Source: Marsupella aquatica
Taxonomy: Eukaryota > Plantae > Marchantiophyta
Assembly: GCA_973895155.1 (NCBI GenBank)
Contig: OZ316891.1
Span: 2,989,801-3,053,800 of the forward strand
DNA length: 64,000 nt
Direction: 5' to 3'
This document shows, one piece after another, positions 1 through 64,000 of the stretch. Every line of letters starts with the position of its first letter. Within the stretch, counting starts at the first letter, position 1. A model generated the notes under the pieces. That model saw nothing but the letters and a program-made list of their open reading frames with translations. It ran no database searches and had not been told where the DNA came from. The translations under genes and the position numbers were made by a program.

Positions 1-254
1 TGGAATTCTTCTCCGATCTGTATTGGGACTCCTTTAACTCTTCCCCAAAGATTAATGATTCGTCCATCGATTGATATCTGAGCAGATATCGGTTGTACTT
101 CTTGATGAACAAATTGCTGGCACAGTCTGTGGGAGAGGAAATTAATTCGAGAGCCTGGATCAATAACAAAGTGTTGAATAGCATGTCCTCCCAGTTTGAT
201 CTTGCCTTCAAAGGAATGTTGGAAAGCACGGGGTAAAGAATTCCAACAATCCAT
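1..254 (-). CDS. Second retropepsin-like aspartic protease ORF, open to the window edge (not in the ORF track)
   Basis: Hand translation from ATG at 254: MDCWNSLPRAFQHSFEGKIKLGGHAIQHFVIDPGSRINFLSHRLCQQFVHQEVQPISAQISIDGRIINLWGRVKGVPIQIGEEF. It has an active-site-like VIDPGSRINF and a flap-like DGRIINLWGRVKGVPIQIG. Confidence 0.7.
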   Translation of the reverse strand, partial: MDCWNSLPRAFQHSFEGKIKLGGHAIQHFVIDPGSRINFLSHRLCQQFVHQEVQPISAQISIDGRIINLWGRVKGVPIQIGEEF

Positions 255-394
255 AGTAGCTTTGATGTCCACATGAGCAGATAAATATCAATTCGAAGGA
301 GAAAGAAGGAAACAATTGCAGGATGCTGCAAAAGTAACGGCTTATATACATATAAATGACAACACCGTTTGATATCTCTCATAAATGGTGTCCT

Positions 395-2968
395 TCAAAT
401 CTGTGTCCTAGATAAAACACCTTGAATAATCACATCCGGATAAGAAGGAATAATAGGTAGGAACGCTAAACACCTAAGCGACTTGAACCCTTGGGAAGCC
501 GGTAGCATACATTGTTTTGTAATCAACTGCTCCCTTAGCTTAACAAGCTTCTTCTCATATTTAATTGGAATAGCAAACCCACCAGGACAAACCCAAACAT
601 AGTATGGATAGGGCCATGGAATTTCCGGCACAAGGGGCGGAAATGGAGCTTGAGCTCGTCGAAGCATATACACCCAACACCAAATTTCGAACTCCGAAAA
701 CTTATGTCGTCTGTCCTTATCAATGGGAGGAACCGCCTTCCCAGGTTCATATGTGCAAATCAAACTACGAATCCTCGGATGGGATGTCATTGGCAAAATC
801 TGCTGCTGCTGCAAAATGCTCTCCATCTCCAGATGTCGAAAAGCTACTCGAAAATGTTTCTTCTCCCACCTGTGAATTGAAGCCAAATTAGGGATAGGAT
901 TTCGGGGTGGCAAATCCACTGTATGCCGAAGTCGAGGAGGTACTCTGATAATGCGAGGGTCTTCGTCTTCTTCTCCATCACTTGGTGCTCCTATCCAACG
1001 GAAAATTACATCTGGCATAGCGGAAGGAATCACTGACTCCTTAACTGGTCGAATTGGCAATGTAACAGGAGACGAAGGAGCAGAAGGTTCGGGCTCCAGT
1101 GGTTCAAATTCTTCTCTTGCAACAGTAGCTGGTTGATCTGCAGTGGGATGCATTGGTACTAAAACAGGAAGTTCTTCTTTAAAATTATCGCTAGGTAAAG
1201 AGACTTCCTGGTTAGTTCGATCTGCCAAAAGTACAGGAAGGGGTAGCTCGTCTGTTCCGATAGGTGCTTCTCCCTGTTCAAAATCCTGGGAAGATGCTTC
1301 AGGAAAGATCTGTCGACTGATAGCATGGCGCAACCGTTTCCAAGATTTTCGAGTATACGTCACTGAAAACTCCTCCCGAATGTTTTTATCCTCGTTTGTA
1401 GCCAATGAAACTGGTGCTGAGCTGGTTGTCGAAGCGGGTGTCTCGGGTACCAATATGGGTACAGATATACCCATATTACCAGATACCTGATTGCGACTCG
1501 GAAAACCAGCAGAGCCTCCTTCAATCAACTCATCTTCAGGAGAAACCCATTTTACAGGCGGAAATGAAGGAGCTCCTATCGCGGCTATTGCCTCATCTAA
1601 TTCCTTAGTTATATCCAAAGGAATCGATATGAGTGAACCAGGTGTAGACCAGGCAGGGTATCTTGCGACAGATTGGGGAGAAGTCACTGGTTCACCTACT
1701 TCGTCTATATCCACAATTGCATCCTCCGAATCAACTTTAACCAGCTTCACAATTTCTGAGCTTAATATTTCTGACTCCTGGACCAGAGGGATTTCACCTA
1801 TATTTGGGCTAGAACTAAGAGAGTCGGACGAATCATACTCCTGTAAAGCCTGCAAAGCATCACTATTTGCCTCTATGGGAACCAAAACAGGGGTAGAAGT
1901 AAATCCATCATACTCGTCCTCAGCAGTAGAATGTTGAAGAGGTTCCCCTGAAAAACCTTCTTCATCCACCCTCACCTCATCTTCAACATTCATCCGAGAA
2001 GTAGAATTATCCTGATCAACATCATAAATAGGCTCGGCAGCACAAGGTGAACACGAGAGTCGAGGTGACATAGAATGCTCCAACCCTGTTGGCATTGCTG
2101 AAGGAACATCTTCGGCAACTTGAGCCTCTCTTGGTTGGTGAAGAATCGGATCGTCACTCCCTTCAGCTGATGCTCTTGTCTCTTTCAATTTCCGAACTTC
2201 ACCCACCAGTTCAGGTTCCTCACAGTCGAGTATTGCACATAGCTCTACCACTGTGGAATTGGCTCGGACTTCTCGTACTTCAGGCATATAATTTGCTTCA
2301 CCGGTAGATGCTCTCTGATTGTTGCGATAAAAATCTTTTTCCAAGACAAGCAGACAGTCATACTTATGGTAAATGTGAGCTAAATAAGGGGCCAAGTAGG
2401 TACACCTTATTTTCCCCGTTTTCAGCCTGCTACGAAATTTTTTGACCTGAGTATGAATTACTCGGTGCAAAACCTTCGTCCAATTGATAGACTGCGTCTG
2501 TTCTAATGAACAGATCACCGTTGCAGTGAACGAAAGAGTGATGCGCGTCTGGCTTTCTGGGTAGAAAATTGGTGCCAGAAATCAAAATAGACGCTGCAGA
2601 GAATTATCTAAGCAGTCCGCCGCTAGCCATCCATTCCGCCTCTTGAAAGATCCTGGAGCGAAGAAGGATTCTACATAAACCCGAGGCTCACAATCAACCC
2701 TCTGTAAATCCTCGCCCTCCATCGGCGTCGAATAGACCTTCGCTATGAGCGCTTCAGTCCAAACACTGGGACGCGAGCGCACACCAATCCTTTCTTCAGC
2801 GTCCCAGACACCTTGATCGATAAGGCTGAATTCGCAAATCTTCCAAGGAAGTTGAAGCAGCTTCTTCAAGCCCATTTTTGCCAGAGCCGTCTTCAACTGC
2901 CGCCTATGCACTGCATTCGATGGAATGTCTGCGAGTATTGGTCGCGTCGTCAGCTCAGTCTCCGCCAT
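395..2968 (-). pseudogene. Gypsy 3' extra ORF (~857 codons; PMD/'plant transposon protein'-like N-terminus, acidic low-complexity middle, conserved W/P-rich C-terminal motif) with one in-frame stop
   Basis: ORFs 2582-2968 and 395-2518 share a frame and read through one TGA at 2582-2584 (RLF*FLAPIFYPESQ...). Motifs GLKKLLQLPW, INWTKV, YLAPYLAHIY and WCWVY...PFP..PEIPWP..YVW have counterparts in the ORF at 12017-13839. Confidence 0.75.
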
Positions 2969-3176
2969 CGCGTGACTTGTTAGCTCCGTAAGCTCAGTGA
3001 GAATCGTGTTCCATAGTGAACTAGGGCGAAGCGCGACTGCTTACTCCTCAGCGTCCCTTTGAGCTGTCGCAATCCGCCATTGTACAAGACGCCTAGTCAT
3101 CGGCTCACAGCGTCTCATGCAACTGAACTAATACAAAAGCGGACCTCTGCACAACACGTCCTTTGTAAACTAAGTG

Positions 3177-3222
3177 GACGCTTCCCCAGCGTCGAGTTAC
3201 AATGGACGCTTTTCACAGCGTC
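3177..3222. repeat. GACGCT-N5/6-AGCGTC palindrome cluster upstream of the extra ORF
   Basis: gacgcttccccagcgtc (3177) and gacgcttttcacagcgtc (3205), with degenerate copies at ~3036-3115. Confidence 0.8.
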
Positions 3223-3357
3223 CAATGTAAAAACTGAAAGTAACTAAAAAAAATAAAAAATAAAAATATGCCGAATACTTACTAGGGAGGGTCACTAATT
3301 CTAACTAAGTATAACTACCGCCCTCCACTTAAATTGCAACCTGTCCCAGGTGGAATT

Positions 3358-6330
3358 CTAAATGGAAGACTCATAGTACCGTTTAATCCTAAACCCATTG
3401 ATTCTAGTGTTAAGTGGGTGACCATCTAAGGTAGTCAATGAAACTGAACCATTATCCCAGATGTGTGTAACTCGGTAAGGACCAATCCAATGAGTATGAA
3501 GTTTCCCAGGAAATAGCATATAACGAGAATCAAAGACTAATGCTAAATCACCAACATCTAACTGCACTACGCGCAGCTTCTTATCATAAGCAAGTTTACG
3601 CTGGTTCTGAATGGTGACTGTATGGTCTAATGCTAAAAGTCTAACTTCTTCTAATTTAACAATATTGGAAAACCGATGTGAGAGACTATCTGAAGGAGAG
3701 AGTCGGTGTGGTACCAAGATACGTTCCGTTGGTAACGAAAATTCTATTGGAATAATACTATTCAGGCCATAGGTCAGATAGAAGGGGGTGTGAAGAGTTG
3801 TAATCTTCTCAGCGGTGCGGTAAGCCCATAATGCAGAATGGAGCTTCACATCCCAATCTGTCTTGTGAGATTCTACCATTTTATTCAGAATCTTGCCCAT
3901 AATGCCATTAGCTCTCTCGGTTAAGCCATTAGCTCGGGGGTTGTAAGGAGTAGTTTTGCGATGCTTGATAAGATAAAGGTCAGTGATTAACTCAATAGTT
4001 GAGTTAAGAAAATGCAAACCCCTATCGCTTACCAACTCCAAAGGACAACCAAACCGGGTGATAATGTGCTCAAAGAGAAATGCAGCTGCGGTTATAGCAT
4101 CATTCTTGCGAGTAGCTTTCGCCTCTACCCATTTGGTGGCATAATCAGTGGCCAGAATAATATATTTGCTTCGGCTTTTCCGAGCTGCTGGAGAAATTGG
4201 GCCAATAAAATCAATCCCCCATTTCTCAAATGGTGCCAACGGAAGGATAGGCGTAAGAGGCCATTTGGAACTAGCAGTGGGCTTCCCGATCCTTTGACAG
4301 GGATCACAGGTCTTAATAAAATTGTAAGTATCTCGATGCATAGTAGGCCACCAGTATCCAGCATCCAAAATTTTCTTAACTGTGGTATTCACAGCATAAT
4401 GCCCACCGGTTTCTCCTGAATGTAAAGCTTCAATTACTTGGGGAAGTTCCCTATCCTCTAGACAACGTCGCAATTGTTGATCAGGACCTTGTTTAAACAA
4501 AGTGCCCCGAATAATGGTATAGGGACCCACCTTATGAGCAAAGACAGCTCGTTCTTCCGCATTAAAGCCTTCAGGGAACGTTCCATGAAGCAGCATGTGC
4601 ACAATATTAAAATATCGAGAAGACTCCCCTTCAATGTGCCACAAATGCTCGTCAGGAAATTCATCGGAGAGATTATGCTGATTCTCCGGACCAGGTAACC
4701 GAGATAGGAAGTCTGCATTCTCATGATGTTTGCCAGGTCGGACATGAACTTCATAATCAAATTCTTGGAGTGGTAAAACCCAGCGGGCTACTCGTCCTGA
4801 GAGATCCACTTGGTTAACCAAATATTTTAAGGAATTATGATCAGTGTGAAAAGTAACCTGATACCCCAACAAATAGTGACGAAATTTCTTACACGCAAAG
4901 ACGATGGCCAAAGCTTCCCGTTCAGTGACGGAGTAGTTTTTCTCGGCTGCACTCATTTGGCGGCTGGCATAGTAAATTGGATGGTCACGGTTTTCCACAT
5001 CCTTCTGACTGAGATTAGCTCCAATGCAGAACGCAGAAGAGTCAATGAAGACATGAAACTTCTTAGTCCAATTTGGGGGTGACAAAATAGGTGCAGAGAT
5101 TAACCGATCCTTGAGCAACTGGAATGCTTGCTGCCGCTCCTCATTCCATGTATATTCCACATCACTTTTTAACAGTTGGGTTAAGGGTAAGGCAATATTA
5201 GCATGTTTATAAATGAACCGACGATAATACCCCACATGTCCCAGAAAAGCACGAAGCTGCTTTAAATCGGTCGGTGGTTGCAACTCCATAATTACTCTAA
5301 CCTTCTCTGTATCAACCTCAATGCCGCGTTGTGAAATAACATGGCCTAACAAAATTCCCTCCTTCATACCAATAAAGCACTTTTCTGGATGAAGACACAA
5401 CTGAGCCTCTCTACACTTCTGAAATGTCTTCTCCAAATGGACGAGGTGTTCAGCCGCTGACCCGTAAACACAAAAGTCGTCAATAAAAATCTCCATGAAA
5501 TGCCGCAAATATTCTTGAAAAATAATCATCATAATGCGCTGAAAAGTACCCGGGGCATTACACAGCCCAAAAGGCATCATGGTAAATGCATATGTACCCC
5601 AGTCGGTGGTGAACGTAGTCTTGTCGCGATCCTCCTTCCGAATGGACACCTGGTTATAACCAGAGTACCCATCTAAAAAACTGTATAACTCATGCAAGGC
5701 CACTGAATCAAGTACCAGATCAATAAATGGCAAAGGATAATGATCTTTCCGAGTGGCAGCATTCAACTTCCGGAAGTCTTGACAAACGCGAATTTTCGTT
5801 TTACCATCGGGTCCCGGCTTTTTGGGGACAATGACAATTGGTGAGACCCATTCACTACTCAAGACCGGGTAGATAAATCCAGCAGTCGTGAGCTTGTCCA
5901 ACTCGTCTTTAACCAGGATGGAATATTTGGGATTCAAACGGTACTGTCTCTGTCGGACAGGTACTGCTCCTTCCATAAGGTCAATACGATGTTCGCCCAA
6001 ATGTGGATGGATACCTTTTAAATCAGAATGACTCCAGGCAAAGACATCTTTATACTGGGTTAATAAACTGATATACTGTTCCCGTAGCTCTCCTTCGATA
6101 TGCTTACCAATATTCAAAAACTTGCCTGGCTCAATTTCGATTTTCTGACAAGCTTTTGGATCCACAATTCCATCCGTGAGGTTTGCCGGCTGAAGTCCAA
6201 GTTTGGATACTTCTGGTGCAAATGGCTCAAGGGTAGCTGACACTCCCATATCATGGTGTAAATCCCTATTAGCCTCAGTATTAGGAGGTTCGTCTGCTGC
6301 TGGGCCCACTTCCGATGATGAAGTTAATTG
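3358..6330 (-). CDS. pol: Pol: reverse transcriptase, RNase H, integrase
   Basis: RT motifs YPLP, LDGYSGYNQ, MPFGL, FIDDF. RNase H motifs DSS..EREALA..TDH..ADFLSR. Integrase HHCC (HSGETGGH..CDPC), GIDFIGP, SDRG, NGLTER, GPY. The frame is uninterrupted and continuous with gag across the TGA at 6331-6333. Confidence 0.97.
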   Translation of the reverse strand, partial: QLTSSSEVGPAADEPPNTEANRDLHHDMGVSATLEPFAPEVSKLGLQPANLTDGIVDPKACQKIEIEPGKFLNIGKHIEGELREQYISLLTQYKDVFAWSHSDLKGIHPHLGEHRIDLMEGAVPVRQRQYRLNPKYSILVKDELDKLTTAGFIYPVLSSEWVSPIVIVPKKPGPDGKTKIRVCQDFRKLNAATRKDHYPLPFIDLVLDSVALHELYSFLDGYSGYNQVSIRKEDRDKTTFTTDWGTYAFTMMPFGLCNAPGTFQRIMMIIFQEYLRHFMEIFIDDFCVYGSAAEHLVHLEKTFQKCREAQLCLHPEKCFIGMKEGILLGHVISQRGIEVDTEKVRVIMELQPPTDLKQLRAFLGHVGYYRRFIYKHANIALPLTQLLKSDVEYTWNEERQQAFQLLKDRLISAPILSPPNWTKKFHVFIDSSAFCIGANLSQKDVENRDHPIYYASRQMSAAEKNYSVTEREALAIVFACKKFRHYLLGYQVTFHTDHNSLKYLVNQVDLSGRVARWVLPLQEFDYEVHVRPGKHHENADFLSRLPGPENQHNLSDEFPDEHLWHIEGESSRYFNIVHMLLHGTFPEGFNAEERAVFAHKVGPYTIIRGTLFKQGPDQQLRRCLEDRELPQVIEALHSGETGGHYAVNTTVKKILDAGYWWPTMHRDTYNFIKTCDPCQRIGKPTASSKWPLTPILPLAPFEKWGIDFIGPISPAARKSRSKYIILATDYATKWVEAKATRKNDAITAAAFLFEHIITRFGCPLELVSDRGLHFLNSTIELITDLYLIKHRKTTPYNPRANGLTERANGIMGKILNKMVESHKTDWDVKLHSALWAYRTAEKITTLHTPFYLTYGLNSIIPIEFSLPTERILVPHRLSPSDSLSHRFSNIVKLEEVRLLALDHTVTIQNQRKLAYDKKLRVVQLDVGDLALVFDSRYMLFPGKLHTHWIGPYRVTHIWDNGSVSLTTLDGHPLNTRINGFRIKRYYESSI

Positions 6331-6333
6331 TCA
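6325..6333 (-). promoter_or_regulatory. Putative stop-codon readthrough signal UGA-CAA-UUA
   Basis: Minus strand reads ...CCC TCC TGA CAA TTA ACT TCA TCA TCG GAA GTG GGC CCA..., matching the stop-CAR-YYA consensus. Gag and pol are in the same frame. Confidence 0.8.
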
Positions 6334-9300
6334 GGAGGGCCTAGTTGGTTTTATGGGAGCATCAGACAGATAAACTTCCAAGTAACGAACTTCCTCCAGT
6401 TCAAATTCCAATGGCTGCAGGACTAGCGAAGAGGTCGAAAAATCCGAGGTGTACCCATCATCTGTTTGTGTTTCTCCAAAATGTGGTTCCGGAACCCAAC
6501 TAACAGTCACCTTAGGCTTCCCAAATGAAAGCTCTTGAGATTGCCAATTAACCTGAACTTGAGCCTTATACAACCATGGTCGGCCTAACAAAACAGGAAA
6601 GCTGGATGGTATTTCCGGATTAATAACCACATAATCCAACAGAAAAGGGACACTAGCAATCAAAGTTTCTACTTTGGTCAGCTTCCCTATGGGTACCACA
6701 CGAGACTGATCCGCCATGCGCAAAATCTTGGGAGTGGGCTCAAACTTAGTGAAACCCAAATTAAATGCTGCTGACTGTGTAATCAGATTAACGCTGGCTC
6801 CTCCATCCACAGGAACTCTCCGAATGACACACCCCTGGATTTGAACCTCAATTTCCATCGGTCCTTTGTCCTCCCACTCTGTTCGTAGCACATCCACAGA
6901 AGGTAACTTCTTCTTCCTCCGTTTTCCTGCAAGGAGGCTCCTCAGCTGTCGCCTATAAACCGGATTGTCCTGTAATAATTCCCCAATGGTGATATGTGCA
7001 GGATGATTCTTGACATCTTCAACAATATCATAACCTGGATTTTTCAGTGGCTCTTTAGCTTTGACTACTACTGGTGGGTTAGGAGATTGCACTTGCTCCT
7101 TAACTAGCTCTTCCAGATGGTCTTTCACTTCCAAAGAGATGTCGGGCAAGAAGTATTTTGGGTCATATCGGTCATAAGCAGGGTAGTCTTCTTTGTCGAG
7201 GCCTTCCTTACATGGCTTGCGCCCTTCATCCTTGGGAGCTTTCGCGACCTTCTGATGCTCGTGCTTCTTGGTCTCCTTTTTCTTCGAACGAGTAGTTGCG
7301 TAAATATTAGTCAGAACTTTATCCCGATTCTGAACTCGATCATTCGGCATACCAACTACTTCAGGTTTCACTAAATGACTTACCAAGACATCAGGCACCA
7401 CCCCGGATACTGGTTGATGAAAAAGTGAATCTGGCTTTAATTCCACCCGATTTACATCCATATGTTGAATGAAGCTGCATTGCTCCATCTCTTCAGAATA
7501 AACCATCCGAATCTTGGCTTCAGGTCGACTTGCTTCTTTAACTGGCTCTTGAGCAAATCGAACCATCAGCCTAGGCTTAGCCGGATTCGGGCATTCCACC
7601 GGTAAGTGTCCTTCTTTTCCACAGTTCCCACAGACAGGTGTATACCCCACCTCCTGTTTGGGATAAGGGCACTGGGGTGAATAATGATCAGGTTGGCCAC
7701 AATTCCAACAAGCCCCTTTTTGACGCGGCATTCCTCGTGGTGGGTATCCTCCCGGGGGTCCCATGGGTGGTCTTGACGTTGGTTTATTGAAAGTGGGCTT
7801 AGGTGGTCCCCAAGTCGGTCTGGAAGCAGGAGGTGGTGGGAAATACTGTCCAGGGGGTGCTGTTTGGACGGTATACGCGGGATCGTACTCATACTCCTCA
7901 GCCTCTTCTTGACCATCTACATAATTCACCGAGGTTCGTAATGTGGGGCACTCGTTCGGGTAATGGCCCTGCTGACTGCATCGGGTGCACCATACGTTCA
8001 TTCTCATGGGAGCAGGCAACCTTCGTACTGGTTTTACCGCGGCGATATTGACATTCAACTTGGACAATTGGCCAGAGAGTTCTTCCATCATGCGATCCAT
8101 CTTCTTCTGGTTGGGAACTTTATTATTCCCTTTTACAGAGGATTTCTTCTTTTTAGGAGCAACGGATTCTGAGTCGGAACTTGAGCTTGAACTATCACTA
8201 GTGCTCGAATTTGTACTCTCGTCCTCCTCACTAGTGCTACTTTCACTTGATTCCGTCTCCGAGTCAGATTTAGACCTGGACGTTTTCTTCTTCTTTCTTT
8301 TGTCTTTCTTCAGGTCCTTCTTAACTCGTTTTCTCTCTGAAATCTCCGAGTCTACGTACTTCTGGGCTGCCTCTTGTACTTCTTCCAAAGTGGTGCCACC
8401 TTCTCGTCTCACGTAACGAGCAATCCTGGAGGGTAAACCGTTAATAAACCAGTCCTTGATAGTAGATTTCGAGGTAGCTGGATTATATTGATCTACCAAA
8501 TCCAATAATTTGTCGGCATATTTCCTCACAGACCCATGTTTCTTCATGTGCAGATGTGAGATTCGGGCAAAGGCACGCGCAGCTGCTCCTTCTTTATATT
8601 TGGCCAAGAAAGCAGCCTTCAATTTCCCCCAATCCTGCTTGTCCGGAAAACGGTCATACCATTTCTGAGCACCCTTTTTCATTAGACCACCAAACAGATT
8701 GGCTTTTTCAGCGTCTTGACTCTGTCCATTGGATGCAGCTGCAGCTTCAAATTCTTTCAAATACACCTCTGCATCCTCCTTGGAAGTACCGAAGAACCGG
8801 TCGTACCTCACATTATTTCGAGCCATCGTGGTTGGAGCTAGGAGGGTAACGAAAGGAAGAGCTGATCGGGTAGCAAATGGGTTTGGGCTGCCCAAGCCTG
8901 AACTGCTGCTTGTCTCACTAGAAGACGAACCACCGGCTTCACTCAGTGGTTCTGGATTATCCAATTGTGAAAGATCGACAGAATTATCTTGGGCCAGCGA
9001 TTCTGCAACTGTATTCTCGGGCAAACCCAAATTTCTTCCTTCGGTATGAGATAAGGCCCTCTCAGTGGTACTATCCACACCAGAGTCAATTTGGTTCACC
9101 GAACGTACTGTCTGCTGGCGGAGCTTGGTCTTTTGAGAACCAATAAGTTTTGGACCTGAACGAAGATTTACAAACAGGGGTCGGGTCGACGTGGGCCTTT
9201 CCAAAGAGCCACTTGCCTCTTGAATAGATCCCACTTGTTTCCACACACTACCCGGTGCAGGTGCTCCTGGTGATTGGAATTCGGGTAACAATGTGCGAGG

Positions 9301-9381
9301 GGTCACTACTAATTTTGCAGCATCCGAATTACTGGAGGTCTTGGTAGGTTTTCTTTTATTCGGTGGATCTCCCTCAGACAT
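6331..9381 (-). CDS. gag: Gag-protease polyprotein
   Basis: Capsid-like region (FFGTSKEDAEVYLKEFE..AQKWY..FINGLP), three CCHC knuckles (CTRCSQQGHYPNEC, CWNCGQPDHYSPQC, CGNCGKEGHLPVEC), and protease motifs VDGGASVNLI and LLGRPWL. Confidence 0.95.
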   Translation of the reverse strand: MSEGDPPNKRKPTKTSSNSDAAKLVVTPRTLLPEFQSPGAPAPGSVWKQVGSIQEASGSLERPTSTRPLFVNLRSGPKLIGSQKTKLRQQTVRSVNQIDSGVDSTTERALSHTEGRNLGLPENTVAESLAQDNSVDLSQLDNPEPLSEAGGSSSSETSSSSGLGSPNPFATRSALPFVTLLAPTTMARNNVRYDRFFGTSKEDAEVYLKEFEAAAASNGQSQDAEKANLFGGLMKKGAQKWYDRFPDKQDWGKLKAAFLAKYKEGAAARAFARISHLHMKKHGSVRKYADKLLDLVDQYNPATSKSTIKDWFINGLPSRIARYVRREGGTTLEEVQEAAQKYVDSEISERKRVKKDLKKDKRKKKKTSRSKSDSETESSESSTSEEDESTNSSTSDSSSSSSDSESVAPKKKKSSVKGNNKVPNQKKMDRMMEELSGQLSKLNVNIAAVKPVRRLPAPMRMNVWCTRCSQQGHYPNECPTLRTSVNYVDGQEEAEEYEYDPAYTVQTAPPGQYFPPPPASRPTWGPPKPTFNKPTSRPPMGPPGGYPPRGMPRQKGACWNCGQPDHYSPQCPYPKQEVGYTPVCGNCGKEGHLPVECPNPAKPRLMVRFAQEPVKEASRPEAKIRMVYSEEMEQCSFIQHMDVNRVELKPDSLFHQPVSGVVPDVLVSHLVKPEVVGMPNDRVQNRDKVLTNIYATTRSKKKETKKHEHQKVAKAPKDEGRKPCKEGLDKEDYPAYDRYDPKYFLPDISLEVKDHLEELVKEQVQSPNPPVVVKAKEPLKNPGYDIVEDVKNHPAHITIGELLQDNPVYRRQLRSLLAGKRRKKKLPSVDVLRTEWEDKGPMEIEVQIQGCVIRRVPVDGGASVNLITQSAAFNLGFTKFEPTPKILRMADQSRVVPIGKLTKVETLIASVPFLLDYVVINPEIPSSFPVLLGRPWLYKAQVQVNWQSQELSFGKPKVTVSWVPEPHFGETQTDDGYTSDFSTSSLVLQPLEFELEEVRYLEVYLSDAPIKPTRPS

Positions 9382-9699
9382 CCCTCATTCTCCAAGCACG
9401 GGTGATTTTGAGACACCAGACCCGCTCCTCAGGAGTCTTTATGCAAGGAGTCACCATTTAGGTGCGACGTTATCACCCCACTCCGGGAGATATGAACCTG
9501 CTTCCTCAAAGTGACTTCCCGTAGCGTCGTTCAACATCCCTTGCATGATTCCTCCCCCTTGCTATCCCGTAGCTAATACTTCCCTTCAGTGACCAGCCGA
9601 GATTCTAAAACCTCGTTTTCTCTGGTGCGTCCTTCAGGTTGAGATGCGGAAAGGCACACCAGAAGCGTCGCGCACGTTGGTTCGTCACAGATTCCACCG

Positions 9700-9799
9700 G
9701 ACGCTGCTCACAGCGTCCACTGGGATCGGACGCTACTCGAAGCGTCCTGACTTGCGGAATCTTCTGGGACGAATCGCATTGGACGCTCTTCGCGGCGTC
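9700..9799. repeat. GACGCT-N6-AGCGTC palindrome cluster in the 5' leader upstream of gag
   Basis: gacgctgctcacagcgtc (9700), gacgctactcgaagcgtc (9729), gacgctcttcgcggcgtc (9782). Confidence 0.8.
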
Positions 9800-10575
9800 C
9801 TTCCTTATCTCCTTTACGGTGGCGATTACTGGAACCGGGCGTTCCCCATAATCTCCGACTTCCTTCACCCTGAAATTTCTTTACCACATGGTACGCTACA
9901 CTAGGCCATCCTACTAATCAGACGTCTAACTCCTTCCTAATCTTCTACGCAATTCCTGGTGCATGATTCTTTCCGCTAACTCCCGAATGGAAATGACTAA
10001 ATATCTCTCCTGTGTGATCCTACCATTCAGCCTTAATATTACTAAATGCAAACTTTCATCTTCCCACCAGGTGATAGTTAACCAATGTATGCCATTCCTC
10101 CCTCTCAGGCTCAGAACCCAAGAATTAACATAACGATTCCTCAAATTCCTAATTCTTAATGTTCCCAAAGATCGGATAGGTGGCATCGGTCACACGAACC
10201 AGGATGGTTGGACAATTTTACAAATCATACGTCCCGAGCAACGTTAGAATAACTTCACTTGTCACTCAAAGTGTCTTTGGTGTCTTCGACTATCTCCAAA
10301 GCAACTTGACGAGCAACAGCTCCTCTCTGTGAGGCCTTTTCTGGTGGGAGGGCGGTTTCTTCTCTTAAGTTTGGCACCACAAATTTTTCCAATACTCTTA
10401 AGAGAGCTTCCGGGGCGCTTTGGATAGAGTACGGCATCACCTCGAAATGGAAGCTCTTCATCTTTTTAACTGGAGTGATGACGCATCTTCACAATTATAG
10501 TAGAATGTGAATTCCTCTCCCGTCTAGCTCCTTCTGGCATACACTGCCTGTACGTCAATTCAATCTTAAATTCGT

Positions 10576-10593
10576 TCCCCGGCAGCGGCGCCA
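10576..10593 (-). promoter_or_regulatory. Primer binding site, tRNA-Asp type
   Basis: Minus strand TGGCGCCGCTGCCGGGGA lies 6 nt after the LTR end (...TACGACA TCTTTT TGG). It closely matches the Athila PBS TGGCGCCGTTGCCGGGGA. Confidence 0.9.
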
Positions 10594-10599
10594 AAAAGA

Positions 10600-11990
10600 T
10601 GTCGTATAGTGCTAAGTATCAAAAGTGACTCTTCTCACCTAAAACCAGGGTTTCGATCCCTTTAAGAACAGATTTCAGAATGAATTGTATAACTTTTATC
10701 ACTCCGAGTGATTTAGAGTCTTGAGCTCTATGTTGACTTCACTTCTCAATAAAAAAAATCGAATAAACAAACAACAAAGTAACTGAACTTCTGATTTATG
10801 AATTAGAGAAGAAATGAGTAAGGATTTAGAGACTACAAGCTGCTACTGCCACTCCTTCAGAAAGGATTTGGGCTCAGTATAGACATGAAATCTATCTCAT
10901 AATTCATCCATCTCACTCTTCAAAACACAAAGGTTAATGATAATGGAATTCTCAATCTGATGAAGCAGAAGCTTTCTGATTGCAAATGAATGATATGATT
11001 TAAAATGCCGTCAACATGGTTTGACATCAGCGATACACAATTCAGTCAAACTCTAAACCATATTCCAGAATCAAAGCAACAGTACTAACTACTCTGAGAA
11101 TCAGAATTTACTTCTCATTTATCATTAACTATTCTTGAATTGGCTAGCGAATCCCGACTCTGCAAGCAAGCCTAGCAGTGAATTCAATACGAGTTTCAGA
11201 AATCTACAACTGAATTCAATCACCACAGGAATCTCTTGAATTCAATCTTAACTTCAATCAATATAGCTTTACTTCCATACAAAACACTCACAGCATGCCT
11301 TGTTACAATGGAAGGAGGAGAAAACTATTCAGAAGACTCAATTCTGAATACAGTATTAACTCTATTTCTCTCTACTTCAAATGAGCATTCTACTCTGTCT
11401 TATAAGTGCTGGAATCCTAAAATGGAGGAGGTAAGAACAGTCGTGCCTTTCCAAGCTTAAAACTAAACAAGGGAGAAGCACAACATAAGTACTTCAACAA
11501 GGGTGGTAGAATACTACTTTACTAGTAATCTACTTCAAAAACTAAGTGTTGAGCGGACGCTGCTAGAAGCGTCGGGAGAATCTGGACGCTGCTAGAAGCG
11601 TCTTAAGTAAAACCAACGGACGCTGCTCACACTGCTCACAGCGTCAATACTAGGGTGGACGCTGCTCACAGCGTCGTGTGTTGAAGCTGACGCTTTCCAC
11701 AGCGTCGGTCGAAATCCTCATAGAGTCTTGGTGGCGGTCGGGCGCTGCCAAAAGCGTCATGAGGAGGTTGGACGCTTCCGCAGCGTCTTGAGTAAAAGAA
11801 ACGGGCGCTGGTCACAGCGTCGGGCAAAGTACACTAGGAATCGTCAGGAAAGCCGGAGATGTCAAATATTTCTATAAGTGTCCAGAACAAGTAAATGTTG
11901 GCCGGAAGGTGTCTAAAGTGTAAGTAAATCTTGTGATATGCTAAAAATAAACAAGTTTCCAGAAAAAATTGCAGGGACACCCATACCACA
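10600..11990 (-). repeat. 5' LTR of the Gypsy element (~1391 bp)
   Basis: Starts TG next to the PBS. The far boundary is inferred from imperfect inverted termini (TGTCGTATAG vs rc TGTGGTATGG, 8/10). The partner LTR is outside the window. Confidence 0.65.
11556..11821. repeat. Array of 8 GACGCT-N5/6-AGCGTC palindromes in the LTR
   Basis: Copies at 11556, 11585, 11619 (spacer duplicated), 11658, 11689, 11741, 11771 and 11804. Confidence 0.9.
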
Positions 11991-12016
11991 TAAGTCTACA
12001 AAATAAAATACTAATC

Positions 12017-13839
12017 TCATACTGTAATAGGAGGAGGGTCGACTACAAGTAGAGGGAGGCGAGCTACATAACCAAGGGCTATCTTCCCTTTGGTCCTCTG
12101 TCCCTTCAAATACTGTCGACGGAAAAGGTCCTCACGGTAACGAATCAAACGAGGCTCACTAGTCTTCCGGATGGGATGTCCATCCGGTCCAATCCAAACA
12201 AAGTAATCTGATGGCCATGGAATGTCTGGAGCTAGAAGAGGGAAAGGTGCTATGACCTTTCTACAATGATAAACCCAACTCCAAAGGTCAGGAGTCTCAA
12301 TCGTGGGTAATCTCAGCTTGTCGATAGGTAGCCATAGAATACCACAAGAAATCAGAACCATGTCGTAGGTGTGTGGAAAAGGAAAAGACTCACGACCAAA
12401 CATAAGTGGAGGTAAAGGAGGTGCAAGAGGAGTGCGTGCGTCGATGAGTGACGTAATCATCCTATCAAACTGGGCGGGAAAGACAAAAAGAGGCTCAATG
12501 TCGGCAACAGAAGAGACAATAGGAGGCTGAGACATGAAAGGAGTAGGAGCTATAAATGGTACACTGGGAGGCTCTATAGTCTCAGGCTCAGGCTCAGTCT
12601 CGGGAATAGGTTCATCTCCTTCCATGGTAGGAGAGGGAAATGAATCATCAAGGGGTGATAGGGTGGTATCCTCAATAGAGGAAAATGGATCTGGAGGGGG
12701 TACTGGTGAAGGGGGTAAAGGAGATGGAGGGTGCTCAGGTGAAAATGTAGGAGGGATAGGGGAAAGAATGGGATCAGGTAGAGGGGGTGTAGGTGAGGAT
12801 GGAGGAGAGAGTGAAGGGTCAGCAATAGGTAGCTCCGGCTCATCCACATCCATAGGGTGATCAGACTGTGGTGAAGGTGCAAGGGGTGAAACATGAGGGG
12901 GTGGGACGGCACGAGACTCGGAAAGCAAAGCACGAATACAGTCAAGTAACTGTAGAGGGCCCGTACAACTCAAGAGTCTAGTGGCCTCATCTACCAAATG
13001 CTGGTTGAAACCAGCCACACTAGCTAGTCGCTCAACATCACCAACAAAATCAGTCCATGACGGATAAGAAGTGGAAGCAACAAAAGAGGGAGAAGTCATC
13101 CCTGGTAGATCTGGTGCTGTCGTCTGCTCCACTACAGGGGGTCTCAGAGATGTCGTCGGTGGTGGAGTCAACTCTCTCGCTAACTCTGGCTGAGGTAGCT
13201 CAAATTGTCTCGCTCTCCTCCTCCAATCGCTCAGTTCCACTGGTAACAAGCAGCCTCTCGAAAAGTAAATGTGCGCCAAGTAGGGTGTCAGATAGGTATC
13301 ACTGGTAGTAGACAAGACAGCCACCTGCTTGGCGATCACCTCCAAAAGAGCTAAGGCCCAGTTGATCCTAAGGTCCATGATACAATGATAGAGCTGGTCA
13401 AGTAAACCATAGCCCTGGTGGGTTTGGTCGGATGAAAGATAGGTACAAGGAATCAGAGTAGATGAGCTAACTCCCGGTTCCTGCACTGATCAATCTTCCA
13501 ACCAGACCTCCGGTCCCTGGTACCTCTAAAATAGGGGACAGTCAAGTCCTCTCCAACAGAGATAAGTCTCTCTCCCTCCTGGCTCAACTGGTACACCTCA
13601 GAAATAACGGCGGTGGTACACACATCAGCTGAACCTCTAGTAGAACTCCGAAAAGTGCCAGCTCGGGGTGGACGAAGAAAATCGGCAATGATGGACCCAT
13701 GCACCATATCCCAAGGAAGAAAAAGTAAGGAACTCAAGCCCATCTCTACCAGGTTACTAAGGAGTCTAAAGTAAGCCTTAGGACCTGGAGGTAAGGTCAC
13801 CCTAATGGCCTTACTAATTGGGAAGCTTCTGGAGGCCAT
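12017..13839 (-). pseudogene. Extra ORF of a related, older Gypsy element (homolog of 395-2968), one frameshift near 13470
   Basis: Overlapping ORFs 13453-13839 and 12017-13486. Shared motifs MGLSSLLFLPW, SGWKIDQC, INWALAL, YLTPYLAHIY, LWSWVY..PFPLLAPDIPWPSDYFVW. Pro-rich middle. Confidence 0.75.
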
Positions 13840-13845
13840 AGCTCA

Positions 13846-14190
13846 CACTAGAAGAATCCGAGGTGAACTGAGACCGCAATATATGACTCATTTTGGCTCA
13901 TGTGACTTCATTGTGACTCAACGTGACTTGACCCACGCTGTGACCCTTGGAGTTGCAAAAGTTGAGACCAAAAAATGGAAGTCACTATTGATACTGGGCT
14001 TTGCAACTTGCTTGATACCCATTTGTGACTGATCTGTGACTTTATTGTGGAGTCTAGCCTTGTTTCGACGTGACTGCAATATGACTTCAGCGAGTCACAT
14101 CGTAAGTCACATACATGACTTACCCGCATTCAACAACGACTAGCGTGTGACTATTTAGTGTCACAGGAGAGACCAATGGAGACCCTGGCC
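13846..14190. repeat. TIR and subterminal TGACT/AGTCA repeats of CACTA 1
   Basis: CACTA start followed by many tgact/tgacc/agtca copies in both orientations. Confidence 0.8.
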
Positions 14191-14700
14191 CGCGTCACAC
14201 AACAGAACCATTTGGGACTCTATATACTCATGTTTATAACTAATAAGGTTCACATGCAAGTTATAACCATGACTAATGAACACAGAGGGACAGTTCATAA
14301 GAAGAGAGAGCACTCGACATTACAATACATAGAAACCTGATGTTCTAACTTTAGAAATATAACACATTGAATACAAGAAATGAACATAGCATGAATGACA
14401 TCCACATGAAACAAAGCATCATATAAGCAGATCCTACATAAAACATTCATAAGAATTAAACACAATCACAATCTTGCTAAAAAATGAAGATCATTTGAAT
14501 TCCAATGGAATAGTTTACAATGTGATCAATGTAATTTAGACAAAACAGGAACTCATAATTGATGACTGTAGGATGAGATAACTGAAAGCACATGCATGAT
14601 ACTATGAATCTCCAAGAGGACATGATTCTTGTACTGCTTCTTGACATCTAAAATCTACATAACATGACTCACACTACAAACAAATAATGGCATGACATTG

Positions 14701-17700
14701 TTATGGATCCTCTATGAACTTGCTTGGCCATAATACCAAAGAACCTGCAGCATCTCCAAGTGTCTTTTGAGGAGGATCATCATTTGTGTTTGGAATGGGA
14801 AGGACAGCTTTAGGTTTCACTAGTAATGTGACTAACACTACTGAATAACCTGGGGGAATCCTCTTGCCATGGAACGTTGTGGAACCAACCTGCACTCTGG
14901 CAAATCCTACTCGTGTTCCACTCTCATCAACAACTAACAAGCCACTTTGTCCCTCAGCATTAGGTGCTTTCCCCACTTCCACCTTAGATCTTTCTGCCAG
15001 CACTGTTCTTGGAGGTTTGTATGAAACCTTTGACGTGACTCTGCTCCCACCAGCAGACTTGCTTCGTGTGCGCATGCTTCCTCTCTTCACAGTAGTGAAG
15101 CTAGGCTCAGTAGGTTCCTCTGTTAGGACTGTCACAGTAGCAGGTTCATCACCTGGGAGTGTCATACCAACTAGCTCTTTGGTTGGATTTATCTCAACAA
15201 GAGGCACACCTGTCATTGAGAATGATACATTCTGCAAATCATTTATCTCTGCAATGGAGTCAAGATCTACATAGCATGAATCTGGCTCAATGGTATCATT
15301 GTCATGCTTGCTGATATCCTCATTTGCCCCAACATTGATATCATCCACTCCCTTGCCAATGTCATCCTCATCCAAACATGGTTGACTGCCCTCTGTCAAA
15401 CAAGTTGCTTGTACAGACTGCAACTTTGTTGCCTCTAAATTACAGCGAGTATTTGCCAGGTTCTCATACTTCTTCTCTGTAGCACCTGTCTTATTCTCTA
15501 TGGACACAACAACCACAATATATGTTACTGAAAATAACACATTCAACAAACAATGTCAATTCAAACTATACATTTAATAATCATATCCCACACAGTTGTA
15601 AAGGCCTTACCTTCAAGCCTACATGTCGTTGGCATGCCAGAAGAGTGCATCAACTTTGCCACCTCAAGTGGTGATGGTGGAACTCCTGCAGAATTGGAAT
15701 CAATTTTATCTCTCACCGACACAACAGCTTCCATTAATGTCTTGAAGTTCACATGGAACAAGTCAGTCAATGAATTCAAACGTTCATTGATCTCTGGAAG
15801 ACATGTTTCGACAGCCTTCAAACGACCACTTATCTCTGTAAGTGAAGATCCACCTCCCTACATGACACAGGGGTATAGGTTCAATCACTCCATATGAAAT
15901 GTTGGGCAATATATGCACAATCAATGTTATATACAGTGTACACCTGAAATTCAACGCAGGTCATTCAATTACCAATCAGAACTCATATAACTTACATGCT
16001 TGGAGGATTCAGATGCACCCTCTTGAGCCCAGGTGTTCACAATTTCAGCCCTCAACTCTTCTTTTGAAGGGCTTTGCCCCAATTGGGCTTTCTGCACATG
16101 CATGGCAAACACAAGTTATCGATCAATATTCAGGGAACGTACACTAAAAAACAAAGTTTACATGTATGGGTTTACACTAAAAAATAGTACATAGTGTAGC
16201 ATAAATTACATAGCTAGGCCATTCATTCTTACCAAACGTTTAGCTGTCGGTGCAGTGCCGGTCCTTCCTGTCAGATTAGGGTTCTGAACACTCAACCTGG
16301 CCTCGGTCATCTGTGAACTCTTCTTTTTTGAAGCATCTGTTACAAAATAAGCTACTAACCTTGCCCACACTTTATCATCACAACTGGCTGGTGGAGGCAT
16401 ATCTGGCTTCTCCCCACCTTCCTTCCAAGCCTTATGCATTCTCCACCTCTCTTGCTTGATAATTTTACCTGCTGTACTCTCTAGGCAACCTATGTCCACG
16501 CCATCATCACTGCCCACATAATTCCATTTGGCAGCAACATTTTCACATACAGTCTTCCAATCTTTTGGATGCTGTTTTTTAAAATTAATAACACTCACAT
16601 CTAACCAACGCAATACTTCAGCTTTCAAATCAGCATGCCATCGGTTCTTGCGAGGACACTCAGCATCCACCCATTGTCTCTCATTCAACTTTACGTTCCC
16701 TTTCTTTGTCACCTCCCCTCGTGCACTGCTCTCGGTAGTACTGGGCGTTGTATTGGCCACCCCTTCATTCACCCTACCTGGGGTTCTGAAGCCACCTGGG
16801 AAAATACAATGCCATTCATGCTTGAGAACTACATATAGCAGAATGGATGACGGCAACATTCAATGCTTCACTTCAAGAAAAATTCTTCAAACATACATAC
16901 CTGTAGCTCTGCCTGTAGATGCCTGTGCAGGGACTGCACTCTGAAATTGTTGCGACCCTGGACCACCTGTCCAGCCTAGTACAGGGGCCGGATGATGTCA
17001 CTTTCTAGGTATGTGTGTGCAAACATATGTACTGAAAACTAAGTACAAACTGTAGGAAAACAACTGAACATTCACCGACATACCTGTCCCCCTTCCGTGC
17101 TGCATCTGCATAGGGGCATTAGTGAATACTTGAGTCGATGGTTCGACTGTCCAACCTGCACACATACATTTTCTATCATTATACATGTGCAGAGTCCCCC
17201 CCACGTGAATGGACTCCACATATAATGAGTTCTTCCATTGCTGACAAGATCAGACATTACCTGCTCCTCTTCCAGCGTTTGTAGGTACTGTATTTTGATA
17301 TCCCTGCCAATTACCTTCACCACCTTCCCAACCTTGTTCATTCCACGACCCACCACCATCCTCCCAACCTGGTTCAACCCATGTCTGTCCTTGTGGACAT
17401 TGGAACTGATCATTACTAGCATTTGCCCAATCAGGTTGGGCAGAATCTGCATGCAATGGCAGGTGGACAGAATTTCATGTTGTCTGAATCCAATACATCC
17501 CAAACAATGTCAAAAATTGATATGCAGTCTGAAATTCAGGAGTGCCATGCCTTCACAAAGAACTGGCATATAGATATATACTCACATCCCCACGGTTGAG
17601 GTGGACGTCCATACCCACGAGATTGTGGGTTTGGACCTGCTCTGCCTCTACCACGGGCATAACCTAGAGCTTGCCCCCTGCCATAGTATTGGGCACCAGC

Positions 17701-18407
17701 CTGGGATCTACCACTACTACCACCTCGCCAACCTTGATCAGAGGTCAGCCCCCCCTGCTGGTATGGTGCATGCACAGGCTTCGAAGGCAAAACAGAACTG
17801 GCAGGACGCTGCATCACATCACCAACTACAATGTCAGGAACTAAGCAAGGTACATATGTGTAGTACTGAACATATGAAACCTCTAAACAAGAGTTTTTAA
17901 CTCAAAACCTTGTTGGGAAAACTACTTACATGTTTCTTTTGGGGCTGCTCTGCAATGTATTCATCTTCATAACCCCCATCCTCATCCATTTCCTCTGGAA
18001 AATACTCATCATCTGCATCTTCTTGTCTAGTGTCTGCACCCACCTGTGCAGCATCAATGTCATCTCCACATTCTGCCATTGTAGGTACGACCTTCTTGCT
18101 CAACCTGTCACTCCGACGCACAGGCCCAGAGATAGTGCTGGTCACCCTTCTTGCGTACTCCTTTTGTTTCTTTGAAAATGTTGTGGCTCTGCGACATTCC
18201 AATATGAGAATACAGTCACAATTTCAGTGCCACATTGAACTATTCATGTCACACAAACTCAGCGGAGGGGTGTAGTTGAGAATCGTTCCCTTACAATTCA
18301 GCCACATCCTTTTCCAGATCCAGTTCTGCGATTTTGGCTTTCACGTATGCTCGTTGTTCCATAGCTTTCCTTTCATACTCACACATCTCTGTGTCACTCT
18401 GTTCCAT
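14701..18407 (-). CDS. TnpA-like multi-exon gene of CACTA 1
   Basis: First exon MEQSDTEMCEYERKAMEQR...; central NRWHADLKAEVLRWLD..WARLVAYF..KKSSQMTEAR..GRTG (Ptta/En/Spm-type); C-terminal FHGKRIPPGYSVV..LPIPN.DDPP..LGDAAGSLVLWP (Tnp1/En/Spm-type). GT-AG introns; exact exon limits not fully resolved. Confidence 0.75.
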
Positions 18408-18563
18408 CCTACTGGACCACAAAAACATGTCATCTATGGTCACCCCGTATAACACAATGCAACCACAATCACCAGGCATCCATCCATACATCTGTGTTGC
18501 TTCAGAATTACTTTATTACACATCCTTCCCCTCACTAATGTCTATGCAAACAATTTACATTAC

Positions 18564-21500
18564 TCATGGCACAGGCACACTGTTGGCATCTGCATCTCTG
18601 AATTCGCCTCCTTCAGCAAATGCATCTACCCTTGTCACAGGAATGAAGTCCCCGCTATCATGAACTACAGGCACTTGGTCTGAACGCCGACGATCAAAGG
18701 CACTATGAGAGTGTAAATGAAACTCAAGGTTTGATCCTTCCATCCGGCGTTGCCTGGCCTGTTTATGACACACTACACGCCAACCTGGGGAGTCTTCCAC
18801 ATCCAGGAAGAAAGCTTGCTCCACCTGACTAGGAAACACAAATGGCTCAGACCATTCGGGCAATTTCCCTCTGAAATTGGCCAGCAAGAAACCGTCGTTG
18901 TCTCTCTTCATGGTAGCCCTGTTAGCAAGCCAATCCTGCCGCACCCATGAACCTTTCATAAGAATCACAGGACTGGACACCGCCCCATAGTCCAGAGCCC
19001 ATATGTCAACTAATTCTCCCACATATCCCATCTCCATCCAGGCCCTGTTGTGATTGTGGCTCTGTTGCTCAAATACAGTGATGAGCCCGCAGTCATTCGT
19101 CACCCTGTAGGCACTGTCACCATCCTTCACTCGGAAGTGATTCCCATATGCTCTCATCCGTTTGTAAGTCTTCACTTTCAGGCTAGGGGCATTAGACAGT
19201 AGGTAAACATCTGCATCCATGTCTGGGTGGGTCTCGTGATGCTCTCTAATTGCCACTCTGATCCACTCCATGAAACCTGGAAAAGTTGTTCCTGCAGTGG
19301 GATGGGCCGCCTTCAATGACTCATACTCCCTGAACGAACAACCACACAGCATTAGCTTGGGTAAACATGAACAGGCTGAAGGAGAAAACCACACGAACAC
19401 AACATTTAAGCTCATGAACTGGATTATAGCACATGTATGCACTCACTGTATCCAGGGTTCCATCACCACAGTGTTGTGCAATACAAAGTCATGTGCCAAG
19501 TCTCTCATAGATATGGTCAGGTTCTTTGTGGTTGCAGCCCCTTCCAGTACTTCACCTACCACCCCTTCCTCCTCATCAGAATTCCACACCCTGGTCTTCA
19601 CATGCTCATATTGTGCTATGTATTCGGTCAGAAATCCCAGAGTCTCATCCTTGATGTAACCTTTAGCCATGCTTGCTTCAGGTTTGTAATATGTTCTCAC
19701 GTGACCTTTGAGTAGCTTCATGTACCGTTCCAAAGGGTACAACCAACGAGCACTCACAGGCCCAAATTGGTGTAGCTCTTCCACAACATGGACAAGTAGG
19801 TGGGTCATGACATCAAAAAATGCGGGAGGAAAATAAATCTCCAGGTCACACAGCACCTGAGCGACATCTTCTGTCAGTTGTGGGAAGTGTGTTTCATCCC
19901 AAACCTTCACACAAATACGACGAAACACATCACTGAGTCGCATGATCACAGTACGAACAGGCTTCTGCAACAGGCCCCTCAGGCATAAAGGCAACACCTG
20001 TTGCATCAACATATGGTAGTCATGGCTTTTCATACTACCAAGCTTTCTAGTCATGATATGCTTCTTGAAAGCACTGCCATAGTTTGAAGGAACCTTCAAA
20101 GAACTCAACCTCTGCACAAATAGTTCCCACTCTGTGTCTGTCAGAACATAGGGCGCTTGGTACTTCAAGAGCACATCAGCTCTGTGGGCATGTGGCCTCA
20201 ACCAAAGATGGGGTTTCATTCCCCTCTGTTCAAGATCCAATCTCACTGAACCAGTGTCTTTCTCTCCACACAAGAATCTGAGTAGACTCTCACAAATATT
20301 CTTTTCAATGTGCATAACATCAATGTTATGTTTGCTTGGCTCAAACTCCTGCATCGTTGCAATGCAAAAGCGTCAGGAAATGCCTCAAGTTTAGTCTCTC
20401 TCTTCGAAATGAATGCACATGCTCTGAACCAAAACATGTATCCCAATTAGCATCAACTCCAAGAGGCTTACCCTCCAGTACTTGAGCTCCAAGTCCAATA
20501 TGCTCAGTCTTTTTACACCATATCGCTTTATTGGATCACTCACTCCATCTTCCCTGCCCCCTCGTTTGATATAGTCATCCCTCAGTGCTCCCCACTGCCT
20601 GATCTCCTCTTTGGTCACTCGTGCCGGGGGTCCACGTTGCTCAATCTCATTGCCAAAGTGTGCAATCAGTGCCTGTCTTTCTCTGTAAGGGTGATCTGTC
20701 TTTAGAAAACGACGATGGCCCATGTATATCACTTTCTGCAGGGCTCTGGAGTACTCACTGGTGACATTGCGCCCACAGATAGTACAAGCACAATATCCTT
20801 TTGTTGTTTGGCCTGATATCATCCCATGGGCTGGGTAGTCAGCTATAGTCAGAATGACAATGGCTCTAAGGATGAATGGGTTTAACCTCCCAAGCCTCTG
20901 TAGGACATCATATGTGAGAACTCCTTCCTCCCAAAGATTTCTCAATTCCTCCACTAGGGGAGCCAGAAACACATCTATGTTGGCAGATACAGCACTGTCT
21001 GGCCCTGGTATCAGTAGGACCATCAGAACAAAAAATCGCTTTGTAGTCATCCAAGGAGGAAGGTTATAATTCAAAATAGTTACAGGCCAGCATGAAAATT
21101 TGTTGTTCTTGTCTCCAAATGGGTTTACCCCATCCAATGACAGCCCAAGTCTGACATTCCTCGGCTCAGCAGCAAATTCGGGATACATCTCATCTATGAG
21201 TTTCCATTGCCTTGAATCTGCAGCATGTCGTTGTAGCCCATCATCACTTTTCTTGTCAGTTGCCCAAGTCATCATCTCCGAGATGGCACGGCTTCTGAAC
21301 ATCCGCTGAAGTCTGGGAATGAGTGGAAAATGACGAAGTACCTTGGCGGGAACCATAGACTTTCCTGAGTTCCGATACCTGTGCTTCCCACACTTAGGGC
21401 ATGTCAACGATTCTTTATACTCCTTTCTGAAAAGAACATGCCCATCAGGACAGGCATGGATCGAATCATAGTTCAATCCAAGATTAGATATGCATCTTTT

Positions 21501-22295
21501 TGCCTCGTACATGTTCTTGGGCAAAATATTACCATCTGGTAGCACAGTTGTTCGCAAGAATGCCAACAACTCAGAAACCAAAACGTTGGGGACATTGTGG
21601 TTGCCGCAAATGTTCAGGAACATGATGACAAATCCCAGTTTAGAACATTTGCTACCGGGGTACAAAGACTTCCTGCCTTCCTGTATTTGCAGGGGAGAGC
21701 CAAACATCCCATCATGCCCAGGGGTTTCCTGCCCTATCTCAAACTCATCAAGAGGCTCTTTGACAGGGGGCACACTTGCATTTGCAACCGTATCCTCTTC
21801 ATTGTCCAGCCCATCATGAAATGCATCCAAGTCTTGGAAGATGTCTCTCACCATCTCTTCCACATGAATTCCTTCATCACGTGGTGCTGCCTGAGCACCA
21901 TCCCGTTGGAGAGCTGACAACCCACAGAGACCAGCTACAACATTTTCAAATGCACCAGGCAGAACCTCACTTGCCCGTCTTGCAGCATTGGCAGCATCAA
22001 ATTCTAACCTCCACTCCTCGTCGGAAGAATCTTCCTTTGCAGGATCATTCCAAACTCGATGTCGTGGATCTCTTCCATGAACCGCGATATGCCGCCAAAC
22101 CTCATTCAGACCCCTGGTACGGGATCCTTGGCAGATTGCACAAGGACATCTCATCCTACTGGCTCCTGAAAGTCTGGTTCGTAACCTTTCACGCTGCCAA
22201 AGCTTATTATCATGGCGTGATATCCTTGTGGGATGATGCAAAGGCAGTGCCTGTGCCCTGGGCTGGGTCTGGGGAGGGTGGTGACCAGGGTGCAT
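18564..22295 (-). CDS. TnpD-like DDE transposase of CACTA 1 (exons ~22295-20472, 20348-19447, 19329-18564)
   Basis: N-terminal CPC..C..H..H, IHACP..C..C, LSLDGVNPFG, NYNLPPW, ADYPA, DVMHIEKN, KSHDYH, FPPAFFDVMTHL, WLYPLER, EPFVFPSQVEQ. Canonical GT-AG introns keep the frame; no disabling lesion seen. Confidence 0.93.
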
Positions 22296-22728
22296 TGTAA
22301 CAGGCTGGGAGCTCTGCAGTCATGGACAGCAGTGAACAAGGATGCCTAATGGTGGTATTTGTGTTCCATATATCCCTGACTGTATCTGCCAAAAGAGTTA
22401 ACATAACGTGTACTAAATTCTCACAAACCCTAAACCACCCCAAAAGAAAAAAACAGGTTCGCAAGTAGTGTACCTATTGTCAAGTGAATGACACAAAATT
22501 TCTAAATGTTGGAGGGTGTCACCACCTCCTCCGCTGTCCTCAAATGTACCGCCTCTGCATGTACGTTTACAGTGACACCCCCAGGCAGCAGGAAACAACA
22601 ATCCGCCAACAGTAAAATAAGCCCAACTGCCACCAACCATAACAAGGTACATTAGTTCAAAGATCACATTTATTTCAATGATCTGATTTATACAAAAAAA
22701 CTTGTGTCCAAACTGATGCTACTACTCC

Positions 22729-23601
22729 TCACTCTGATTCAGAATCGCTAATGACCCATTCCTCACTTGTTGTCTCATAGTCCTCTCTGTAAGGATCCTG
22801 ACCCTTCCGTGGCCAGGCCTCAAAAAGATCATAGTCCATTGGGTTTTGACGCTTCCCAGCTGCTACTGATTCCACAAGCCAAGCATATGAAACCACAAAC
22901 ACATTATGGGACATGACATAAAAGCGAATGTCTCCCTTCCCAAACTTGCGGCAGGCTTTGGGATATGACTTAGTAATGACATGAGTGGTGTCCTCTGTTA
23001 TATTCTCCTCCACTGTCCCACCTAGGTCAAGCACTGTGGACTTGTACACTTTGCACTTAACCTCTCCAATTCCCGCCTCCACAAATACCATGCTCAGCCC
23101 TTTCAGAATGGGGGTTGGTTGCTTCGTCTCCTCAGCCAACATACTCTTCAGCCTTGTAGAGCTCTGTCCTTTGTTGAGTACAGGTCCATATTGGAGATCA
23201 GCAAGCCGTGCCTTTGCTTCCCAGACTTCTTGTTCAGCCCAAGCTGATGCAGTAGCTTCTTCATCCTCCCACAACTCATATTGCTCAGTATCCTGTACAA
23301 TCTTATGTGCTATGGAATCTGTGATCCAAGAGGCCTCAACTACTTTTAGGCCTTGCTTAGTAATTGCAGAATTCATGTAGGACCATGACCACTTCTTTAT
23401 CACTGATAGCCATGTCCCTGCAACAACATGTGTAGTCTCTGGAGTGATGTCTTGAACTACAGTGCCATGGAGCTCAGAGAATCGTTTCTGTACAGTTGGC
23501 CAATGCACTTTGGTCAACCCATGCTGGCCATGGACCAAAATCGCTCTGACCCCTGTAAACACTGCTGGGTGGTCACACTTTCTACGTTTACCAGGCTCCA
23601 T
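22729..23601 (-). CDS. Tandem BRCT-domain protein (DNA polymerase lambda-like BRCT), CACTA cargo
   Basis: Two repeats: VFTGV..HGTVVQDITPETTHVVA..VVEASWITDSI..YEL and ILKGL..LGGTVEENITEDTTHVI..VVSYAWLVESV..YDL. Intact, intronless, ATG at 23601, acidic tail. Confidence 0.85.
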   Translation of the reverse strand: MEPGKRRKCDHPAVFTGVRAILVHGQHGLTKVHWPTVQKRFSELHGTVVQDITPETTHVVAGTWLSVIKKWSWSYMNSAITKQGLKVVEASWITDSIAHKIVQDTEQYELWEDEEATASAWAEQEVWEAKARLADLQYGPVLNKGQSSTRLKSMLAEETKQPTPILKGLSMVFVEAGIGEVKCKVYKSTVLDLGGTVEENITEDTTHVITKSYPKACRKFGKGDIRFYVMSHNVFVVSYAWLVESVAAGKRQNPMDYDLFEAWPRKGQDPYREDYETTSEEWVISDSESE

Positions 23602-24193
23602 GTACACACACCCTACGTGATGACAGTGAATTTTGGAAGAATGGGTTCACCTGACAATACAAGGACAACAAAATTCCTGCTTTTTGAGTTGATCTGGCCC
23701 ACTGGTGCTCAGGTCCGATTTTGATAGGTACAAGGGATATGTGAACAATACGTACTAGGCACCTGCACGGATGCAGGACATTGTTTGAATATATACTACA
23801 AAATCCATATCCGTGGTGAAATGAAGTGCAACCAACTTGTCATGGCACATACATATTTTGTTGTAAAGGAGGATACATTCAATGACAAACTTATAGGGCA
23901 ATTTGATTAATTGCATGCCTGATAATTTATACGCTTACAATTTAGAAGTCCTGTTTTAATTTAGCAGTGTGATGAAAGTGTTTATGAAAATGACCACTCA
24001 GCCTAAATACTTCCAAGAAGGCTTGTAAGGATAAGTTTGTATAGGCATGTACCCAGCCACTGACGCCAGAGCACAAGATAAGTGCTGCCTATATAAACTC
24101 GCCTACCCAACTCCTTTTCAAAATTGGAATCTCTGCAATCTCAAAAAATAGTACATCCACATCAGGTGCACTGTGCATGTACAATGTTCAGCT

Positions 24194-24874
24194 TCACAGC
24201 CAAGATATGTGATCTCTCACAGGAGTGCGCGAGGTAGGATCAATGGCATGGCGATGACAATAAAATATCCATCGATCAACACCATGTGCAGAGTGATCAT
24301 AGATTTCTCTGTCACAAGCATAACCCTCTGCTTGATGATCTTTCAGGCAATGATAGTGCCACATAGTGGGACACCTAGCACAGTGGACTATGTCAGTCCA
24401 GTAGTCATCATCATGCTCACCACATGCCTTGCACCTATGAAGTGGGCAAGCTGTGGCATGAGCAGGCAAACACTCAAAACAGAAAAATCTCACACAAAAA
24501 CGGTCTGGACATTTCCTAACATTTGCTGCAGCATCAACAGAGCCCTCATAGGACCCCAACTTCCCACACTGTGCACACTTAGCCTGCTTCTCCAAACAAT
24601 CAGTGCACATCCAGTCTCCCTGGTGTGTTGACGGGAGGCCCACCCCTGGACAGTTGTTTTCTGCAGCAAGGTCAGACTCCGGGTTGAGGTGGAAATGCCT
24701 CATGCAAGGGCCCTCACAAATGACCAGGCCCCCACCATCGTCACAAATGGCACAACAATGAGCTGCCTTCTGGAAAATCTGACTTGCAGAGAAGTTAGTA
24801 GCATCTGCCCCAAGTACACCTGTGTTTCTCACCTCTGTCACACGCTTTTTGGCTTGAATTTTAGGCCGTGCCAT
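24194..24874 (-). CDS. EDM2/NSD-type triple-PHD finger module, CACTA cargo
   Basis: CAICDDGG..CEGPCMRHFH..C..GL..WMCTDC..CAQCGKLGS..C...C..CPLHRCKAC..CARCP.MWH..CL..FYCHRHAID....TPVRDH follows, motif for motif, the PHD cluster of plant EDM2 (CAICDNGG..CEGSCLRSFH..CPLHKC..CRRCP..YC..H.ID...TPVRDH, from memory). Intact 226 aa. Confidence 0.85.
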   Translation of the reverse strand: MARPKIQAKKRVTEVRNTGVLGADATNFSASQIFQKAAHCCAICDDGGGLVICEGPCMRHFHLNPESDLAAENNCPGVGLPSTHQGDWMCTDCLEKQAKCAQCGKLGSYEGSVDAAANVRKCPDRFCVRFFCFECLPAHATACPLHRCKACGEHDDDYWTDIVHCARCPTMWHYHCLKDHQAEGYACDREIYDHSAHGVDRWIFYCHRHAIDPTSRTPVRDHISWL

Positions 24875-25572
24875 GCCTGCGCATGAGATAGACTCTACAA
24901 TTTAGCAGACTGCACAGAAAGTAAAATATATTTAGCATTTAAGGTACAAAGGCATTTGCTACTGCAATGAATTGGAATGGCCACACAAGGATGCAGAGCA
25001 CACATACTTTTGGTATGTTGAGCCCACACACAAAACTGATCCCCTAATACAATTTCTCCACCAACACCTCAATTTTAATTGTGGCTATGATTCACCAAAG
25101 GAGATCTGCAACAACATTTCATGCATTTGAATCACATACAATAGTCGTGACATGTAAAACAGGCATTCTTCGAAGAGGATTGGTATGAAGCAGTGTCATA
25201 AGGGTTGAAATTTATACATCCTAAATAGGTTATGATAGTGGCTGAGACAAATAAGTGAGGCATAAATCATTTTGCATATTATCACATGGCCCATTAATTC
25301 ATTCAACGTTGCAATGTTCACCAGGTTAAAGCAGTCATGAAAGCAGTCTTTCAATAGAGACTTTTATGCGAGTTTGCTAGCCTCTTAAATTAGGATATTT
25401 TGCTTAGTGCAGGCATAATAGGATATAAGTTATGTACTGTTGACCCTAAACCCTGGACCCAAAATTGCTCATACATCAAAATTTTAAGTAAATATCCTCT
25501 GTGTTGAAGTCAGAGTGTTAAGCTATAGGTCAATGGTATCTGGTCTGTGCATGCGGTGTGACAAGTGGTCCT

Positions 25573-26022
25573 CTAGAGCATGTGATCCAAACATGTGTAG
25601 ACACCAAAGTCACCGGTGGTGGGGTCTGGGAGGGCAGGACAAGTGACATCACCAGGCACACTGCAGGATGGCAAGTGGTTCCAGATGATACATTGTGCTC
25701 TGTGCAAAAATCGGCATCCAAGAGAACGGTCATCCAATTCTGGGCCAGAAGCCCTACAGGCAGGACAGTCATATTGGCAACTGTGTACACACCCTTGGCA
25801 CCTAATTTGTGGCGGGTCATGTACAAGAGACACAAATACCAAGGATGTCGGGAAGGGTACTGAAGCAGGTAGAGGCCGGCTGTAGTTGTTCCTAGAAACA
25901 ACAGGGTACTCAAAGTACCATGCAGACTGGGCTGGAAGGATCCCAAGTCTGACATACTCAAGGCGCAACATCTCTGCCTTGCGTGCAAGTCGCACATGTT
26001 CAGCGTTGCGGGTCCTCACCAT
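25573..26022 (-). CDS. Small Cys/His-rich PHD-like zinc-finger protein, CACTA cargo
   Basis: ATG-started 149 aa with CQGC..C..CPAC..C..CIIWNHLPSC..C..YTCLDH spacing. Same strand as the other cargo ORFs. Confidence 0.55.
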   Translation of the reverse strand: MVRTRNAEHVRLARKAEMLRLEYVRLGILPAQSAWYFEYPVVSRNNYSRPLPASVPFPTSLVFVSLVHDPPQIRCQGCVHSCQYDCPACRASGPELDDRSLGCRFLHRAQCIIWNHLPSCSVPGDVTCPALPDPTTGDFGVYTCLDHML

Positions 26023-27030
26023 AAGTGTTGCTTTCGTTGTGATGTCCTCTGTTCACGTCCTTTGATGAGCAAGGTGAGCAGGAGGTCGACTTGCCTCGCC
26101 AACAGCAACCACCTAAACTAATCAGTTCCCACTCATTGTCTTGGTTCCAACTACAGGTCATAGTATACACATAGCATGAAACGTGCATAGTACATATTTG
26201 ATTCTGAGTTTATGAGTTTCCTAAGACAAAGAGCTTGGTGATAAACCCATATTCTCGACGGACATGTATATCAATCATATTAAACTCCTGTTTTTTCATC
26301 CAGAAAGACCGAAAGTCTCACCTTGCAGGTTGCAGCAGAGAGAAAATTCACTGGTTGTCGTGTTGTGCAAGTGAACCTCCACTGATGCCCCGGTGTAGCC
26401 CCTCAGATGCAGGTGACACTTACCAACTCCCAAGTTGCCTGGTCTAACAGAAAATGCTTATATCTTCAGAACTTTATAGAGCAAGTACATGATCACATAC
26501 TTCTGGATCTATTCATATTTGGAACTCTTGCCAACTACAACTCCCATTATGCACAAGCTCACATCAATAGAGAAAGATACAGAATGCATACTTACTATGG
26601 CTCTAAGCACCTTCACTACCTTGTTGAACCCAGTCCTGAAGTCTTTTCAGCGTGTTTGTTGTGCTGTCTCCTTTGGCACCCAACACCTTAGTCCTTGATG
26701 TAACAGAATGCGATTTTACAAGTTAGATGCTTTGGAACCTTCTATGGTCTTAGCTGAATTGATGTCATCGTAAGTGGTGAAAGACAAGGAAGACGAAAGC
26801 TGGTTGAAGAGCTGTGGACAACACACTAGCATGAAGTGCTTCAACCAATCCACTGCCAAACGGAACTCTTACACAGTCACATTCTTTTAGTAAACAAAAA
26901 CTCAGTCAAACTTCAGAATCAAAGTACAGACTCTGAAGGACCAAAGGAGGATGTTGTGAGTTTCTCTGTTGTTTAATGTGTTACCCTTCTAGTTTCGAAG
27001 TTAGCAAATGCTGAATAATGTGTCTACCAA

Positions 27031-27373
27031 ATCTTCAAAAAGAAGCCCACCACAATTAAGAACTTCGGTATCTGGGTCCACGTATCAGAGTCGTACAGGT
27101 TATCACAACATGTACAAGGAATATTGTGATACCACAAGAAACGGAGCTGCAGAGCAGATGTATGATGAGATGGCTTCTTGTCATAGAGTTCGGTTCCCTT
27201 GCATCTAGATCATGAAGACTACGACAGTCCCTGTCTCTCTGTGCAAGCGAGAAAGTACCAAGCAGTTCCATGATTCAAAGATCAAGTTCCCCTTGACGTA
27301 CTGCAAGATTCAACCTCCATTGCGAAAGCTAAAGAAGACTTACAAGGCCACCAAGCCCAACACAATTGTTTGA
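27031..27373 (+). pseudogene. RPL18A: Captured C-terminal fragment of 60S ribosomal protein L18a (eL20)
   Basis: Translates [16 protein letters not shown]/(frameshift)[70 protein letters not shown]...KTYKATKPN, matching the plant L18a C-terminal two-thirds. One frameshift and one stop. Confidence 0.92.
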
Positions 27374-28563
27374 GTAGTGCGGGTGCAGGTTCCCAATTTT
27401 GAGACAATTTGGCTCATTTTATGTCCCGAGGGAATCCTGGAGTTTATGTATTGAGTTTCTAGGTGAAGATGCTTAATATAAGGAAATTCAATTATCACTT
27501 CGTTCCCAACTTCTATTAATTGAAAATACACAAGCTGGAAGCAAGAAGACAAGCCACAATCTAGCATCTTAGCCAAACACAATCGTCCCGACAAAGCAAA
27601 ACTCAGTTGGACAGAAGTCACTCGGATCCACAAAAAATTGAAGATTCACCTCCAAGCCGGAGGCTGATCACTTCAGTACAGCAGCTTCTAGACTGAACAA
27701 ACTCTGCTCAGCCCCACAGAAACACAAATGTTAAGGCTCCAAGTCAGAGCTCACAAACAGAAACTCAGATAAATAACATTCAAAATCTGTCCAGGTTTGT
27801 GCAAAGTGTACATATTCATTCTTCTGGAATGAACACGCAATGCATACATCACCTAGACACAGTCATTATAAATCATTGGGCGATTGGGGACCACTAAGCA
27901 GGTGTGTTCCTATTTCGAGGCTACAGGAAAGGATAGAGTGACACCAAACTCAAGAGTACACCAAAAGAAAAACAGCAAGAACCAAAGTCAATCATGTGTG
28001 GATAAACTGCACATGGGAAGTTCCCCTGAAGAAGCATCAGTTGCTAACATTGTCACCCGAACCACACCTAGTTTATGACCTCAATGTCTTCAGCCTCAAT
28101 ACCTAATCCTCAGCCCCCTGGTGCTTCCGTGTTTGTTCTGAAAATTTCTGTGATGAAATAATTATTCAATACATTCAATAGGAGTTCAGACAATCTGAAG
28201 AGGACTTTGGACTTGAATGGGGGACAGCGTGGCCATATAGTTATCCTTGTGGCCTTCAGCTACGTGTCTCACGCTGAATTTCACTTTCCAGTTTCGAGAG
28301 TTGTGAAGGTCTAGTTTTAGTAACTTCCTCCTGACTCGACTTGGGAGCATTCTCTGTATTATTTTGCTAGCTTGTAGTTAGCTTTGACTCCTTTCAGCTT
28401 AGTTGACGACCCTCTTGAGATATTAACAATTAGAACAAACACAAGTTGTCAAGACAGATTCCACCGGAGCAAAAAGTCCAAAACCAGGTGAATGAAAACC
28501 TAAGGAGAGTCCATAAGAACGAAAGTAGGAAGGCAGGCGCACGGGCCACCGAGAAAAGTAAAG

Positions 28564-28724
28564 GATGCATGTCATTAGTGGGGAGGGATCTTAGCAAAAG
28601 CAGGGGAAAGCAAGGGAACTTGCGGCTAAAATCAGCTGAAAGATGCATGTGATTAGTGGGAGGGATCTTAGCAAAAACAGGGGAAAGCAAGGGAACTTGC
28701 GGCTAAAATCAGCTGAAAGATGCA
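28564..28724. repeat. Tandem duplication, ~78-bp unit x2
   Basis: gatgcatgt(c/g)attagtggg(g)agggatcttagcaaaa..cggctaaaatcagctgaaa repeated at 28564 and 28642. Confidence 0.9.
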
Positions 28725-30027
28725 CAGTTCCTAGAAATGTAGTGAACCTTAAGGTCGTCTGTTCACCCCCCCACCCCACCGCCGGGCACAAGGCATGTTC
28801 TGATACAGGGAGGAGCAAAACAATCATGTCAAGCAAGAAGTGTGGAGAGACCAATCTGTAAGCAAAAATAGGGGAGAACATACATACATCAGCAGCAACA
28901 GGAAACAAGAAAGATGAGTTTGGAAAGCATCTTAGGGTCGGGGACATCACTGCAACACCGGGACTTAGGATATGACTTGTTCTTAATCTGTTGATAGCAT
29001 CCGGTAGGCCGGCAACCCATGGCAAAAGGGCAGAGCAGCAATAACAGTTTGAATCTGACGGATGAAGCTCCAGGCAAATGAGCTCCAGGCGATTGGGTGC
29101 ATGATTGAGCAGGCGATTGTAACAGCAGGCACCAGGTAATTTAAAGGAAGCAACATTCGGCAATGGACCTAGGCAGCTCACAAATTTTGCTTAGCAGCGA
29201 TGTCACCTAGACCCTAAACACGCAATGCATACATCACCTAGACAACTATACTTGCAGTCACGAGGTGAGTCCGCGTCGATAGGGGATTGCAGCCTTACCT
29301 GTGCCGATGTAGCACCAAGCCGCCCTAACTGAAGCTGCGTAGCAATCCGCAGCAATCGCTCAATGCAAAACAAGTCCCCGGTTGGCCTTGCAGCCCGATC
29401 ATCCACCTTCAACCCTGCCACCAAGCAATGAGCTCTCCGCTGTTGCTCACCCTAAACCTTCAACACTCCCGCAAAGTTGTGTCTGCCCACAAGATTGGGT
29501 GCGTGATTGATTCGGCAATTGTAACAGCAGGCAACCGCAATCGGTCGTAGGTCATGGATACACAAGCTCCAATGTGCTCCCTTTAGCTGAAACAATACCA
29601 GTTGTCGCTCACCACCAACACTTTCAGCAACAACACATGTTTGTTGTAGTCTGCACCTTAAACCTTAGCCATGGGGTGGTCAATCAAGTTCCGCAATGCC
29701 TAAAACACCGACCACCTGACTTACATGAAATGTGCACACAGCTAAGCTCACCTGCAGCTCACGCCAACCACATTGAGACAACTGAAGTGAATACTGCCGT
29801 AGCTGAACTCGACTCCTCGCGACTCTTTCGCGCCTCCGTAGACTGCCTTACTCAAGTTGTCATTTTTGTATATTGAATCCCTAAACAACCCAATAAGTAG
29901 ACAATTCATGCACGTAGCTCCTTCAATGGTTGACAGTGAATATATTCAGAGTCAAAAGCAAAGCTTGGACATGTGACTATGCTAGACGTTTACACGGGGG
30001 AGGATCTAGTTCACTTATGAGACCGCA

Positions 30028-30112
30028 TCTCAAACAGCTCAACTCTCTGTAACCGTAGCTCAAAGAGCTCAACTCTCAGTGACCCCAGCTCAAACAGGTC
30101 AACTCTCAGTGC
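30028..30112. repeat. Tandem repeat, 30-bp unit x~3
   Basis: ctcaaacagctcaactctc... repeated with period 30. Confidence 0.8.
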
Positions 30113-33100
30113 CCGCACTTGAAACTCAATTTGCTGAAACTCAGAAGGTCAAAGTGACTATTGCATGAGTAAGAACACCCTTTACCTCACTGGTGCCGAA
30201 AGCTCTCACAGGGGCTGTCACATTTCTCAGAAGTACTCTGTCACTAAACAAGAAACATGTGAAACTTGACTCCAGCTCCGGCTCCAAGTAAACAAGCTGG
30301 ACTGCCGCGACAAGTTCCTGGTTCCTAATCCTAGTTTGCAGCTGAACGTTGAAGCAACTCTCATAAAGCTTTTTATCCATTGGCAATCACTACCTTATCA
30401 TTTCAGCCTTATTATCTCATTGTGCAAACCTGGATGTCACGGGGCATCTTGGGAGGTGAATGCAGCTAAGCAAAAGCTACAACATCTATTGCAAGCCGGT
30501 TCATGCAGATGGCAAGTTAAAGTCAAGCTTGAAATACACTTACAGCTGGCCGAATGTCAATAGCGCTCACTGTAAAAGGTTGAGATGTTGTCAATGACGG
30601 TAGCGCATTTTCTTATCCCTTCCACCTCACCAGTTGTAGCCCACACTCATGTTTAGAAAAATTTGCGCTGGTGAAACTTGGCCGGAACCTGAGTCAAAAA
30701 CAGCTTCACAGCACAGAGAAGTCAACCAAACTTGCAGCCGCGAGGTCACATAGCAAAGATAGGGGATTGCAGCCTTACATGGGCTGATGCAGCACCAAGC
30801 CGCTCAAACTGAAGCTGCGTAGTAATCCGTAGCAGTATGTGAAGCTGAGCAACAATCCCCCGCTATTGCAATGTGATGGCAACTCAATCTTCAACTCACT
30901 TCCAACCCAGCTCCACTTGAAAGCCTCCTAGTCGGACTGCAATGTACATCCAAAGGCGATCAATGCAATGTCTCCAGGCCTGGAGTCCCACTTTGCAAGA
31001 ACAGTCCAAATGCACACCAAACCGCAATGAGAAGCTCCTGGTTCTCGATCCCAGGTTGCAGCTGAACGTCAAATTGACTCTCCCAGCTTGAAGGAACAAG
31101 TGCCTCCTACAGTGCCTTGCGCAGTGGCAAACGCCTCCTGCAGTGCCTCCCACAGTGCCTATGATCAATGCTAAACACATACAATGGCTGAATGTTGCCT
31201 ACGACTCACATTCTGTTTTGTCTATGCAACACCCTAAACTCGCTCTTCTTGCCTCCTACTACTCCCATTGCAGTCGGGATTGCAATTTGTCAATGCAGCT
31301 TCAGCCTTAGTGATCGACAAACTGCCCCCTTTTTTCCCTCGCAAAGAATGCGCGATCAGCTCCTCGTCCGCAAATCCAAAGGAATCCAAGGCGCAATGGG
31401 AGTTGGCGTGAAGGAATCCATTAAACCCTAAACCTGGTTTAATGTGCCCATATTTGTTTTCAACCGTCAGATCATCCTTTGATTAAGTTTACGACCGTCA
31501 GATCCTTGCTTGATTAATTAAGGTAAGGACTGTCACAAGTTCTTATGCTCATTCCATGAGCATAGTGTGTGGGGTGCCATTATCAGATATGTCTAATTAT
31601 AACATGTAGACATGCCAAGTACATGGAGGTTCCAGCTGCATTCCCAGTTCTTGGTGATTTTGAACCTTTAATTAAAGGAATCTAGATGGAACAATGTGTG
31701 GAGGGGGTACATGACGGTATGTATGCATGGCATGGCGTGCAATAAGTAAAAATAACCTGCCCTTGCATATGTGAGAGTTAGAGATAACCAAGGAGATAAC
31801 TTCAAATGTACCCATTTAGACACAAAAATGAGTCCAATTAATATTACATGCATGCCATTGTGGGACCCTAGCTAGTTGGGATTATTTTGTTATGTTGTAA
31901 CACTTGTAAACTTGTGGCATACATATGTTGTAATTCAGTCTACTCTAATGTAGAGTATATATTTGAGATCTGTTAGCATTGACATTGACCAAGGACCTTT
32001 ACTTACCTTGTAGAGTTGCGTACTCACACAATATCCCGAGGGCATCTCCTTTAGTCCCATTGACAACTAAGAAAATTAGGATATATCCTAAATGGTATGT
32101 GTTGGGCGGGGTCAAATGTGGTTAGATTGTGGTGTTAAACCCTAAGGCTCTCTTACATATATAACGCTCTATTGTAGAGGGAGTCACTTATACAACTTCA
32201 TTCTTGTTGGCTGAACTTAGTTATAGTTGCAACTTCCCCAATAGTTATAGAAATGACTTCCCAAGAATTCTCCAAAACTCAGTCCACAACTTGTAACTAT
32301 AATGACACCCAAAACCTAGGAGTCACAAATTTTGCAAGGTCTCATTAGAGTCACTTAAGGCAGGGTCTCAGAATGGGCCGGTTTCTTCTAGTGGAGAGAC
32401 CACTTGACTTGGCTATTGCTGGATGACACCTCCAGCGCTAGCAACAAAACAAGTGGATCAGCACCAACAGGCTGAGCTAAATGAATCCAACATTGCACAT
32501 CTCACATTTTGGACTTTTTAATGAAGTGGGCACCTCACTGCGCTGTCAACCATAGCTCAGACACACCTCGCTACAGTGAGCTATCGATCGACTTTGTGAT
32601 TGCATAGTAAATTTGGATCTTGCTTTTTCAGTTCAGCCATACATGGTTTTGTCCTTATACTTTCGTACACGATGACACCTCCAAAACTAACTAAGTTAAC
32701 TTATTTTTTGAAGACTGATTAAGTTAATTGCAATTTCAAAGTTAGGGCCTGCACAAGGATGTCTGTGTTTTTTCCACTTTGAGTGAATCATGTGTATGGT
32801 AAGAGACCATAACTATGAAAGACTAAAGATTCCAAGCAGACTGTTGCCTGGAGTAAAACAACATGCATGCATTGGAGTATGAAAATACATATATGGCTCA
32901 AATTATGTATTTGTTTCTGCTCTTAACAAAGGTCATCTTAAGTCGTGTGCCTAACCCATACATTTGTACAATTACAAATGTGACTGGAAATTGGGCAGTT
33001 GAATGATATCATTCTCAGTCCCCACCACTGTCACGTAAGATACAGGTATTCGAATGTGAATTCAGGCTATATGCAGACAAGACAATATAAAGGGCCACAT

Positions 33101-33377
33101 GTATGCTATGTGTATACTGAAGTAGGCTGTCGCTCTACTTTCATCAATGTAATTACATGAACACATGGTGAAAATAATTTGACTGAAGAGTATATGGTTT
33201 GTCCTATAACTCCGTGTTAGGATTTACTGCATGTATTGACTTTTGATCTTGTCATGTGTGCCACAATCAAGGAGCTAGAGTGCACTTTGTGTCATCAGAG
33301 AGCATTGGACTGAAGCATTGAGGGACAGGCAACGCGGGCACTGGTATTTCTCTATTGGCTTTATTACAGGAGGCATC

Positions 33378-34303
33378 ATGCCTTCCAAATGGAAGCGTGA
33401 ACCTGTCCCCCTTCCAACTTCCCAGTGTGCTCCCATCTTCCAAGGGGTCAGAGTTTTTTTTGTCCCAGGTATTCAGAGTGCAAGATTGGATATCCTTAGG
33501 AGAAAACTCATTGAGTGTCATGGTACAGAGACACAATCTCAACTACAGGACACTGAAGTCACCCATATTATTGCAGAAACATGGGAACATTGTCTGAAAA
33601 TGGCATCTTGGTCAATTTTCTATGACAAAGTCTTCTTGAGGCATGTCAAAATACTTTCAGCAGAATGGATGTCTGACTCCCTTAGAAAAGGGAGTGTCCA
33701 AGATCGTGATGATTACAATTTGTTTGAGAGCAAGTACAATAGCGTCCAAATGATGAAAGACAGTTGAGATTGGCACAAGGCTCGTAGAATTGCAGGGAGA
33801 GATGGGAGTAGGGTTCCGTCTATTGACCAGATCACAAAAGTATACAACAACATTATCCCATATGAGACAGAACCCATCCCAGACCGTACCATGTTCAGAG
33901 GTGTGAGGGCTGTTATACTTGACAAGTCTATCAAGCCATATAGGGTCTGTCGTTTCAAGAGGGAGATCAGTAGAAGAGGTGGTACAGTGATTGAGAAGCT
34001 CACTAATGAGACCACCCATCTCATTGCTCATTCATATTCTAAGGCATGCCGAGAGTATGGAAAGTCCACAGTACGATGGCTCATCACACATGGGCTGCGT
34101 GTGGTCTGCCCTGAATGGGTCAGGCAGTCACTTTCAACAATTATGCGATTAGATGAGCATTAATATGATTTATATGAAATATGGCCAACAAAGCCATTCA
34201 TTCCCTAGACGACCCAGAATATGTTACTTTTGAGTTCCAGACCACGGATGAAGAGTTTTTTGATAGTGCGTATGATTCTATTAGCCCTAATGATTATGAA
34301 TAA
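33378..34303 (+). pseudogene. Tandem BRCT gene of CACTA 2 (premature stops)
   Basis: IFQGVRVFFVPGIQSARLDILRRKL..VTHIIA..ILSAEWMSDSL..YNL and MFRGV..GGTVIEKLTNETTHLIA..VVCPEWVRQSL..*YDLYEIWP are in one frame. Stops at 33765 (TGA) and 34161 (TAA); a further lesion near 34206 precedes an acidic tail like that of 22729-23601. Confidence 0.82.
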
Positions 34304-34711
34304 GGTCTCAAGTGTCTGTATGCTAGACGGTTACATTTTTGAAATAAACTTTTGTGTGTTATTTTTTGTCTACAAGACATTACTCCTTTTCATCCTCCAA
34401 ATGTCTTGGTTTTGCATGTGGAGATGTATGGTAGTGTATGATGTATGTTGTACCATTGACTGGTCAACGACCAAGCACTTCACTGATTATAGCAAGTCTG
34501 TTATGATGTTGCTGCCTGCAGTGAGCAGATGATACGTGAGCAGGTCGGGCGCCAGCACAGAGCGGACTTGATAGTGAGTGTGTTTAGCGTCTGTGATATT
34601 TCCTTCATGAAACTTGCATGTGCCCCCTCCATGTACTTAGAATATGCAATTGTATAAGCCTGTCTAGTGCAAAGGGTACATAGCCAAGGGGTGCCTACGA
34701 CAGCTGAAGGT

Positions 34712-37700
34712 ATGGATCAGGCAAATGAGGATGGACAGTTGGGGCAAAGGAATCAGAGACATACCAATGAACTGCAACTCCCTTTGCATCACCCACTGAG
34801 GATTACACGTCATGACTCCAAGTTGTGGAATAGAGAGGTCCTTAGAGCAAGCCGGGGCAGAAATGCCCGGATGAGATGCCCCTGCATGCAATGTCGAGGA
34901 TACCACTCGATGACCCTGAACCAAGTGCATTCTCATCTTCAAAGGCATGGAAGACATCCAATCCGCAGGGTGTGGAATGTGCCAGAGGAAGAGGATTCAT
35001 CGGATGATGAATGGAGAGCAGATTTTGAAAATGTGAATACAGCAAGACGCTCTGCATTCTTTCATAACGTCACTGGTCATGCAGGCAACAATGCCGAAGA
35101 TGAGTATGTTCCACAGGGAGGTCCCGAGACTTCTAATGAGGACGGGGCAGATGTCCCTAGGATGGTTTCAGACATTTTTCAAGACCTGGATGCACTTTAT
35201 GAAGATGCAGAGGCACAGGGGGACGAAGAACCATACATGCATGTTGCAGATCCATCGGACCAAGAAGAGTTTGACATTGGAGAAGGAGCTGGAGATCATG
35301 GTCAATTCTTGGGAACTGGGGCCTACTTGGAGGAAGCTACGTCCCCATTGTATGGTGGTGCAAATTGCTCCAAACTAGGGTTCATAGTGATGTTCCTCAA
35401 TATATGTGGATGTCACCGTGTGCCCAACATATGTGTAACAGAGTTGTTGATGTTCCTACAGAGGACAGTACTACCCGCTGGAAACATTGCTCCTAAGAAC
35501 ATGTATGAGGCAAAGAAGGTGATGAGCAAACTTGGTTTGAATTATGTGTCCATCCATGCATGCCCAGATGGCCATGTACTTTTCAGAAAAGAATATGCTG
35601 ATTGCCTATCCTGCCCTATCTGCGGAAAGCACAGATATAAGAACGTGGGGAAGTCAACTCAACCTGCTAAGGTCCTACGGCATTTCCCTCTCATTCCAAG
35701 ATTGCAGCGCCTCTATAGGTGTCCATCCATTTCTAAGATGATGACTTGGACCTCTGATCAGAAGAGTACAGATGGTTTGCAACGTCACGTTGGAGATTCC
35801 AACCACTGGAAGTACATAGATGAGAAGTGGCCGGACTTTGCAGCAGAGAGCAGAAATGTGAGGTTTGGTCTAAGCCTTGACGGTGCTAATCCTTTTGGAG
35901 ACAAGAACAACGTGTATTCTTGCTGGCCAGTGACTTTGATAAATTATAATCTCCCGCCTTGGATATCCACCAAGCGTTTTTTTGTGATCTTGTGTCTTAT
36001 GATTCCCGGCCCAAACTCTGCTATAAGTGCAAACATAGATGTTTGGTTGGCCCCTGCGGTGGAGGAATGGGTTACTCTATGGACACATGGAGTTATGACA
36101 GTTGATGCACTTTGTGGACCTGGTAGACCGAGGACATTCAACCTACATGCAATGTGTGTTAATTCAATAGTAGACTACCCTGGACATAGCATGATATCTG
36201 GGCAGGTAGGGAAGGGATATATCTGGGTTGCACACGATGTGGCCCAGATGTTACATCTGAACGGTCCGTTTCCTTGGGCATCAAAAGGCAGACAATGATG
36301 GACACATCATTGGAGTATTGGAAGGTAACATTTGCATATTCACTTGTACTCAGTGAACCTCTTCAGATCCTATGCACAACAGTTTTTAGTTCTTGTGTCT
36401 GAACCTAATTGTGGCAATCATGCGTACTTCATGGGTGCAGGATTTTGAGCCAAGCAAACATAACATTGATGTAATGCACATTGAGAAGAATGTATGCAAA
36501 AGTCTTTTGAAGTTTCTGTCGGGGGACAACGATACTGCAGCAGTACGAAAGGACCTTCAGGAGAAGGGCATTTGTCCTCAACTTTGGCTGCAAGAATCCC
36601 AGAATAGGCCGGGTGTGGTTTTCAAGTACCAAGCTCCATATGTTTGCACCCAGAATGAGTGGAACACAATTTTGTCTAGGCTGAGTTCGTTCACAGTACC
36701 CTCTGGGTACGTTGGAGCCTTTGCAAAGCATATAAGGAAGAAGAAGTTGGGAAGCATGAAAACTCATGACTTCCATGTTATGATGCAAGACATTCTACCA
36801 GTATGTTTGAGGGGATTGATGCAAAAACCAGTTCGTAATGTCATTTTGAGACTGTGTCAGATCTTTCGTCGTATTTGTGTGAAGGTGTGGGACCCTACAA
36901 CATTTCCTCAGTTAAAGGCAGATACTGTGTGTGTGCTTTGTGACTTGGAGATTTATTTCCCGCCAACATTTTTTGATGTCATGACTCATTTGATCATCCA
37001 TGCGGTTGAAGATCTGGGCCACTACGGCCCAGTGAGTACAAGGTGGATGTATCCGATGGAACGATACATGAAGTTGCTAAAAGGCCATGTACGTACTTAT
37101 TACAGGCCTGAAGCAAACATGGCTCTCGGTTACATTCAAGAAGAGACCTTGGGGTTCCTTACAGAGTACATGGCTGGTGTAAACAGTGTTAGGAGCAGGG
37201 TGTGGGATGCTGAGGAAGAAGAGGGGGTGGCTGGAGAGGTTCTTCAAGGCGCTTTTAATTCCTTGCAATTGTCTGCAGAAGTTTGTGATGCAGCACACTT
37301 ATATGTCTTACACAATACAGTCATGATGCAACCTTGGTGGCAGTGAGTACTCATGTTTCCGCACCCTCCCTGCATTCCTTCTTTATTCATATCCATTTTG
37401 GTAGGATATGTACATTGTATTGAGAAATTGTTCTCATTGTCATCATGCAGGGAATACAATGTGCAGAAGGTCGCCCAATTAGGGTTAAATCACCAGGCAT
37501 TCCCTACTTTTCCTAAGTGGATCAGGACAACAATTCGAGAGCATAGCAGGCAGAACCCAAACATGGATAGAGATGTTCTCCTCTTGTCTGTGCCTCCCAG
37601 ACGTATTGTACAGCGGTATAAACGGATGAAAGCATATGGGAATCAGTACCGTGTGCATGATGATGAGGACAAGCATTTAGTGACATATAATTCGGGGGTA

Positions 37701-38207
37701 ATATCTGTGTTTGAGCATATAGATGCTCAGAGCAACAGGGGCTGGATGGAGATGGGATATGTTGGGGAGTTGGCAGACATCTGGGCACTGAATTATGGGA
37801 ACACATCACAAAAAATCATCCTAATGAAAGGTTCATGGGTGAAGCCAAATTGGCATGGGCCAAGAGCGACCATGAAACGGGATATGGATGGCTTTCTAAT
37901 GGTCAATTTTAACCAAAGACTGGCAGAATGGATGGAGCCTTTTGTGTTCCCAAGTCAAGTCGAGCAAGTATTTTTTTTAGATGTGGAGGAGTCTCGTGGT
38001 TGGCGTGTAGTCTGCCATAGCTCACCTAGAGTTCGAAGGATGGAGGGTACTAAAATAGAGTTCAGTTTGGATGCACATGGGGCCTTTGAACAGCCGGCAG
38101 TAGACGTTGTACATCGGGGCCAGGGGACCAGGGAGTACATCCCCTTGACAGTGAGACAGACTTATGAGGGAGAGGTTGAAGCTGACATGGACGAAGATGA
38201 TGAGTAG
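34712..38207 (+). pseudogene. TnpD-like transposase of CACTA 2 (frameshift plus internal deletion)
   Basis: Same motifs and intron positions as 18564-22295 (LSLDGANPFG, VDYPG, DVMHIEKN). Frameshift at ~36220 and loss of the segment between ..SERSVSLG and IKR.. (~36278) that holds YMGHRRFL in element 1. Confidence 0.9.
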
Positions 38208-38319
38208 TTGGATTTTTTTTTTGTGATCGAGTAGGTGACTCTTTGAAGTGCAATGAGTAGCAAGTATGAGCAATAAATGGATGACTTGTTTGTGCAACCG
38301 CAGTAACTTGGTGAGTAGG

Positions 38320-41300
38320 ATGCTAGACAAAAATGGCATGTGTGAGTATGAGAAGCAGGCTGTGAAACACCGAGCATGGGTTCGCCAATGTGCCGCAGCC
38401 CTGTTGGGTGATGTGCAAGAGGCTATTTCGGATATGTAAGGGACTGTGCATAGTATGAGCTGTATGTGTATCTCGTTGTGTGTGTCTATTCATTGTGTAG
38501 CTTCTGTAATGGACTACTACATACATAACCTGTGTCGAATTTCATGTGGGTGTTGCAGTAACAAAAGTATCCCAACACTGTCGAAGCGGGGTCAGTGTAG
38601 ACGGAAGACCTTCTGTAATCTTGACGGACCTAGGCGACGTAGTGAGAGGTTGACTTCAAAGACCCCTATTTCAATGGCTGAATCTCCTGATAAGAATGAG
38701 GTAGAGGATTGCATGCCTGATGTTGGTGATACAGAATATGATCCTGACCAAGATCCAAATGCAAGTGCTAGCATGTCAGAGGATGATGACATGCCAAATC
38801 CTACCCCTCCACCAAAGCCTGCTTGCAGTAAGGCAACTGGGGGAACTTCTATGAGATCTCGACCGACGCCCTCTGTATACTTAGCCCAAGCCCCAAGCAA
38901 CAGCAATTGCAATAACCCGCAATTTAATGCCCCCAACTATAACTGGCTGCAAGCACGACAGGGGGGCCAATAACTATGGCGGGTCTATGGGTGTAGGCCC
39001 TTCTGCCAGCTATATGGGTCCAAGTTGGCCAAGTAAGTGTGAACATTTTAATTTGTTTCATGTGGATAAGTGTATTTTGAGCTCAAATTGGCTGATTGTG
39101 TTCCTCAATAGATGTGGGTCTGAGTATGACAATTTGCCTGGTCTGATGTGAATGGCAGACCCAATGTGGGACCGTATGCAGCCCACAAATATGTATGAAG
39201 GAGGGTCAATGGGGCCATCGGGGCAATTCATGGGAGGTCCTCTCCCAATGGCGACAGGATGGCAAGGTTATGGTGGGTATGGTGGGAACCCAGCACCAGC
39301 ACCAGCACCAGCACCTTCAGTCCAACCGACACAGAGTCTGCGGAGGGGAGGAGGTATTTTCTACAGCAGTTCTAAGTAAAGTATTGAAATCAGGTAGTTC
39401 ACAGAGACCATATGATATTAATGGTGTTAATTGCGTTTCTCTTTTCAGATAACCCTATCACACCCTGCTCAGGCCATGGGGGAGCAATTCCTGGATTTGC
39501 AACACCAAGTAGTGCGTCAGGGAGCACTGAGAGAGGTGAGAATGTGAAGCTGGGTACTGTTGAAGTTGATGATGAAGGCCGGATCACAACGATGAGTGCT
39601 GGAAAGAATAGATGGCACAATGACTTGCGAATGGAGTGTCTACGGTGGTTGGACATTAGCTGTACTAACTTTAATTGTCAACATCCATCTGACTGGGAAC
39701 TGGTTTGCAAATATATGCGAGACAAGTGGGAATATTTGGGGAATTCTAGGAAAGGAGTCAATGCTGATTGTCTTGCAGAGTATGGACGAACTATCATGAA
39801 AATAGAGAGGCATCGATTGCACAAAGCATGGATTGCTGATGGCAGTAAACCACATGCTGAAGCACCCCCAAGTGTTCATGTAGAACAATGGGCTCGACTG
39901 AGAGGGACATTCCTGTCTAGGGCAGGACAGGAGAAGTCTACACAAATGATTGCTGCTAGAAATGCAGTGAAGAATCCTACGCTTACAAGGAGGGGAGGAC
40001 ATGCACCAGTAGTAGCCAAATTGGTTGGGTTCCCATGCCATACATATCTTTATTTACATTTCAATATTTGAGTGGACTGTATGTAGTTGTAGCAGCACGC
40101 TACGTTTAGGCAAGATTGACATTGAGAAACGTGTCTTGCAATGTTTATGTGCTCCAGAAAAAGCTTACTAGAGAGAAACCCACAAAAGAGGAGGTTGTGG
40201 CAGAAATCAAAAGGGTAAAGTGTGATGAAGGCAGCATTGGATCTAAACAGGTAATTTAGAAGCATTATTGATGGACAATCTGTTATACAGTCCTTCTTCA
40301 GATGTACAGTATTGTCAGCCCTTATGCAATTGTAAAATTGCTGAGAAGAGCCGTTTGGTTGGTGTATGTGATATATAGCAGGGAGCAGTGTCTACCCTTA
40401 CAGAGATATCAGACCGGTTGAAGACTGTGGAGAATGCTTGGCCATCAGTAGAGACTGAGATCAAGAGTCAATTCAAGGACATAGCTAGTCTTCTTCAAAG
40501 CCAAGGATCAACCTTAAGGGAAGTACAAGCTGAACTACGTGAGTTGCGGGCGATGCACATTGCTGGCAGGGTTGAGCACCCAATTGCACATCCATATGAA
40601 GAGCCTGCAAATATTGTGGAAGTTGTGCCTACAAAGAAGAGTGGTACGTGTCATCTGAAATCATGTTTAGTGTAGTGTGACTTTACCTAGGAATTTGAGG
40701 TTCATGGATGCAGGATGGTTCAGGTTCAGGTTCTAGACCCTGAAGGTTTGTTACATTGTGTATCAGGTGATCAGATTGCAGTGGCTGCAGCAGATCCAAA
40801 GATCATCGAACCTGGTACAATTGTCATTGAGACTAAGTAAATGTTGGTTTGAAGACTCTGTCTGGCCTGTTAATGTGGTTGAGTATCTACGCCATGTACG
40901 TTCAATTAGTGCAAACTTGATGGTTTGTTGACAGCTTTAGTGCCTATATGCTTAGTTGTAAATGAAGGAATTTGTGGCTACTATTGAGGTACAGAGCCAG
41001 CACAGGAGGAGGTGCGCATACCAAATCCAGCAGGCAGGAAGAGGAGACGAAACTTAGAGGCTACCAAATTTTCAGATTCACAGGAGAAGCAGACTGATGA
41101 CAATGATGTGATTTTCATAGACTCTCAACCTCCCCCAGGTATTGGAGATGAGTTTTCTCAATCCCCACCACTGATGAACATGGGAAAGATGAGGACCAGA
41201 AACAGTGGGAAGGAGACTTTGCCTTACAAGGCACCAAAGAAGAAGAGGAATAACACTTCTCCAAAAGGGACAGCAGTGAGCATTGTAGCACAGTCTTCTA

Positions 41301-41539
41301 GGCTAATGGCAATTGATAATTCTGGTGTTTGTGTTGGGCAAGGCATACTTCAAATTGAAGCAAGTACTTTCCATGGAAAGAAGGTACTTGCTGATCATGT
41401 TGTGCTGTTGTTGACTGCTGTCAGTAAGCCCAAATATCTTCTACCCTTTCCAAACAAGGGAGATGATCCGCCACACATCCATCTTGTGGATGCTGTGGAA
41501 TCATTTGTGATGTGGCCTAAGAAATTTGTAGAGTGTTAG
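38320..41539 (+). pseudogene. TnpA-like multi-exon gene of CACTA 2, probably decayed
   Basis: MCEYEKQAV.., NRWHNDLRMECLRWLD..WARL..EKSTQMIAAR and FHGKKV..LPFPNKGDDPP..LVDAVESFVMWP are collinear with 14701-18407. Confidence 0.72.
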
Positions 41540-44050
41540 GTACCAAATACAATTTGAGACTCAAAATGTGAAGGATTGTTTCAATATATGACCACAATTT
41601 GGAGTACATGATGTTGGGTAATACTTTTTTTTTATGGATTGCTCATATTTTGAGTTATTATCATGCCATTGTTAGTTGGATTGGTGCTTTTGTGACATTA
41701 ATGACTCAGTCTCGACTATGAATGACAACATTGTCTACGGAAACTAGTGCGGTCAATTGAGTGTTATCAATCACTCACGGAAAACCCCATATGACTCGAA
41801 CTAAGTCATTCTAAACACTTATGTTTGACTGATGTATGGTTCCAATACTTGACCCTCTAGTCACTAAAATGACTAATGACACTAGTCAATAATATGACTA
41901 AGTTAATCCAAGTCACCACTTTTACGACTACTAGTTGCAAGAACGACGTCAGTGATTTTCAGTCATACATGACCGGTTTTAGTCATAGTCAGTCGTATTT
42001 TATGGTAAAAAATAGGGGGTATTTCTACTAGTGAGATTAGGCCGGCTACGTATCTCATGACCCGATGAAGGATCTGTCCAGTATATGTGTGTAAAATGTT
42101 AATAGTAGTAGTAGGAGGTTAGCAGCGTCCCATGCTGCTAAGCCGCAGAAACGGCCTCGCCGAGCACAAAACCTGCAGGAATCGGCTTGTGCGGGGGGGG
42201 TTTCTTGGGTTTGGGGAGCCATGGGACGCACCACACCTTGCATTACAATCTCTCTTGCTTTTGTGTGGGCCAGTCCTGGGAGTAGGGGCAGGAGAAGAGC
42301 ATTTTTGCCAAGACAAGGTAAGTTTTCAATGGACATGACTCTCCTTTTGTGTTCATTCAACTTCAATTTCTGGAGGAGCGTTTCTGGTAAGGTGAGCATT
42401 TCTGAAGTTTTCAATTCACGTGAAGGAAGAGGGTTCTGTTGTTGACAGAACGGTTGACAGAACGGAACATTTAGCTTGTTGATTGGTTGATAGCTCCCAT
42501 ATATGATGGGATAACAAGCCCACAATGCCTCACAATGACGTTCATGGTTCCCAAAATTAGCCAAATTGGTTGTTACACTCATTCCAGCTTCAAATTTGGG
42601 TGAAATTTGTCGCTCTTGTCCCATCCCTTGTAGTCTCGTATCACGTTTGTTAGTTGAATCTAGAATTATGATGACATCAATCACACTCAAGCTCTGCACT
42701 TTTGGCACTACCATCAGCGTGAAATCATAGAATGCCGTGATATGGTTTCACAAGATCAAAACTACACGGGTGTACTCCTACTACCGGTATAGTAGTAGCG
42801 TACAGAGTTTCTTCAGGGACAGACATGACAAAAATGTAATTATTGAAAGCAAATATATGGCTGTCAGCATAGATCATGAGAGCAGGAGATATTTAGTCAA
42901 AATTTCATTGTGAGTGAGGTCGAGAGCTGGCAAGGAGGAAAGAGGACCAAGAGCTCACTTGCCTGTGGCTCATTATCGACACAGGGTAACCAGACTCTGG
43001 TTGACATTTTTCTTTCATTAGATACACTGCTGTGAATTGCATGTGAGCTTCTTCTTGCTTTGCCACGATGTAATCCTGCTGCTGAGCTTGAAATTGTGTC
43101 TCAAAGTGTGTTGGCTGGGCTTCAAAGCAGGGCGTTTTGACCCTTATCACCCCTACTTGCAGGCATGACTTCTTCACTGACTAGTCCCTCACCTTATTAA
43201 CTTGGGCATCATGTACCATTCCCCCTCCCCATTCCCCCTCCCTTGTACAATTGTGATGGTGTAACTATGCTAGCTACATGTCAATGGCAATTATAGTGTT
43301 GTCTCCAGTTCGGTAGCCTGTCTAGAAATTAAAGCCTTCAGGGGGTGATTTACTTGCCTTCTAATTCCTTTCAAAGGCAGGTTTGACTCAATGGCTTCTC
43401 GACAGGACTTGGAGAATCTTGCAAAGGCATATTTTGGGAACATAATGGAGGCAAATTAAAGGATTACTTGACATACCTGGAGTCAATGTTTTCTGACAAA
43501 CTTTGGCCTGCTTGGCAAGCCGAGATGTCAACTTCCAAGAACCTAGGTCGTTATTCCCAACATCTTAAGCAAGAGATTGACAGGTTGAAGGCAAAAAACC
43601 GCAAGGTTCATGAAGACAACATTATGTTGGAATCCATGCAATCTGAGGTTGTTCAGATATTACAAAAGAGAGTGCACAAACACAAGGAAGTAGTTGTGGA
43701 CAATGGAGGCAATAGGAAAATTTGCTAGGAACACGTGCACCTTTGCTTCCAATTTCCCTGAACCTTTCCAAGATTGTTGCCTACAACATAGATGCAGATT
43801 GGACAACTGTGGGCAAGGGCAAATGTGCACTTCCCTTGGTGTCTACTACACCCGACATGTGCAACCCTATAGGGCCAACAGGCATGGCCAGGATGCTATT
43901 CCTTTGAGGCCTTGAAAGAGAATTTGTGTAGAGAGTGATAGTCTTGGCCTTGGGGCTTGACTATAGAAAGAGTAATGTTGTATTTATGTGAAGAAGAGTT
44001 GTTTTTGCTTTTGCTTGGACATACTTTGTAGCAACTCAAAACTTTATTAG

Positions 44051-44198
44051 TGTTGTGGGAGAAAATGAGACAAAGAGTTAGTTCCATCTTTACTCTTGGT
44101 AGAATATGTACATGTGGCTACGGCCTAAGTAGTTAGGGTAGTTACATAGGTAGTTATCCCAAAGGTAGACTTAACTCAAGTATGAGTTAATTACAACA
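44051..44198 (-). repeat. 3' LTR (148 bp)
   Basis: Direct repeat of 47743-47886; adjacent PPT. Confidence 0.93.
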
Positions 44199-45828
44199 CT
44201 CCCCCTTTGTAACATTGGGGTTGAAATGTTACAATCAAGAGTCTACTTTGGGTATATTCAGTGGTATACAATAGGTTTTGTTTATGTCTAGCCTATTTTA
44301 TAAATGGTGTAGCCATCTCAAGTCTACTATAAATGAATGTCAAGCTTCTCCTAATAGATGTCTTATAATTCATGTTGCATGGTAAAGTGTAAGTGGGGGA
44401 TGTAACCTCATTAAAACCTCCCCTACTTTCTTTGTGGGAGGAAAGAGTATTACCATCCCCATGGGTGAAACATAATTGGGTTTAAGCATATAGTGTATGT
44501 GTAATTTCTACAAAGTCTCTTAAGGTGCTTGTCAGCACTATAGGCTTGTTGAAGATCTTCCTTGGTTGATTGTTTCTCGTGTCTCCTTCCAATCGGGAAA
44601 TGGAGACTCCTTGATGGTCACCGATTACATGCCATGACAAAGTAAAGTATTAGTACAAAATGAAGATGATATGGTGTAATCCATGGCCTTGGAATTGGAT
44701 TGGGTGTCCAACCCTAGATTTGGTGTGGGCATAACCTATTTGCACCACATCACGTACCATATCCACAATATAGGGTTATCATATTGGGGTATGGCACACC
44801 ATCTCTTATGGTGCCTTACCATGCCATGTCTCACCTTATGGTACCTTATGACCTGGTACTGTACCTCATATTATCATATGGTACTTTAATATCCAGTATA
44901 CCTCATCAAGTATTGGTAAGTGATTGTGTTAACACCATGTTCAATCATTTATAAAAATTCCTTAGATTTCATGATTTGCCATATGCATGGAATAGAGTTC
45001 CATTTTTAGGTATTCATTGGTGCGAAAGGCACTTGTGCAATAGGCACATCCCATGGGTTACATTGCTTGATGTCAAGTCTTACTTGAGGTCTCCCCCTCA
45101 ATTTGTCATTTACTTCCATGTGCAGTAGGCACTCATTGGCTTCCATGTGTAGTAGGCACGGAGCTTAACTTTTAAGTGCCGTAGGCAGCTTTTAAATGCA
45201 GTAGGCACGTTGGGAAAAACAATTCTCCCCCTGAATTTGTGAATGGCAATTCTAATATGGTAATATTCCCAATAGATATCTTTCATTTTAATGCCATTTC
45301 GTCCCCGTTCTTAGTATGTGTGTTTCCCTGGTTCAGTGCACATTGTTCTTTGTATACGCAAATCTATTTGATGGGTTTTGCAATTAAGGAGGGTTTGCAC
45401 TTAGCGGTATGTTCTCGACGTTTTCTCGACGTTTCAGCGTTTTTGTTGCGAGATTTGTTCTTTGCTGCGCGCGTTCCCTTCGTGCTCTTATCCTCTTTTC
45501 TCCGAGGGTCTTTTGTTCGTGCTCCCTAAATGTGAAATCTTCCTTCAATCTCCATTGTCATGGATGTGTAAAGTCGATCAAGTTCTTGGTGTCTCCATCG
45601 ACATAGTAAAGTCTGGTGAGAATGCCGGTAGGAAAGGCTGTCATCATCGCAGTACGGCTTAGAAAACTAGAGCATCCAGTAGCTCGGTTTCCTCTTCTTT
45701 ATCATCTTCCTTCAGGGTACCAGCTGCTCTCGAACAAACCCATCGTTGCTCTCCAGAAGGGGCAACGGCGAATGAGGGTAATTCACGGGACCTGCCTACG
45801 CTATCTCCAGTGATTTGTCCGGTGTATG

Positions 45829-46284
45829 CTAGGGTCCTTTTATGTTATCCAGAGCCACTAAATATGCAGTTTGGGTCTCCAAGGGGGATGGCATTGACGG
45901 ATTTCGAAGCTCATACTGCAAACGCCATGTGATAGTGCTTGAGCTCTCTCCAAAGACTTCGTCGGGGATCACGTTGATGAACATAAAATAGAGGTGGTAG
46001 CGTTTGTGATACCTTCCACCGACGCATCTCGCAGCGTACATACGGGATTTCTCATCCCTGACTTCTACTTTGTGGATCAGGTACCTTTCATCGGTTGTAT
46101 CTGGAAACAAAGATAATTGTTCACAAAATTTCACGGAGTAATTTGCGAGGTAGACACTTCCTATGGCTCCATCACCCTCAAGGTAATCAAAGTAAGCAAG
46201 GACGCCATTGTCGCGAGCCAGATTGGCGATGATCCTGTGGTCGCGAATGTTCTCCCAAGCTGCTGAAACCGGCACATCACGCAA
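45829..46284 (-). CDS. Uncharacterised ORF inside the non-autonomous LTR element
   Basis: 151 codons with globular-protein-like composition. Non-ATG start and stops just upstream; no recognised motif. Confidence 0.3.
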   Translation of the reverse strand: MRDVPVSAAWENIRDHRIIANLARDNGVLAYFDYLEGDGAIGSVYLANYSVKFCEQLSLFPDTTDERYLIHKVEVRDEKSRMYAARCVGGRYHKRYHLYFMFINVIPDEVFGESSSTITWRLQYELRNPSMPSPLETQTAYLVALDNIKGP

Positions 46285-47729
46285 CTCCTTAGAAAATTGC
46301 AGGAACTACGGACCAGACTTCTTATCCAATTTTAGCTTTCAAAAACTTGCTCCAGTCAGCTTTGGCGCCGCCCTGCTGTCAATTTTGAACGAACCTGAGG
46401 ACTCCCGACTCCGACTCCGTCATTGAGTAGGGCAGGGGCTTGGTATCAGAACTATCAATATTCATCGAGTGTTGATCCATTGCGCTTGGGAGCAACCGCT
46501 TGTGGGTGTGGCAAGTACAGTTTTCTCAATCAGGCAGGTGTTCTCTCTGCGATAGCCGAATTTCACTCCAAGATAGTTGCATCCCGTGCGGCTATCATTG
46601 GCTATCGAACGAGGCCTGTCCCTATGAGGTCGCGATGTCCTAATCGAATTCTTCTTTCTGCTTTTCGATCGTCTTCTCTCTATTGCTGTCATCTTGCTCT
46701 TCTTATCCTTTTCACCCTAGAGGGGAATGCTGCTTTTCAGGATCGGTTACTCTCGAAGGGCGAAAGATTCATCAATGACTGACGAAGAATGTAATCTTGT
46801 GATCCTCGGTTGGGGATAGACTTCCATTTTGTTCTGCTTTCTTCTTGAGTTCTCTTCGAATCTTCTAAGAAAAATTTCCTTATCTCCTGCTATCCTTACG
46901 AGTTCCTTATGGAATTGAGGCTATGATCTGCGCCTTGGATCGGTTTGCTTGTGTGATGATCTCGCTGCCTGAAGTGGAGGTCGCTACTTTCTATGGTCTG
47001 CAAGTCGCGACTTTCTTCACTTGCCTCTTTTCACACTTCTTACGCGATTGCTCCAAATCCTTCTTTCGTTTTCCAGTGATGCGACCAACGGGTTTAATTT
47101 CCCCATGTTTGTCCTGCTTTTCTGTCAGCATAGTGTCGGGAAAGCTAGTGTCGGGAAAGAAATCACAACATCCTGTTACTGCTTCATCCATTTCGAATGC
47201 CTCCAGCGGTAGACTCGAGTAGAACTGGAAGCAAACACAGGAAACAGAGTAGGTTGTCGTACTCGAATCTATTGTGCGCTCACGACCAGCCGTCAGTGAG
47301 CTGGTGCTCGCTAGAAATCTTATCAATCAAAGATGTAGTTGGTGTGAGGGTCTTGCTCGCCAGGGAATGAGAAAACACCTTGGCCACCAACTGCCGACTC
47401 CTCGAAATGGCTGGAGTTCCAATCGCTGGCTCGTTTCCAGATTCATGAACGCGTCAACAACACTGGCTCTGACTGACTGTTGCTATTGCCTTACTGTTGT
47501 ACCGACTTGAAAAGCGTGCACCAAATAAGATGGCGCCTTGATATTCAATTCACCATAGCCGGGATCAATTCTTCCTTGGCGTTTCTCCCAAAGAAAAATT
47601 GCTTGTGCAGCGCTTCGAGCAGCTCTCGCAAAAAAAAACTTTGGAACATTCGAAAATCACGTCTTTCCCTTCTTTCTTCGTCTTAGAGTGAATCAGTCAT
47701 GGCCTAAAAAATTCAGCCAGTCTTAGGCT

Positions 47730-47742
47730 CGTGCTGATAACG
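47730..47742 (-). promoter_or_regulatory. PBS complementary to a tRNA anticodon region (half-tRNA-Ile type)
   Basis: Minus strand CGTTATCAGCACG directly abuts the LTR and lacks the TGG of a 3'-CCA primer. It matches the anticodon arm of tRNA-Ile(AAU) CGTGCT[A>I]ATAACG as I recall it. Confidence 0.7.
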
Positions 47743-47886
47743 TGTTGTGGGAGAAAATGAGACAAAGAGTTAGTTCCATCTTTACTCTTGGTAGAATATG
47801 TACATGTGGCTACGGCCTAAGTAGTTAGGGTAGTTACATAGGTAGTTATCCCAAAGGTAGACTTAACTCAAGTATGAGTTACAACA
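47743..47886 (-). repeat. 5' LTR (144 bp)
   Basis: Direct repeat of 44051-44198, followed by TSD ATTAG. Confidence 0.93.
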
Positions 47887-49220
47887 ATTAGAGTATTCTT
47901 GAATTGTACACTTTAATAAAGTTCTGGTGTTCTTATGTACCACTACACTTTCATACAAGATGTGCATCTTCTTTGATCACTATATTCATTAAAACTGTAC
48001 GTTTAAAAGTACATAAAATGAATAATAAAGTTTTTTTTCAACCCCAAAATTGAATATTTTTCAGCCATAATAAACACTTTTTTATTCCCAAATTTTTGTT
48101 TTTTTCCAAATATTTAATATTTAATTAAATCATATATTTTAATAAATATATAAATTAAATTAAAAATGAGATTAGTCCAGAAATCATAGGCCAATAACAC
48201 TCAAAACATAAATCCAAAATGTCTTAATATCTATGATAATAATCAAGGATCAAAATGAGATTGACCCACTATATGGATAATATTATCAAGTACAGTCAGT
48301 CCAGTGAGAAAGCCTTAAACTAAACATAATTATCCTAATTAAGTGTGTAATATATATCCTACATGTTCAAGAAATTTCTTTCTACAATTAGATACGTACA
48401 TTTCAAGGTAGAAACTAGAGTGACCCTAATCTCCTAATGATCAAGACAAAATTTCTTCTGTCAATGGAAGCTTCAAAGAAGAACTTCATTGGATTCGCGT
48501 AAGGGAATACACAGAGTGAGACTTTGCTGCTAACTAGCGAAAACAAGGTAAGGTCATGGACTGCGGACGATCTTGGCAAGTACCTCAAATTTTGTGTCAA
48601 TGCTGAGCCTCCGCTAACCTCACAAACCTCCATACAAGAATGCATGAGTACTGCCACTATATCTTCTCAGATCAGATGGGAGGTTATCCCTTCCCTTGGG
48701 AGCTTGACAAACTTTACGAGAACTCCACTAACTTCTTCATAACAACATATAGTGACATCAATTACTACCTAGATCTCAAATGCCTTTCGACCTTCCCACG
48801 CAGGTTGGAGCAATAACTGTGCTTGTTGTTATCAAGGCAGGCATGTTGTTTAGATATCTACTCATCTTGTTTACATATCATCATATTTAGTGTCTTCCTA
48901 TAAAACTGCAACCAGGACACCCAGTTTGGTACATGTAACACTGCTATCCAATTCCAGACATTGTGCCATGCATAAAATACATGAGCCCTGACTATCATAT
49001 GTGACATACACGAATATCCAATAACTAAGTCAAGGCCAAGTGGTATTCTTTGTTCCTACAGAATAAAGCTATTTCAGTTGTCTTTCTTCATTATCTATTA
49101 TGTTGTTTCATTTTGTTTCTTTATGTGTGTCTTTTTTTGTTCTAAAATTTGTTTCCTCATTCACATGTTTCTTTTCTTTCATGCATTATGCAGGTCTTTT
49201 CACTTGCAACACCTTGAAAA

Positions 49221-50549
49221 ATGCTTCTCTCCAATGAGAAATGGCAAATCATTTGTTCAACAATTCTCATGTTCCAGCAAGTGGTCTTGGAGCAGATGCA
49301 CTTGTTAGGTCTTGTTGCTAAGTATTTTCTGGAACACAGGCGGATGTCACGCGGTACACTCTTTCCAAAGTTGTTTCTACTATGTCAAGCTATTCAACTT
49401 GCAGTTTCCAGAGATCATCGCCTTTTGTCTCAAAATTATATTGAGCCCTTATCAAGAGAATGGAGTGGGTGGTACCTTATGCACATCATTGAAGACAATC
49501 TAGTTTGCTTCAAAAATTTGTTTTGCGTGTCACCTGCAACATTTGTGTACATTTGTGACCTGGTTCGAGTACATCTGACTACACAACCCCCACCTGGCCT
49601 ACTCAATTTGACCAACACGACCTTGTGGGTTGAGCAACAAGTTGCCATAGCTCTGCATAGATTTGCCAGCAGGTGCCTGCCATTGACGCTTTCTGAGATG
49701 TTTGGGGTTTCAGTCCCATATGTTTTTGATGTGATTTGGCAATTTGTGAAGGCATTAATTGTGAGCGCAAGAGCGACACATTTGAGTTTTCCAAAAGGAG
49801 AGGCCATGGCACAGGTTAAAGAAGATTTTTGCCAATTGCAAGGATTTCCAAATTGTTGTGGTGCAATTAACGCCACTCATTTTCAAGTGGAGTTACCTCT
49901 TGGGATGAATTGTATTGATTATCGTGAGTATAGGCATGGTCAGAGCATTTAGATGCAAGCTATTTGTGATAGCCGACTTTGATTTTGAGATGTATTTGCA
50001 GGATGGCCTGGCAACATTCAAGACTCTCGGGTTTTTATAATGATGTTGTGCGGTACCACACAAAACTCTTGGGCCCGGCATTTGCGGCTCCAACTAGATT
50101 CACTAAAGGGGAATACATTATTCGTGATGTTGGTTACCCTGTTTATCCTTGGTTGCTAAACCCTTTTCCTGGGCTGAGAGCATACCCAAAAGAGAAAATT
50201 CAACTACAAGCTTAGCTCAACCAGGATGTGTGTGGAGCGTGCTTTTGGTCAATTGAAGAATAGTTGGAGATTTGTTTCTTGCAAAATGTTTCAACCTTAT
50301 CCTTATCAACTAGCGCACTATGTTACTAGTGTATATATTCTTCATAACATTTGTATTGACCATGGAGATGTATATGACCCTCCATGGGGTTTAGATCTAG
50401 ACCCACCCTATGAACCTGGGTGTCCTTCAGTTGCACATCAAAATTTTACTAATGGCCGTAGTGATTGTATTGCAATGATGGACCATTTGTTGCCTGAGGG
50501 AGAGTGGGAGCAGGAACGTCATGCTGCTCACAGACATAACACACCGTGA
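49221..50549 (+). pseudogene. PIF/Harbinger DDE transposase, decayed
   Basis: FKNLFCVSPATF, EQQVAIALHRFAS, FPNCCGAINATH (GAIDGTH-like), DVGYP, CVERAFGQLKNSWR and LHNICI, spread over three frames with stops. Confidence 0.88.
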
Positions 50550-50719
50550 TCATAACACACCGTGATCTACAGTTGTATTTGACATTATACAAATAAAGTC
50601 GGGAATAAAGATCAACTTTGAAATGTGTTTCAAAGTGTTGGTATGGTTTGCTTGTACTTTCATGTAATTGTGCATTAAATGCACTTCATATCATAGAGTA
50701 ATTGCTTCTATATACACAA

Positions 50720-51872
50720 ACTAAGTAGGTGATGCTCTAATCCAAAGGCCGTGAAAAACTTGCAACCTTCTCCATAAAACATCAGTCCAACGTACCATCT
50801 GCTCGGTTGTCGTGCTTGCAGCATTGTTCATTGTTGTGGCCAAAACAATTGCTTCATGCTCTCGGTTTTACACTCAAGCTCTCGGATCTCAAAATCATGC
50901 CTGGCCATCTCAGCACAAGTGTTGGCCATGCTTTTCAAATGTGCACGTTTCTTGCTCCCTAACTTGGCTGCCTTGCGCTTCACACCTCGATTGAGTGGCC
51001 CAGAGAACTCTTGAGGGGATGAAGGTCTTCACATACCATTGGTAGTCTCCGTGTTGTGTTGCACACTCACTTTTGTTGCCCTTGAGAAGTGTGTTTGGCT
51101 CGATGGTGCAGACCTGTCTTTGTCAATGTCAACATAGTCATTATTTTTAAAATACATTGGTGTTTGCATAAATTAGTATACCAAAGAGGAAAACAATGTG
51201 AACAAAAAAAAGTAGGCAATCCATCATAGTGACAAAAACTACTTGCATAATGCAAATGAAACAAATAAATTAATCATAAATGGAAAAGATTTCTCACTTG
51301 CAGATGACAAGTTAAGTGGATCTTGGTCAGGGTTTTGGTTCATCTTGGAGGTACATCACACAAAAACTTGTTTGGTGGCGTGATGCGTGGAATATCTGCA
51401 AACCAAGCCAAGAGTTTTGCATACAGGTCAATACAAATATTAGTGGGCAGTCGCTTCTGGCGACGCTCCTTGTCGCCCATGCATGTCAAAGTAAGAAATC
51501 TCTCTTGTCTTCTGCAATTTTTCATAATTGTGAATATTTTTGAATTTGTCCTCGATGATCTGCCATTTTTCCTTGCAAGAGGATGCATCTCAAAAAGGTT
51601 GAGTGAATTGTCACTGCCTTCCATTTCAACTTGTTGTTGCTCATCTTCTATTGTGTAGAGCCACCCATGACAATATCAAAGTGTGCATTCCGGTTGGCAA
51701 CAATCAAACCTTTCATCTCCTCGTCTGTCCAATCCGGCAGGTTGCTCTTCCCTTTAGGTTGTGGTGCAAGAGTGGTACTAGGGCCAATGTTAAGATCCAA
51801 GTCAATGACTAGTACACCTTCTTGTGTAGGTGGACTTGGGCCTGAAATGTAACTCACATTATGGCTGGCCAT
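50720..51872 (-). pseudogene. Harbinger-associated Myb/SANT (trihelix)-like gene, decayed
   Basis: PDWTDEEMKGLI...*...KWKAV motif, convergent with the Harbinger transposase. Stops and frameshifts; 3' limit approximate. Confidence 0.65.
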
Positions 51873-51935
51873 CTGAAGGCTTACTGTAGTATGCAATTCA
51901 AGGAAGAGTGTAATCAATTTCACAATGGCTAATGC

Positions 51936-52275
51936 TGTTAAGCATAGACGATAATGGCAACGGTAAGCACATGACACATCCGCGCAAGTAGTCGACACAA
52001 GAGATACGTGGTTCACCTCCTCAAGGCTACGTCCACGGGAACACACAAGAGAGCTTTACTGAACTCTAAGCCCGTCGGCCATACCAAGTCTCCATAGTGT
52101 AAGTTCTCCTCATCTCTCAAGTGGCTCCATAACAATGAGCCTAAGTTGCACTTATCCAAGCAAACACCGCTTGGCATATAGTGTGCATCCTAGTTAACCT
52201 AACCACGTCTCCGACTATGGTTAGTCTAACTACAATTACATGTCGTAACCCTAGACCTTGAGTAAATACCTAACA
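51936..52275 (-). repeat. 3' LTR of the Copia element (~340 bp)
   Basis: TGTTA...TAACA termini; PPT rc GAGGGAGAT immediately internal (52276-52284). Confidence 0.75.
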
Positions 52276-54142
52276 ATCTCCCTCGTGACTCTGGTCTAGG
52301 GGAGGGTAATACTGCTAACCTATATGATTCCTCAACGGGAAGTTCCGGACAAAAACCAACATGGTTTCCCCTCTCTAACTATAGCAAACTAAAACTGAAC
52401 CGTAGCCTATTACTAGGAGTGAAGAAGAACATATATCAGTAATTATAGCGAATATTAAGAAAACTCCTTACTTGTGATGCAATTGCAAAACCTGCAGCAT
52501 GTCACAATGTCTAGAGAAACTTTCCAAAGGAATCCCTTTGGTAAATGCGTCAGCTAGGTTGAGTTTACCGTCTATCTTGACTAGCTCAAACAAATTATTA
52601 GACATAGCTTGCTTGATAAAATGGTACCTGACGTCTATGTGCTTCACTCTACTGTCCATCACCAGGTTCACAGCAAGGTGGAGCGCACTTTGACTATCAC
52701 AATGGAGCTTCACAATCCCCTATGGCAATCCAATTTCAGTGATAAGTCTATCCAACCAAATTGCTTCCTTTGCTGCTTCCGTTGCTGCAACATACTCCGC
52801 TTCTGTAGTAGACTGAGCAATACACTTCTGCAAAGTAGACCTCCAACTTATGCATCCATTGCCAAGTGTGACCACGTACCCTGTTGTTGATCTCATTTGG
52901 TCCAAATCTTGTCCATAGTTAGAATCTACATAGTCAATCAATGATCTCGTATTCTTTGCATTTGCATCAAATAAAAGACCGTGATCCACGTTACCCTTCA
53001 AGTACCTGATAATCCACTTCATTGCTTTCTAGTGTACCTTCCCTAGATTCAACATATACCTGCTCACCTTGCCCATAGCCATGGCAAGATCAGGTCTAGT
53101 GCAAGTCATCAAATACATGAGACTTCCCACTGCCTTATCATAAGGAACCTTTGACATCAGCCCCTTTGCTGTCGCATCTGTGGGACAAAAAGCTAATGAC
53201 AATTTGAAGTGTGCAGCCAAAGGGGTACTTACTAGCTTACTATCCCCCATGTTGAACCTAGCAATTATTTTCCTCGCATAATTGCTCTATGTCAACCATA
53301 GCTTACCAGCCTCGAAGTCCCTAGTGATCTGCATACCCAAAGTCCTCTTAGTTGCCCCTAGGTCCTTCATCTTAAACTCTGCACTGAGCAGTGCCTTAAG
53401 CTTAACAATCTCAAACCTATTCTTGGCCGCAATAAGCATGTCATCCACATTAAGTACTAAAACAATGAATCCAAAGACATCATTCATCATCGGTTTCAAA
53501 TATACACAAGGGTCAAACACACTCCTGTGAAAACCTTGTGACTGGATCCAATTGTCAAACCGCTCGTTCCATTGTCTTTGTGACTGCTTCAACCCATACA
53601 AGGATTTTAACAATCTGCAAACCGGTTCCTCTTGTCCTCTCTTCACAAAACCTAGTGGTTGTCTCATAAAGATCACCTCTTCCAAGGTGCCATAGAAGAA
53701 AGCTGTGACAATATCCATCTGATCTAGTAGCAAACCAAACATTACAACAAGCACACACAATAGCCGTATTGTTGAGTACTTAGCAACTCGTGTGAAGACC
53801 TCATTATAATCCACATATTTTTCCTGTGTGAATCCCTTGGCTACAAACCTAGCCTTGTAGACCTTTGATCCACCTCCCATAGACTGATCCTTCAGCTTGT
53901 ATATCCACTTATTGTCCACCACTTGCTGACCCTTAGGTAGCTTAACAAGCTCCCAAGTTTTGTTGTCATTCAGTGAGTGCATCTCCATTTGCATTGCTGC
54001 AGTCCACTTTTGCTTCTCCTTTGAAGCACTTGCCTCATGAAATGAAGAAGGTTCCCCTTCTTCCAAAATTAATGCATCACCCTCATCATCAGCTGAAAAA
54101 TTGTCCTCTTGCAGTTGAGATGAATCAACCCACTGTCCATAC

Positions 54143-56575
54143 TGTGACGCCAATGACATGGTCCTTATTTTGTAATCTGATTAAGTAGGTTGCTGTATGC
54201 AAGGAGTAGCTATCGATATTACATAACAATTAGCAAGATGGCAAGAATAAGGGCAATCATGGCGTTAAGAGTAGGGAAATAAAAACTATGTCGCGGGTGG
54301 TCGACGACCATATCTCTTTCAATATGTCACCAAATCCGGATCTGTAAACAGCATTGGAAAGATCTGGTCAAGGCGAGTAAAATCGATATAAAATACTTGG
54401 GAAACGGAGGTGTATTAAGAGAGATACGGCCTGATTAGTGTGACGGGTTAACTTATGGCCGGAATTAGCGGATTCGGCTTCAGTTTCGGGTTAACCCAAG
54501 CTCGACCACGGCTTAGCTTATGTGAGCACGGCTTCAGCTTAGCTCAGGTAAGCACGGCTTCAGCTTAGCTCAGGTGAGCACGGCTTCAGCTTAGCTTAGG
54601 TCAGCACAGCTTCAGCTTAGGCTTAACCTAGGTTCGGATTAGATTGAACTCGGGTTAGCCTAAACTCGGGCTCAGGTTAGCATAGGTAAGCTCGGGTTCG
54701 GGCTCAGCTTAGGCTAGGTTAGCGGATAGCGGGTAGCGGCCTAACCCGAGACCACGGGTTAGCTCTACTCGGGTTAGATAGGATAGCTAGGTTAGCCGAA
54801 CTCGGGTTAGCTATGTAACTCGGGTTAGCGCAGCAGTGAGTACCCCCTCTCGGTTGCGGGGGCATAACTCTCTGTGTATTTGACCAAATTGGCTATAATT
54901 GACCTCGTTGGAAAGAGGAGCTCAAGCCGCTTCCAACGCTGCTATCCACGCAGCAAATGGTTGAATACAGAAATCGGGAGAGGAGGCGTAAGCTCGCAAA
55001 AACCATGGAGGAGGGCCAAATCCGAAGTACATAGCCAATTCGAGATAGAAATAAAGCTGCGAGTTAGGGTTCAGTAGTTAGAGATAGTGGCGGCTCTGTT
55101 AGGGCTGGGATGGGGCTCCAGCAGCGTAGTACCCAGCCATTTGGGCTCAGTATGAGAGTATATAGAGTAGCCCCCCGGTAGAGAAGGGGGGGGACTTCAG
55201 TTGTGTGATCTCACTTAGACTGAGCAACAGGGAGGAGCTCTGTGCAAGCAAGGCTGGACTTGGACGCTGCGTGTTGGGGAGAGCTTGGTTGTGCTATTAC
55301 TCAGGGAGTAATCAGCCAAGCTTCACAGCAACGGGTTGCTAGGTTTGCGAGCTGGATTGTGGCTCTTTCTAGTGAGTAGCACAACTGGGTTCTTTTCCCC
55401 CGATACAGAGCCTTGGTGATAGGTGATGTATTGGTGATTGTAAACTGTGGGGAGGATGTCAATTTGATTTGTGGTGAGCACATTAGGGAGGCTGAGACAC
55501 TGATTGAGGGGCAGTAGGAGGAGCATTTACAGTTCAGTCTGGCAAGGCTACGTGATCCATGGGGAGTCCCGGCCTTAGTCTGGTGGGGAGCACTAAGGGA
55601 TCTATGGCCAGAGCGGAGCTTGCAGGGCAAGCGTGAGGCCGGGCCTCATTGCAGTCTGGGGTAGATCGCCATTAGGCCTGGTACCAGCTTTGAAGTCGAG
55701 TCAACTATGTATGCGTAACTTGACGTTCTGAATTGGAGGTGTGAGATCTGTATGTGCCCCCAAGAATGAAGTGCAGTGAAGGAGGTTGAGTTCAGGATTG
55801 AGTTTGCAAGGCAAGTACGGGATTGGTTTGAGTCCAATATGCCGTCGCAATCTGGAGTGAGCCGGGCCGGCTCAGGTTCAGGATTGAGCTTGCATGGCAA
55901 GCATGGGGCTTGCGGGGCAAGCACGCTGCAATCTGGAGTAGACAGCCTTCGGGCCTATTGTTCGGATCAAGTGTTCTTAGTGAACTATTGTGCACATCGT
56001 TGAATCTAATTGAGTTTTCCTCTCAGGCCTCATTTCTCTCATGGATGTGTGTGTGGGTGAGGCAATCTAAGTGTATGATGGGACTAGCAGCGCCACTGAG
56101 AGGTGTACAGGGTGCATTGAAGCGGGCTGGGTGAGGACTGTCATAGCTCTGATTGCTGAGAGTGGAATGGCAGAGTGGTGGGGCAATGGCTTAGAAGTCC
56201 CTAAGCCGGGAATCAGTCAAGAGTCACTGGTTTATGGGTACATTCCGGCGGCGGAATAGAAACATACCTATGACAGTAAGCATACGTATAGACCTATGCG
56301 CACCATAGCGCTAGGCCCTGTGTGTACGGGCCCGATATGAAGACTCCTTCTCACCAGAACTATCATGAGCGCGGATCTGATTCCCAACCTTGGTTCTTAG
56401 GGATTGAGCTTGGGTGATGTGTGACGGAGTCTTGTTATGATAGTCTGGTGTTAAGGGCATAAATTGGTGTTTACCGGCCTTCACAGCATCCCTTCGTGAT
56501 CCTCAGGTATAAGGAGATGGTTTTGGCACCCATAGTGACGTCTTTGGTGTTAAGACCCATGTCAATCGCGTGACA
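54143..56575. mobile_element. Solo LTR (2433 bp) inserted in the Copia pol
   Basis: TG...CA ends, 5-bp TSD CATAC (54138-54142 and 56576-56580). Removing it restores the Copia frame PPRYGQWVDS. 20/25-nt terminal inverted match. Confidence 0.87.
54525..54830. repeat. 26-bp tandem repeat (x~4) and degenerate CTCGGGTTAG repeats in the solo LTR
   Basis: agcacggcttcagcttagctcaggt(a/g) repeated, followed by several ctcgggttag copies. Confidence 0.85.
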
Positions 56576-59105
56576 CATACCTAGGAGGAGCACGTATAGT
56601 GCAACCAGATGTTCTTCTAGCCGATGACTCCAGTTGAATTGCGTCTACTGGTACAATTTGAAGCTCAGCAGCATCCACTTGCTGCTCACCAGCATCACCA
56701 AACTCCTCTTGTTCCTTTGGCATAGGAACCAGCTCCATGCTTGGAGCGCCTCCTTCTCTTTGATCATGCACTTCATGATCAATCTCCCCCTCAATGAGAT
56801 CCGGGATAGGAGATTTCCCTTTGTCAGTACGGAAGACCTCAATATTCTCCTCCTCCTTCAATAATCTGGATTCATTGAAAGAAATATCCCTACTGACAAC
56901 AAGCTTACAGGCAATAGGATCCCATAGCCTGTAGGCCTTCACACCACTCTGATACCTAAGAAAAATATATTTCTTGCGTGTCCTATTTGGTCCTATTTTG
57001 CTTTGGTGTGAGAGCATATGCATAACTTCCAAAAACTACCAAGCCATGATAGTCAACTTGCCGCTTATAACATATTTTCAATGGCGTTTTGAAATTGATT
57101 GCACTAGAAGGAGAAAGATTTACCAAATAAGCTGCAGTATTGACAATTTCTACCCAAAATTCTTGTGGTAAACCTGATTGGCTCAGCATACTCGGTGACC
57201 GCTCCAATCGTGTTTGATTGAGCCTCTCAGCAACACCATTCTACTGTGGAGTATAAACTGTGGTGAGATGGCGAGTTATCCCCTGTTTTGCACAATACTC
57301 TTTAAATTCTATTGAAGTGTACTCCTCGCCGTTGTCTGACCGTAGAATCTTCACCCTAGTATCCAAACACTTAACCGTGTTTCTCGTCTGATTCTTCACT
57401 TGGGCCTTTCACTTTGTAAAAATGGATAAGACATCAGACTTATGCGTCATGAAATAAATCCATACAAATCTTGAGTAATCGTCAATAAAGGATACATAGT
57501 ACAATTTTCCAAAATATGAGGGAGTCAGGGATGGTCCCCACACGTCACTATGTCTGTACTCAAGAACCGCTTTGGAACGATGAGTTCCAACACCGAAAGC
57601 ACGACGATGCTGCTTTCCAAAAATGCAATGCTCACAAAAATCCAATTTACAAGACTGCAAATAATAAATGAGTCAATTCTTCCGCAAGATAGCCAAACCC
57701 TTCTCACTCATGTGGCCTAGCCGTGAATGCCATAGTTGAGTCATTTCCTCGTGAGACTTGGTTACATTGGCCTCTCCACATAAAAATTCTTTTGTCTGCT
57801 CCCCTACAAAATCACTGTCTCTCCCGACATGACTTGAATTTCACCATCAATTACTCGCCATTGATGACCATTTGTATTCAACACACCGAGTGAAATCAAA
57901 TTCTTACGCATGCCAGGTACAAACCTGACTTTGGACATTGTGCGCACAATGTCATCAAACATTGGAATCTTTACAAACGCAATACCCTCAACTTGATTGG
58001 AGTGATCATTTTCCATCAAAACTGAACCATTTGACACAAAATAAGAATGAAATCCTTGCGAATGTAACAAATGCAAAAGGAGCAAGCACAATCAAGAATC
58101 CACACATCATTTGCTCTCCTAGATGATGTGCACATGGCATACTCCTGACTTCATAAAACATACTCATCATTGAGTAAATCAACTTCTCCATCAGCACTAG
58201 CCACATTGGTCGATGAAGATTTAGTTGCCTTACCCTTAAAATCCCTCTTAATGTGACAAACCTTGTGACACTTCCAGCATACTACTGGCTTTCTCTCCTG
58301 GGACTTCCCCCTTGAAGCAAATCTTGTCCTAGATTAATTTTGTCCCTTGCCATTCGTGCGCTGCTCAGGATGAAGTTGTGATCTTCCAGATCTAGGCCTT
58401 CTCTTGTCTTTCCCTCCTGTTGGTTAGATATATTTGGATTCCGTCGTCGGAATGATCCCCAATTGGCTTGGTTAAGCCGCTAAGACTTCTCTCAGCTCGA
58501 CACATCCAACTCTCACTCCCTTGCTTACTTCCCTTCTACTTGTTGATGTGGGCACTCTTCACACAAGTTAATGCGACACATAAATAGCAAAATGACTCCT
58601 TCTGACTGAGTTATACCATGCACTTGTAATACAAACAGTACATCTCATACACAAGCTCTGTGAACTAAGCCGTGAGGCCAACTCTATTCAGCTCTTAGAC
58701 ATGAGGAAACATGAATATACACAAGGGTCACTGTATAACTAACCGAGAGCTTCTCTTACTACTTGATCCCAACCCTACTGGTGCAACTAAAAACTTGCTA
58801 AAGAAGAGGCCATGAACTCCTCGCAGCCCAGGTACTTATCCTGGTTGTGGATCCGCCTGATTCCTTGCAGCGTAAGCCTAATCTACCTACTGTAATCTAC
58901 CTAACTGTAATCTACCTATGTACAACGAGGTAGGGGCACAAGTGTCGTCCTCACCCGTGGATCCAAAATCCCACTAATCTAAGTGTCAGGGCCATCTCCT
59001 GGTCCTGATCCTAAGTCTAAACTTGGAGATCAGCGCCCGCCCTGCCCACTCACGCCTCCTACCTCCACGTCCGCCGTCCCTAAAAGGGACGGCGCTCTTA
59101 CACCA

Positions 59106-61788
59106 TCACGACACCGGTGGCTGGTCCTCAATGGATGCCCCCAACGCTTCCTCCGCAACCACTGCCGTTGGTCCATCTTCTGACAGATTATCTGCCCCTG
59201 ACCGAGTCAACTCTTCATTGGCCTGACTGGGTCCACCCTCAATTTCGGCCTCAGCATTGGTCACGGCCTCCGATACAGCTACGGCCTCTGATACGGCTAC
59301 GGCCTCTGATACGGCTACGGCCTCCGATATGGCGATGGCCTCCGATACGGCTACGGCCTCCGATACGGCTACGGCCTCCGATACGGCTATGGCCTCCGAT
59401 ACGGCTACGGCCTCCCCGACATGTTCTAGTGGAGGATCCGGTACCTCGGCAGCATTACTGGTTCTCCCGGCCTTGGCCTTGCCATCTCCATTTCCTAGGA
59501 CTGGTGGATCCACAGCCGTGCCGATGCCGGAGATTGGTGCCGGGTTTATCTTCTCGGTCACAACGGCTTGAGAAGCGGTATAACTCCCAGACCTAGAAGG
59601 TTTCCGCTTCTTCTTCTTCCCTATTTTGATAGCCGGTTCCTTCCCCTTGCCACTTACCTCCGGCACCGGGGTGAGTGTCTCGGCTTGTCCTGCGGCCAAT
59701 ACTACCCCTAGTAACTGGGTTCCCCCAATTGGAGTTGGACCTGATGAAGCCAAGCATTTAAATACTGCGGCTTGTGTCTTCAGCCGCTCCGTTTGGTTGT
59801 CGGCCCGCCGCTGTAGGTTCTCCATCTTCCTCATGATTTCCTCCAACTCCTCCTGGGTCTCGTCCAGGTCCTTGCACGCCTCCTCCAGCTCCTTATTGGC
59901 TTCCTCCAATTCTTTCTTTAAGGTAGCCCTCTCCTCCTGGGTTGCTCTTAGCTCCTTGTCGAGCTCCGCTACGACCACAGACTCCATCTTATTCATCTTG
60001 GCATAAGTCTGGTCGAGCTGGTCGTCCTTTTCACGTAGGTCGGCCTTGAAGCTGGCCGTCAGAGACGCAAGCTCCTGCTGCAGCGCAATAATCCCTTGAT
60101 AGGATTTCCCTAACTCTGCTTCCTTCTGCTCAAGGGCTCCGCGGATATCTTTGAGCTCTCCTTTCAACGCCCTCTCCCTTCTCTGAGTCTCCGCCATGGT
60201 CCGGTTGTTGGCGGTTAAATGAGCCTCCTCTGCGTCCCTTAGCTCCCGCTTCCATTTCTCTCTTTCTTTGACTGCGCCGGCCAACTCTCCTTGGGTCCGA
60301 GTCAGTTTATCTTTGATAATCTGATTGTCAGACTGAGCGGTATCCAACTGCCCCTGCATGATGTTTAGCTCATGCCGCTTAATCCGCAACTCATCTTGGG
60401 ATTTCTTGGCCGCCTTCAGGTATTCCACCTCGGCTTCCATCTCCCTAAGCCGTCGGATGACTTCGTCCTTCTTGCTTCTCTCCAAAGCCACCGCTTTTTC
60501 TAATCGGTGCTTTTCCAACATCTCCCTCTGGAAAAAGGGTCCCTGCTCCAACTCCTCCCCAAAGATGCTGAGCGCCAGGTCCCCACACATCTCTCCGTAC
60601 TCCATGGCTCTATCCTTAGCATAGGTGGAGTAACTAGAAGTCATCGGCATCAACCACCGCGGCCTCTACTCCCAAGCCGCCTTGCGGATTTCTTCTACGG
60701 TGGCAAGGGGGTTGCTTCTTTTTTTGGCAAGCCGCCTGATGTCCTTCGGCCAATCTCCTCCTGGTAAATCCTTCTCCCTAGCCAGGGCTGCTTTCTCTTC
60801 CTCCCTAAGTTGCTCCTGAAATTCTTGTGCCATCTGCTTTATGCCGTCAAAGCTCGGGGGAGCAACCTCTGGTGGGGGAGACTCGGGGTTACTCTGCTGG
60901 GTGGGGTCCCCTCAAACTACTCTTGGAAGTGTGGGGGATAAATTGGCCATAGGTCCTTACTCCTGGAACATGATGATCCAACCCATAGTCGGAGTTATCA
61001 TTGCTGTAGTCCTCCACCGCCTCCTCCACTACTTGGACTCCCGGCTCCTCTGCCTCTAATTCGGGGCTTGAGGCTCCCACATACATTCGCACTCCCGGCT
61101 TGTGTTCCGGCCTAAATCTCTCCTTGGTTCCGGTAAAGGGGTCTACCCTTCTGAGTCGGCTTAGGCCGACCTCTGGGGCAGCGTCCTGTATCAGTGTCGT
61201 TGCCGTTGCTGGTGCCGTTCTCTCCTTTTCCAGCATTTTCAGCAGATTTTGCATGCACGATTGCTGCATCGGCAAGTCTTCTTTCCTTGGTCGAAACACC
61301 TGCTTGATCGTAGGACTGACAGGCTGGTTGGGCTCTTCTGTTGCCAGCCTCTGCTCCGGAACCTCCTCCGGTGCCCTTGCCGATAGGGGAAGTACTGGGG
61401 CAAAGATTTGACTTCTGGCATACCGGCACAACAGCGGCATGTGATAGCCAAGCTAGGACACGCTTCCCACGCTGATCACCTGCTGTTCCTCCTTCAAGAT
61501 CTTCTTCAGTTGGTTGAGGAGGTACCCGTTGTAATCCCGGCTTGGGTCTGGCCTTTCTGCCAGGTAGACCCAAGCCTTGCCGATCTCTGCCCTTGGCAAG
61601 TTACAATGCATGGTCACCCGCAAGAAATCGATCATCTCTCCGATGTGCGGGTTGGTGGAGGTGTTCCGGAAGAAGCCATTCTTCGTTGATGGTCCTGGGA
61701 ACGACCGGAACCCCTTGTCAGGTAAGGTCTTCCTGGTATCAACCTTGGTCTTATTACCCATCGGCAAGCCAAACACCTCAGCAATCAC
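59106..61788 (-). pseudogene. Retroelement accessory ORF (PMD-like N-terminus, low-complexity linker, long coiled coil), 5'-truncated and decayed
   Basis: ORFs 61453-61788, 60889-61440 and 59106-60653 join into one reading after a few stops and a frameshift. The first ~950 bp is an inverted homolog of 62934-64000. Confidence 0.72.
59263..59413. repeat. 18-bp coding tandem repeat x~8 (VSEAVA)
   Basis: cggcctccgatacggcta units. Confidence 0.9.
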
Positions 61789-62454
61789 CCTGTGATGCCT
61801 AGCCAGGAATCACTCGGCTAGTTTAAGTGGAAAAGGGAAGTGTACCCTAGAAACACCTTAGTATAGTTACAAAAATAAGGAAAATATAAACAATTAAGGG
61901 TGACTATGGAACCCGAGCCGAGGCCGGAAGTAAGGACGCCAGGGGAGAGAACACGATTAGGGTTAGGGCACGCTAAGTACCAGCGGCTAGGGGTAACCAA
62001 CGGGAGGGAGAACCAGAGGAGGAGAGGGGTAAGGACCGCTCGCGAGGAATAGTGGCTCATTTGCAAGCACGAACTGGGCAGGCGACTACGGGCGGCCAAC
62101 TACTGTCAACTTCTTAGGCAAGCGCTCAGGGTGGGAACAGATACCGACTATCAACTCAAGAAGGGTATGAGCAACGTCAATCAAGCGGCACATTTTTGGG
62201 GATGCCTGTTCGAACGGGCAACTGAGTACATTGGGACTTACGAGGACGAAGAATCAGAGAGAGCAGCTCGAGAACGGCAGGAGCTCGCCCGATTGTGGGA
62301 GCTGCAAAAAGCTGCCTTCTTAGGAGGAGAACTCATCAAGGCTTAATTCCTGTGGACACCTACTGGCAACGAGCTAGACGACCTGCTGTTTTGCAAAGAC
62401 AGAGTCGTCGGCATCCGCGAAGCCATCAAACGCTGCAACAACATACACTGGGAG

Positions 62455-63506
62455 TTGAAGGGTAGCACGGAGGGGTGGACAAAGGCAACCGTGCTAGGAG
62501 AGACATCCACGGCAGCCGAGATGAAGAGGAAGGGAAACAACAACGAAGAGGCCACCCCGGCAAAAAGAACGAGGTTGGCGACACCAAAGAAGCTAGCAGA
62601 ACAGCAGAGCAGGAGGCAGAGAGAAGCCGAGGAGGAGGAGGTCAATCCCATCAACGCCATTCCAACAAGAGATGATACCTGGAAAGGCTGGGCGGTGATT
62701 CTCCCTGAGAAAGTGCAATTATGCTTTGCACAGGAGGAGGATGCATGCTTTACGGCTATGCAGACTCGGAAATACCAAGGCTTCATGGCCGGATCCGGCT
62801 TGGAAGCCTTCGTAAAGTTACCGTGGCTGAAGCTGGAGGTGCCGGATTCAGACTTACTAGAATTCGTGGGATCATGGGAGTCCGAGACCAATTCCACAAG
62901 GGTGTATGGGAAGGATTTATATCTCACTCCCCAGGTGATTGCCGAAGTGTTTGGCTTGCCGATGGGCAATAAGACCAAGGTAGATACCAGGAAGACTTTG
63001 CCAGACAAGGAGTTCCGGTCGTTTCCAGGGCCTTCAACAAAGAATGGCTTCTTCCGAAACACCTGCACCAACCCGCATATAGGAGAGATGATCGATTTCT
63101 TGCGGGTGACCATGCATTGCAACTGGCCGAGACCAGAGATCGGCAAGGCACAGGTCTATCTGGAAAAGAGGCCAGACCCAAGCCGGGACTACAATGGTTA
63201 CCTCCTCACTCAACTAAAGAAGATCTTGAAGGAGGAACAACTGGTGATCGGCAAGGGAAGCGTGTCCCTGCTTGGCTATCACGTACCGCTATTATGCCGG
63301 TATGCCCGAAGTAAGACCTTTTCCCCGGTACTTCCCCTACAAGCAAGGGCACCAGAGGAGGTTCCAAAACAGAGGCCGGCAACGGAGAAACCCAACCCGC
63401 CCGATAGTCCTACAATCGAGCAGGTGTTTAGGCCAAGGACGAAGGACTTGCCAATGCAGCAACTAGGCATGCAGAATCTGCTGAAATTGCTGGAGAAGGA
63501 AAAGAG

Positions 63507-63537
<31 letters not shown>

Positions 63538-63957
63538 CCAATACAGGACACTGCTCTAGAGGTAGGCCTAAGCCTGCTTACAAGGGAAAACCCCTTTACT
63601 GGAGTCAAGGAGAGAAGGAGGCCGGAACACGAGCCGGGAGTCCGGATGTATGTAGGAGCCTCTAGTCCCGAAGCCGAGGAGAAGCAGGCCGTAGCTCTCG
63701 GCCACGACAAGGAGAAGAAGAGATCAACATGGAAGCCGGAGGAGGAACCAAGACCGATGAGAGGTGAAGCCGTGTTCACGACAAAACCAGGAGAACAGCG
63801 GGAGAAGCCGGTAGTCCAAGCCGAGGAGGAGGCGGTGGAGGACTACAACAATGATAACTCCAGCTACAGGTCGGATCATCATGTTCCAGGAGTAAGGACC
63901 TGTGGCCGGTTCATCCCCACGCTCCCAAGAGTAGTTCGAGGAGACCCGACCCAGTAG
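62455..63957 (+). CDS. Retroelement accessory ORF, second copy (PMD/'plant transposon protein'-like); stop probably premature
   Basis: GLEAFVKLPW..LEF..VYGKDLYLTPQVIAEVFGLP..KNGF..C. The TAG at 63955 corresponds to CAG in the inverted copy, where the frame continues toward the coiled coil. Confidence 0.7.
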
Positions 63958-64000
63958 AGCAGCACCGAGTCTCCCCCACCAGATGTCACTCCCCCGAGCT

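Follow-up and report, generated by a model that had tools for sequence, protein, structure and literature searches.

The window analysed here (the whole 64,000-nt stretch of Marsupella aquatica DNA) contains an 18.5 kb CACTA transposon on the minus strand, element A (13846-32393), which is multi-copy with a family of related copies, and which carries three accessory genes upstream of its TnpD. These genes are, from their sequences, very probably selected cargo, and on balance we lean towards the view that they are adaptors, kept by selection, which connect the element with host chromatin and with break repair. The window also contains element B, another CACTA, deeply diverged from the first, in which a BRCT gene is independently paired with TnpD.

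Structure and termini of element A

Element A has a TnpD, a terminal inverted repeat (TIR) starting with CACTA, subterminal repeats and a TnpA-like gene, and is in these respects a CACTA (En/Spm) transposon (Table 1). A preliminary description of this DNA had judged TnpD apparently intact, and once its introns, of 123 and 117 nt and both GT-AG, are spliced out its 1163 aa indeed contain no internal stop and match the Pfam domains Transposase_21, DUF4218 and DUF4216 (E 1.8e-70). The TnpA-like exons give a Transposase_24 match below the Pfam cut-off (E 1.5e-4) and share 39-45% identity with their counterparts in element B. TGAC(T/C) subterminal motifs are dense next to the 3' end, with densities of 15 there and 5 per 400 nt vs a window mean of 1.8. 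No Rfam match was found in 13.5-42.1 kb.

The TIRs, described earlier as matched, are so only in part: counted between the two termini, 11 nt are exact and 22/30 agree overall, but the repeat is imperfect, two further CACT[AG] pairs within the window likewise attain 11 nt, and a 3-nt target site duplication (TSD) is absent, the flanks being TCA and GAG. A junction at the 5' end is marked by record 8 of run X1, in which 411 leading letters without resemblance to the window are followed by an alignment that starts at precisely 32394. Because there is no TSD and the depth of sequencing-run contigs over 29.8-32.4 kb is far lower than elsewhere on element A, the 5' end of this copy may be hybrid. 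This copy is probably rearranged or hybrid, and the missing TSD counts against the copy and not against membership of the transposase family. The copy is surrounded by further transposon remains.

Table 1. Positions of the features of elements A and B in the window
Feature	Position	Strand	Remarks
3' terminal inverted repeat, element A	13846..13875	-	starts CACTA; 22/30 nt match to other end
TnpA-like coding exons	14701..16859	-	more exons likely as far as ~18.5 kb
TnpD	18564..22295	-	exons 22295-20472, 20348-19447, 19329-18564; 1163 aa, open
Two-BRCT ORF, 290 aa	22729..23601	-	linker of ~50 aa between repeats
EDM2/NSD-type triple-PHD mini-protein, 226 aa	24194..24874	-	profile, PDB and EDM2-like matches
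Cys/His-rich conserved ORF, 149 aa	25573..26022	-	no PHD signature
Captured 3' part of RPL18a (eL20)	27031..27373	+	antisense to element A; frameshift and stop here
5' terminal inverted repeat, element A	32364..32393	-	no TSD with 3' end
Element B two-BRCT gene, decayed	33378..34208	+	stops at 33765, 34161; directly upstream of second TnpD
Element B damaged TnpD, TnpA-like exons, CACTA end at 42033	34712..42033	+	

Cassette organization, related copies and probable selection

The preliminary description had reported three intact ORFs in a row, directly upstream of TnpD and on its strand, and this arrangement stands: all three begin with ATG, are stop-free and lie on the minus strand, with the stop of the 290-aa ORF 433 nt upstream of the TnpD start (22295). 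They had also been called intronless, which is correct in that the reading frames are uninterrupted, but acceptor-like splice sites are present in front of the ORFs. Alternatively, a different mobile element or module, nested within the 5' region of the CACTA, could be the source of the PHD and 149-aa genes, with only the BRCT gene native to the lineage; we consider this highly unlikely. The missing TSD, the structural variability of the 5' region (joints in run contigs), the absence of PHD or 149-aa gene traces from element B's remaining 1-kb 5' stretch and the depth in run X7 (1,900-6,400 over parts of the PHD ORF vs ~10 over the 149-aa ORF) are in keeping with such nesting; however, all genes have the same orientation and even spacing, four runs show unbroken coverage from TnpA up to 27 kb, and the interval of 26-32.4 kb contains no further transposase ORF. 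Only in element A's family are the PHD and 149-aa genes known to be linked to a transposase, and none of the contigs listed spans both the TnpD and the cassette coding regions of another copy.

Nine runs (six organism codes, seven studies) contain the stretch wholly or partly, five of them half or more, and 747-13,639 contigs per run lie on element A, in all four identity classes. The small-share runs X8 and X9 hold only short low-depth pieces and were not counted as evidence. The ORFs are therefore not confined to this copy, as there are copies in other runs as well as relatives with the same length or the same start motif, which fall into five clusters for the PHD ORF (37-82% identity), two for the two-BRCT ORF (54-60%) and two for the 149-aa ORF (56-57%). 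Some of these relatives could be host genes, since they are known from short contigs only. Indels across the cassette span lie entirely in spacers, both among the best 12 of 142 rows (7/7) and among the best 12 of 23 (12/12); the 16 distinct sites listed include none in the ORFs, which make up 2004 of the 3294 nt. The nominal P of 3e-7 is overstated because only the best-supported rows are included, with several from a single contig, and because run X5 entered twice. Among the substitutions listed, 14/40 are in the ORFs vs 20.5 expected, and half of these (7/14) are synonymous vs 21-29% expected (p 0.03-0.09). Those listed among copies for the PHD ORF and for TnpD are mainly non-synonymous (5/6 and 5/7, respectively), and these changes may be private to this copy. 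Overall, the conservation of frames and proteins points to selection and agrees with the retained accessory toolkit proposed earlier, with relatives of all three ORFs at 37-82% identity and listed indels only in spacers.

The BRCT gene is the part of the cassette shared with element B. The two versions are 30% identical over 262 columns (E 3e-35), their repeats pair one-to-one, and the place and orientation of the gene are equal. For this comparison pN is 0.47 and pS 0.69, next to pN/pS values of 0.39/0.82 for TnpA and 0.22/0.76 for TnpD. The TnpD of element B is 55-58% identical to that of element A and carries a deletion and a frameshift.

Recent neutral Pack-CACTA capture of host exons which have not yet decayed is largely refuted and can hardly be credited as an explanation for the cassette. 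Capture of gene fragments in the CACTA 5' region is common (PMC8978399), and the RPL18a piece, which is genuine (E 5e-18), was captured in this way; RPL18a alone fits, however, as the cassette ORFs have relatives that possess a start and stop of their own at identities as low as 37%, listed indels confined to spacers, a separate PHD clade and a BRCT gene that is also found in a second diverged family. The broken state of RPL18a had been contrasted with the intact ORFs. The frameshift and stop are present in this copy, but the stop (27206 T>C) is missing from essentially all listed depth there in four of four runs and seems private to this copy, which weakens the contrast.

Domain content and possible roles of the cassette proteins

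The 226-aa ORF, previously described as an EDM2-type triple PHD protein, retains that description. It matches three Pfam models of NSD-type PHD fingers (E 5e-5 to 4e-3, all short of the cut-off), NSD2, NSD3 and AIRE in the PDB, and EDM2-like proteins, and contains a linked series of three atypical PHD units. Their Cys/His residues are conserved, being invariant at 24/38 alignment positions vs 28/188 for other residues. Ten short PHD proteins form one clade (support 99/98) in a careful 29-row tree, built without five short proteins that are truncated and without the majority of long hits; the short-protein group has a quick support of 92 in a 62-row tree. Near-identity to host genes was not found for this ORF, the best match to sampled host EDM2-like proteins being 32% identical, with the host's own EDM2 outside the sample. 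The ORF was rejected as an EDM2 orthologue, given its 226 aa, its lack of the DNMT1-RFD and long C-terminal region and its separate clade (host EDM2 P0024 has the RFD). An origin as an offshoot of a liverwort EDM2-like paralogue was also rejected (AU test p 0.02, a test weakened by long branches). A metagenome scan returned 11 loci, all of them distantly EDM2/NSD-like and none with a match to TnpD, BRCT or the 149-aa ORF, and viral-contig scans with BRCT, PHD and TnpD returned no locus.

The low identity to hosts bears on whether conservation of the genes reflects something besides direct aid to transposition, either host benefit or “camouflage” by host-like sequence, which we regard as quite unlikely. 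Such a role for captured sequence has been suggested in the literature (PMC13317346, PMC8978399), and the RPL18a piece is at high depth in the same runs as element A. Nevertheless, camouflage needs DNA likeness to a host gene, which is at odds with a PHD ORF of at most 32% protein identity to sampled hosts, and what is conserved is frames and zinc ligands, not nucleotides.

Individual residues suggest a changed reader. AIRE D312 binds H3R2 (PMC2261226), and an acid (D/E) occupies this position in 14/14 sequences. Ahead of the first PHD cysteine, the acidic stretch (AIRE D297, H3K4-binding) has given way to a QKAAH/QKSPH-type sequence, again in 14/14, and EDM2 specificity may for this reason have been lost. 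Additionally, M-A-R-x-K is found at residue 1 in 7/15 short PHD proteins vs 0/121 long relatives, and this N-terminus is a possible mimic of the histone H3 tail; the complex predicted between the PHD protein and its 31 N-terminal residues speaks neither for nor against this (score 0.31, mark 0.34).

The 290-aa ORF had been named a tandem BRCT protein, which is upheld by two BRCT stretches (Pfam, E 2e-13) and by best PDB matches to tandem BRCT proteins. BRCA1-type BRCT repeats have a phosphate-binding serine and a Ser/Thr-Gly motif at the end of strand 1. Only one of eight repeat types here has Ser/Thr at the position of that serine, and this copy does not, so the protein is probably not a canonical phosphopeptide reader. 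A likeness of the repeats to plant DNA polymerase lambda was considered but found no support in the human enzyme (human Pol lambda E 0.01, far below Rad4, BRCA1 and ligase IV). The predicted structure failed (pLDDT 32), and the second BRCT matched only generic BRCT clusters in the Atlas, under 0.9.

For the 149-aa ORF the earlier label of PHD-like is not supported. Neither the ORF nor its relatives match Pfam or NCBIfam, hhalign of its profile against the PHD alignment gives a probability of 0.1%, and the spacing of its conserved ligands (C78 H80 C82 C86 C89 C111 H116 C128 C144) lacks the PHD H-x2-C and final C-x2-C. Its structure model (pLDDT 57, cysteine-rich half poorly modelled) has a best Z of 4.3 and no Foldseek match at E 0.001, which is not proof of a new fold; no usable Atlas match was obtained and a prokaryote scan returned no locus. 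It is probably a small metal-binding partner.

How might these proteins serve the element? Adaptor roles are, in our estimate, somewhat the better bet. Expression of the cassette genes would probably resemble that of TnpA and TnpD in Spm, with a 5' leader joined by splicing to a different acceptor for each gene. EDM2 binds chromatin carrying H3K9me2 and represses the use of proximal polyadenylation sites (PMC7529245), and the PHD protein, as an EDM2-type reader detached from the remaining EDM2 parts, could attach to H3 tails of the silenced element, as a competitor of EDM2 or in its place, allowing full-length transcripts to extend to TnpD, ~10 kb from the 5' end. The two-BRCT protein would then act as a protein-binding adaptor at breaks made by TnpD. 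This exact read-through mechanism is doubtful. Slightly less doubtful, and still tentative, is the broader notion that an old CACTA lineage made gene families from two host surveillance pathways, with a PHD mini-protein hijacking heterochromatin read-through and a BRCT adaptor steering break repair. Heterochromatin evasion, target choice and repair steering are functions that we infer for the cassette. Of its three genes, only two have reader or adaptor domains, and in these the positions which in known domains recognise unmethylated H3K4 and phosphopeptides are changed.

The same conservation data could be read as evidence of targeting, with the PHD protein tethering TnpA/TnpD to marked nucleosomes and the BRCT protein helping to seal the insertion. 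PHD fingers are present in Rehavkus transposases (PMC6446971) and in transposases of 5/1846 active MULE clusters (Table S6 of PMC12973397), and this copy lies amid other transposon remains. However, the PHD of element A is a separate protein, unfused to the transposase, and targeting is unlikely.

The adaptor reading bears on how full-length transposase mRNA can be obtained from a long methylated element and on whether cut-and-paste elements control the repair of their own breaks. The cassette proteins are small and open to direct assay.

Comparison with known systems

Maize En/Spm and Arabidopsis EN/SPM agree with element A in their CACTA ends, subterminal repeats and TnpD (Transposase_21/DUF4218/DUF4216), which is followed head-to-tail by a TnpA-like gene, whereas element A has three extra genes upstream of TnpD. 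A CACTA with a PHD/BRCT cassette was not found in the literature searched, Repbase lying outside the search. The giant En/Spm elements of Chondrus crispus form 16-20 kb CACTA families with 4-5 ORFs whose domains are not named in the available part of the source (PMC6431247), and a match with the element A cassette is possible. Table S6 of PMC12973397 gives one RTT107_BRCT_5 match among 775 active CACTA clusters, in a row without species. Pack-CACTA elements capture host fragments in their 5' region, as element A did with RPL18a, and these fragments are usually close to host genes.

Among host proteins, EDM2 (of the ASI1-AIPP1-EDM2 complex) and NSD-type PHD arrays share the triple-PHD block as far as the DHI-x-W/F motif at its C-terminal end. 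Host EDM2 proteins are, however, 600-1600 aa with a DNMT1-RFD and further regions, whereas the element A protein is ~220 aa, forms its own clade and has lost the acidic stretch. BRCA1, Rad4/TOPBP1, DNA ligase IV and Rtt107, the best PDB matches of the 290-aa ORF, likewise have two BRCT repeats, but the element A protein is stand-alone and transposon-borne. Rehavkus/MULE transposases also place a PHD finger in a cut-and-paste element, mostly fused to a MULE-type transposase (PMC6446971; PMC12973397, Table S6), whereas element A has a separate EDM2-type gene in a CACTA.

TnpA is a sequence-specific anti-silencing factor (bioRxiv 10.64898/2026.08.24.746577; PMC13547354), and the main texts of these two sources do not mention PHD or BRCT. 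VANDAL MULEs (VANB/VANC), which belong to another superfamily, are likewise DNA transposons with separate accessory ORFs, and VANC is thought to derive from the host chromatin regulator MAIN (PMC13547354). The known plant transposon anti-silencing factors, VANC and TnpA, recognise DNA motifs, whereas the cargo of element A resembles a histone reader and a repair adaptor. If this is true, stand-alone histone-reader and BRCT genes in a CACTA would represent a different route of host manipulation, in which a plant DNA transposon encodes its own repair adaptor and counters silencing through histone marks, unlike the DNA-motif-based action of VANC and TnpA.

Element A and its surroundings

The three ORFs of the accessory cassette in the CACTA transposon element A lie where the preliminary description placed them, on the minus strand and immediately upstream of TnpD, and TnpD is intact as described, being open for 1163 aa once two GT-AG introns are spliced out. 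TnpA-like exons follow downstream of TnpD, and element B, the second CACTA of the window, also carries a TnpA-like gene. According to two papers (one being PMC13547354), such proteins are confined to flowering plants; the genes of both elements would widen this range should the host lie outside the seed plants.

Features of the window and their positions
Feature	Position	Strand	Remarks
Gypsy-type retrotransposon	3361-9384		long open gag and pol frames
20-nt repeat	about 9.7-11.8 kb		many copies
Element A	13846-32393	minus	CACTA, 18.5 kb
TnpA-like gene, element A	14701-16859		
Two-BRCT ORF	22729-23601	minus	290 aa
Triple-PHD ORF	24194-24874	minus	226 aa
Third cassette ORF	25573-26022	minus	149 aa
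RPL18a piece	27031-27373		antisense to element A
5' region of element A	27800-31500		degenerate internal duplications, 77-nt and 30-nt tandem repeats; joints differ among copies
Element B	33.4-42.0 kb (within 32394-42033)	plus	opposite to A; 5' end missing; A's 5' end abuts B
TnpA-like gene, element B	38455-41539		
Identical 140-nt direct repeats	44050-47881		flank about 3.5 kb
Bet v 1-like ORF	45832-46305		between the 140-nt repeats; E 6e-6
Harbinger-like DDE_Tnp_4 remnant	49218-50546		
copia RT remnant	53290-54180		
Long inverted duplication	60851-64000		about 85% identity

The 140-nt repeats and the sequence between them may represent a short-LTR element of very recent origin that carries an unusual cargo.

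The matched TIRs reported for element A held in part. Both termini start CACTAGAAGAA, 22 of 30 nt are identical between the ends, and 32393 is a junction because a contig of sequencing run X1 aligns exactly from 32394, the preceding 411 letters being unlike the window. However, the flanks of 13846 and 32393 do not match and form no TSD, and the 11-nt terminal match alone is within chance, since the 124 x 134 sites in the window yield 3 pairs that match as well. Subterminal TGAC(T/C) motifs number 15 per 400 nt at the 3' end and 5 at the 5' end (window mean 1.8). Since a TSD is missing and the 29.8-32.4 kb stretch has a depth far below that of the core in all four runs, the 5' end of this copy has probably been rearranged or is a hybrid.

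The captured RPL18a piece, previously contrasted as broken with the intact ORFs, is real but makes a weaker control. In four runs almost none of the listed depth has the stop; the frameshift varies between runs, being missing from most X2 depth but present in X1 and X4, host RPL18a sequence possibly being mixed in. The stop seems private to this copy, and the piece is perhaps less broken in others.

Identity and conservation of the cassette

Two cassette ORFs are recognisable host-derived interaction modules and the third belongs to no recognised family. The 290-aa ORF consists of two BRCT repeats, and its closest solved structures (Rad4, BRCA1, ligase IV, Rtt107) do not name the donor gene. 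The 226-aa ORF is an EDM2/NSD-type triple-PHD block by itself; its profile search gave 564 representatives with an E of at most 0.001, the named long matches being EDM2 and EDM2-like proteins from liverworts, a lycophyte and flowering plants. Domain, profile and ligand-spacing comparisons of the 149-aa ORF gave neither a family match nor a PHD ligand pattern, leaving its earlier label "PHD-like" unsupported.

The ORFs are not confined to one copy. Relatives spanning 97-100% of each query fall into two clusters for the BRCT ORF (54-60% identity), five for the PHD ORF (37-82%) and two for the 149-aa ORF (56-57%), all nine being Logan proteins from contigs shorter than 3 kb. The element A stretch occurs, whole or in part, in nine runs (six organism codes, seven studies), of which the one covering most of it may come from the source sample itself. 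The contigs lying on the stretch, in four identity classes, number from hundreds to thousands. Depth spikes far above adjoining bins at 24234-24888 (run X7) and at 18.2-22, 23.3 and 24.6 kb (run X5) suggest other abundant families with common PHD, BRCT or TnpD segments.

Across the cassette all 16 distinct listed indel sites fall in spacers (1290 nt) and none in ORFs (2004 nt), these being drawn from the best-supported 12 of 142 and 12 of 23 rows, which are not independent. Among the listed substitutions 14/40 lie inside ORFs against 20.5 expected, half of them (7/14) synonymous (BRCT 3/5, PHD 1/5, 149-aa 3/4; p 0.03-0.09). Taken alone, the substitution counts of the PHD ORF (1/5 synonymous) and of TnpD (2/7) do not show purifying selection, and most listed substitutions in both look private to this copy.

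In a tree, ten short, stand-alone PHD proteins form one clade (support 99/98) separate from 17 host proteins of EDM2 or EDM2-like type, and the PHD ORF is at most 32% identical to any sampled protein longer than 500 aa. In several short relatives homology ends part-way, as expected of decaying transposon copies. Other short EDM2-like PHD proteins of about 270-390 aa occur in metagenome contigs (L002-L007, P0039, P0047); P0039 and P0047 fall inside EDM2 and reflect independent truncation.

In element B, too, a gene with two BRCT repeats lies some 0.5 kb upstream of TnpD. It is 30% identical to that of A, and each of its repeats is closest to the repeat in the same position of the other gene. 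Between the elements synonymous sites are near saturation, and pN is similar for the BRCT gene (0.47) and TnpA (0.39). The BRCT-TnpD pairing therefore predates the split of the two families. Both this BRCT gene, with two stops, and the TnpD of element B are now damaged.

Diverged relatives, the BRCT gene of a second family, the distinct PHD clade and the restriction of listed indels to spacers all speak against recent neutral capture, which is unlikely and the least probable of the alternatives. Selection on the cargo is well supported by these comparisons. Element A represents a genuine CACTA family that exists in many copies and has conserved accessory genes of putative function.

Possible roles and known systems

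The PHD, BRCT and TnpD starts are preceded, at 35, 49 and 90 nt, by AG acceptor-like sites rich in pyrimidines, in keeping with one common leader that would be joined to each ORF by splicing. Alternative splicing and split genes both occur among Spm elements (PMC13547354). EDM2 binds chromatin that bears H3K9me2 and, together with ASI1 and AIPP1, represses early polyadenylation (PMC7529245); it also influences transposon silencing (PMC3632883). A derivative of EDM2 reduced to the reader could act as its competitor or mimic on the chromatin of the element itself. Aligned with AIRE PHD1, whose acids binding H3R2 and unmethylated K4 are described in PMC2261226, the short proteins keep the H3R2-binding acid and replace the K4-binding one in 14/14, whereas acids near that position are kept in EDM2 proteins and in three liverwort paralogues checked; specificity may therefore differ from that of EDM2. 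A MAR.K start occurs in 7/15 short PHD proteins versus 0/121 long ones; its likeness to the H3 N-terminus is only a lead. Target-site tethering seems an unlikely role for the cassette, a host-level benefit of the conserved genes less likely still, and a nested module of the PHD and 149-aa genes slightly less likely again.

Phosphopeptide-binding BRCTs have a Ser/Thr motif. The BRCT repeats here mostly lack these residues, so that they more likely provide a constitutive protein adaptor, which might act at the breaks made in transposition, than a reader of phosphopeptides.

Full-text searches, which did not extend to Repbase and most subscription journals, gave no description of a CACTA with PHD or BRCT genes, and "CACTA" together with "BRCT" returned only unrelated papers. 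In the main texts, PHD is absent from PMC8978399, and PHD and BRCT are both absent from PMC6431247, PMC12973397, PMC13547354, PMC13317346 and bioRxiv 10.64898/2026.08.24.746577, whose supplements could list such domains. In the part consulted of Table S6 of PMC12973397 (1007 plant genomes), PHD matches occur in MULEs only, with one BRCT-type match among 775 CACTA clusters. Among known systems, PHD fingers occur in Rehavkus transposases (PMC6446971) and enlarged En/Spm elements with 4-5 ORFs in Chondrus (PMC6431247).

Follow-up and report, generated by a model that had tools for sequence, protein, structure and literature searches.

A triple-PHD gene retained in a CACTA transposon of the liverwort Marsupella aquatica, with an N-terminus resembling histone H3

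A CACTA transposon of the liverwort Marsupella aquatica carries a gene for a short EDM2-type protein with three PHD fingers, and this gene is probably a functional accessory that the transposon has retained. The gene lies in the window (i.e., the whole stretch of 64,000 nucleotides analysed here, positions 2,989,801 to 3,053,800 of contig OZ316891.1, assembly GCA_973895155.1) at 24194..24874 on the minus strand, where it encodes 226 amino acids in a single open frame that is known from DNA alone. A gene order shared by two elements, a clade of relatives with a common ligand swap and short loops, and sister copies free of common indels argue that the PHD gene is an old, retained accessory and not debris. 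More tentatively, the protein may be a reader of the histone H3 tail that carries a histone-mimicking tail of its own and acts against silencing by the host.

The triple-PHD protein and its short relatives

Three NSD-type PHD models of Pfam match the protein in order (residues 39-93, 96-140, and 148-180; E values of 5e-5, 4e-3, and 7e-5), none reaching its curated cut-off (23.9 < 27, 23.2 < 27, and 17.9 < 23.9 bits). Alignment with EDM2-type proteins places all 24 Cys/His positions of the three-finger NSD-type module between Cys41 and His209 (24248..24754, minus strand), which would form six zinc sites, with the ligand roles assigned by the alignment and the structure model containing no zinc. 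Nineteen of the 24 positions are invariant in all family rows that reach them. The His of the host proteins is replaced by Cys132, a change that is common to 13 of 13 aligned family rows and that, judged by the alignment, preserves the zinc ligand. Approximately 23 residues that follow PHD2 in EDM2 (a helix insert) are absent from the protein and from all family rows displayed, and the frame ends four residues after Thr-Pro-x-Arg-Asp-His, the motif with which the cluster of EDM2-type proteins closes. The initial annotation of this DNA, made from the sequence letters, had described a 226-residue triple-PHD frame with shortened loops, an end just after TPVRDH, and a Cys for an expected His in CVRFFCFEC, and each of these features is confirmed.

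The annotation had also proposed modelling the structure, and the protein folds in prediction (pLDDT 85.9, pTM 0.80, from a 45-sequence alignment), residues 1-24 being the sole disordered part (pLDDT < 50); this run supersedes a poor earlier fold from 6 sequences (pLDDT 45). Foldseek searches with the model find PHD/PZP matches that are all partial (TM by query at most 0.28). The family profile matches 18 PDB entries, led by PHD1-3 of NSD3 and NSD2 (E value of 4e-12) and followed by AIRE, CHD4, and PHF21A, with no EDM2 structure among them. The fingers of NSD1/2/3 are thus the closest solved relatives by sequence and share the identical three-finger ligand pattern, but the transposon protein has no SET or PWWP domain, and NSD-type rows lack the closing Thr-Pro-x-Arg-Asp-His motif and score 88-91 bits, compared with 112-151 bits for most EDM2-type rows. 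Together with the phmmer search, in which the top-ranking long matches are all EDM2-like, the profile and PDB searches bear out the EDM2/NSD cluster as the best match, as the annotation had supposed.

An exhaustive search with the protein yields 249 matches, and the seven with E values below 1e-30 are, every one, short proteins of the same type. Five relatives drawn from 123 candidates have lengths of 217-245 amino acids and identities of 37-82%, and about 20 short family proteins were seen altogether, many of them partial or frame-shifted. All 16 short rows in the tree form one clade (support 100/99) on a long stem. A recognisable end is present in 10 of the 22 relatives listed, and all 10 stop within 6-14 residues of the closing His motif. 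No member of the family was found in a metagenome scan, where the 11 loci recovered are EDM2-like transcripts or unrelated PHD genes, nor among 40 candidates from prokaryote genomes or 51 candidates from viral contigs.

The N-terminus and a proposed function

Residues 2-11 (24842..24871, minus strand) are basic and NLS-like, as the initial annotation had noted; they are also in register with residues 1-10 of histone H3, with identity at H3 positions 1, 2, 4, 7, and 9, which points to a mechanism other than the one first suggested. Summed over 20 family rows, the best H3-motif score is 338, compared with 185 +/- 16 for shuffled N-termini (maximum of 254 in 5000); of 300 scrambled motifs, none attains 338. 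After removal of three near-copies, the score is reached by 2, 1, and 1 of 1500 scrambled motifs with 0, 1, and 2 first letters fixed, respectively, and none of 145 other collected proteins reaches the score of the query at residues 2-11. Single sequences match less strikingly (p = 0.035 for the query alone, p > 0.05 for 10 of 20 rows), and all of these values belong to a comparison picked after the sequences had been seen, among rows that share one ancestor. Within the family, Arg2 (14/17 rows), Lys4 (16/17), Ala7 (11/17), and Lys9 (11/17) are kept, while Thr3 (2/17) and Ser10 (0/17) are not. Thr3 is in most cases replaced by Pro, a residue expected to impede strand pairing with a PHD finger, and in one subfamily the H3-like motif is internal and therefore has no free amino end. 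Additionally, 9 of 19 host EDM2-type proteins checked start with Met-Ala-Arg, so these residues may be inherited. The proteins with this start, which is that of histone H3, include P0014, P0018, P0019, P0020, P0038, and P0045 from outside the seed plants, where it could be an old self-binding motif or chance. The 18 PDB matches of the whole-family profile contain no histone, and a 10-residue motif is not expected to score in such a search. A basic NLS accounts for much of the N-terminal pattern, and the N-terminus may be merely a nuclear signal; that it is a selected mimic of histone H3 is a candidate reading, held at somewhat less than even odds on the sequence comparisons above.

Residues of PHD1 bear on what the module might bind. 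In AIRE-type fingers, Lys4 is bound with the help of an Asp at the second position ahead of the first Cys; the residue in this place in the transposon protein is His. All 13 rows have Asp or Glu at position 54, positions 45-46 are mostly acidic, and these residues align, partly by eye, with the acidic residues of BAZ2B that bind H3 Arg2 and Lys4. According to the accessible portion of the BAZ2B study, those acidic residues are needed for H3 Lys4 and Arg2, and a lysine-rich, H3-like linker lowers the affinity of the PHD finger (PMC5663869). In both proteins, one chain combines a lysine-rich stretch resembling H3 with a PHD finger that binds, or is predicted to bind, H3; BAZ2B, however, is a host protein with an internal linker and measured binding, whereas the stretch described here is N-terminal and known from sequence.

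By analogy, the triple-PHD module is predicted to bind the N-terminus of histone H3 via the acidic residues of PHD1, and the H3-like tail would gate the protein's own PHD1 in the manner of the BAZ2B linker. Alternatively, the tail would soak up host enzymes and readers of H3K4/K9. In either case the protein would help the element resist host silencing, with a benefit to the element in trans.

The CACTA elements and the shared gene cassette

The PHD gene is enclosed by an 18.5-kb CACTA element (element 1), as the initial annotation had surmised in placing it in a transposon. The terminal inverted repeats of element 1 begin and end at 13846 and 32393 (left, 13846..13875, plus strand, with subterminal hexamer repeats behind it; right, 32364..32393, minus strand) and are alike in 13 of 14 and 22 of 30 letters. 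No 3-bp target-site duplication was found and the flanking letters differ; since the flanks consist of a retroelement ORF on the left and a second CACTA element on the right, later rearrangement is likely. The genes of element 1 follow one another on the minus strand in the order Cys/His ORF, PHD ORF, tandem-BRCT ORF, Tnp2 transposase, and TnpA-like exons. The tandem-BRCT ORF (22729..23601, minus strand; Pfam BRCT E value of 2e-13, in two stretches), located between the PHD gene and the transposase, is intact with 290 amino acids and has two intact relatives elsewhere (P0169 and P0170, 60% and 54% identical). A Pol-lambda origin for this gene was not borne out (E value of 0.1, atlas scores < 0.9). 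The Tnp2/TnpD-type transposase (18564..22295, minus strand) comprises three open stretches with GT-AG-like introns and matches PF02992 (E value of 2e-70), PF13960 (5e-28), and PF13952. The TnpA-like exons (14701..16859, minus strand) match PF03004 below its cut-off (E value of 1.5e-4) and are 39-45% identical to element 2. Between 28400 and 31500, element 1 is non-coding, with direct repeats of 67-115 bases and a 30-base tandem, and sister contigs skip 29355-31028, a stretch that varies between copies.

The left end of element 1 severs, 6 bases before its ATG, the second of two related gypsy-type retroelement pieces (395-9381 and 12017-13839, minus strand) that have extra ORFs after pol. Elsewhere in the window are decayed Harbinger-like transposase pieces recognised by eye (49221-50549, plus strand), with identical 140-base direct repeats nearby at 44050 and 47742, and a large inverted duplication (60851-64000, 80-87% alike) of a retroelement-like ORF region, adjoined by an 18-base coding tandem (59229-59433).

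Element 2 follows directly after element 1 on the plus strand, has a transposase 53-65% identical to that of element 1, and shares the order PHD, BRCT, transposase. It contains a remnant of the tail of a PHD gene (32395..32475, plus strand), recognised by translation, in which only the last residues are left and which is severed by the end of element 1; a tandem-BRCT gene (33378..34205, plus strand) with two internal stops and about 30% identity to that of element 1; a transposase with a frame change (34712..38207, plus strand); and a right terminal repeat (42020..42033, minus strand). The PHD remnant and the same cassette beside the end of element 1 indicate that element 1 inserted into a diverged cousin, within its PHD gene. 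In run X1, one contig links position 32394 to a 59-base piece resembling 24366-24424 on the opposite strand; provided that the loose-end rows belong to that contig, the closing motif lies at a spacing of 148 bases, equal to that in element 1. Location in a transposon is established for the PHD genes of elements 1 and 2 only.

The proposed function can be extended to the cassette as a whole, which would then be a long-kept chromatin cassette consisting of a captured triple-PHD reader with an H3-tail mimic and a captured tandem BRCT, the mimic acting as a decoy for writers and readers of H3K4/K9 or switching the reader on when methylated by the host; this wider model is possible, with the balance of probability well against it. 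An unlikely but serious alternative is that the PHD protein is a cofactor of transposition, which would direct insertion or set off cutting by tethering the transposase to nucleosomes of a chosen H3 state, in a manner like that of RAG2 or RAG2L, while the BRCT protein would recruit repair and the N-terminus would be an NLS or an auto-inhibitory gate. The fixed order of the cassette in two diverged elements and the intact BRCT relatives are consistent with such a role, as are transposase motifs common to RAG1/Transib and EnSpm (PMC12730594, accessible portion). In RAGL transposons, the RAG2L protein contains one or two PHD fingers, one of which binds H3K4me2 (PMC10629977, accessible portion); RAG2L, like the present gene, is the second gene of a cut-and-paste element of the wider EnSpm/Transib group. 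In RAG2L, however, a kelch core binds the transposase and the PHD fingers are of an unrelated type, whereas the PHD protein of the CACTA elements has no obvious extra domain, like the RAG2 kelch, for holding a transposase. Moreover, transposon gene order requires no physical partnership, and the location of both elements in repeat-dense DNA gives no clear sign on targeting.

In a third reading, the PHD frame would be the terminal exon of a gene for a larger transposon protein, spliced, for example, to the 149-residue Cys/His-rich ORF that lies intact upstream (25573..26022, minus strand), so that the H3-like N-terminus would be internal. An AG is situated two bases upstream of the ATG of the PHD frame, donors at 25613 (7/9 of the consensus) and 25652 permit open in-frame joins, and introns are invisible to gene calls on short contigs. 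On the other hand, the start Met and the residues that follow recur among relatives at 37-82% identity, the splice would cost the upstream ORF its last Cys/His pair, the BRCT ORF can be joined only through weak donors with loss of the last two ligands, and no longer family member appears in the exhaustive search or in a weak search of 340 candidates. An internal exon is therefore quite unlikely; the stand-alone nature of the protein claimed in the initial annotation holds as regards its single open frame, on the basis of DNA, with the upstream splice feasible on paper. The Cys/His-rich ORF itself has no Pfam or PDB match and is not matched by the PHD alignment either (probability 0.1%). By eye it has a PHD-like Cys/His spacing and a basic start, and it may be a third accessory gene; in runs X1 and X4 it falls within the bins whose summed contig depth is highest, although these depths are not taken as copy numbers.

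Origin of the PHD module

The module may descend from an ancient capture of a paralogue of the EDM2 type whose PHD cluster stands at the C-terminus. In a ranking of 141 other proteins by the family profile, the top place goes to a protein whose first finger is duplicated, and ranks 2-5 are liverwort-type paralogues (150.7, 150.5, 140.2, and 130.4 bits), including those of Calypogeia and Marchantia (Mp1g03210). The best EDM2 proper scores 129.5 bits, three further liverwort-type paralogues are at ranks 16, 22, and 38, and the NSD-type rows are at ranks 124-129. The liverwort-type paralogues share five signature columns with the family, compared with one for EDM2 proper, and end 8-52 residues past the closing motif, compared with 362-1118 for EDM2 proper. 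The mean charge before PHD1 is -7.2 in EDM2 proper (12 proteins) versus -0.3 in the family (16 rows), and the liverwort-type paralogues likewise lack the acidic flank. Trees are less clear: a grouping of the family with the liverwort-type paralogues has a support of 43/74 in a 33-row tree and is absent from a 73-row tree (73 of about 170 collected sequences, P0021, P0026, and P0076 having been lost at module extraction). AU tests, made on the 33 rows, reject the family as sister to seed-plant EDM2 (p-AU 0.022) and do not reject it as sister to Marchantia EDM2 (0.14), to all land-plant EDM2 (0.135), or to the NSD-type outgroup (0.36). Mean identity fails to separate the possible donors (32.4% for the liverwort type, 30.7% for EDM2, and 31.7% for the NSD type).

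The paralogues of this kind (e.g., Mp1g03210, Mp4g03050, and Calypogeia CAM6087769.1) resemble the transposon family in their C-terminal cluster, their shared signature columns, their non-acidic flank, and, in four of seven, profile scores of 130-151 bits; they differ in having 400-540 residues in front of the cluster in six of seven and in keeping the His at the swapped ligand. No study of them was found in the literature searched. Because they already end close to the closing motif, the C-terminal end of the transposon protein is probably inherited and not trimmed to purpose, which makes the precisely trimmed reader of the initial annotation doubtful. Short EDM2-type PHD proteins also occur in grasses and in Marchantia (P0031, P0044, P0099, P0148, L002-L007, and P0046), several of those from grasses ending in the last residues of EDM2 and that from Marchantia (Mp4g03050) having 280 amino acids; reader-only forms have thus arisen more than once outside the CACTA family.

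That annotation had further suggested a possible decoy of the EDM2 pathway; as a dominant-negative form of EDM2, or one that hijacks its complex, the protein would compete for H3K9me2 chromatin or divert ASI1-AIPP1-EDM2 towards the introns of the element. The module is of the EDM2 type and has EDM2/ELP1's atypical PHD cluster, long PHD1 insert, and closing motif; EDM2 binds H3K9me2 and works with ASI1 and AIPP1 (PMC9910501, PMC7529245), and some transposons, e.g., Mu1, are repressed by EDM2 (PMC3632883), according to the accessible portions of these sources and of the wider literature on EDM2 domains and partners (also PMC9292364). A position next to Marchantia or all land-plant EDM2, moreover, is among those that the AU tests allow. 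A decoy is nonetheless very unlikely, given the rejected nesting with seed-plant EDM2, best matches that lack the C-terminal part of EDM2, the missing acidic flank, and an identity to EDM2 modules of about 31%; no link of the module to AIPP1 or ASI1 emerged from the analysis. EDM2/ELP1 proteins have 800-1600 amino acids and run on through a methyltransferase-like C-terminus, whereas the transposon protein is intronless, carries the His-to-Cys swap, has lost the helix insert, and lacks the RFD (no Pfam match, where EDM2 rows have PF12047), acidic, PGR, and methyltransferase-like domains. The ASI1-AIPP1-EDM2 complex (AAE) generally favours transcripts that extend in full length through heterochromatin, so blocking it would be of no clear help to an intron-bearing element; the literature searched yielded no paper on this complex in bryophytes. 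The accessible portion of a hornwort study reports transposons marked by H3K9me1 and H3K27me3 (PMC11982613), and in a bryophyte host the mark that matters may therefore be one other than H3K9me2. The weakest of the early ideas is that the protein aids processing of the element's own transcript, as it is a lone reader without any of the other EDM2 domains.

Retention of the PHD gene

Four public runs contain no indel at a share of at least 5% within 24150-24920, in keeping with the view in the initial annotation that sister copies should not be freely disrupted. Indels are found just beyond the PHD gene, at 24141, 24156, and 24926 (10% share; among 12 of 43 rows). Among the 40 variant rows examined out of 115, 39 lie inside the frame and none alters a zinc ligand. 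Without codon 134, there are 16 synonymous and 20 non-synonymous variants against 143 and 535 sites, giving a ratio of about 0.33 for a selected subset (40 of 115 variant rows). An apparent stop at 24475 is discounted, since the contigs that show it are also changed at 24473 and 24474, and the three changes together encode Ser when read by hand. Three single contigs skip portions of the frame, and run X6 covers just half of it.

The appearance of unselected cargo is illustrated within element 1 by a captured and decayed fragment of a ribosomal protein L18a gene (27005..27373, plus strand, antisense to the genes of the element; PF01775 E value of 2e-15), which has a stop codon and a frame change and in which sister copies have 1-base deletions at 27078-27079; the free decay expected of neutral cargo in Pack-CACTA elements is seen in this fragment and not in the PHD gene. 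That the PHD gene is likewise a useless passenger in a recently amplified family would fit the capture of host DNA by element 1, the youth of many copies, the broken state of some relatives, and the destruction of the PHD copy of element 2, but is highly improbable in view of the synonymous excess, the lack of common indels, and a family whose members diverge by up to 63% yet retain the start, the end, and nearly all ligands.

Relation to known systems and significance

Several transposon factors offer a precedent for the proposed role. In the accessible portions of the sources, element-encoded or captured factors that counter silencing include VANC and the Ulp1-type KIU (PMC13317346) and TnpA of Spm (bioRxiv 10.64898/2026.08.24.746577, in whose accessible text PHD and BRCT do not occur), and fungal EnSpm elements contain TET/JBP genes (PMC12730594). 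Like the PHD gene, these are accessory genes, often captured and long kept, that act or are predicted to act on silencing; they encode DNA-motif binders or enzymes, however, whereas the PHD gene encodes a predicted histone reader with an H3-like tail. PHD, BRCT, and EDM2 are absent from the main text of an Arabidopsis atlas of transposon products (PMC13547354), and no paper on a PHD or BRCT gene borne by a CACTA element was found in searches whose coverage ended short of subscription journals, supplements, and repeat libraries (Repbase).

Even if the putative mimic is an NLS only, the PHD genes constitute a conserved accessory gene family of which no description was found in the searches made. 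The protein is a natural minimal EDM2-type module, and comparison with EDM2 could reveal the residues that set mark specificity; as a single-exon product of 226 amino acids, it is small enough for direct expression and assay. The fixed order of PHD, BRCT, and transposase genes offers a testable model for the coupling of chromatin choice and repair in a cut-and-paste element. The counter-silencing factors of plant transposons characterised so far recognise DNA motifs, and the proposed function, if true, would represent a route of anti-silencing at the level of histones, unlike that of VANC and TnpA, and would make the element an example of a plant transposon that mimics a histone.
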